A stretch of DNA of 50,911 bases from NCBI GenBank assembly GCA_000182565.2, contig KQ257455.1; one strand, given 5' to 3'. The position numbers were made by a program, and so were the translations under genes. The notes beneath the pieces are model-generated. The model was given only the letters and a program-made list of their open reading frames with translations, had not been told where the DNA came from and did no database searches. Positions within the stretch are counted from its first letter, which is position 1; every line of letters starts with the position of its first letter. The stretch comes from Spizellomyces punctatus DAOM BR117 (taxonomy: Eukaryota). Shown here in pieces: positions 1 to 50,911 of the stretch.

Positions 1-36
1 ACTCGACTGACCGGCGTTCGACTCCCCGTGTGTGAA
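1..36 (+). tRNA. 3' half of a tRNA (Glu/Asp-type layout), truncated by the window edge; possibly a pseudogene
   Basis: Reads AC|TCGAC (anticodon stem 3')|TGAC (short variable loop)|CGGCG-TTCGACT-CCCCG (T arm, one C:C mismatch)|TGTGTGA (acceptor 3')|A. The anticodon lies outside the window. Confidence 0.6.
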
Positions 37-1665
37 TTGGTTGGCTGGGACTGTAGTGTGCGTGGTGCGAGCAGCTACCTCCGTCTTCGGATTGGAGCTC
101 TATGATTGTTCCTAAGGCGGGGGGGAGGGCAGTCATAGGGAGGGCCCCGGCGGGTGAAAGGGGGCTTGCGTTATGTTTTGATATCTTGAAAGTTTTGTAA
201 CTATCCATTACGCCTTTGGCCATCTCGTCGAGTGTTGTTGAAAATATCTAATGTCTTTTGGGGCTATGCAGATGTCCTAGGCACACCAGTCTGTTTGATG
301 CACGTAGTGGAGCAGCACTTTTGAATCTAAGATACAATATCTCACTTGGTGTAGTTCCTGATTGGAACTGCCGACTTCTGAACGGTTAAAACTAACCGTG
401 AGTAGCTGCACTCCGCGCTAACAGATCAAACATTATCATCATTAAAGTGAAGGCCAGAGAGCATCCAGGTGACGTTCGCTCATGCTGGAGGGTTGCCGCA
501 CCTGGAGTGCATTTGACATGCCAGCGGGACAACCAAATGTGTGCGTGCCTTGTGAAAGTTCAAGAAACAGCCGCGATCTGTGGACGACGGCATCATATAT
601 TGGATCTAGTTTGAAGCATATTGACATCCCTTTAATAAATCACCATCGAATAGAATGGTTGGCCAAACTACATTGCATTACCGCAAAGCAATTGAAGCTA
701 CTCGAACTCTAGCGGGTTTGGAGTGAAACGAGGTGGTTCTAAACCCACAAAGAGCATTCCATGCTCATCAGTAAGCACATAAGGCTCTGACTGCTGAACG
801 GAATGCTATCACGATGGTCCGTATGCAGGGTTGACAGCTGCACGTGGATCTATCAATTGCACAGCAAATATGTCATCATTATTGTAGAGCGGGACAGAGC
901 GGGAAGAAGTGAATGTATCCGTGGAAATCGGTCGATGTTCACTTGAGACGAACCATCGGTTGATTTATTCGTATCTACTATGTACGACACGTACTAATAG
1001 CGGGAACCTGATCGATGGTGCCGGAAATGCAAGTGATTTCGGTTTGAGTGTTGCATGCACATGTTGGGGTCAAGGGATCTTTGTTGAAAGCCTTGGGGTC
1101 CCCTGGTTCTTGCTGAGCTAGACGCCGGAACCAATCGTTCCAGAGATATCTTTGTAGATCCCTGCCTGAACTTTGATGCGTTTTGCGTGTAATTACAAGT
1201 AGGACACTACCGACCATACAACAACCGATGAGTGTCTCTGATAGGCAGCGTGCGTTATGGGAGAGAGGCCATGCAGGCAAGGGGAAGACGACGACTTTAT
1301 ACATGTACGTATAATTATATAGTGACGCTCTCAAGTCGTCCAAGATCGGAGGGTAGCACTGAGTAGCTGGTAATCCACCATCTGATCTTTTTTTGTCGAC
1401 CGGAAGTCGTAGAATGGTAGGAGGACGAATCAGGATCCATTATATTGTGTAAGTATGGCTTTCCAGATGGGCTTGACGAAGTACGGATATCGTTCCCTGC
1501 TTGTGAGCTGGCGGTTTTCCCTAGCAGGTCCGTATACTCTTAGCATAGCAAATCACCCCTAACCGCCCACGTTGTCGAACGTGGGCTTTTATCCGCTGGC
1601 ATGTCTTCCCTCACATACCCAACAACCTTTGAGGTTAAAAAGGTGATGAGTATCAGAATGCCCTG

Positions 1666-1674
1666 TATATAAAA
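1666..1674 (+). promoter_or_regulatory. TATA box upstream of the isochorismatase-family gene
   Basis: TATATAAAA about 55 nt before the ATG at 1729. Confidence 0.55.
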
Positions 1675-1728
1675 GCGTCCATCATCCCGAAGGCTATTGT
1701 GCACGCGACTTTGAAGACAATCAACGCA

Positions 1729-2616
1729 ATGAGATTCTTATCGACCTTGACCGTCTTGGCTCTTGTTGGTCTTGGGTTCACAAACGGTATGGAAATTGAC
1801 AAACAATGTTGTACCCAGACCTCTCACGTAACCCCACACTAGCCAATGAATATACACGTCTCGATAAGAAGAATGCAGTGCTCCTTGTAGTCGATCATCA
1901 AGTTGGACTTTTCCAGCTTGTGAGGGACTACCCGCCGGATCAATTCAAAAACAGCATCCTTGCCCATGCGGCCATTGGAAAAGCTTTTCAGCTGCCGACT
2001 ATTTTGACGACGAGTGCCGAGCAAGGTGTGGCGCATCTCTGAAATACCTGGAGAGCATCGCAGCTAATATTATCAATCACAGGTCCAAACGGACCCCTGC
2101 CGAAGGAGATCATCCAGATGCATCCCAATGCTGCGTACATCAAACGCAACGGCGAAGTCAATGCATGGGACAATGCTGACTTCCGAGCAGCCGTTGAAGC
2201 AACGGGAAAAAAGCATGTCATCCTGGCTGGAATTACCACAGACGTACGTGTCGCTGCTTGTTCTTATTTATGCACCCTTTTGATGGCCGCTTCATTGTCA
2301 GGTTTGCACCGCCTTTTTGGCCCTTTCCTTAAGGAGCGCTGGTTATGAAGTATGGGCCAATACGGATGCGTCGGGAACATTCGACCAACGCACAGCCGAT
2401 GATGCAAACGATCGCATGCGTGCTGCGGGTGTAACTACGGCGGGAATGTTCGCCATTGTCATGGATTTGATGCGAGACTGGAGAAACACTCCTGGAGCTG
2501 CCGAACTGTTGCCATTTTTTGACCGATACTTGACTGCGTATGGCTATTTAGCCCGTGGTCATGCGGCGGCGGTTACCAATGGAACACTCCAACCGTCGGA
2601 GAGTAATTTGCTGTAG
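1729..2616 (+). CDS. Secreted YcaC-like isochorismatase/cysteine hydrolase family protein (4 exons)
   Basis: Exons 1729-1786, 1843-2025, 2083-2243 and 2302-2616 splice in frame. Signal peptide MRFLSTLTVLALVGLGFTNA; YcaC-type motifs YTRLDKKNAVLLVVDHQVGL, TTSAEQGPNGPL, RNGEVNAWDN, AGITTDVC (catalytic Cys) and DLMRDWR. Confidence 0.9.
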
Positions 2617-2878
2617 TTCAGGGCACCGTGAGGGGATGGCAAGCTCTAGTTCCGTAGCATCCATCTTCACCCATAACATTGGCAGTGTACAATAACAATC
2701 CGTTACAGCCCCATTTTTATGATTGTGACAGCTACGAGGCGGCATGTCAATCTGAACTACAGAAAACGGCACTGAAAGGAGCATCCCAGTTTGCCCTCAT
2801 TGCCGTGATTGCTGCAGCGAATGGAGTCGCGGTCGTAATCATCTAACCTTGCTCGAAAGGCTGGCCAACAGAATTTCC

Positions 2879-2894
2879 GTGTGTGTGTGTGTGT
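2879..2894. repeat. (GT)n microsatellite
   Basis: Run of GT dinucleotides, gtgtgtgtgtgtgtgt. Confidence 0.7.
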
Positions 2895-3323
2895 TTTGTG
2901 CGTTCTGTCGTTTATGAGATGAGTCTTTGGGGTTTGTATGCTTGTCATCTGTGAATAGCATAAGCAACCGGAAACCGTTCAAGTTCCATGAGGTCGGCGA
3001 CTGGTTCCCGTCTTTTGCTCAATAAGCCCAGAATGAGCGACTGCCGCGTTCTCATTACATTGGGACAGGAGTCTTAAAAAAGCCCAAGTCAAAACTGCGA
3101 AAAAAAAACGCGCAACTCGAGAGCATTTCACCTCATCCGGGAAAAACAAACGCCATCTTTCAAACAGTTTAGCGTTCGCATGCACACCCACATGCTCGTG
3201 GGCATTGACATCAAAGCTTTCTAGATAAAGATGGGGGGATGTGATTGAATGGTTTTTATACCTGATGCAGGCCTCAAGGGGTTCCGTCTTCAACAGTCAT
3301 TTCGACACCATTGTGCTGACGTA

Positions 3324-4434
3324 ATGGCAACTCATGTGAGCAGAACACTCAAATGTGGCTTATTCACAATAAGCCAGAAACCCATCGATTAGTTTCGCGT
3401 CGTCCCTCACGTGACACGCTTCGGTGAGCACATCAGCAAATGAACGGAGAGTTTTTGGGGAACTACAGTTTTCGGCGTTGCCGTGCATCGAATGATGGGG
3501 AAACCGTTACCGGTCTTTTCGCCAACGCCTCGGCGTCGCGTATCACGGACTGCAGATCTCCTTGCCATCAGGTCCGCTCCTGGGGCACTACTGGGCCCCG
3601 CCAGGTCACTTCGATTGTCCCTTTCCCGAGTCGAATCTGCTTTACAGGAAGCGACAGCTAGCACTTCTAGCTTGGCCTTGTCGGACACTGCAAATGATCG
3701 TCCGCCAACGTATGAAGACTCGGATGCTGATACGGATGTGGAGACTAACACCGCTGATGCGGTGGGAATTGAGTCGTCGCAGGGCCGAGTCAGGAGGAGG
3801 CCGGTGCTTGATGCCCGGGCTGCCGCATGGTTGAGAGGCGAAAGTCTGTCAGATATCACCGTACGTCAAAACGGTGAATTGGACATGGAGGACAATGCTG
3901 CTCAAGGTGAAAGGGCACTGGCGGTTGCCATACCCCTTCGCGTGGGCCTTGAAGACGTCACTTTATCGTCTGGTGATGATCGTGCAAACGCGGATGATGA
4001 CACCGAATCTCCTGTTGGCGGGCAGCTGGAGGCCCTTGGTGCGTAACATATTGTCAATGTTTTTACATATATCAACCCTTCCTGACGTTTTCACAACAGC
4101 CGATACGTTCCTCGCAGCGTCGAATTCCCTTCGCGCGAATGCGTCGGCATTTCGGAGCGCGGCACCGTTTGCGGGGCGACTCATTGGTGCTTCTTCGTCG
4201 AGTGGAGGAGGTGATTTGCTCCGAGAGAGGCTGCGGGAGGTTTCCGCAAGTCTTGGAAGGGTCGTCCAATGTTGTTCCCTTCAATGTGACGTGCTGAGTA
4301 TGATCATGAGTAAGTAATTTACAAACATTTGGGTGGCAGCATCATTTTCTAACAGATGTGCAGACTCCATGCATGCAGAAGCGAATTCGTCACGCGGTCG
4401 CCGGCTTCGCGAGCACCAAGTGAATAGCTCGTAG
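3324..4434 (+). CDS. Hypothetical multi-exon protein with acidic low-complexity centre
   Basis: ATG at 3324 with short GT-AG introns joining MATH|FRVVPHVTRF|VFGVAVHRMMGKP... to the 3483-4046 ORF and the downstream ADTFLAASNS... exon; stop near 4434. No family recognised. Confidence 0.6.
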
Positions 4435-4633
4435 ATGTACATAGCGGATTACTGCGATCGCCGACGACCGATAACTGCTAGCGATTCTCCTTCTTTTTTC
4501 TTGTTAATGTTTGGTTTTTTTGATGCGTCAGGCGCTTTTTTAAATGTATGTATAATTATTGGACTTTACGCAACGTACATACACCGCAGCAGACGAGTAT
4601 CGTGGTCGTCACATTAACTAAGTTGCCTCAAAT

Positions 4634-5236
4634 CTAATCTTTCTTCACCGACCCACCAACAACTTTTCCCCCTTTGATACCTTCAAGACCGGCAATTTTT
4701 ACAGGCTCTGCTCCCAGGCTTCTAACCTGCTGCTCAAGTGCATTCCTTTCCTTCCTGTACCGTCCCATTCTCAACAATACCATCTGCAACTGGTAAAGGA
4801 CGACAGCACAAAACAACGTAAAGCTCAGAATAAAAAAGTCACGTTGGACTCGATTGCGCTGAGAATATAGATTTTCCGCCGTGTACAAGTCCACCGGTTT
4901 TCGCGAGTACAAGCGATTCAGACGGCGAACCGTGTCAAGGAGGAGGAAAGCAACAAAACCGCATACTGTCACACAGACTGTACGTGTTGTCTTTAGACTA
5001 GCTCGATTGAAATTGGTTTGACGTTAGACGATAAAGCAACAAGGAGACATATTCCAGTCGACTTACACTGGGGAAGTTACCAATAGCTCCACGAGGGTTC
5101 GTCTAAACTTTATTTGAAAGGGAAGCGACAAGAGTATAATAGCTGCTCCTTCAGCAAATAGGAGGTATGTGACCAGCGACATGAGTGGGGTCCCAGAATT
5201 GGAGTCCCCCCAAAAGAGTTGATCAAAGAAAGACAT
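4634..5236 (-). CDS. BAP29/BAP31 (Yet-like) ER membrane protein
   Basis: Two exons (5236-5067, 4997-4634). Three hydrophobic segments, motifs LLFAE...LLSLPF, LLLDTVR and QRDFFILSFTLF, a C-terminal coiled coil and a lysine-containing tail (VKKD). Confidence 0.8.
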
Positions 5237-5462
5237 GAAGGTAGATTGACTGGATCGTACAAAGTGATGAGATGCAGAGTAGGCAGAAAATGTCGAAAAA
5301 TGGCAGCCAAGGAAGAGCCGGCATTTATCCAAGCTGTATGCAAAGGTTACGTCATGACTTTCCATTGAAGCTACTAAGCCACAGGCATTTCGGACCAACG
5401 CATGTCCGAATGATGGCCGGCCAAAGGCCCAGCGTGGGATCTTCGCGCCAGATGGGGAAAGC

Positions 5463-7323
5463 ATGGAGGGGATCCCTACCTGCAGCATCTGTTTGGAAGA
5501 GCTAGGTACCATCCCCGAAGTGCCCCTGGAAGAGGAATGTCCGTCCACTGTCGCCGGTTTGAAAGGATGTGCGTTTCTACTGGAGCTCTGCCAAACGCAT
5601 AAGACCTAACGGTTAGCTTGTAATTGCAGGTGGACACTTGTTCCATTCAGGCTGGTAATACCTTAATAGAGCATCGTACGGTCATATATGATACAAATTG
5701 ACCATCTTTCAGTATCCTCCTGAACCTCCGCATTCACAACACATGTCCAAATTGTCGACACCCCGTCAAAGGCCCAGCGAGAGGACGTTGCTCGATTTTC
5801 TTCGTTCCAAAAATTTCATACGAAGAGCCGATTGGGGTGATAGATGGAAGGTCCGTTGACGTGTCAAAAGAAGCCAATGGACAGGTGGGGATTCGTAGTA
5901 AGATTGGACCGCTCCAGTCTGGGCATGATACTAAACTAATCGCCAGACCAGCACAATAGAACACGTCCTGGAAAAGTGTCGCGTCCTCTCTACCCGTCTT
6001 TGCGAATCTGAAAGGCTGCTCAACGAAAGTAAGAAGGAGGTTCAGCTCCTTAACAAGGCAAAGGACGATGCGGAAGCGCATGCAGAACAGCTTCAGGAAA
6101 CAATCAAACTCCGAGATAGAGCGCTGCAGAGGGAGCGAAAACATATGGAGGAGTGCGATCGACAAACACGTCAGGAAGCAGATATCAAGATACAGGAGAT
6201 CAAGCGACAATGCGATAGTAGAGTTGACGAAATATCAGCATACTGCAGAACATTGGAGAGCAACTTGCGAAGAGCGGAACTAATTGCATTGTAAGGTGTT
6301 TGCACAATATGGACGAGTCTTCAATGCGGAGAACAACAAGGATTGAGCTAAGCTCACCATTAGACCACACACGTCCGATGACTTTACGCCGGCGTTCACT
6401 CAAGCTATTGAGCATCTGACAGAAATGAGTGATTTTAAGCTAGCGTTATATTCCTATCATCGGTGTGTTTCATGATTTCTTTCAAGCTTTGAGTGCTCGA
6501 TGGTCGTCAGTTTCTGAAAGATCCGTTTAGGAAGTTGGAAACATGTAAGAAAAGCCTGCAACAATGGAAGGATCGCGCCACAAGCCTATTGAAAAGTAGT
6601 AAGGAGAGAAAGTCAGAGCTTGCGGCTGCTCGGGAAATGGTAATATTACCTTGTTTACGTGCATTTTGTGCTACTAATGAGAATCTTTCTTCGCTGCACA
6701 GCTGCAGGACAAGACTGCACAACTGGCTCGCCTTCAAGAAACTCATGATATGGTCCAGAAGGATATACGAAGCCGGGAGCAGGAGCTAGAAAACAAAATT
6801 GTGGAACTGGGGAACATGAAGACACGATATCTTGCCGCGCAGGAAGAAATCATCATATTAAAGGGGCAGCTTGTTGAATGGAACCGACAAGAAATTGCTG
6901 TTAATGACTTTACACCATCGACGCATGGATCATCCGTGAAAGGGTCGTGGGATAAAGTGGGCGCTGCGTTTATGCAACGTTCGGATGCAACTGGAAAAAA
7001 AAGGACGACTACAGAAGTGCGCGATACCAACCCCTTTGCTGCAATTGCTGTTGCAGAGACCTCGACCATAAAGGCGCGGGGCAAACGGCCGAGTGATCAT
7101 TGCAGGGTACGTATGATGTACGCGCGGGACATACGTGAGTTAATAACATACTATCATTCGCACCTAGGATATGCAGATGGAAGATGGCAACAAGCGACAG
7201 CCGTCCGATCCGCCTGCTCCCAACGATGACAGGGCTGAGCCTGCGCTTACCAAGAAACGGAAGACTGTCAAGCAGGAGCAGCAATCGTTTATGAAGCAGT
7301 TCTTTAAGGGAACCGTTACGTAG
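5463..7323 (+). CDS. TRAIP-like E3 ubiquitin ligase: RING-H2 + coiled coil + C-terminal PIP box
   Basis: Spliced N-terminus CSIC...VAGLKGCGHLFHSGC...TCPNCR (C3H2C3 RING). Central coiled-coil exons; last exon has KKRK and QSFMKQFF (7282-7305) just before the stop at 7321-7323. Confidence 0.75.
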
Positions 7324-7390
7324 ATGCTATCAATGCAATCTCATGGATTAGGACCAACGGTGGAAACAAAGGATTCTTAAAAGTGGAATT

Positions 7391-8664
7391 TTATTCGGAA
7401 ACTCGGAGCAGCCAATGATTCTGGTCCAATTCAAGCCTTGTCCCGTAATCCTTGTACGTGTGACATGCCACCTCCCACTCAACTCCAAAGTCCGTTCTGG
7501 GTAGATTACAGATTATCGGTCATTTCGTGAAATTGGCCAGTTCAGTGCACATAGAAATGCGTACCTGAGGCCATACTTTTTGTCGGACGACAAATAATTT
7601 CCAGTATTGCAGTGTTTGATTAATACTGGGGTATTAGGCTGGGACGTTGTCCATTAGTATGCTAAATTGGCGGGAAGCAAGGAAGCCTTTGCCTTCGAAC
7701 TTACCGCAACGTCTTGTCCCTCCATTTCCAGGCGAAAGTTTGGATCGGGGTAGTCGAATTGCCTGTAGTCCAGTAACGAGTTATTTTACATACGATGATC
7801 GAGCTACAAAGACACAGAGAGGCCCAAACGTACCAGACGGAACGATAATCTCTGTTGAACGTTAGGTAGACTGCCTGGTCTTTTGACAATTTGGCATAAT
7901 TGAGGAAAGACTTTGGCTCGGACGTTAGGTACATCTGTAAAGCACATGCTATTAGGGAGACGCAACGCACACCACAAGTATCTTACGCTACCGGAGCATC
8001 GACCAGATCGCTGGTCACAACAATATAAAACCTTTCGCCAAACCGCGGCACAGACTCTTCAGTATTGCCATCCTCGTCCAATCTAACGAGCTGAAAACAG
8101 CTCCGCGCTGTAGGGCTTGTTTCAGTTGCACAAGTTGTCAATGCCAGTATGGTGCTTGGTGCTATATTGTCGGGGAAGCTGTCGGGGATGTCCGCGGATA
8201 GATGAGATTGGGTATGGCCATTCTACCGCATCTGGTGAGTTTGTAGTAGCGGCGTTGCTTCATTGCTCTCCTACCTTTAGCATGATGTTAGCATCGTAAA
8301 CCAATTTGGGAGAGAGAATTTGCTAAATGAAACTATCGATTAAACATCATTCATCTCTTGGAACAGTATTAGATGGAGAGAATTGTCACCTCCTTTCGAG
8401 CTGTCTTCGCTCTGCGCTCACCCTTCTTAACATTCGCCATTCCCTTTTCATAATTGGTCAAAAATTCTCTCATTTTTTCCTATTGAATTTCAATTCAAAC
8501 TGGTTTAAAGCCAACTCCATTGATACCGCTTGCGACATTCTTACCTCTCGCAACACAGACTCTTCAGTCCAGTTACCAGTCCTATGAGGGACGGTGTGGG
8601 GCAACTTTTCCAGAAGGTCGGCGGCATGCAGTCTTATCTCAACGGTCTCCGCAGTTTCCAGCAT
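7391..8664 (-). CDS. CFAP161: Cilia- and flagella-associated protein 161 (microtubule inner protein)
   Basis: Spliced product contains GNWTEE, PTARSCF, MYLTSE...AKLSKDQAVYLT, WQFDYPDPNFRLEMEGQDVAPNTPVLIKHCNTG and TDFGVEWEVACHTY...QNHWLL, matching the CFAP161/C15orf26 family. Not visible as a single ORF in the track. Confidence 0.85.
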
Positions 8665-8928
8665 GGCGGACGAGTTTATGTTGATGTCGCTGCTCAGATC
8701 CAGATTCGATACAGTAATATCGGAGTGTTTACGTCAGCCAACTGTCTCAATCAGTCCTAATGCACTCCAAGTGGTTTAAGGAACTGAAAGGATATATCTT
8801 TTCATCCAGGAATTATATACATGGCTTGGGCTGCAGTCAAAGCATCAAGCCTTTCTAGTCTATACAGGCATCCCTCAAAATAGTTCCGTAACAGTACATG
8901 AATGTTAAAATGTTAAATACAGGTGTTA

Positions 8929-11900
8929 TCATGGGCCCTCCACCACCGGCGTTGACTCGCCACCGCTTAGGAGACCGCGAGTCAATTCTCGTAGGGGCTC
9001 CAGTGCAGGCCATCGGTACGGAAAGTATTCCATGAAATACATAAAAAGTGATATCTAGTGATAGGATGGATTAGCCAAAATCACTGATAGCGGGTTACAA
9101 AGTGTGACACGTACCCATTTCGCTAGCGCGGGCGGCCAGCACCTGCAGGCACCGCTTGAGGACACGATCAATGAGGCCGGGGCATGCTCTTTAAATATTG
9201 GCTTTGAAAAAAGCGTGCTAAAGGGCAAGGAAGGCGTGAGCGTTAAGGTAGTCTGCAGAAAGAGCCCAAGGGGAATACCTAAATAGAAGCTGCGCAAGAT
9301 GAGCATAATTCTCTGCTGCGTGCTCTCGCGTTCCATAGTACACGAGCTGGTCCACAATATATGTAAACCTAAAGAACGCCTCTGACGTCTTATCCATTAC
9401 GATCTCCTGTGATTAAGAAATAAGCTCATGACTCCGGTTACGCAACAATGTGTTGTTGATCTTACCGGATGGGTCATCTGAAAAGCGGACTCTGATTCGC
9501 CAATCAAATCCGGGAAGCTATCGAACTCTTTCAGTAATCGTACAATATGATGCTCTAGTGCACCATAAGAATAGCGCGAACCCGATGCCGACTGTGGTAA
9601 TGTGTTAATCAATCTCTCTTCCGCTGCGCATAAAAGAAGGCACCATTACCTGAAATTCTGTCAGATATCCAAGGCTCAGCTTCAGCACAATAAACCGCCT
9701 CTCCTTTGGGCGTCTCCGGTTGTATATGGTAAGGTGTTCCACAATATACTTTTCCTAAGATACAATCGTGTGAGTAGGGTTACCATCACTTGAAGTTTGA
9801 AATCCAAGTTACCCTTCTCAGTCTATCCGTGTGCTTTAGCAATACATCCATTCGGGGAGTAATCTGCAAAACCGCCGAACGTTTCGGCGCGATGCCTACG
9901 GTCACACTGTGCCGATGCTTATGTGGCCCGGAGTGCACAGGTGAGCTGACCATCGAATGGGCAGCTGAGGGCTGCACCAGTGTTGAATCTGGCACTGAGT
10001 CTGTGTCGCTGTCACTGATAGTGACATCCTCCACCGCAAAAAACATGGTATCATTCATCACCCAGCAATCCAAAGGATCGGTTAACAGATTTCCCACTTC
10101 AATGGTGGCTTTTAGAGGGTGAAGCTGCAAAGCCCAAACGTCTTCCTCCTTGGCTACGGCTGATGCTCCCTCGTCTTTGCGCCTGAACATGCCACGAAAA
10201 ACAATCTCTTGATCCAAAATCTGCATTTGAGGTTGCCGACAGATTGCACGCAGATTAATAATCTTCTGATAGTCTTTCACTAGTCGACAGTTGATATAGA
10301 TCTCAACGTTCTTTTCTACGGGCTGGTTCGCTGCCGTCAGAGATGCCTGACGCTGAATTCCTGGAATAACAGGCTGCCCCGAACTTGGAACAGATTGCCG
10401 GCAGATGTTGTAAGTAGAATTGGCTGAAGGTCGCAGGCGTATGTACACCCTCGCTTGACTTTCTGGCTCCACTGTTACGTTTCTGAACAGCTTTGCACTT
10501 GTCCTGGACAAGGAAAACACGAGCTCCGTATCGTCGTCATGAGATATGCTACTGTGCACCGTAAATTCAAGGGGAACAGACTCGCGGTTGCAGATGATCA
10601 TGCTTCGTGCAGCATATTCAGTTCCAAAGTAAAGATGATCCATAACTATGGAAGATACATTCGCATCTGCCCCATGAACATACACGTCAAACACATGATT
10701 TGACGCAGGCTCAATTGCAACACCAGCGGTCACGTTTCCAGTATAAGCTGAGCCTGTCGATGTCGTCGCGGGCGTCCGCCGGATGTTCTGACGAGCAACA
10801 ATTTCCATTGAAACTCTGATGATTTTGGTATCCGCTGGATTATCAAGGTTTTCGATGAAAACGTACGTGGTGTAGACGCCCCTTGCACTGGTCATGAAAT
10901 TGACGCTGATCGTATGAGCGTCCCGCTGACCTCCACCACCGCTAGCAACAGACCGGGTGCCGTCAAGGGTGCCCTCTGTTCGACTAAAGGAGATCCAAGA
11001 CTTGTCTGCTTCGCTTAAGGTTCGAACGCGGTAGGAAATGCGGTCAGAAGACGGGTTTTCAAGGAGCAGCTTTTTCATGGCAACATTCGAAGCGAGGTCT
11101 TGTTGCCCGAGATCTAATTCGAACAGTCCCTCTATTTCCGATCCGCGTTCCGATATTCGCTTGCATCCGCGTAGCTGGATATGTCCTGGATTTCGGCGTA
11201 AAACAGGGATATTGAGCGAGTCGCTGACCGAAGGCCGGCTTGACACAGAGGTTTGTCCACGCTCAAAGCCACTCAGTGATGATGATGACATCGCCTCAGA
11301 GCACAGGAAGTCCTCGTCTCCTTCCTCGCCAGAAGATACAGGTTCCTCAACAGGTAGTTTCCCAATGATTGATTCCGTGGTCTTATCTGTCCGCTGTTCT
11401 GAGATAAAGAGCTCTGGAACAGTATCATTCGGGTCCGTCTCACTGCCAAGATACCTGCTTTCGAGCCTTCCCGTTATGTCTTCCACTATCGATACATATA
11501 CCACCTGCGGCGATCGACTGAGAGAGTTCTTATCCAATACAAGGACCTTGATGTCGTCAGATATGCCTCCTATTTGCGGGTCAAGGAGCTCGAACACCAG
11601 TTGCAACCGTCCTCCAGGACCAACGCTTCCGCACATATCCTCATCCAAAGGAGTAACTCTGAGTAAATTCGCAGCGTTCGGAAGTTCCATTGGATATTCA
11701 AAAACCACCTTGAACTCCAGCGGGAACGCTGCTGACAGGTTTGTCACCTCAACGATGGCACGCTGAGTCGGAATCATTAACGGTGAAGGGTAGTCGTGGC
11801 CGGATGTACTCTCGGACGCACTCAAAGCGCTCGACTGCCGTCGAATGGGAACGACACCGTCTTCATCCACGCCATCTTCGTCTTCCGAGTCTTCTTCGGT

Positions 11901-14900
11901 ATCAGATGCTAAGATACTGCGGAATTCTACCCGCTTTTGCGAAATCGTAAATGTTTGACCTTCGTGAATTATGCCTCTTATCGGAATATTCTCCATCATT
12001 CGGTTTCCCTCCACGTCTCCCTGATTTCTCGAAGTGATACAGAGACTACCAAACGTAATGCCATCTGGGTTTGTCAACGAACGCGCATTGGGATGATTGG
12101 CGGGCAGCCTGGAGTCTTCCCTTGCATATGCTCTCACTCGTACTTCAATGGAGCCTCGTGGATTTAACGTCACCGACCCTACCAGAGGAGAATTGGAAAA
12201 GCGCGATAATACATCCAACCTAACAAATTCGGCAACGTCGAGGGTGAGAGTAAACCCGATATCAAACTTAACCTCCTCATCAGCCGTGTTCACGATGGTA
12301 AACCATGTGTCACATGGTAGAGCGGTCGGTATATGTGGATGAGTTAAAGGTGGTAGCACCAGCTCTCCCGACACCAGGCGTTCAAAGCGTAGTTCGAACA
12401 GGGTTAACTGGCAGCTGACGGCAATCCCCATCACATTGCGCGGATTGAATAAGTTCACTATTCCAATATTGAGTATGTGGGGCCCAATGGCTCTGGGTTC
12501 CAACACGCGCGGTTTCAGCACAGCATCTATCACTTGAGTTCCGTTTGCGTCAACTTTACTCTTGGTTGCTCCGGCATTCTTTTCCTCTCCTGACACTATG
12601 TCAAGAGCATCTGGAAGCTGCAGCTCATACAACAAGGGGATATCCGCGAGATTACGGAGAGTAAACTTAAGCTTGGCGTCATTCCAGCTATTGAAATGCC
12701 CAACTTTGCCGAGATCCACCAGAGTGGGTTCCACCTCGCCGCGTGATAGACAATATGACGCTTGTAGATCGACCACCCCGAGAGTCAGCTTCTTTCTGAC
12801 GTCCTCAAAACACAGAATTCCTCTCAGTGTGAACTTCTTCCCGCTGACAAGATTGCCAACTGCCTCATCATTTCCGGCCAAGGCAGACGGGCTTGGGATT
12901 GACACATATGCCGTAATCTTTTCTCCTGGTTGGATCGAAATCTTGGGGCTGCATGGCTTCCAACCGTCTTTTGGGCAAGCCATACTGATAGGAGCATTTT
13001 CTGCACTAATTTCGAGCAGACCGTTTGATACACGCTCGTTCGTTATACGGGCTTCACTGCGTACACTCCATCTGATATTCAAATCGAGGTCACTTGTGGC
13101 GGCGATTATGAGGACTGTGTTGGAGATGTTCTCCACTGCAAGAGATTTCTCGTACAACGGCAGTGCATCAGCTCCTTCTCGCCTTTGAAGTACGACCTGC
13201 TTTTCTTCCACGACATTCGGAGCGACCGATGATGTCCCTTGAGATCTTGTTATGTCACTCACAGGAACATCCACATAAATATCGTCCCATCGAACAGCCG
13301 ATGGTTGAGCGGATGGTTGAGCGGCCGCAGCAGGTAAAACGTCGCTGGTAAGAGTTCTCGTACCTGTCAAGGCCCTAAGAGGCGCGCAAGGACCGACTTT
13401 CACCATCCCCATGTCCGCGAACAGGCGTACCTCTACCTTGACCTTCTGCGCAGAGTTATTCAAATTGATAGCATTAATAAAATGCTGGATGAAACCATAG
13501 CCAGTGCATCGCAAATGGAAAGTGATGCGTTCCCGAGGTGACGATCGATTGCCCTCAACGCCACTGGGGATGCCCATTGCACTTTGCTCGGAACCAGCGA
13601 CGCCCTCTGTTCGACCTTCCAACCTGCCTACGTAATCGGCAAGTTCTATCTGAGGATTGGAAGACTGGAGACGAAACTCTAAGGGTAGCTTGCTAGATAA
13701 GTTGCATACGTAGAAACTTCCGCTGAATATTCCCCCTATCTCGGAAGTGCAGCCCAGGTCGATGAGAGCATCAGAGACACTCAAAAGAGACTGACCAATG
13801 ACCGCGCTAAATTTGGCGGTGTACGTCGTGAGATGATACAGTGTGTCTACTGGAGCTCCGGCCTCATTTTGGGTTACGCGATCAACAGAAGCAGGTGAAA
13901 ACTGTTCCTTCTTCAAAACGAGGAACTTGATACCTCCTACGAGTGTCCGATAGTCATCGCCCGATGAGTTTCCGGTCGCGGTACCGGACCCACCAGCCGT
14001 GACGGATGCGACACTCTGACCCTTGGCTGCACCGGGACCCGTTCGCCTTGCCGAGGTCCCACCCAAATACGGCTGCAGCGCTATGTACACGGTTAAGCGT
14101 TTCTGCGGCGCCAGCGGGACTTCCGTTGCCGGAATTTCCGAATTCGGGTCGGTAAAAATGAAACATTGTTGTGCCAAATTTGACACTGCGCTAATGTACA
14201 GATCCTCGTCAGACACATTCTCGACTTCATACGGGACTATTCGCGCATATTTCTTTTGGCCGTCGAGATAGCAGTAGCCTAAATCCAGCTCTGCCGATGT
14301 CGCCAACGGATCTGGCAGGGAGGGGAAGCGCAAGTAGACCGGTGCTATAGCATAAAATAAGAAGGTCACAGTTGCGGGTTGTCCTGTGATCTGATTCATA
14401 ATAGAAAATGTCTGCGATTGGCGACCAACTATTGTTGGTGTGATCCAGAGCTCTACCCGGCGGGTTTCTTTCTGGGAAAGAGTGCCATGTACGTAGTTGA
14501 AGTTGAGAATTGAGGGACCTTCAGGTGGAATGATTGTGAAAGGAAGTGCCGCTGGGCTTCGATTTGTCATAGTAAAATAACAATCCTTGCGTTCCATAAT
14601 TTTGATGTTTCCGAGTTCAATCTGCGGAACTTCTACGATCAGAGTCGGCACCGGTTCAACGGCAGAGACATTGGGCTCCGGTCCTGGCTCGCGGGTGGGT
14701 GAGGGAGGCCCAGCTGGAGGGCTTGCTGGAAGTCCTTGCACATTGGATTCCACAAAGTTCGGTGGTGAACTTGGTGAAGACTGAAGAACGCCTGGAAAGA
14801 GGCGCGGAGAAGGAGAACGACCATCTGCAGAACGATCTCCCAAGAATGCGGAGACGGTTGCGGCTTCCCCTGGCTGCAACATATCACGTACGGCAGTGGG

Positions 14901-17900
14901 TTGTCTCTCTTGTTGCTCAGCAAGTGCTTCCAGATACGAACGATGATCGTAGCATACAAGCGCACTGAAAGAAACCTCTTTGGTGAGGTCCGTATTCTTA
15001 TGCTCGTGGACATAGAGCACGCCAGAACAGGTTTCACGGAGTCCATGTGTACTCTCGGCAGTATTTGGCAGAGGTGGTGACGACCGTCCAGAAAACCCCG
15101 GGTCTTCGCCCTTCCCTTCCAGGGAGGACACGCTGCTAGACAGTGTCGTTTCCAACGAGTCATCTGCGGTCGAGGCCCTAAACCCTGATACCGTCACTGC
15201 CGATTCCGACGCCTTTTCAATGGGACGGAAGAAGACAGCAACTGCTCGGATTGTCCGCGGCTCAATCGCGAACACAATACTGTGCTCTGTCCGTTTGACC
15301 TTCAACGACGCTGGGAGGGTGAGTGCACCTGGCTGCTGCTGATCGGCTGTCGGCTGACTTTCAGGACTGAAAGCAAGCTGGGACGGACGGCGACTAATGT
15401 CCACACTCTCAGCAACAGAATTAATTCTCGCACGCTCATTTCCAACTGGTTCCGAGTTATAGTCTTGGTCTATCTGGGTATTCGGCGTTGTCTCACCATT
15501 CTCTACATCTGCAGCAGCAGGTAACAGAGAGCTTTGCAAATCCTTTTTCTGGTCGTTCGTGGGCTCTTCTTCAGCATATTCGTCGACCACAATACCAGCA
15601 CGTAGTTTGTCCAACTTCTCGATCAGCTTTTTCACCTTGTCCTTTCGGCCCTTTCGCCTGGCTATCTTCAGTTTCTGCTCCAAATGCTCGATTTCCTCCT
15701 CCATCTCCTTTGAGAGCATCATGATAGGTCGGCGCCGACGTCGTCTAGGTTCGCCATCCGGTGCGCTCACGTCTTCAACATAATCGTCCTCGTTATCAAC
15801 GACATCAAAAGAGAATGTCCCAACACACCCTACGAATTGGAGTTCCTGAGGATCAATTCGCACCTCGAATGTGCGGATTTTCTTGAAACTGGTGTTTGAA
15901 ATTACTATATGCTGGACCGTAGAACACAGTTCGTTGATAAGGCATGGACCAAAGTCAATTGACAGATTTTCGATAAAGAAAGGCGCGGGCTTGCGGATGT
16001 TGGCTTTCACAGAAATGACCTGATCATTTTCACGATCTTGGACATTCTCAATGGTTAGACGCTCATGAAAAGGCCCCGCAAGGGAAGGATCAAACATGAA
16101 TTCGATCTCGCGCTTGCCGTAACCACGTACCACGCCCATTCGTGATTCACCAAGGATCAGGTCTCCGGAGGCAATAGACCCAGACTTGCGTATCGCATAT
16201 AGCAGAGGTGCTTCCGAATTATTACGTATAACAATAGTTTTGGTGCGATGTTCGTTTTTGTTGAGCGGCCCGAAATTAATGTTTTTCTGATTGAGATCCA
16301 TGAAGGAGCGACAAAGCGATGAACGCAACATCAACTCTCTGACGGGGATGAGATCTTGATGGCCTTGTAGCAATTGTTCAAACTGGGGTTGTTGAAGTTC
16401 CCTATCGAACTCCACAAGCCTCAAAAACACTCGAGCATCCTGCTTGCGTGGCGCCCCCTAGCAGAATAATTGCAATATTAATTAGTCCGCAGGTATTGCG
16501 GTGATGTATGTGAGTTTGAACGTACCTGAACATAGGGCTTATTTCCGGCAGCCGGAGTAAAGACCAGCACTATAGGCATGTCACTCTCAGCAGGCACTTC
16601 CACTAGGGAGACTGGAACTAGCCGTCCGTCCTGTATTGCATTCTCCAGCTCCCGGTTGAGGTGAAGTCGCGCGCGGACGTATTTCTCTTCTCCAGAGGGT
16701 TTTGGGAACATGGGAGGAAATTTACCTGTTGCACTCTCCAGCATTGTCAGTAATACGTCAATTGCAATCTTGGATGATTCCAGCACATTATTCAGCATTG
16801 TTGTCGAACGCTTTTCGGCTTGTTCGACATTCCGCAAGGCTAAATCAATGGACTTTGTCATGTCTTGCTCGACCTCCTCTTCCTCCCCGACTATTCTTGC
16901 AGACTCATTGGATGCATCGTCTCCTAAACCCGAACTGTTCTTCACGCCACTCGAACTCGGTCGCCCTGACGTGTCCTCTTCAACTGAGTTCGGCTTACGA
17001 TCGCGGAATTGGGTACGTAAATGTTTCAGAGTGCTCACGGGAAAATGTTGCACATGAGTGCGCCGACGTGGGGAACGACGCCCGTCCTTGCTGACAATGG
17101 ATGACGCTAGGTCCAGGTAGTCTGTTGTTCCAGTGGCTTCCGAAACATCGCCAAATGACCGGAGCTTGGCAAGTGCGGCGGGAATCGCCTTCGCGGGTGC
17201 AGAAATTGCTCCATTTGAGCCTTCTGTCCGCGGCAGTTTACGCCGATCACTTATCGATTCCAGTAGACGCTCTCGTCTCTCCACAGTACTAGAGGATGGG
17301 AGCTCATGAGCTGGGGATATGGGCCGGCCCTTTGTGTATATTTTTATGTCTTCGGGTAAAGATGCTTCGATTTCCAACACGAGGCGCTTCTTTGAGATAT
17401 TGGCTATGGTGAAGGTTCTTACTACGGGTGAATTGAGTACGACTGCCCCAAAATCAATGAAATTTGTGGATGTTGGTGTCAGTACACGATAGAAGAGGGA
17501 ATGGAAAGTAACCCGGTGTTTGTCGATGTTAGTGGATCGAACCTCAACGCTTTGGGTATTATCTCTATTGAGAAGATTGACCACCGTAATTTGTTTCCGG
17601 TAATCTGGGTTAACCTTTCGTGGATATATATCAATCTTTGCCTCTATCGACTGCTTCGGTGGAATAGTGATTTCGTCTCGAAATGTGTTGAGAACTTTTG
17701 ACACAAAGCGTAGTTCCACGCGGGCGGTCAAATCGGAGCAATTTGTAATCTGAATTGGCAAGGAATTCAACGTGCCTACATCTGTGTCTCCAAAGTTGAC
17801 AACGGTTGGAGAGACTTCGATAAATGATGTACATGCTCTGGCCTTGCATTGAATGATCTTCTTTTCTTTCACCAGTGCCCCAGGATGAGCGTAAGCCAGC

Positions 17901-19901
17901 GTAATGCGGAAATTTCGCTTGGTGAGTCGACCACCTCGATAGTCTGGGGTCAGCGCGTCTTTCTCTGGTCGAAAACACACTTCGATTATTCGCTCACTCC
18001 CGGGTCGAAGCGCCATCTCTTCAATTCGTCGGTACTCCTCCCCATTGCTACCAACCCCCTCGCCAACCGTTCGTTCCAAATAATCCGAATCTTCTGACTC
18101 TGCATCATCGTCCTGCTCAGCCGTAAGCTTCGATGTCGCTGCAATCAAGGCGGCGAGATCAGCCGATGAATGCTCCATGTCTTCTGTTTCACTTTCTTCT
18201 CTACTCAGTAAGGAAGGCGACGATGGTCTGGAACTCACAGCGCTGGGTGGGTGGGAGATGTCACTGTTGGTTGTTGACACGAAGGAAAGCTCACGGAGCC
18301 TATCTATTAAGCGATCGCCTACTTCCGTCAGCGTCGGTCGTCCTTCGTGCGCATTCTCATGCGCCGATTCTTCCCGCTGGAACACGACTCCTGCAGTATC
18401 AGCGGAGAAGCCAATTTCTAAAGGAATTTCTGATATATTGCGCAGCACAAGACGTTGCTTCGCCCATTGACCTGAAGAACAATCACCAAAATCTAATACC
18501 GTGCCGCTGCTGACGACCAGAGACTCTTCACGCAGAGCGGATCGCACTACTGCATGAATTGTAGCTTGCACAGTATTTCCAGAATCATTCGCGTTCTCCA
18601 ATTGAAGATCATAATTAAATTCGCCCACTTCTCGGGGACGGAATGTGATGCGAATTCTGCGCGGAGAGTAAGAAGGGATCGGCTTTCCATCTAGTGGCTC
18701 CCCCGTGTCGTAATCAGACAACTTTAGCCAAGTGTTATCTTGTCGGTTAGACAAGTCGACTGTGTTTAGGATCCAATACAAGTCGATTTCGGATCTGTTC
18801 CAAACGGTGAAATCCTTAAAGTATGTTCCTCCAACAACGCAATCGTCAAACATTAGGCCAGTATCTCCAATGTCAGTCCAGAGCACTGAGCGGCAAACTC
18901 TTGAACGAAATTTCACAGTAACCTAAGTCAGAGCGCATTATGCCAAGCTGACCCCACGCCTTATCATCGAGACGTGCGCTTACCTGGTAGTCCGGCGGTG
19001 ATTGAGTGTTTGGTGTCAAAATCTCATCTTCATCTCGACCAAGGGCACTTCCGCCCTTCACCTTCCAGCTTTCAATCCCACTGCTACGATCGCCGTCAGT
19101 ACCTATCTTTGGACCCTTTGTGTCCCATTCTTGAAGTATCGGAGCAACCGATGCGGTAACATCCAAAGTTCCATTTCTTTGTTCTGGGAACTTCCCATCG
19201 ATTCGGTAGGCGAAAAAGAAAAGCAAGCCATTAACCTCGAAGAAGTCATATGTCTCGTCTTCACCGGCGAGCCCTTCAATCTTTGCAGATTTGTCTCCTC
19301 CTGCATCATCACGATCACCCGACCGCCGTCCCCTGCCAGGCGCTTCCGGCAAAAAGGCCAAGATTACTTTTGTTGCTTCTCCCGGTGCAATACAGAGTTC
19401 ATCGATGTGATTGACATAATTGAATAACTGATTAAATTGATGCCCGTGTAATGCATTCTGTTCAGTCCCAAATACACCAATTGCCGCCGCGGCTACCGTA
19501 TTTGTGGTTATTGGAATGGGTGTGTCCGCAGATGCCTCACTAGGTGTGTCCGGCTCTGGTGACGTTTGATAGTTGAAGAACGGATCCAGATCCGAAAGGC
19601 CAGATTCTACAGAGGAGGACAAAGACGTCGACGATGGATCCGGCTGAGATAATCTGCGACTCTCTGGCCGTCGGTCGCGGTCGGGAAGATTCTCGTTGGT
19701 CAGTTGAAATGCAATCTGCGAACCGAGCGTCGAACGCAGCTTCACCGTAAGGTACGAAGAAGAAATATTTCGAAGCTCAAAACGCCGTAGTGCATGAAGC
19801 CCATTGAGATAGACGCTATCCAAAACGAGTTTATTGGACATGTTCACCATCTCCAACAGCGGCCGACCCGTTGGCGGAACAACCTCCGACGTAGCCATCA
19901 C
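8929..19901 (-). CDS. Giant (~3,500 aa) protein with many Ig-like ASH (ASPM-SPD2-Hydin)/MSP-like domains
   Basis: Large exons 19901-18984, 18922-16526 and 16457-9813 join in frame via canonical introns, followed by about five small exons to the stop at 8929. Recurrent [IL][DN][FL]G...[IL]xN units: LDFGDC, VNFGDT, IDFGAV, INFGPL, IDFGPC, IELGNI, LDLGYC, IDLGCT, VDLGKV, LDLGQQ. Confidence 0.8.
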
Positions 19902-20332
19902 CGGCTAAGCTTTAAAAGTCAGTTGTTCAGCGGAGTTTTCTATACCCAATCCATCCACTTGATAACTAGATTTGTTGAAGACACACTCGGATTACACCAG
20001 GGTTGCTCCTCTGCTACAAATGAGAGACATTGCCACTTCAAAAACGCTGAACGCTCTCCGCAGCCAAGTGAATCAACTGCATTAATGATCACTTACAGCA
20101 GGAAAGTATTTCCCAGAGGAACAAGAGTAATCATCAGTGCGAGATTGTCAACATGAACCAAGGAAATTTGAAGTGTGATGTCGGTCGTGAGGATCTCGCA
20201 AAAATCCTGAACCCGACAAAGATCGGGCAAATTCTGACTCATCGGCGGACCCTTTGACAGATGGCAGTGGCACAGATCGACCCTCGTCCGCGACGAGTCT
20301 TTGTCCGTTCTTGTTTTTTGCTTGAGGGACAG

Positions 20333-21469
20333 ATGCCTTTTGGACAGATTGTCGTCGGGCCACCGGGGTCTGGAAAGACCACGTATTGTCACGGCATGTC
20401 TCAATTCTATGCTGCAACGAATAGGTAAATGTCCGGCTTCAGATAGTGATCAATTTGGCCTTCCTGTCCTAATGAGATTCTTCATGCAGGGACGTTGCCA
20501 TTGTCAACTTGGATCCTGCAAATGAGGGAATGCCGTACGTGTCCAAACTCTTCATGCGTTTGGATGTGCAAGCAACTCTGATGCAGCTTTAGATATACCC
20601 CAGATATCAACATATCGGAGCTGATCACGTTGGAGGATGCCATGAAGGAATTTGGGTTGGGACCAAACGGAGGTACGTGTAGTTACTCTTTCTCAATAAG
20701 GTTGATTTTCATCTCAGATATCTCTTGCTCGCAGGCTTGATATATTGCATGGAATACCTGGAAAAGAATATGGACTGGTTGGAGAAACGGTTGGAGGATG
20801 TCAAAGGTAGATCAACAAGAAGATAGTCTCAAAGCATGACATTGTCTAATCCTGGCAAAAAGAAAAGTACATCCTCTTTGACTGCCCGGGGCAAGTAGAG
20901 CTCTTTACACATCATAACTCGGTCAAAAACATTGTGGATCGTCTCCAAAAGCTCGATTACCGGCTGTGTTGCACGCACCTTGTGGACGCGCATTATTGCG
21001 TAGATCCTTCCAAATATGTTGCCTTATTGCTCTTATCCTTGAAGACAATGATACAGTTAGAGTTACCTCACGTCAATGTGCTGTCCAAGGTGGATCTCAT
21101 TGAATCGTACGGGACGCTGGGTATGACTACCGGATTGGTGTCGAAGCTGTTTTGTAGCTAATCTGCGGCATCCCGCTTGCAATTACAGCTTTCAATCTCG
21201 ACTTTTATACTGAAGTTCAAGACTTGTCGTATCTATTGCAACAACTGAATGAAGACGCGTTTGGAAAAAAGTACGTGAAGCTAAACGAAGCTTTATGCGA
21301 GCTTGTGAAAGAGTTTAGTCTGGTTGGTTTCTACACTCTGTCTATCGAAGACACGAAGAGTGTCCTGAGACTCGCCCGAATCATTGATAAAGCAAACGGA
21401 TATGTTTATGGAGGACTGGACCCGGAACTCGAGCCCTCGTTGACAACTGACCCTGCAGGTTTCACGTAG
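20333..21469 (+). CDS. GPN2: GPN-loop GTPase 2
   Basis: [20 protein letters not shown]-loop, [14 protein letters not shown] (GPN loop), [12 protein letters not shown] and [14 protein letters not shown]; multi-exon. Confidence 0.9.
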
Positions 21470-21676
21470 CAGCCTTGCAATGTAGCGAAGTATTTTGAGA
21501 CCTAACCCGACTGAGCAACTGTAAATATGTCATTCTAGCATTTGTATATAAAGGTTAGCTAGTACGAAGGATGGGCGTTCCGCCAATTGTTGATGCATGA
21601 GCTGTCAAAAATCATGGCTCGAGAGAAGCCTACTCCAAAAGCTTTATTGGATTGAACTGGCTAAAATATCAAGCCC

Positions 21677-22594
21677 TTAGTTGATCTTCAACAATTCCAC
21701 CTCGAAAGTCAAGTCGGCCTTAGGGGGGATACCTACAAGTACATGAACTGTGAGTAAATTTGGCATTGCGATTTTACGATGCGCTCAGCGGCTTTACCTG
21801 CGGGGTGACCCCTGTACACAATATCAAAGCAAAGCCATTAGCGACTGCAATATGCAAAGAGGATCAATGATCAATGGCACACCTTTCACCGTATGCGTAG
21901 TCGTATGTGATAAACAGCTTTGCCTTTTCACCAAGAGACATTTGAGGCACACCTTCGTCCCAGCCTGCACAATTACTGGTCAGTCCCGATCTCAATGCAG
22001 GCAATGAGATGATGCGAATGAATTACCCTTAATAACCTGTCCGACGCCAATCTATGAACAACAGATCCATATTATCAGCAGTGGCAGATTACGTGATAAA
22101 TTCCAAGTCACAGTTGACGATACCTTGGTGACGAAAGGCTGGCCACGGTCCCTGCTGCTGTCAAACTTGCCACCATCCTTTGTGAACTGAATACCAGAGC
22201 AATGTAAGAGCGTCCTCTTTAGTCAAAGGACAAGGACAATGCAGTGATACTTACAGTACCAACATAGTGCATGGTGACCGAGTCACCCTATTAAGATCTT
22301 GGCGTTAAATTACGAACAACAAGCGCAAGTGTGCTTCAACCGCATAAAGCTATCATCTTCATACCTTCTTGGGGAAGTTGACACCGTCGCCGGCCTTGAT
22401 GGTTTCCTTAGTGACACCCTAAAGCAAGCCATCTGAGTACCATCAAAAGGAATTTGGCGTGCACCATATAGAATGTGAAAGGCTAATTGCCACAAACATA
22501 CCATGTTGAAAGCAGAAGCGTGAAAACGACGTGTCAAGAGTGTTTGATGAGATGAGATGCGAAGCGAACCGAGTGGGATGGTACGACGAAACAT
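21677..22594 (-). CDS. FPR1: FKBP12-type peptidyl-prolyl isomerase with in-frame upstream mitochondrial presequence
   Basis: Spliced [30 protein letters not shown]...FDSSRDRG...[12 protein letters not shown]...YAYGERG...[17 protein letters not shown] from the ATG at 22504. An upstream in-frame ATG at 22594 adds [30 protein letters not shown]. Confidence 0.92.
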
Positions 22595-22674
22595 GCTCAA
22601 AAGCTGAGGAAGGCCAGGGGTCGATCACCTCCTTTCCATAACAGGAACATAAGCCACAGTTGAGCCATCTCGGG

Positions 22675-22688
22675 ATAACCATGGCAAC
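22675..22688. promoter_or_regulatory. RFX X-box-like motif in the FKBP/ATP16 bidirectional promoter
   Basis: ATAACCATGGCAAC matches RTHNYYWTRRNRAC and sits at the midpoint between the two ATGs. Confidence 0.55.
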
Positions 22689-22755
22689 TGGACACTCGGC
22701 CTTGAGGTCTCTTGCCGACCTCGACCTTCCCCGTAGCAAAATCCCACAACGAAAC

Positions 22756-23645
22756 ATGTTCCGTTTAGCGACTCGCGCGGTCCGTCCCATTGCCCGATAC
22801 CCTCTGGGTAGGTCAAAACTGACTGTGGAAGGGGTGAGATGAGTATCCTCATGTACTTACCGTTCTCGTAGCGCGTGCCTATGCAACCGAAGCGTCCGGC
22901 GCTGGCAAGCTCCGCTTGAGCTTTACCCTCCCTCATCAGGTGTGTTTAGGACGCAGTGCTGACAATTGAATTCATTTGGTATGATGGGCATGAGAAACAG
23001 GAGGCGAAAGCAAACAGATCCCCGAATTTGGGATGCATTCGCCCACATATTTCTGCCCGAGCGCCGTAATAGTGTTATGCCCCCAATCGAATGAGAAATT
23101 TCAGGAGGATAGACCTGCGCTAACTGCAATCCTCCAATTACGATACATAGACCCTCCTCAGCGACGTTGAAGTCACTCAAGTAAACTTGTCCTCATCTGA
23201 GGGCGACATGGGTATCCTCGGGGAACACGTACCCACGGTTGCTCAGCTGAAACCTGGAGTAATTGAAATCTTCTCCGCTACGGACAAGCCCAAGAAGTTC
23301 TTTGGTAAGTACTGCCGGCACATTGTAGTCCAAGGCAGAAGTTAACTTGCGTGAATCCATCGCAGCAAGCGGAGGCTTTGCCATTATCAACCCTGATTCC
23401 ACCCTCAACATCAACGCTTTGGAGGCCTTCCCTATTGAGGAACTTGATGTCGACGTAAGCTCGCGGTGCATCTATTGATGGAGACGGGTCAGCTAAATAC
23501 ATACTAAACATGCCAGGCTGCCCGCCGCGCTCTCGATGACGCTACTCGCCGCTCAACCTCGGCTGCCACCGAAGCAGAACGAGTCGCCGCCAAAATTGAA
23601 CTTGAGGTGTATGAGGCTGTGGTTACCGCTGCCGGGAAGCAATAA
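22756..23645 (+). CDS. ATP16: Mitochondrial F1 ATP synthase delta subunit
   Basis: Presequence MFRLATRAVRPIAR; KLRLSFTLPHQ, QVNLSSSEGDMGILGEHVPTVAQLKPGVIEI, SGGFAIINPDSTLNINALEAF and AKIELEVYEA. Confidence 0.92.
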
Positions 23646-23718
23646 ATTAATGTATCTACGGACTCACGAAAAATCGTAATAGTTGCAACGTCATTTGTAT
23701 TTTTTTGAGTTTCAACCA

Positions 23719-25309
23719 TCATTGGAAAAACACCTCTGCTGCACCCTCCGCCCCCTCGAGTGATATGACTCGCTCCTTCACTTTATCTGACCATTCCCCA
23801 AGCCTGTCGCGGATGGTTCCAATTTGAGTCTTGTCCAAAACTCGTGGCTGCACCCAGGTTACCTACGAGGCATACTAAATCAGCCATGAATGTTCAAATG
23901 AAAGAGGCATCGGTTAGGAGACATACCATCACGATCTGATCCACCTCATCAATCTTTCCTTTGATCAACCCTAAACTCAATGCTTTCATCACCAGATGTT
24001 CCACCTCCTCAATTAACACCCTGGTTTCTTGTGAGATCGCGGCAAAAGTCATGCGTCCCCGGGACTCCTTACTCCGCTTGAATACGGCCTCAATAAGGGT
24101 CATCAAGCACAGTTTTTGGCGGAGGAATGGAATCGAACTGACAAGAAGGGGCTGTAAACCGGTAGCAGTAGCGACATGAGATGTGATTCTAATCATTTGA
24201 GCGAGATTGCTCCTACCTGCTTCAAAAAGTCACCACTTCGGCTGATTTTCTCGAAAGCGTCCATATCGCCACCATTGAAGCAGAAGAGCATGTGCCTGAG
24301 CCAGTCATATCCTGTGCCCTTCAGACTATCCAAGATTTGATGCTGAAGCTGTGACACATGGATGAGTCTCCTACGAACAAATGACCCACTACAATAGATA
24401 GTTACCAATTCCCCAAAGTTGTACACGCCTTCGCCAAGAAGTGCACTAATTGCAAGCTCATATGCGCGCTCCTGTTTCTCCAAATCGCTCAACTCCTCCA
24501 AGGAGACCGATGACAGGAATAGTAAGGCATTGTGGTAGTATTGCGGGTAGGCCATTTTCGCCTGTGGTGCAACTTGGATGAGGCTTTCTTACAAAAGATT
24601 GATTCAATATCCAGCAATTAACCTTGTAATAATCAGCAGCAACACGATAGAAGCTCGCATTTATCACTGGCTCGGTCACAGGAAGTTCGTCCAATATCTT
24701 CTCACACTCGTCAATCGCCGCCTTACAACCCTCCAAATCTCCTATCGCACGCTTGTAATGAGCCGCTTCCATGGTGGCCAGTACATAAGCGTCCTTGGAA
24801 TCAGCCTTTTCCTTGAGCTTGTCTGCTTGGTTGGTCAAAAAAGCCAGCGATTCCTTGGGATCTGAAAGATATTGTGTTTAATATGGCCCATATTCAATTT
24901 CACGCTCATAAAAGTATTACCTCGGAGCTCTCTGCTGGCTCTTGTAACAAATCTAACCAGACTAAGCTGGTTCATTTTCTTCTCCCAGTCCACGATGAAG
25001 TTCTCGTACAGAGCAAATAGGTGAGACCCAGAGGACGGCTGCGCGACAAAACTCTCCAGCGCATTCGTCAGTTGATGCCATAGTCTGAAAAACGAAAAAA
25101 ATCGGGCATTCAGCGACAAGAAAGACCAGAAATATCACCTTTAACTCAGATACGTCAGGTATTATTCGTTTCATTCAAGAGGCTTACTTTTTGTCATACA
25201 AATCTTCAAATGTTGTGTAAAACTCTCTCAACTCTTGGGGAGCTTTTGCCCGCTGCTCTCTCAGAAACACCGTCACATCGCGGTCCAGGTCCATCGACTC
25301 CACACCCAT
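23719..25309 (-). CDS. RPN9: 26S proteasome lid subunit Rpn9/PSMD13
   Basis: LYDKKLWHQLT, LAISALLGEGVYNFGELL, EVEHLVMKALSLGLIKGKIDEVDQ and VTWVQPRVLD (PCI domain); multi-exon. Confidence 0.93.
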
Positions 25310-25415
25310 GACGCTTGCTGTTCTCGTCTGATAAACCGAAAGGAAGAAAGTTGGATGGACGCAAGATGCCTTTTACGTTTTGCAGCATACGAGTCCTGTA
25401 AGTGACGCGTTCGTC

Positions 25416-25429
25416 GGCGCCATGGTAAC
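25416..25429. promoter_or_regulatory. RFX X-box-like motif (with adjacent ACGCGT at 25405-25410)
   Basis: GGCGCCATGGTAAC, one mismatch to the X-box consensus, in the RPN9/hypothetical divergent gap. Confidence 0.45.
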
Positions 25430-25474
25430 CTTAATGAAGATTAGGTGATCATCCCGTCTTGACCGGCCTCCTTC

Positions 25475-28400
25475 ATGCGAATAATTCCCATCACCGCTGC
25501 AACGACGATGCCCAGCATGCCGGACGCGGCTAGTTCCGAGAACACGTCTTCTACGTCCAACGGGCCCTTCTTTAACATTGATGATATTCTTGGAAAGAAT
25601 TCGGGATCAGACGAAGCCAATTTCCAGCAGCTCTTCAAACCAAATGTTCGTAACATGGCAGCGCCTGTTTTCAGGCCGTTGCTACGGCCAGGTCTGCGAC
25701 CGGCTTCTGTGCGCACTACTTCCTTGCTGGAGCAGGGTGGGTCTCTGGCAAGTTGAGCCGGATATCTCATAGATAGTGGCTGACCAATGCAACTGTCGGG
25801 CACAGGAGATCAGCATCCCTCGTCCGCATCCCAAGAACTGCTGTCCGTAAGCAAGGCGGATAGTGAGGACAGAAGTGCAGCAACAATACCTTCTAGCACT
25901 AGGAAGTTTGTTCCATTATTAAGATCAAAGGGAGGACGGGCGCCTTTTCGACAGTTGGCACATGGTGCCACAGGAGCATATGATTGTACCGACAGCCCTC
26001 CCGTTGAGAGACCCAATTCTTTAGCTACGTCAACCATGTTGCAGCCGCAAACGACTATTACTCAGGGTCAATCTGCTAATATGCCAAACGTCGTGTCGAG
26101 TCAGACATCCTCTTCCTCGCCTTCCTTAAACCCAAAAGTGAGGGATTTGGCAGTAATGGACAAGCACGATAATGAGCCAAGAGATTTATCAATATTGTTG
26201 CTTTGTAGCTGGCGCATGTGATTGTGTCAGAACGAAGAGATGAGCCGGTATGAATCATAATCCTACTGGTATGATATGCAGTGCTTGTTTGACCCACCAC
26301 TGATGGATCGGTAGACGCTGAAAGATGCTCCAGGGAGCAGGCTGCCGAAATTAGGCACGCAATGCCATTGAATTGAATATTCTCAGGCCCGTGTTTTGAC
26401 TTTACCACGTTTAGAGAAACTACGAAACGCAATCAACCACCCGATGCTACCGAAAGCCGTACTGCCCCGACTTGATCAAAGAAGTCCTTTTGTGCGGCGT
26501 GGATCTGCAGATAGAACGGGACCTGAACGGGTCACAGCAAAAAAGATTGATGCAGCAGCAGAGGGGAAAGAAGTGCTATCTGATAATGATCGGATGAATA
26601 TCTCATCAAGTGCCTCGACAATCTCGATGGGCGACGCAGTGGGTGTGAGGCAAAAGAATACCTCAGCTGAAATATGCGGTGAAGAGAAGGTATTGCCGCA
26701 TGTTAGGGCTTCGTTAAGCCTAATTCAGAACTGAAGCACTGCTTTGCTTATACCTTGATCAGCCGAAGGGTATCAAGCGTATCTTGACGCCAGCTGTACC
26801 TAGAGCTATTTTAGGCTCCATTCAGAGGCCATCTGTTCGGAACCTGCCTTTAATGCATGCCCCGCCCTTGGTATCAGCCTCAGCCACAACGGAGAGGCAA
26901 ATATCCCCGAACCCCAGTTCTACTTCTAACGCTGCCGCTGCGCACGCGACTGTGACGTCAGGAGTTGAACATCACCAAGCCAAAACTGTGATAAGGGAAC
27001 GGTCTCAAAGTTCTGCACTTCTTAGTCCATCTTTAGGAGAAGATGGGCATTGTGGTTCTAAGCCGAAAGATGATGACGGGGTGTCTCCAACTGGTTGGTT
27101 CCTGGAGGTCCTCTATGTTTTACGCTCATCAGTTTTACGCCTGACATCTTCTAGATATGGAAGTTTCGCGTGATCCATTGCCACAGCGGCCAATTACACC
27201 GCAGCGTCGTTGGTCTAGAAGCACTCCAATGTCTTCTCGAGGTTGTACTCGCTGACGATTGGCAGTAAATGACTTTGACCTGGTTGACCTTCAGTTGTAG
27301 AGGACGGTGCGTATCACAGCCCTCCTGCGACGCCGCAAACGTTAGCCGCACATGGTGGGTATCCCGGAAAGCGACTATATTCTTGCATTAAGACGTCACC
27401 AGACTCTGTGTCCCCTGAGCACCTTTATTCACCCTGGTTGCTCTCCTCTCAGAGCAACCAGAGCAGCGCCGTGAACGCACAGGCAATAGCGAATCGGATG
27501 AGTTAGGTAAGTACACGGGAAGCCCCTGGATATGGCCTGCGATGTACTTCGCGTCGTGGCCCAACCCTTGTCCAGCTGCCGGTAGAGCTTACGTACCGAT
27601 AGCATCCTATGGTTCCTTTCGTTGCACTATAATGTTCCGGACGACATCTCACTGATCCATCCCCTTAGCAACACGAGGCGGTGAGCAACGGCGGACAGAT
27701 GAATCCCGCGGGGGCATGGTGTCGAATAAGAGGATCCACTCTGGATCAACGATGCAACCACCAGTTCCGCAGAACCTGTTTGGTACGATAATCGGTGGCT
27801 CACATCTGATGTTCTATTTCCTCTGAATATGACAATGCCTGCAGAATTGTCCCAAAACGCGGTACAGCGTGCCAATATGTATGCTGGGCAGTTTGAGCAA
27901 TTGTCAAAGGAGAAAAGTCTTGCTCAGAGTGTATCATTGTTGCCAAGTGGCACGCAATACCAGCGGCCAAGCACTCCTGCCATTGAAGCAAGGGATTGGA
28001 AGACAATCTGCACGACAATTGTAGGAGATGTGCTTATGCTGGTGAATAGCGGATTCTTGATCACATTTCTGTATCAGACACAAGAAGTGGAGCAGGCCAC
28101 CCGTCAGGCACTCGATGGTACGTGTTGGATCAATGCATTTGCAGGCAATGGATGGTCTGATTGGCTGCTTACAGGAATCGAGCAAGACAATCGGTTCACT
28201 CTACGACAGCACATGGAGGTAAATCACAGTAATCTTCTCCAAATATGCAGCTCGTCAAACCTGTCTCTTCTATGCAGCTCGATCAGATCGACCGGACCAT
28301 GCAGATTTTGCGGAGTGAGATCGCAGATCAGCGTGGTATGCGCAGAAGTTTCAACATGGGTAACATATGATCACCACATAAGTAGTATTCCGCCCCTCGT

Positions 28401-28754
28401 GTAGCACGGATCCTGAACATGGCCTGCGACATGCTTATACTTTTGCGTGACGACGAGCTAAAGCCGCCCGCGGAAACAAGGGATTCCAAGAAGCGGAAAA
28501 GAAATGAGATGGATGAGGGGCGGGACGCATCTCCTCTTGAAGCTTCCCACTCCATCCCAGTTGTAATGGACACGGCGCATGCACTCAAACTAACCCCACT
28601 TGATTCCCAAACAGGCGACCCAGGGAGTGACCATGTATCAAGCAGCGGCGAAGGCAGTGAACCTATTTCGAACACCAAGGATTCTTTACAGCCTATTAGC
28701 ACTGTGAAGCATGACAAGCAGGACTCGGACAATGAATCCGTCGATTTGATGTAG
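25475..28754 (+). CDS. Hypothetical multi-exon Ser/Pro-rich protein with C-terminal helical region and KKRKR NLS
   Basis: Chain of same-strand ORFs (25475, 25787, 26396, 26784, 27829, 28419) separated by GT-AG intron-like gaps. The exact exon structure is not resolved and no family was recognised. Confidence 0.55.
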
Positions 28755-29129
28755 TTTTCTATTATGTACTTTGTCATTACCTGTTTATATATATATATGT
28801 TCATTGCCTTTTCAAATATGATACTTTCAGCTGTAATTCTTCAAATTGACAACTGAGACGCAAAGGTCACGGTCACCAAATGCCGAAAAGACATTTGTTT
28901 GGATGACAAGAAAATGGAGCCATGATACTGCCTTCAGTGACCGAATGTCCTTTATTGAAGAAATTAACCTGGGGTATCGGCTGCATTGCAGCTTGAGGAC
29001 ACTCTGACGTCTCAGAAACAAGGCGCGGGCAGGTTCAAAGCATAAAGTCGTCATCCAAACGACCCAAAATCCCATCATCAACAAAAAAAAAAAAATTCCA
29101 AACAATCACCCAAACTAAAGCCGAACTTG

Positions 29130-29928
29130 CTACTTTCTCTTCTTCTCCGCTCTTTGTTGCCCCTCCTCATCACTCCTTCTCCTTTTCTTCCTCAAAGAAG
29201 ATGATGACTGAGCAGCACTTGACAATCCCACGGTTGCTCCAACTCGATTCCCACCTCCAACGCCGCTCGTCGCTGCGTTCTTCATTATAAACTCTGCATC
29301 CTCCGCCACAATGATTCTGTCTCCTGGGATGCTGGTATTGTAAAAAATTCGGGAAAGGGCGGGAAGGAATACGGGCGGGTTATCGTCATTCCGGCAAAAA
29401 GCGTAATAAAAGTTGGTCTTTTAAAAAGACAAAGGGGCATTCGTTAATACGTTTTACGAAAGTTTATCTGTCATAGAAACATACCTCTGGATTCAGATAG
29501 GTTAAAACACCATTGCACTCATCGGCCAATTTTAACTCTTTTGGAGCAGCAACGCCGTCTCTCATATCTGTCAATCCGACACCGCCATCCGGGAATTTCG
29601 AGTACAGTGACCGAGAGAGGGACGGATAAGGATAATGCGTGTATCGCCAAAATGGATGTGCATCGTCTACGAGATCTGTTGGCATCATGCGACGGTGCTG
29701 AGGACGCCGAGAGTAGGGTGCATGTCGGGATAACGGAGCGTATGGGTATGGGTCGCCTGAAAAGTAGGGAGGCGGCGGGGGACGAAGGTAGTTCCAGAAT
29801 GGTGTTGGAGATGAGATGGGGCGGTGAGGTAGAGTGCTGCTGGTGGGTGCGGGATGATGACGGCGGTAACGGGGACGGGTGTGGTGGGATGTGCTGCTGC
29901 TGCTGTGGGATTGAGTTTCTACTTCCAT
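29130..29928 (-). CDS. Hypothetical two-exon protein (Pro/His/Tyr-rich N-terminus, basic C-terminus)
   Basis: MEVETQSHSSS...KFPDGGVGLTD...LTYLNPE|TNFYYAFCRND...RKKRRR...AEKKRK-stop; one canonical intron near 29418-29484. Confidence 0.65.
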
Positions 29929-31485
29929 TTTTGAGCAGTGAGACAAGATGGGTGGTGTATGGCGGTCGTGAACCTTGAATGTGTGAAGGAGAGTCCAGGT
30001 TGCGAATCTTGATGTGGAACACTGAGTATCGTGGTTTTGAAAAACTGGCGATATAGAACCGAAGTAGCTACGGACCGAGTTCCTCTTTTGACGGTCACCT
30101 ACGTCACAAATACTCTTACAAAGTCTGAAAGGAGGTTTTCAGCCTCGGAATGTCAAAAAACAGTATATCGTCCGGTCTCGTAAGCTCCCAAAAAAAGAAA
30201 CAACCCAAGATCTTGCTGTTAAAAAAAGCCCCGTCGACCTCCACCGGCTGTATCGGTGAATATGTACGGTTTGAGCGTCCTATTTCCTTTATATGTTCGA
30301 CTAGAAGGGCATGGCGGTGTATAACGTTCTCTTAATGTGAGATCTTGTGTGTAAGATTTGCGTACAAAGGGGAGCTTGTTGGAGGATATGTCAAAATGGC
30401 CACCTGCCTCGCGCTTGACCCACCAAGAAACACCAGATCGATACTCAAGTCCAACAAAACCAATACAAAGGCAAATAAAAAAATGTCCGAAGAGACTGTC
30501 TGACCAGTTCTGTCACAACAAACACCCCAAGCAAAAACAACTGCCCAACACCACCAAGTAAATCGACAAAGGAACTCAACCCTTCCCAACCCCAACGATT
30601 GTAGCGAATATTATTATTTTTAGGCCGGTTTAACACCGTCTAGTCCTTGTCCATACTGGTCTATAATGTCTGTATAAATCTCGGGCCACAACCTGAGGGT
30701 CTAAAATTGGGAACAACATCGTTAGCTGTCCTCAGTCCATGCCGGGCCTACAGCACAGTAGACCGGGCAATTGTTTTCATATAAAATGACTCTTTCGGCC
30801 ATCATCGTTGGATGGAATCCTGAGAGCTGCGATACATAAGCGCCAATTGCAAGATGTGAGAGCTACAGTTCCTTGATTGGGGACTTTGGCCAGCAGTTTC
30901 CTTCCAAAGCGGCACTTGAAAAGATCCAGTGATTATGTCACCCAGCACACGTGACTAGATCAGTTGCATTTTATTATTCAACATCTACAATCCACCACAC
31001 AACAACCATCGGATGGCCTCTATCGATGACCGTAACCTCCGGACGTGCCTTTGCGAAATATAAGCGAAAGACCAATGCCAGGGAGCGCCGCTTCGCATAG
31101 CGAAAGTTACTCTTCCCAATTGCCAGTTAGCCAAGTAGCTGTGGGAATCTACAGTAATCATAACTCTTGACACTATAATAGCAGTATCGCATCGTTTGCA
31201 TCGAACTTTCTCACATTTTCACAGTCTGGCGAAGGTCATTCGCGGATCTGGCACATTGTTCAGCAGTGTAGAAAAAGGGCTTCGAAAGTATGATTAGGAT
31301 ATTTGTTCAGAAAAGGACCTGGACTGCTAGCAGATGCTGAGCATAGTTGCGATGAGAATAAGCGGTTACGCGCGGGTGCCCTTTCAGCTTGGAACATGCG
31401 GGGCGGTGGTCTGCCGAAGGCTTCGCACAGTGGGACTGACCACAAAGACAGTTCTGTCATCGTGGACGCAGATATAAATCTAATT

Positions 31486-33693
31486 CTAGCCAAGTAACAA
31501 CTTTTGCGGTACCATCACCAGTCCAAACCCTTCGATACCATCCACCATATCACCAGGCAAGGCTACCCCATACTTGCCCAAAACAGCGGCAGCCCATAAG
31601 AAATCATTAACCTGTATCCAGTTGCACAGATCCCCTCCGACCTGAAGAACTGGCATTACAACATCTTCAAAGTGCTCTACAATATCCTCTTTTTGCTCTG
31701 CTAGGATGGACTCTACTTCCTGGGGTTGTAAAAGATCCGGCAAAACCTGCTTCCAAACACTATCCTTGTTTGTCTTTTCGAAAAGCAGAGCAATACAGAG
31801 AAGTGTGTCCTCGTCGAAGGTTTCCGCAAAATCCTCCTGTAATGAGGCCTGCAGAGTGTCAACAGCACTAATAAAAGGGTGCGAAAGGTGTTCATTCGTT
31901 AGGTTGAGGAACAGAAGCGTAGTAAGTGCGTTCGAGGAGGTGGGCGGAACAACGTCCCGGTAATGGTCTGCACGTGCTCTTTCAAAAAACTTTTGGAGAG
32001 TTGTACGACAGAGGTTCATGTTATGCTTCAAGATCGTACTCTGGCCTGTCGGGAGATCGTACCGTCAACAGATGATATTGGACAGTGGGCCATTCCACTA
32101 ATACGCACCGTCACGATATGTCCTGACCATCCTAGTTCGGTACTTCCCATCCTCTTGAACAACCACATTGCTCAGATCTGAAAGCTTTTTGCTCATCAAG
32201 CTCCAAAGGGTCGCCAAAGTTGCTATTTCATTCCTGCTTCCCACGATAGCGTCATCCTTCCAGGTAGCACTCAGTTCACAGGAGTTCATGACCAAGATGC
32301 GTGTTACAGTCAGCAGATCTTTGGGAAGCTCGACTTCGTCGTCTCCTGCAAACAGGAGATGAACCAGTCTATTTGGAGTCTTGCAAGCGAGCATATCCCG
32401 CTTCTTCTCTGCCAAAGGGTCCGAATCGTAGATATTCAGGGCCACCTTGACGTAGTCTTCAGGATTCGGGCTCAGCACAAAACCGTAGTTCCCGAGCAGG
32501 TTCTGACGATAGGTCAGGTGGAGAGCGTAAATGGCATACATTTGCAGCATACCTCATTCCCTTTCGCTCCATAGTTATTGAAGATTTGCGCTCCAGCCTC
32601 AATGTTATCCAGTGTGACAAATGTGACGCTAGTCTTGTCAGCGATCTGCCATTCGATCCGCTCGCCACGACGATGATTTAGCTAAATGAGATCGAAAGTA
32701 GTCAGATACCGACCTGTAGATTATCTTGTGCGAGAAATCAATGCTGACCATGTCCAGGATTGGATACAAGCACAGTTCACTGGTTCCCTCTGCAACTTCT
32801 ACAGCCTCCTCGGCAGCATGCTCACGGTCTTCACGGGATGTGTCATTTCTTGAACGCGGAAATGCTCGGCTCGAAATTGCTGAATATGCCCACAGCATAT
32901 TTTCCCTGTTTCCAAGCCAAAATGATTCAGAAATCAGATGGCAGGAAATCAAAATATCTTGTCCATCTCTCGACAGGGAAAGACCATTTCCATACCATGT
33001 CAAGCTATGTTTCTTAAAAAGATCACCACAGACATCCTGCAGAACCTTCAAGCCGGTTTCCAACACTTTCCTTCGCTCTCTCACAATGTGCTTCAGTCCA
33101 GTTCCTCCCAAAAGTCGATCAATCTCCTCTTCCTCCCACCAGATGGGTAGCTCATACCGCCGTGGTAGAACCTCCAGGTATGGGCGCCAAAATGACGTTG
33201 GATTTTCATATCTCTCGTAGATGAGATATGCAGAGAGAAGGATGAGTCCTGGAGCGTAAGGGTCTCGATTACTTTGTGACAGCAGAGAATAGGTTGCGGG
33301 GTTATCGACAAAGTGCTTCGTAAGCCGAGCGCCCAGGTGAGACGTCCGTGCCGTCGCTTCAGAAAGGATAAGGTGGGCAGGGATCTGGGCGATAGGGCTA
33401 TTACATGAAATGGCACGACGTGCATAAACTGTTCGAGTAGCGTTGAAGGGATCTGTTTTCACACCGCATCAGCTCTACACTTCACATTCTTGGTTGGGTA
33501 AAAACCCACCGTCCCCCGCTTCTTCTCGAAAGTCCAGGTTATCCACGTCCGCGCCCTGTTCCACGGCCCATTTTAACAGATCTCGTACACATTCCGAGTA
33601 CTTTTCCGCTGTTTCTCGCGTATCTGAAGACTTTAGTTTTTTCTCCAGTCGATCCGGCAGTGGATTGCTCTTGCGTTTTTCAACTGTCGTCAT
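31486..33693 (-). CDS. SET-domain protein lysine methyltransferase (Rubisco LSMT/SETD3/Rkm-like)
   Basis: LLKWAVEQGA, SFWRPYLEVLP, MLWAYSAISSRAF, LYPILDM..NH, IFNNYGAKGNE and NLLGNYGFVLSPNPED; multi-exon. Confidence 0.88.
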
Positions 33694-33748
33694 TGGGTGG
33701 GCCGAATTCAGTGAAGTCCATAAAGCGTTCGATCTGGTCGATGCCGAT

Positions 33749-33762
33749 GTTGCTATGGATAC
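33749..33762. promoter_or_regulatory. RFX X-box motif in the SET/uL22m bidirectional promoter
   Basis: GTTGCTATGGATAC (reverse complement GTATCCATAGCAAC), a full X-box consensus match centred in the 130-bp gap. Confidence 0.55.
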
Positions 33763-33823
33763 CGAAAATGCAAGGTCGTTGGACGCTTCGCTTGCAACGA
33801 TCTCGTTGACATTCTTGAACAAC

Positions 33824-34905
33824 ATGCTACGACGGATTGGTAGGGGTCCTCTATTGCATTGGCAGATAGAGGAGCTTAGACTGACTGAATCCTGTTCTTC
33901 GCTTTTCATAATAGGACGTGTTCAACCGGCCCTTGTGGTCCGCAATGCGACCAGCGCCAGGTAAGGCTCGTTTGTGAAGCGAGTGCCGGCGAGTAACCAG
34001 ACGTGAAGAAACTAACTGTGGGTGCCGTTTCAGGGCGCTGCAAACAAGTGTACCATCGCCCTCAGACGTCACAAGTACATCCACGCCGCCCACCACCGCC
34101 TCCAAAGCTCCCCAATCCTTCCGCCCAAGCGTTTACCCTCGCATTCGAGACTTACTCCGAGATGGCGCTTATGAATCGCCGCAAACCCTTCAGCAAACGA
34201 CCGATCAGCTTGAGGGTATCCGACGTGCACAGGAAGCTGTGGCGCAAGGTCGCTATGCGGTCCTTCAACCAAACTCGACATCCAAACGTCCGAAGAAGCC
34301 TCACCAAGCTTTCCTTGCGCGGCTGAGGGAGGATGGTGGTGACAAGATTGTCAGTTTCCGGAAAAACTTTTTGCACACGGAGTACACACGATTCGTTACC
34401 CTGTGCGATCAGGTCAAAGGTTTGACTCTGGATCAGGCCTTGCTCCAGATACGATGGTTGAGAAAGCCAATCACCAAAAAGATGGAGGAAGCTTTAAAGG
34501 AGGCAATTGTGAAAGCAAAGGAGCAGGGCCTCGACTTGAAGAAAACATTTGTGGGTTAGTGCCTTTGGTTAGAAGACACATGATCCCACTGTTCAACAGC
34601 CATTGACTTACTCATTTTACACAGCTGATGCATACGTAAAGGAGAACGCTGCAATTCTCCAATCCCAACTCGTCAAGCGCTATCTTCGTGGCCGTGGCCG
34701 TTACGGCGCGACTCCTCATCCTGTGACGGCACTCTTGGAAATTACACTCCAAGAGCGAGAAAAGCCTTTCAGCATCCGTGACAGTGACCCATTGGAATGG
34801 CTGCGAGAACGGCTGAGGGACCGCCAACGACCGTTTGTGAAGAGTGCGGAGGAGGTGTACAATGATGTGAGAAGCAAAAGACCCATTAAGCAAGTGTTTT
34901 GTTAA
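33824..34905 (+). CDS. MRPL22: Mitochondrial ribosomal protein uL22m
   Basis: Arg-rich presequence; LCDQVKGLTLDQALLQIRWLRKPITKKM...TFVADAYV...RYLRGRGRYG...LEITLQE fits the L22 family pattern. Confidence 0.8.
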
Positions 34906-35128
34906 CATGGCGGGAGGAGAGGAAACAGGTCGTGTGCATTACCATTAATAGCAAGCAATAGCTCTGTTTCATCAAGCAACAAGGAAGGTGCTTACAATGC
35001 ATGTTCAAATTCAATTGGTGGACTGGAGAACATCGATTGTATTGTCAATATTATTAGACAGATGATATTTATCTACAAAACATTTATGTAACAGATACAT
35101 GCAAAAAAAAACTACTGAATGAGGTCCT

Positions 35129-35682
35129 TTAGCCGCCGCCGCTGCCGCCTACTCCTCGTGCCAACTGTCCAACAGCCCCAATGGCAAAACCGAGACGATA
35201 CGCTTGATCTGCGAACGAGAGAGATGCTGTTTAGCCCAGCTGCTATCAAATGCACTGCGACCGATTCCAAGGAACGAATAAGGTACCTCTTTCGGCCTTT
35301 TTCTGGGGATCCTCTTCACCCTCCCCTATGGTGTACTCTGCACGACACTTTAGGCATTTCACTTCTTTCATTTTTAAACAGCACAGAATGCCACAACTAT
35401 GGGTAAAGCATTAGTCCAGTCCGGAATACAGAGCGAAACAAGACAGGAGAGAAAGTTACGGGAAGAGAAAGATTGCCATAACGTAGGCAGAGCGAGGATA
35501 GTAGGGTTTTGACCACTCGTGAACGGCTCCTGTTGGGCATGTTGGAGACTGCACATGCAGTGAGATTGTGAGTTATCGGGCATGACAATCTGGGACCAGT
35601 TGGGCAATCCACCTACCGATGGGTCCCCTCGTTCAAAATGGTCGTCGTAGGGGGGCGGCGGTGGCTCTGGCTCGTTGGACAT
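35129..35682 (-). CDS. BRI3/LITAF-like small membrane protein with PPxY motif (4 exons)
   Basis: Spliced MSNEPEPPPPPY...CPTGAVHEW...AYVMAIFLFPCGILCCLKMKEVKCLKC; the hydrophobic core FPxGILCC followed by CxxC is typical of BRI3. Confidence 0.75.
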
Positions 35683-36594
35683 GTGGATCTTGGATAATTG
35701 CAAAAACGAGAGTTTTGGCGAAAAGGACGGCGGCTGGTCATGTTCAAACGGCTTACTTAATACGGAGTCACGGGCGATGGGCATGGTTGGAATGGTTGGA
35801 TTGGGCTTTGGATTAAATGATCAGTAAGTGGGGCAGTTGATGGGATTTTGTTGATGAAGATGCTCACCGACTTTACAGTCAGCAACTATTTCTGCCATTA
35901 ATAAAATATTCCAAAAATACGGGATGCGGAGGTGATTGCCACAGTCGAGAGTCGAGTTCGAAGCAATTACGATTCTTGATAGAGCCACGATCTACACAAA
36001 TAATTATACGCAGCTGAACCATGCATTCGTTTTCTGATTTGCGGGTTAAAGTTGGGCAAATCAGCGAGAGTAAGGAGACTGATACATGCATATGCGACCG
36101 GGGTATTTTTACAGCGGTACTCAAAAATGTTTGCGCTCCAGCTGAAAGATTAGTTTGAAATCAAACGACGAGCCGAAGGCGTCATAAATAGAACTTAGAG
36201 AGCCCAATGGAGCGAGGGAAAGATGACGAAATATACATCGGGCTATCTGTGAAAGTGCGCACGGACTCTTTTCCATCAGGAATGCGAGGAAATGTAAAGC
36301 GAAAGTCCTAACGCTGTAATTCAGAGAACCATTCAGCAGCCGCTAGCAGTAGTAGTTAAGTACCGACTAGGGGCACCAGCGAGATCCAATATAATGATGA
36401 AACCTGTCCTGCAAGCAACTCCACTTTTCCGCTAGATCTAATCCAAAATGCCTTGGCTGCGCAATTCACCACCATATATATCTTCATCGGCCAAGCGTTA
36501 TTTGTTTATACTGCTTGTTCAGCCACGTGAGCGCAGCCGATTATGGCCAGCGATCAACGATGTGACTGCTGGTCCATGAGCTCTGGGTTTGAGC

Positions 36595-38865
36595 ATGTGG
36601 ACATTCACACCTCATCTGCGCCATACAAAATGGTTACGGCCGCACCGTTTTTGTCGTCACTTTCTGCAGCATGTGTCAGACGGTAGCAAGAAAAGCTTCT
36701 CTTCGGCGATCGAACCACCGTCGCTGCCTGTCTCCATTTACATTCACTGGCCGTATTGTGAAAGGTTTGAATACTGTTTCTTGGACTCTGTTGCTGGAAA
36801 AAATTGCTGGCAGCTAAGTAAGGATTCTCATGTACGGAATTTGCAACGTTCTAGTAAATGCACATACTGCTCGTTCAACAAGTATCACATACCTCAAGGG
36901 TGAGTGACAAGAACGACCCGATAGACGTATTGTGATAGCTCCACAGTTGCAGGCGGAGAAGGAGTACAATCCATCATCTCTGACAAGCGCTGATAATAGA
37001 GGGCAGGACCATGACAGAATGGAACACGCTTTATTATCAGAACTAGAGCACGCCCTCTCGGTGCCTCTAGAAAATGTTTTGAATCCCGATAAGGTTCCGC
37101 CCACATCGAAAGGGGAAGCACCTCGGCGACGAGTGAATTCGGTATATTTTGGAGGAGGCACCCCGAGTTTGGCAAGGGTAGGATATACATATAGTCATCC
37201 GTTCTTTCCTTGGTATTTCGTATATGATGGAATCATCATGGTTAATAGATTCACGCCTAATTGTCGTTTATCGTCCATTACTTGTCCCCCTTTCCCGTGG
37301 TGCCTTTTTTGATGCTTCATGCACTAGCCTACGATGATATCCTCCATTTTGGACCTGATCGCCTCGAAATGCAATGTTTCACCATCGATGGAAGTAACGC
37401 TAGAAGGCAACCCAACGGTGTGTCCCAAACCTCAACCGCCCGTGTTGCCCTGCAGAGTCTCACATGTATCCTACCAGTCTAGTGAAATGGCCCGTCTACG
37501 AGATTTTCGTGCAGCAGGGATTAATCGCATGTCCCTGGGCATCCAGGTGAATGACCCTATACTATTAGATTCTGGATAAATAAGCTCCGGGGGTTAACTT
37601 AAGCAATACATCCGCCTAAGGCGCTCGATAACAATGATCTCCGCTTTTTTGGCCGTGACCATTCCGTGATGGAAGGTATATCAGCCGCCCGATCTGCCGT
37701 AGAGTTGTTTGATGCCGTGTCGTTAGATTTCATATGGGGAAGACCTCGTCAAAGTCTTCATGCTTGGGAGGAGGAGCTAGGGGTAGGCTCTGTCGGCTTG
37801 TGCAACCTATTCGCAGGCAGAGTTTGGTAACAGACGGTTTTCGACAACAGATTGCGGCAGCCCTCAATCCAACGCATCTAAGCCTTTACCATCTGACAGT
37901 TGAACGTGGAACACCGCTTTTTGACTTTGCGAAATCTGGGAGTGTTTCTCTCCCTAATGAGGATGCGTCCGGTGAAATGTACGAAAGGACCGTCGAGGTT
38001 GGTGGTTCGGTGACCACGGTAATCAAGAAATCGCTCACCATCTCGCGGGAAAGGTCGCAGAGAAAAACGGTTACATTCAGTACGAAGTATCATCTTTTGC
38101 AAGGGATGGTAATCTGAACAATAGAAGTCGGCATAATTTGTCTTATTGGACTGGCATGGATTACATAGGTTGGCAGCGTACCCCTTGGTTGGGAAGATGA
38201 CCCTGATATTCGTTATGAAAGTGGTAACGCATCGTCGGTCGGTATAATCTAGGAATCGGTCCAGGTGCTCATGGCAGGTTGTACGGCGCTCACGACTTTC
38301 AAAGATTTCGAACCTTTAGAGTGAGTGAACTTTCATGATAATATTGCAATTTAACATCAGTGTGACGAATTCCTACATAGATCCTTGATCCAAATACCTG
38401 GATGAAACAATGCGAGGAGATCGGGCATGGGTGAGCTATTGGCATAATTGTGCCATCCATCCCATGAAGACGTGTTAATGCAACATTTTCAAACAGGATG
38501 CGAAAAGTCGTCCCGATGCCGCATCAGCAGACACTTCAGGAACTCATCGTATTAGGCCTCCGTACCAGTGACGGTGTGGATTTTCGCAATCTGTCACTGC
38601 ACATGGCAAAGCATGTGGATTACATCATGGAGGTATGTCGGCATTCGCGACATAATCCGTATGGATGGTTCTGATAGTCCTGTAGATTCTGGACTTCGCT
38701 CGTGCGCAGGATTTTGTGGATGCTGGATTATTGGAGTGGATTGATGGACAGGTGGTTTCTGTAGGTGGCGGACGGTGGGTAAGCGGAATTCGACCGACAA
38801 GAAAGGGATTGGCCGTTGTGGATGGTATAGTGGTTGAGATAACGTCTCTGAAACCGGGAAACTGA
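36595..38865 (+). CDS. RSAD1: Radical SAM heme chaperone HemW/RSAD1, mitochondrial
   Basis: IYIHWPYCESKCTYCSF (CxxxCxxC), SVYFGGGTPSL, EVTLEGNPT, GINRMSLGIQ, QYEVSSFA and HNLSYW (HemW-specific HNxxYW), GIGPGAHGR; basic presequence. Confidence 0.9.
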
Positions 38866-39658
38866 GGATTGGAACTGCCGTTCAACACGTTTAACAACGT
38901 GAGCATACCATGCGGGACTTGATGAGAGAGGAAGAGAAAGTGTAGGCGAATGTGAGAAAGTGCGAGCACAAGAAGAGTATAAGGATGTTCAGACTCAATA
39001 TACATATGAGCCGGATTGACTTTGGCTCCCCTTGCATGGTCCCTATTTTTGCACCGCTTGGCCTAAATTCAGTCTTATCGAGCATTTTACATACTATTAT
39101 CCCAAGGCCCCTATTACAGCAAGACACTTCCGGCATCAGTGTCTTGTCTATTACATCTCTTCCATATTAATATAATCGTAGCAGGCAACCCACGCAACTG
39201 TGCAGATTGTCAACGAACCTCTGGTGTTCGAGTGATCGTCTTGTTGCCGACAGCATCACCGGCGTGCACAAGTTGGAGGCCATGGTTAAAGGAAAAACGG
39301 GGGCGGGAGCTGCTGCGGCCTACATCTGATAGGTGCATCCACGGCATGCTCTTGGGGGAGAGAGACAGTGGGGCCCAATGGAAGCCTTGTGCGCAATAAA
39401 TAAAGATTTTGTCGCAGAAGACTACAGGAGGATGTAGTATGGAAATGGTACGAATACGGCGTCTGCAAAGAAGAATCTCGCTCAGACCTTTTGATCGTCG
39501 TCGACCATCAACAGCCTTGCTCATCCTAGCAAAGCAATAGGTAATTGGTCATGATCATCATCAGGAAAGCTCACAATACTTATAGTGGCCAGATGAACTG
39601 ATGTAGGTATTCCTGGCCGCATGTTTGTGTCTCAATGGATACTATTTTATATTCAATT

Positions 39659-42600
39659 TCAACCGGCCTTGTCTTTTTTCTTTCCGCTAAACATGCCCCT
39701 AATCCCCTTTTCTTTTCCGTCTCGCGCTAAGCTCACACTAGTCGAACTCCGGGACATGCCGTTATCGGCATCTCCCCTCCCAACAGAAGCCGACGCAGAC
39801 GATAATAATTCCGTCGACGCTGCTAGCCCTTTAACTATCTCCGACGATGGCGTAGCGTTACCCAAATCTTTCAAAATCTCGACGAGTTGCACCGGGTTAT
39901 ATATATGTGTCGTCCCGATAATCACATCTCTTTGCAACTCTTTGATCACTTCATACGTTGCTCGTAGCTCAGAGAACGTTAGCCCACCTAGAGAAAAGAG
40001 GATGATTCTTGGGCCGTTCTTGCGCAACTCTGACGAAGAAACTTGTTGTTGTGTCTGCTGTTGTGACTGCTGAATTGTATCTGGTTGTGTGTCATCGGAT
40101 GCCTTTTTTCGAGGCGTGGCCCATGATGCGCGAGTTGTGCGTAAAGAGGTTGGGTGTGATGGATCGGGAGGGATAAGCGCCAGCGCTTTTTCGCGGGGAG
40201 TTTTAGTAGCGTTTGTTGGCGGTGGTGGAGGTGGTGGGGCAAGGTCCTCCGGTGGGGGCTCTGTGATCCAGGGGAAGATGGTCGAATCCAATTGATTTCG
40301 TATTTGGTCCTATGGCTTTTGAAATTATAAACTGCTGCCGACGGCGTGATAGAATTTGATGCATACCTGCAGCACGGTTTTCAGGACGGGAGACCATCGA
40401 CTCAAGTCATAGGTTTCCCCCTTCCTCTTCTTCTGTCGATTGTGAAGGTGGTATGTGTACCGACCCCGGTCCTTATCTTCCTTGCTTTTCTCCTTGGACT
40501 TACTCAATCGAACACCCACGAGAGATAAGTTTGTGATTGCTTGTGAGTCCTCCACAGAAAGCTTGGCGTATCCCAGTAACCGACGTCGCTCGTCGTCCTC
40601 TATTCCATGTTGGGTAATTATATACAGCATCAAAAGACGGAGCTTGTCGGTTGGGCTTTCAAAAAGTCAGATTGTGATCGTGCATATGCAGTGAGGGGCA
40701 GGATTCTTATTGCGGTGCCTACCTAACGTTGTCGCTATCCAAGGCAGGGACCATGTCCATCATAACATTGGCAAACTTAATGGCTCTCCCATCAACCGAT
40801 TCACCCGTCGCGAGATCCTATAAGACCGATACAAATCCTGTGAGCCAACAGCCCCTCTGTAGCGAGCATAAGGTACAGCAACTTGCCTGCTCAACGGCGG
40901 CAACCATATCCAACTGCCTTCTCTCAAACATTGTCTTGCACTCCTGGCAAATGTTGATGTGGACTGAAAACTACTCGCGTACCAGGCGTTAGCCAATATT
41001 ACCTTCGTTTTTCAAAGCACAACAGCAACGACCAGGTACCTTGGACTTCATCTCCTGAAATTGGGGTAATGAGCTCAACGTGTCTTTCATTTGTTTAAGA
41101 GAATCGATCCCCTTTGCGCTGTCAGTTAAAGGTAAACAATCAGCTCACTGTTCGTTTACCACATGCGTGTGCGCAAACCGGTTACCTAGCGTCACCGCCT
41201 TCTTTCTCCATAGCTGTGGCTGCAGCTCGATTCTCCGTTAGGAACTTATTGAATGTACTGCGAATGTACTCAACGGCGTCCGCATAGTGCCAGTGACGAA
41301 TTAGCATCTGAATTGGTGTCAATCAACTAAATAGATTAGAAGGTGCAGGAAAGTTGAAATATTGGCCGCATGCTTACCCAGATTGGATCATTTTCGTCTA
41401 GGCTGGCGGACGTAACTTGGGCGGCGGAAGCATCCGTCGATGCTCCTCCCTCAGTCTTGTATCTAATTGTCCCGAGATGATGCCTATTCAGCTAAATTTC
41501 ATTAGCAGGCAGTACAAGGTACTCACATGTACTTTCCTCCCTCCAGCACCAACAAATCATTCATCATGGCTTGGTACGTAAACTCGTGTACCAAAGGTGA
41601 TACCATATCCAAAGCCCTATCAACAATCACAAGGACAGAACGCTTGTAAGGACTAGGTGGCGGAAAATCTGGATCCAATCGGCATAGATCATCGAGCTCT
41701 TGCTGGACTCTATGGGCCAGTTTCGAAGCGACCGTATTTTGGGTGCCTTGTGGTGAGTAATATCGGATATAAGGGTAGTCGCCCAAGGTGGAAAGAACAG
41801 AGATGATCTGGTGCGCTTAGGAATTGAGATGGCTGTGACCGAGGAGTAAAGGGGACCGGCAGCGAGTGGGCTTACACGTTGTGCTATGCTGGTTATTTCA
41901 CCTGCTTGGTGACCTGCGGCTTGGGGATTGTACAAAGGGAAGAGGGAAAGCGGTTGTTCAAAGGTGAATACTTGTGGTTCGTACGCTGGCGTACGCTCAT
42001 TCGTTAGAAAAGGTTTAATGTCCCTTTATGTTAACCTTGGCACATACCAATAAAGTCAACATTCATTTCCTTTAGGGTTTTGACATAAGCCGACGCGGCT
42101 GAGGTTTTTATCTTTTCAAAAAGATGATCCGGTAATCCTAGCAACAGGCAAGATACGACATGTTGGCTCACATTGACGTACAAAGGTATGGCCTAACATA
42201 TTCACCTGCAACGAAAAAGACATGTGCGGCAGCATACATGGCCTTTCCTTTTTCGAAATCTGCCAGAAATCGATCTACGCAGGCGTCCACTGGTGAGATA
42301 AAGTAGATGGCCTCCTTAGTCGGATATGGCTGCCGCTTTCGTGTCAAGTCTTCCACCACTTCATAATCAAGTAAACCTGGTTTAGCCAAGCCAAAACTAT
42401 GCACCCAATTCGACGACACACACAGGTCACATTTTCCTCTAGAATATCATGCATCCTGCAAGCCGTATTCAATATCTTGATGGATTTAGGATCAACGACA
42501 ATGATCTTCCATTTTCCGGGAGGCTGTACGGATTGGATCATGTCCACTAGTATTCCTGTGAATGGTTGCATGTTAGGGGACTCTGGGTCGGCCTAGAAGG

Positions 42601-42666
42601 CGCTCAAACTTTGTCACGTAACAGCATGAACCCACTTTTTTTCATCAATTCCTTTATTGACGACAT
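39659..42666 (-). CDS. SEC1: Sec1/Munc18 SM protein
   Basis: WKIIVVD, RQPYPTKEAIYFISP, IVDRALDMVSPLVHEFTYQAMMNDLL, YDLSRWSP and RIILFSLGGLTFSELRATYEV; multi-exon. Confidence 0.93.
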
Positions 42667-42861
42667 TCTGGCAGATATACAGTTGTCAACGTCTCATTGG
42701 ATAGATTCACCTTGACGTCCCCAGTGGAGGGTGTCACTTGAAGGACAACCGGAGGCCTAGAGGACAAGACCACGACGCGCTCTGCTGCTCACGTAACATT
42801 CATTGCATGACTTTGCAAACTTCTCCAGTGCTCAGTGGTACAGTCACAGCGAAAGCACTAT

Positions 42862-42875
42862 AGCTCCATGGCAAC
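42862..42875. promoter_or_regulatory. RFX X-box-like motif in the SEC1/LOC1-like divergent gap
   Basis: AGCTCCATGGCAAC, one mismatch to consensus, about 70 nt upstream of the ATG at 42944. Confidence 0.45.
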
Positions 42876-42943
42876 GCAGCCTCGTCGTCTGTCGTGCTCC
42901 AGAAACCTGTTGACACTGACAACAGAAAATCACAATCACCAAA

Positions 42944-43556
42944 ATGAAACCAAAGAATCCCGCCCGCCGCAACGTCCCGTTGAAGCCACAAATACCTGGG
43001 AAAACCATAAAGAAAAGTGCTGGCTCAGGTGGAAGGAGAACAACGAAGCCGAAGGCAGTCTCGAACGAGATACCCAAGACTTTGACAACCTCAGCAGCCG
43101 CACCCGCAGCCGCACCTGCACCCACGCCCACACCCACATCCGCCTCCACAGCAGTATCTGACGAAGCCACACTCGCATCCATTCCCACCACATCCCGCAA
43201 GAAGGGCAAGAAATTCCCCACACAGGTGCGCAAACCAGCGTCTCCTAGGAAAAAGCTTATGAACTGACATATCTGGCCAGTCACACCTCCTATCTTTGAT
43301 AGATGCGATATCAACACAGCAAGATCAGGTCATCACCAACAAACTCGCTCGACATCATGCAAACGCGGCCCGCAACTCGGTAAAGCAAAAGAAGACCCAA
43401 GACAAAAAGAGAGAGAAGAGAGCAGAGATTGAAGTCATCAAGAAGCAACTAAGGATGGAGAAGGGAAAAAAGAAGAAAAGAAAGAGTAAAGAGGAACCGG
43501 AGCAAGATTCAGAGAGTGGAGGGAAGCCAAAGAAACGGGTCACATTCGATCTTTAG
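42944..43556 (+). CDS. Lys-rich nucleolar protein, Loc1-like (60S assembly/export)
   Basis: Two exons. KKGKKFPTQ|SHLLSLIDAISTQQDQVITNKL followed by a charged helix resembles the Loc1 core; ends KKRVTF. Confidence 0.55.
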
Positions 43557-43642
43557 CGAGCATGACATTTGTACATTCTTCATTTCAGACGCACCGTGTC
43601 GGTAGCATGTGTATTTATCTATTTTGAAATCAACTATAATAT

Positions 43643-45001
43643 CTAAAGTAAAAATACAGAAGAGGTCATTACTGCGCCTACCGCCAGGGCAGACCGCCAA
43701 TATGTGCTCACACTTCTTGTGGCATCACTGGCAATATTACCGTCGCGGACATTCTTGCCAACCACCAACTCTACGCTTCCTTCCCATCCCAGCAGCCTAA
43801 GACTGTCTAAAATCCCTGGACCATAAACGCCGCGTCCACCAAACCTTGCAATCAACTCGTCTAATGTCTTTCCGACCATATCCCCAACTGTTGGTACCAT
43901 TAAAAAGTCCTGAGAGTTTGAGTAGGAAGCGTCAACGTGTGTCAGGGTCGATCCCGGTTCGTACGATCCCGGACTGCGTGTCGAGTACAGAGTTGTGTTG
44001 CGGAGAGCGATGGATTTCGTCGAGGAGGTGATCGCCTTGTAAAGGCTGGCGGCCGCTGAAAAGGGGGCACCGCTGGATTCAAATGAGGAGATAAATGATG
44101 ACAAGGAAAGAGACCCGGATCCTTGAGGCCACCATTGTTGTATAGGGATAACCTGGGCTTCTATAGACTTCCCAGTAGGGTCTTGGACGAGCTTGTCGAA
44201 AGGAGTTAGGAGAGTCCATGCGTCGACGCTTGGACTTGCGATTGGGCCGTGTAGATACAATTGTGGCGCAACGTAGGGATTCTGCGTCGATGAAAAATCC
44301 TTGTACATCACCGAAAACGGTACCAATGAGGTATCCCAACCCATTCCGTGGGTAAACTCGTGGGTAGCTACGAACTCAAAATCGGTCTGGTTCGGGCCAA
44401 TCGTCTGTCCTGAAGACTTGAACCAAAAGTCGAAATCCGAGTTGAATTCAGCCATAATGTCGTAAGGTGCATAGTCTAGCTTAGTGTCATGCTTGCTTTG
44501 CTTGACGAGAGATTGAGGGTATAAATAAAAACGAGTGTTTTCCGTGTCATCACCTGTAGCAGATTGCGCTTTAGGCCGAGCCGGAAAATAGGCGGCAGGC
44601 AGCGCCATCCCTAACGTGTTCCCCATATCCCCACATCTGTCCTTTCGTCTTCCGTTACAAAAGCTTCTAAATGTGGCATGAACTCTGACCCTCTCTTTGA
44701 TCGAAATCATTTGCGAAATGTACTGTCCAGCATTTTCAAACCCTTGTTGAGCGAATCGACAGGTTTGTTGGGGAGCGTTTGGACACACAAATGTGATGTC
44801 AAATTGGGAATTTGCGCGGCGACTATGCGCATTAATGGGTGGCAATGATGGCTCATGCTCTCGTGGCAAAAAGGGGTAGGGTGTAAGGTGAGGCGAAAAT
44901 GGCGATATTCGGTCAAAGCGGGTGACAATGTCCTCCGCAATTGCTGACCGGAACGAGTGCGAGGCCAAGAGGAGGAGGTAAAGTCCATATCGGTAGAGCA
45001 T
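43643..45001 (-). CDS. Secreted, probably GPI-anchored zinc metalloprotease (HExxH)
   Basis: Intronless. Signal peptide from Met at 45001 (MLYRYGLYLLLLAS...); DFEFVATHEFTHGMG, distal GSTLTH, FLMVP Met-turn-like motif and a hydrophobic C-terminal tail. Confidence 0.8.
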   Translation of the reverse strand: MLYRYGLYLLLLASHSFRSAIAEDIVTRFDRISPFSPHLTPYPFLPREHEPSLPPINAHSRRANSQFDITFVCPNAPQQTCRFAQQGFENAGQYISQMISIKERVRVHATFRSFCNGRRKDRCGDMGNTLGMALPAAYFPARPKAQSATGDDTENTRFYLYPQSLVKQSKHDTKLDYAPYDIMAEFNSDFDFWFKSSGQTIGPNQTDFEFVATHEFTHGMGWDTSLVPFSVMYKDFSSTQNPYVAPQLYLHGPIASPSVDAWTLLTPFDKLVQDPTGKSIEAQVIPIQQWWPQGSGSLSLSSFISSFESSGAPFSAAASLYKAITSSTKSIALRNTTLYSTRSPGSYEPGSTLTHVDASYSNSQDFLMVPTVGDMVGKTLDELIARFGGRGVYGPGILDSLRLLGWEGSVELVVGKNVRDGNIASDATRSVSTYWRSALAVGAVMTSSVFLL

Positions 45002-45544
45002 TGTGGAGGCGAAGGACGGGGTTTCTATGAGTGCTTGCTGACCCTCCGAGCCATAGAATGGTTTTATAAAGCCGGTTAGAAACGACGAAAGCCGACGACG
45101 ACGACGACGACCAACGTTCGATTTCTCTTTTGACGTCGTCTTCGGCGGCAAATTTGCTGCATGACTGTGCCCCTTTACGGCTTAGCTGCGTGTCGCCCAT
45201 CCATCTTGTAATTTGACCCCAGTCCACCATCCATGGAGCTAACAGGGTTAAGGTTAGGGTTAGTGCTCGCGGATTTCTGAATGGTGGTAGCTTGTAGTTT
45301 GGTTTCGCTCGTTGGTGAACTGGGGTTGTTAAATTCACAGCAGTCTAGCAATGACTTTGAAGCTCAAAACGCCTTTGAGCGGTCCTAATTGCATTGCAAA
45401 GTCGTACCCAAAGTACATACTTCTCCCATTCCCGCTCTGAATGAAACAGCAGCTACGTGGCGCAACCCCACATTATTGAAAGACCTATAGAGTCTCTTAG
45501 ATAGCCATCTGGCTAAAAGAGGTTTTGGTCACCAAGAACGATCT

Positions 45545-46360
45545 CCAACTTGCAAAACCATTCTACCCTCCGATGTCCATATGTCACCTCGCTCGTAGAC
45601 TTGTGCGAGTTCTCAATAATGGGTCAAACTTTAGCGTTGATCAACGCGCTAATGCCGGTTAGTTGTTCGTTTTCTGGTCTGACTAGTCAAACAGTGTTGT
45701 CTTGGCCTCGTCAAGTGAGGGGCGTGAATTGACGATAGAAACTAGAGTCCCGGCCCGTTTCACCACCCGCCAGTATCGCCGCAATGTGTCACAGCCAACC
45801 GCATCGAAGACGATGTCAACAGTACGGACAACCCTTCGAACTTTATGGTGCATAATCGAACACATCTTTCACTCCAAGGTCTCAAAAAGAATTCATGACT
45901 ACTCGTCGAGACCCTCACAGGGAGTCTTGCCCCAGCCCAGCGAGCAAACTGGACAGCAAAGTCTTAAATTCCTCCTGCAGATCGTTGGACTAATCAGGTT
46001 TGTCCCGCACGAAGGGCGGCGTGGTCATAGGAGGCTGGCCATCCTGTCAGGGTAGAATACGAGTTGCCTGCACATGATTGACCGTGCGCGGCTTTAACCT
46101 ACTTTGCTCCGTACAACAATTGCGCATTCGGCTCCCGCCCTGTCGCATCAACGGCCTTGAGAGCGTAAGCTCCTGAGCCAATTCAAGCTTTATCAAACCC
46201 TAAGCCCACCTCTCATGTCTGGGAGTTGAGTTTCGTTTAATACGGCGCAGGCCACTTGAAATCCGGCGCTCGTTATAAAACCCGTTACGATGAACCCACA
46301 CCAGTACTTCCATAGGACCAGCTTCCCGTCTTGGTATGTCGTCAAATCTAAGGCATGAAT
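45545..46360 (-). pseudogene. Decayed MDR-family (NADPH:quinone oxidoreductase/Zn-ADH-like) gene
   Basis: Fragments in several frames with stops: LRFDDIPRREAGPMEVLVWVH; TLTGWPASYDHAALRAGQT*LVQRSAGGI*DFAVQFARWAGAR; LGVKDVFDY; VDIVFDAVGCDTLRRYWRVVKRAGTLVSIV; VRPENEQLTGISALINAKV*P; GRMVLQV. Confidence 0.8.
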
Positions 46361-47210
46361 ACGGGTCGCCTTCCTGTTCGATTCCCTTAAATTCGTGTTG
46401 TCTTCTGAGAAGTGTCAGGTCGTGCTCTTTCACGCTGCATGTCTAACAAAATCCTGTACCCGTTGTGCTGTCTCATCCCAACAGCAGATTAGTTCGTACC
46501 GGTTGAGGTCTGCTTACAGCACAACTGATGAGCTGAACATAGGTTGTAGACATCTTGTGGCAGCAGCCTGGCTCTTTTCTCTTCTTCTGTCACGCTTCTT
46601 TGGATACCGTCGATCTAATGAGGTCGGGGAGTGCAACTGAAGCCAGCCCATAACTAGAGCGCAATTGAGAAACTGGACGTGCCTATGCTGCTACAGGCGA
46701 AATAGACTCGCAACCATAAATATTTAGTAAGGCACTAACCTTGGCTTTATCTGACCAGCAGCACTTCTCTCTCTTCCTCTGATTCTCCTCTTGCCATTAT
46801 GAGCCAGAAGCGCAGTCTCAAGGCGTCAAGGTCAAGGTGCCCCGCAACGCACATTGCGCATACATGAACTCAGCAACATGACGTATCACTGGGCTTCTTT
46901 CTAACAGAGGTTCTAGCGTCGATAGAGGCGATGACAGGGAAATGGACCAGTTCTATCTGCTCAAGTCTACCGTCACGTACCTACCTGTACTACTTGTTGG
47001 CAAAAAAGCAATGGGGCGAAACCCTTTGCCATTGCAATAAGGGAGCGAAAGAGCTAGTCAAAGTGTAACATGAACTACCAATTGCATATTTATATTTGTT
47101 GTGTGCGAGACTCTAGACCTAGCTAGTTTCTTTATACATTTATACATCTTTCTCTAATTTTCTGCGGCCTAGATCTAACATTCTACATCTTCCCGACCGC
47201 GTCCTTGCCT

Positions 47211-47549
47211 CTAAGGCGCTGGAAGAGTCTCCCCGTTAATCCCTTCAACTTTGCAAGTGTTCCAATCCTCCCAAATCATATGAACCGGGCCTTCTTTCGG
47301 TGCTCTTTTTTTGCAGTCTTCGATATACGATTCCATCTTCGCCGTGTCGACGGGAACGCAGCACGTGTTTCCGGGTTTCTGCTGCGTCGGTAATGCTACG
47401 TACTTAACGATATGAAAACTACTGCTGTTCTGAATGCATATGGCCGTAGCAGGGTTGCAAGCGCGCTTGACGAGCTCGATGGGAGTAGCGGAAACCGTCA
47501 TGAGCGCCTGGGCGGCAATGGCGACAGCGAAGATGTACTTGGTAAACAT
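47211..47549 (-). CDS. Small secreted cysteine-rich protein (112 aa, prepro architecture)
   Basis: Signal peptide MFTKYIFAVAIAAQALMTVSA, pro-piece ending KR, six Cys in the mature part; TATAAAA at 47642-47648 on the minus strand. Confidence 0.8.
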   Translation of the reverse strand: MFTKYIFAVAIAAQALMTVSATPIELVKRACNPATAICIQNSSSFHIVKYVALPTQQKPGNTCCVPVDTAKMESYIEDCKKRAPKEGPVHMIWEDWNTCKVEGINGETLPAP

Positions 47550-47846
47550 GAGTAATGATGTCCTGTTGTTTTCTTTCGCGTTGTTGTGGAGGTGTTTGCT
47601 TGAGAAGATGGTGAAAGGAGGGTTAGGCAGGATCTTGAAGCTTTTATAGACGGCTGGCTTTCAGTATCATGTCTTCCGAAGATAGGGCAGGTACATGATC
47701 CTGGGAAATCGCGGAACTCCTGATTCCCAAGTGAATGATCCATGCTCCGTTGCGGAGAGGACCCTTTTCCAAAGTGGCTGCTCCATACGGAGAGGAAAGA
47801 GCCCCTGCTCGAGGCTCCCATCCATTGTGTGGATCTAATGACGCTG

Positions 47847-47963
47847 TTAGCCGAGGAATCTACAGCTACATAACACGCCTTCGTTCCAAAAACGTCGACG
47901 GGGAGGATGGTACCATGTATTTAGCGCAGAATTCTACAGCTACATGGCACGCCTTCGTTTCAA
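47847..47963. repeat. Two imperfect ~43-bp direct repeats, period 74
   Basis: ttagccgaggaatctacagctacataacacgccttcgttccaa versus ttagcgcagaattctacagctacatggcacgccttcgtttcaa. Confidence 0.8.
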
Positions 47964-48078
47964 GAATTTGGATCAAGAATTTGGAACTGACAGGACCGGA
48001 CCCATTATCTGAAACTGATTCGGCAGGCTCCATACGCCGACGTCCACAACTTGGCTGTCTTGAAAGCTAGAATAGAAC

Positions 48079-48160
48079 AGCGATGTTGCTAGTTTCAGGA
48101 ATTATAGTACCCTGCCTCCATAGCGATGCTGCTAGTTTCAGGAATTATAATACCCTGCCT
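48079..48160. repeat. Tandem duplication of 39 bp, period 43
   Basis: agcgatgttgctagtttcaggaattatagtaccctgcct versus agcgatgctgctagtttcaggaattataataccctgcct (two differences). Confidence 0.9.
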
Positions 48161-48560
48161 AAAATTTGAGTGAGTGCCAGCACCGGTAGGAGCTAGGATT
48201 ACGCTTAGGGTCTAACGCTTATGCTGGAGTGGTACCCATCTGCTGCAAATTTACGATGTCCAATGATGCTGGTAACCTAGCGGTGCGGGAGAATCGTATC
48301 GGACACCCGCATAGTTAGACCAAAAAAAGGAATAATTGATCATGACATTTGCGAAACTGGCTTATACTGTCGGCAGCAAGTTGGATAATCACCGTCGCCT
48401 GGGGTACAGCTGGTCACATAAACTGCGTGCGTCTATCGATGTAGTGTCAAAATGTATGGGTCCAGACCCGTGTCCCACTACAACTCGTATCGAATATTTG
48501 ATCTGAACAGAACACAGCGGTTTGCATGTATTTAAATGACTTACATTTGGTACAAATTGT

Positions 48561-49740
48561 ATGCGACGTTGGATGGGGAGATTTCTTCCATTGTGGGTCG
48601 TTGTGGTTGCATTCATTCAACTTGCTATTTTGCAGCAATCGCTATGGTGCTACGGCTATGCCATCAAACCTGGTTTAACGCATGCGCTGCTCGTTTTTGC
48701 TGTGTTCCCGTTAGCTGTCCGATCGAATATTGGATATGAGTTGTAATTAATGTGACCGCCGGAATGCAATTCTGACGAGTCCTCACAAATTTCCCATGCA
48801 CACTTTCAAGGTTGTCAACTTTGAGCTGTGCTGAACAACGACCGCGTAGAGAAGACGACTCGATAGACTTTACAAACCGCAAATGGTGTTTATTAGGCGA
48901 GAGCAATTCCCTGGTTTTATTGGCAAAGAGTGACCGAAAGGGCATTCAAACTCGGATATGTTGATCTAGAAGAGGATACCGAGGACTTCCAAATTCCAGT
49001 CTGTATGTACTACATGATCAAAAAGAAACATCATTTGTTCTCTGAATGGAAGAAACCCTCCGTGCCGGGTGAAAAAATGATGATTGTAATTGTTGGAATA
49101 ACGAAGAGCTGCTGTCGTTCATTGACATATGTCGTAAGTAAGTTGAGGAAATGGAACGGAGAAACCTGTCAAATCTGTTTGCGAGGTGTCAGTGTACTTT
49201 ACAAGTGCGAGATTTTGCAAAGTTTTCAATATTTAAAAGATACAATGCAAAAAGAACAACACTAATAGGCACTGATACAAGGTGAAACACATGGATGGTG
49301 CGAACGGCGTGAAGGCACAAGGTTATTGACCAAGTAGCTGCGAAGACCTTGTCGGTACTGTCAAAATCGTTTCGCGTTATGTCCGAAATCAATCTGACAG
49401 CGTACTGGTATTTTGCCTCGCTCATGGCCTTGTAGTAATCTTATTATCCACAGGATGTACAATGGTTGGCGAGGAAGGATCTTTCAGGAGACCGGAATCG
49501 AAGCAAGCGTGTATGCGAGAGCAAGACAACGCTGCAGTAGGCTCACGGTTATCGCCGCGGACACGTCCGACCATACCTCACTTTTCCCCGTCTTTTTCCC
49601 ACAATCTTTACCATACAAAAAACATTGACACCACACATTTGTTCGCAGTATGCCAGGGTATCATTCCAGCTAGTTGGATTGTCTGGTCGACGCATATAAG
49701 AAATTCAGTGGAACAGCATAAATTTGGCTACTTCTGGTAA
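48561..49740 (+). other. Possible multi-exon or degraded secreted-protein gene
   Basis: Signal-peptide-like start MRRWMGRFLPLWVVVVAFIQLAIL and downstream ORF pieces with splice-like sites; no coherent model could be built. Confidence 0.25.
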
Positions 49741-49933
49741 TTCACCGCCATCGCGGGACCAGAGGACAAAAGCAGAAGTTCTGATATCTTTGTTATAGAT
49801 GTGATTGTAACTCTACCCTGAAAGATATGATCCAGAAAACTAAATGGTATGCCGCCCCCATAAATCTCGGAAAGGTTCAATATAATCAACCTCGACCGCC
49901 CCACGTCTTTACTCGGATCCGGTCAGAGATCCT

Positions 49934-50911
49934 TTATTCCGTCACCTCCCAGTGGAAGTGCGTCTCATGACCAGTCCAATGGCTGATAACATCTGTTGCC
50001 CTCCGGCCATCACTCAATGTAACATCATTGATGGCGTTGGTGAAAGCAGGTGTGAGTGTCACAAAAACCCTCCGAATCCGATCGCCGTACGTGTTGAGGT
50101 AGTTGATCATTGTTGCAGCCGAAGCGGCATCACGAGCGTTATAACCGTTGTAGTTCCTAATTAACGTAAGGATGTTAGTTGTCATTTATGCTGTCAAGTT
50201 GCCGTCGCACACCCCTTACCCATCGGCACTGTATCCCTGTTTATGACTCTTATGCTTCCCGAAAGTCCCGCCATTCATCTTTGAAAAATCTCCCCAAATT
50301 GTGCCGGTTACCGTGTTGATGAAGGAAACGACGCCAGGACGAGCCCAGTCGTCTCCGCCAACGTCTGTGTCTCGTTGTCCGTAACGGTTGCTTCCAGTGT
50401 ATTGTACTAGCTTGACGACAGAGGGTCCTTCTTTAGTGGCTTCTTCTCCGGCAGTGGACTCGACGACGACGGTGAGCACGAGGTCGGAGCTGGTGGTTTG
50501 AGCTACTCCGGCGAATTGCGCGGAAGCAATGTTGAAGAGCTTGACGTTGCTGTTGACAGATATACCTTTCTCGCCAAATTTGACGCCAATAAGCTGGCTT
50601 TTGAGCTCATCAGCCAAAGTTCCCGTCGCGATCAACGACCCGCCTTCCCTCACTTCCAACCGAATCTCCTTGATAGTATCATCCTTCTCCCCAACGATGC
50701 TAATTGTTCCATACACCACAGTGTTACCCCCGAAATAAGTGTGCGGCGAACAGCTGAGATACTCAAGTGCACCTCCATCGGTATTCTTCAACGAGAGACT
50801 TTTGATCATCAACATTTTCTTAGCAATCTTATCCACAACAAGATCAGAACCGTATAAGCCATCCGCAACGTTCGCAACCGTTAGATCAAACTGGATTGTG
50901 TCCCCTTTAGG
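49934..50911 (-). CDS. C-terminal part of a multidomain protein ending in a MepA-like (peptidase M74/LAS) murein endopeptidase domain; 5' end outside the window
   Basis: Frame is open from the window edge. One 63-nt GT-AG intron (50157-50219, CTAAC branch site) joins ...GDFSKMNGGTFGKHKSHKQGYSADG|NYNGYNA...GHETHFHWEVTE, giving H-x6-D and HxH zinc motifs. Confidence 0.8.

Follow-up and report, generated by a model that had tools for sequence, protein, structure and literature searches.

In animals and choanoflagellates, cilia genes are under the master control of RFX; does this factor act at non-ciliary genes in a fungus that has cilia? This question is raised by a stretch of Spizellomyces punctatus DAOM BR117 DNA (50,911 nucleotides; the whole stretch that was analyzed is called the window) in which a sequence-only reading had placed RFX X-box motifs in four short bidirectional promoters of non-ciliary genes. 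Chytrids possess both cilia and RFX, yet the promoters of ciliary genes in S. punctatus have no enriched RFX motif, and S. punctatus expresses RFX, the role of which in chytrids has been called unknown (Coyle et al. 2023, PMC10530576). A non-ciliary first function of RFX was already discussed in the preprint by Coyle et al. A Rhizopus DAP-seq paper names RFX once, as a family that is rare in early-diverging fungi. A full-text literature search returned no report of RFX-type sites in chytrid promoters of non-ciliary genes; the study by Piasecki et al. (2010) may bear on this point.

On direct inspection of the window sequence, the four 14-mers read exactly as claimed, at 22675, 25416, 33749, and 42862. 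For the analysis of their surroundings, six divergent promoters were defined (D1, D2, D3, D5, D6, and D7), which together comprise 1,977 bp, or 3.9% of the window. These promoters and the four sites are as follows.

19899 to 20332, no strand assigned: comparison promoter D1, between a giant ASH/HYDIN-type Ig-repeat (ciliary-type) gene (- strand) and a GPN-loop GTPase gene (+ strand)
22595 to 22755, no strand assigned: divergent promoter D2, from the FKBP ATG at 22594 (- strand) to the ATP16 ATG at 22756 (+ strand), 161 bp
22675 to 22688, + strand: site 1, ATAACCATGGCAAC, with core CCATGGCAAC at 22679-22688, in the center of the FKBP(-)/ATP16(+) promoter
25310 to 25516, no strand assigned: divergent promoter D3, from the RPN9 ATG at 25309 (- strand) to the annotated SPPG_04329 ATG at 25517 (+ strand), 207 bp
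25416 to 25429, + strand: site 2, GGCGCCATGGTAAC, with core CCATGGTAAC at 25420-25429, in the RPN9(-)/SPPG_04329(+) promoter
33694 to 33823, no strand assigned: divergent promoter D5, from the SET-type ATG at 33693 (- strand) to the uL22m ATG at 33824 (+ strand), 130 bp
33749 to 33762, - strand: site 3, GTATCCATAGCAAC (GTTGCTATGGATAC as read on the + strand), with core CCATAGCAAC at 33749-33758
35785 to 36594, no strand assigned: comparison promoter D6, between an unnamed proline-rich gene (- strand) and a HemN/HemW-like gene (+ strand), 810 bp
42667 to 42943, no strand assigned: divergent promoter D7, from the SEC1 ATG at 42666 (- strand) to the LOC1-like ATG at 42944 (+ strand), 277 bp
42862 to 42875, + strand: site 4, AGCTCCATGGCAAC, with core CCATGGCAAC at 42866-42875, in the promoter between SEC1(-) and the gene for the lysine-rich "LOC1-like" protein (+)

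Two of the four sites (22675, and 33749 as the reverse complement) match the degenerate pattern of the sequence-only reading, RTHNYYWTRRNRAC, in full, and the other two (25416 and 42862) have a single mismatch each to it, as that reading had stated. Its placement of sites 1 and 3 at promoter midpoints is also borne out by the start-codon coordinates: the intact half-site of site 1 ends 68 bp upstream of the ATP16 ATG, and for that of site 3, in the center of the SET-type(-)/uL22m(+) promoter, the corresponding distance to the SET-type ATG is 56 bp. Site 2 is separated from the RPN9 ATG by 107 bp, from the annotated SPPG_04329 ATG by 88 bp, and from a second in-frame ATG of this gene at 25475, upstream of the annotated start at 25517, by 46 bp. 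Site 4 is off-center, with 69 bp to the LOC1-like ATG downstream and 196 bp to the SEC1 ATG. All four sites thus precede a start codon by 46 to 88 bp and lie in very short promoters between head-to-head genes.

We found that each of the four sites contains one perfect RGYAAC half-site (GGCAAC, GGTAAC, or AGCAAC) with CC and an AT spacer in front of it, so that they share the core CCATRGYAAC. RGYAAC is equivalent to GTTRCY, the canonical RFX half-site, and the full X-box consensus is GTNRCC N0-3 RGYAAC (Coyle et al. 2023, PMC10530576). Sites 1 to 3 have one mismatch each to this consensus, site 4 has three mismatches to GTNRCC, all of them in a degenerate left half, and there is no perfect match to the consensus in the whole window. 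The description of these sequences as X-box motifs therefore stands as far as resemblance to an RFX site is concerned, with an intact half-site in all four, and fails for the full X-box, which none of them fits. The best full X-box-like site of the window, at 20494 (GTTGCCATTGTCAAC), encodes the GPN motif VAIVNLDPA; we therefore took it to be a coding by-product and rejected it as a regulatory site. Another site, at 47025 (TTTGCCATTGCAAT), falls where coding signal is low and was assigned to no promoter.

The genes that flank the four sites had been called non-ciliary, and Pfam hits on the open reading frames (ORFs) of the window agree. The D2 genes gave FKBP_C and ATP-synt_DE_N; RPN9 gave PSD13_N, PCI, and Rpn9_C; the D5 genes gave Rubis-subs-bind (SET-type) and Ribosomal_L22 (uL22m); and SEC1 gave Sec1 family hits. 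The LOC1-like assignment has no Pfam support, and there was no hit matching CFAP161, a ciliary gene named in the sequence-only reading, among the 389 ORFs scanned. The only recognizable ciliary-type promoter of the window, D1, has neither CCATRGYAAC nor any site within four mismatches of the palindrome, just a GTTGCT half-site at 20002. Likewise, CCATRGYAAC is absent from D6, which has just GTTRCY half-sites at 35881 and 36414. We considered an arrangement of the RPN9 region as a tandem, by way of a minus-strand reading at 25444-25809, and rejected it because the + strand gene SPPG_04329 and its orthologue from Spizellomyces sp. "palustris" map there; on the + strand, the annotated 764-amino-acid SPPG_04329 protein covers 25517-28751, with exons 100% identical to the window. 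Searches for related sequences were uninformative: when homologues of ATP16 were sought with its 43 N-terminal residues as read here, to see where its start is annotated, none of 17 candidates scored; an exact-match search for the 452-amino-acid protein and a search for look-alike stretches returned nothing; and a metagenome scan with the SET-type exon turned 116 pattern matches into one weak unrelated locus (32% over 43 residues).

How unusual the sites are depends on the pattern counted and on the DNA in which it is counted. The sequence-only reading had estimated about 0.1 full matches to its pattern by chance in divergent intergenic DNA, and we obtained the same value, 0.10, for the 1,977 bp. 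Over the whole window, the same pattern has 4 matches against 2.57 expected, and 31 of 100 shuffled sequences reach 4, so it is not enriched window-wide. The shared core, which is post hoc in that it was defined once the sites had been seen, occurs four times in the window against 0.35 expected (0/100 shuffles); the expectation stays at about 0.3 across Markov orders 1 to 5, and the enrichment holds for all of them. Its four copies are spread over four short divergent promoters, one in each. The narrower CCATGGYAAC occurs three times against 0.23 expected, in a window in which CCATGG is under-represented (6 sites against about 14), and ATGGCAAC has eight copies, five of which are in coding or other non-promoter DNA.

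Patterns that were specified in advance were also over-represented in the 1,977 bp of divergent promoters. The palindrome with up to three mismatches was found three times against 0.11 expected (0/300 shuffles), the spacer-2 form three times against 0.08 (0/300), and the published consensus with up to one mismatch three times against 0.45 (5/300). The GTTRCY half-site is present in all six promoters, with seven sites against 2.95 expected (6 of 300 shuffles reach 7). When counted over the whole window, the palindrome with up to three mismatches had 5 matches against 2.52 expected (13 of 100 shuffles reach 5), and the consensus with up to one mismatch had 20 against 13.7. A blind 10-mer search placed CCATGGCAAC alone on top, in four of six regions, with the same maximum in 4 of 40 nulls, and CCATGGC was the only 7-mer common to three of the four short promoters (1 observed against 0.32 expected).

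Evidence on transcription came from one raw-read S. punctatus RNA run mapped on positions 20000-39999, which excludes site 4; its short, 3'-biased reads give introns, as seen for the FKBP gene, but no start sites. By read depth with this 3' bias, neighboring motif-bearing genes in the mapped interval are expressed, while motif-bearing SPPG_04329 is nearly silent. The D6 genes, which have a promoter without the core, are expressed too.

Non-ciliary targets of RFX are found in other lineages. In Saccharomyces cerevisiae, Crt1/Rfx1 represses a small DNA-damage regulon from more distal X-boxes, and RFX5, which needs vertebrate-specific partner proteins, binds the X1 box of MHC class II genes, a half-site X box. 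The S. punctatus sites resemble both in having non-ciliary genes as neighbors and resemble the X1 box in having one good half. A fungal and non-ciliary RFX regulon is also seen in Schizosaccharomyces pombe, where Sak1 acts on mitotic genes through the motif GTTGnCntggcAAC, half-sites may be functional, and one or more pairs of targets are transcribed divergently (Garg et al. 2015, PMC4538799). The right-hand nine positions of this motif match the core CCATGGCAAC. In contrast to the degenerate left half in S. punctatus, the palindromes in S. pombe are more complete, and the sites co-occur with forkhead sites and serve cell cycle genes, whereas the S. punctatus genes are not obviously cell cycle genes and reading their promoters by eye revealed no forkhead consensus. 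Sak1 binding was shown by ChIP-seq, whereas RFX binding to the S. punctatus sites is a prediction. Compared to the ciliary X-box of animals and choanoflagellates, bound by DAF-19, RFX1/2/3, and cRFXa, the sites described here have the same half-site, 2-bp AT spacer, and promoter-proximal place (Coyle et al. 2023, PMC10530576), but they are at non-ciliary genes, and none is a perfect consensus match. Their distance of 46 to 88 bp from the ATG is shorter than the 100 to 250 bp of Caenorhabditis elegans X-boxes (Chu et al. 2010, PMC2873420).

Of the readings considered for these sites, the one that we favor, at about even odds, is that they are half-palindromic X-boxes of the RFX type that act as promoter-proximal cis-elements. 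The four short promoters, balanced in AT and GC, might instead hold X-box-like words by chance. The near-expected counts of the loose patterns over the window, the post hoc definition of the tight core, the lack of any perfect X-box, a best full X-box-like site that is a by-product of coding sequence, the p value of about 0.1 for the blind 10-mer search, and the weak 7-mer sharing all favor this. We nevertheless consider chance a possible but unlikely explanation: the pre-specified patterns are 7- to 35-fold above expectation in the divergent promoters and are matched in 0 to 5 of 300 shuffles, the core copies fall, four of four, within 3.9% of the window, and the top blind seed is the exact core of a motif whose factor S. 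punctatus expresses. Alternatively, the sites could be real promoter elements that are merely X-box-like, bound by another factor or serving as core-promoter or positioning elements, and centered on the rare palindrome CCATGG. Conservation is highest in CCATGG plus AAC, none of the four sites has a good left X-box half, the window otherwise avoids CCATGG, and the sites are closer to start codons than the X-boxes of C. elegans. But site 3 has CCATAG instead of CCATGG and still keeps its AGCAAC half-site, and the invariant RGYAAC is the exact RFX half-site; another factor of such specificity is not known to us, and we regard such an element as improbable. It is hardly credible that the CCATGG words are translation-start contexts, at true starts or those of upstream ORFs, rather than transcription elements. 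Each CCATGG does contain an ATG on both strands, and from that of site 1 the reading frame runs on without a stop to the ATP16 start, 25 codons downstream. However, the resulting 25-residue extension puts acidic residues before the typical presequence MFRLATRAV, an ORF begun at the site 2 ATG spans just 8 codons, site 3 reads ATAG and so has no + strand ATG, and all seven start codons of the window that were checked have A or G at -3 and no CC before them. The ATG within site 4 opens a 97-codon ORF that is out of frame with the LOC1-like start, which argues that this site is upstream of the transcription start.

The sequence-only reading had gone further, proposing that RFX may be a general organizer of short bidirectional housekeeping promoters with an ancestral, pre-ciliary role. 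The functional analogy behind this is to yeast Reb1, Abf1, and Rap1, sequence-specific factors that sit in the nucleosome-free region of housekeeping promoters that are short and often divergent; the DNA-binding domains and motifs of these yeast factors are unrelated to those of RFX. In its full form, the single chytrid RFX would be a general regulatory factor in the nucleosome-free center of short head-to-head housekeeping promoters and would drive both genes; its non-ciliary role would have come first, and cilia genes would have been brought under RFX only on the choanoflagellate/animal line, a proposal to which we attach little probability. Points in favor of the organizer role are the core in four of the six divergent promoters, including all four of the shortest (130 to 277 bp), the half-site in every one of the six, the expression of neighboring motif-bearing genes, and the lack of an RFX motif reported for S. 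punctatus ciliary-gene promoters by Coyle et al. On the other side, the six promoters sampled all come from one 51-kb window, and two of them do not have the core, one of which (D6) serves genes that are expressed all the same; SPPG_04329 has the motif and is nearly silent; and a single species cannot yield an ancestral role. The data do not show RFX to be a general organizer of bidirectional promoters, and we consider that organizer role, like the ancestral part of the idea, speculative and quite doubtful.

If the sites are half-palindromic RFX elements, the core CCATRGYAAC would be composed of a canonical RGYAAC half, an AT spacer, and a CC remnant of the second half. We predict that the RFX protein of S. 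punctatus binds the core, either as a monomer or as a dimer in which one contact is strong and the other weak. Bound RFX may then raise or set the transcription of non-ciliary genes, mitochondrial, proteasome, secretion, and ribosome biogenesis genes among them. Since the sites are inside very short head-to-head promoters, one bound factor could serve both genes of a pair.

Thus, the four core-bearing promoters are candidate RFX targets in the chytrid S. punctatus. If the sites are real, a ciliated fungus would have its first concrete candidates for RFX targets, non-ciliary ones, and the job of RFX before its control of cilia would become testable with a few oligonucleotides and one genome-wide count.

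We named the genes in the window by Pfam matches to translated ORFs and set their start codons by translation. The gene order here is head to head, and six divergent promoters could be delimited between start codons, comprising 1,977 bp or 3.9% of the window. The four RFX X-box-like 14-mers (sites 1 to 4) claimed in the sequence-only reading are all present in the window sequence at exactly the positions given there, each in a separate one of these promoters.

Selected genes, divergent promoters (D1 to D3, D5 to D7) and sites; names are from Pfam unless another basis is given
9789-19904 (-): ciliary-type giant gene with ASH/HYDIN-type Ig repeats
25517-28751 (+): SPPG_04329, annotated, whole exons at 100% identity
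43646-45001 (-): secreted protein, 452 aa, 91% identity to a Spizellomyces sp. 'palustris' protein
D1, 434 bp: HYDIN-type gene (-) / GPN-loop GTPase (+)
D2, 161 bp: FKBP (-) / ATP synthase delta, ATP16 (+); site 1, 22675-22688 (+)
D3, 165-207 bp: RPN9/PSMD13 (-) / SPPG_04329 (+); site 2, 25416-25429 (+)
D5, 130 bp: SET-type gene with Rubisco-LSMT substrate-binding domain (-) / mitoribosomal uL22, uL22m (+); site 3, 33749-33762 (-)
D6, 810 bp: unnamed gene / HemN/HemW-like gene (+)
D7, 277 bp: SEC1 (-) / LOC1-like gene (label without Pfam support on its ORF translation); site 4, 42862-42875 (+)

The introns of FKBP, ATP16 and RPN9 were confirmed by RNA read joints. A minus-strand reading adjoining RPN9 was rejected because SPPG_04329 and its 'palustris' orthologue map there. 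SPPG_04329 encodes a serine/proline-rich protein of 764 aa without a Pfam family, which is only about 65% identical to that orthologue, and the gene shows next to no expression in the RNA run (depth 0-0.3, versus 10-270 for its neighbours). In the 3' part of FKBP (21734-21882), 40 RNA reads lack 147 bases whose ends are non-canonical (AC..CA) and have 11 different letters in that place; loose read ends are numerous nearby. The cause may be an alternative 3' structure or a difference between strains. At position 35102, where the 3' ends of uL22m and a minus-strand gene overlap, 32 of 166 RNA reads have an extra A afterwards. On both strands, about 5 kb (45200-50200), including TTTGCCATTGCAAT at 47025, has hardly any coding signal and lacks Pfam matches.

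The originally proposed pattern, RTHNYYWTRRNRAC, is fitted fully by the sites at 22675 and 33749 (minus strand) and with one mismatch by each of the other two. It is too loose to carry much meaning: the window holds four perfect matches versus 2.57 expected, a count equaled or exceeded in 31 of 100 shuffles, and two of the four (22402 and 27659) are not among sites 1 to 4. In every site, CC and then an AT spacer stand before one perfect RFX half-site, which reads GGCAAC, GGTAAC or AGCAAC, giving a common core, CCATRGYAAC. This core, which was set post hoc after the sites had been seen, occurs four times in the window versus 0.35 expected (0 of 100 shuffles reach four), each time in one of D2, D3, D5 and D7; the stricter CCATGGYAAC occurs three times versus 0.23 expected. 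Since Markov orders 1 to 5 all predict about 0.3 copies of the core and CCATGG is itself under-represented in the window (6 versus about 14 expected), this excess does not come from composition. The distance from the intact half-site to the start codon toward which it points is 68 bp for site 1, 46 bp for site 2 (88 bp if the annotated start is used), 56 bp for site 3 and 69 bp for site 4.

The X-box palindrome is GTTGCCATGGCAAC. Using patterns fixed beforehand and 300 dinucleotide shuffles of the same regions as the null, we found three palindrome matches with ≤3 mismatches in the six divergent promoters (0.11 expected; 0 of 300 shuffles). The consensus GTNRCC N0-3 RGYAAC, as quoted in Coyle et al. 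2023 (PMC10530576), gave three matches with ≤1 mismatch (0.45 expected; 5 of 300), or three versus 0.08 expected (0 of 300) with a 2-bp spacer only, and the half-site GTTRCY occurs seven times, in all six regions (2.95 expected; 6 of 300). Several results count against the RFX reading. Across the entire window there is no perfect X-box, and the loose X-box patterns are at chance level, with five palindrome matches at ≤3 mismatches (2.52 expected; 13 of 100 shuffles reach five) and 20 consensus matches at ≤1 mismatch (13.7 expected; null range, 5-21). A blind search of all 10-mer seeds in the six promoters returned CCATGGCAAC as the sole top word (four of six regions, ≤1 mismatch), but 4 of 40 shuffled sets attain the same maximum with some word. 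Sharing of 7-mers is weak, CCATGGC being the only one common to three of the four short promoters (one observed versus 0.32 expected), and ATGGCAAC occurs eight times in the window, chiefly within coding DNA. The window's best full X-box look-alike, GTTGCCATTGTCAAC at 20494-20508 (one mismatch, 3-bp spacer), was rejected as a coding coincidence because it falls within an exon of the GPN GTPase and codes for VAIVNLDPA, the conserved GPN motif.

Because CCATGG bears ATG on both strands, these words could instead be translation starts. The ATG of site 1 does share the frame of ATP16, whose start lies 25 codons downstream, but the extension it would add is acidic, with a typical presequence (MFRLATRAV) after it. 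The ATG of site 2 opens an ORF of 8 codons, that of site 4 opens a 97-codon ORF in a frame different from the LOC1-like start, and site 3 reads ATAG. Such ATGs would be harmful to translation if transcribed, which suggests that transcription begins at or downstream of the sites.

Other words were seen in these promoters. The MluI cell-cycle-box word ACGCGT lies at 25405-25410 in the RPN9/SPPG_04329 promoter, 6 bases upstream of site 2; E2F and SBF-type factors are both said to persist in chytrids. The FKBP/ATP16 (22623-22630) and RPN9/SPPG_04329 (25443-25450) promoters have in common the 8-mer AGGTGATC (complementary strand, GATCACCT), both copies within about 50 bp of an RFX-like core, and AGGTGA/ATCACC is found in four of the six divergent promoters; AGGTGATC or AGGTGA may be a second promoter word. 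A fifth, weaker site, in a promoter that is not divergent, may be GACGTAATGGCAAC (3318-3331), which contains ATGGCAAC and lies 164 bp upstream of the ATG at 3495 (+); the gene starting there is unnamed and looks to have a single exon.

As proposed earlier, the eight genes beside sites 1 to 4 are non-ciliary or of unknown function. CFAP161, named in the same reading, was not found in the window by Pfam on ORF translations. The sole recognizable promoter of ciliary type is D1; it holds no site within four mismatches of the palindrome, and its RFX-type content is a lone GTTGCT. This agrees with Coyle et al., whose analysis detected no enriched motif in S. punctatus ciliome promoters; they also state that S. 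punctatus expresses RFX and that chytrid RFX function is unknown. Most fungi have a single RFX gene, according to Chu et al. 2010 (PMC2873420).

The closest match among known systems is the Schizosaccharomyces pombe Sak1 motif, GTTGnCntggcAAC, whose right nine positions are identical to the core of sites 1 to 4. The Sak1 paper (Garg et al. 2015, PMC4538799) describes S. pombe half-sites as probably functional and at least one target pair as divergently transcribed, so fungal non-ciliary RFX regulons are already known from that regulon. The Coyle preprint likewise offers a non-ciliary-function-first scenario as one of two alternatives, and this predates the pre-ciliary role suggested from the sequence. 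Our literature searches on RFX or X-boxes in chytrids and Spizellomyces found no paper describing these sites.

Judged from sequence, sites 1 to 4 are probably RFX-type promoter elements. That they are functional seems reasonably likely, and that they are functional and also read by RFX is evenly balanced. Support for RFX as a general organizer of bidirectional promoters stops at the core in four of six divergent promoters of one window, short of that broader proposal. If true, the novelty would be a non-ciliary RFX regulon in a ciliated fungus.
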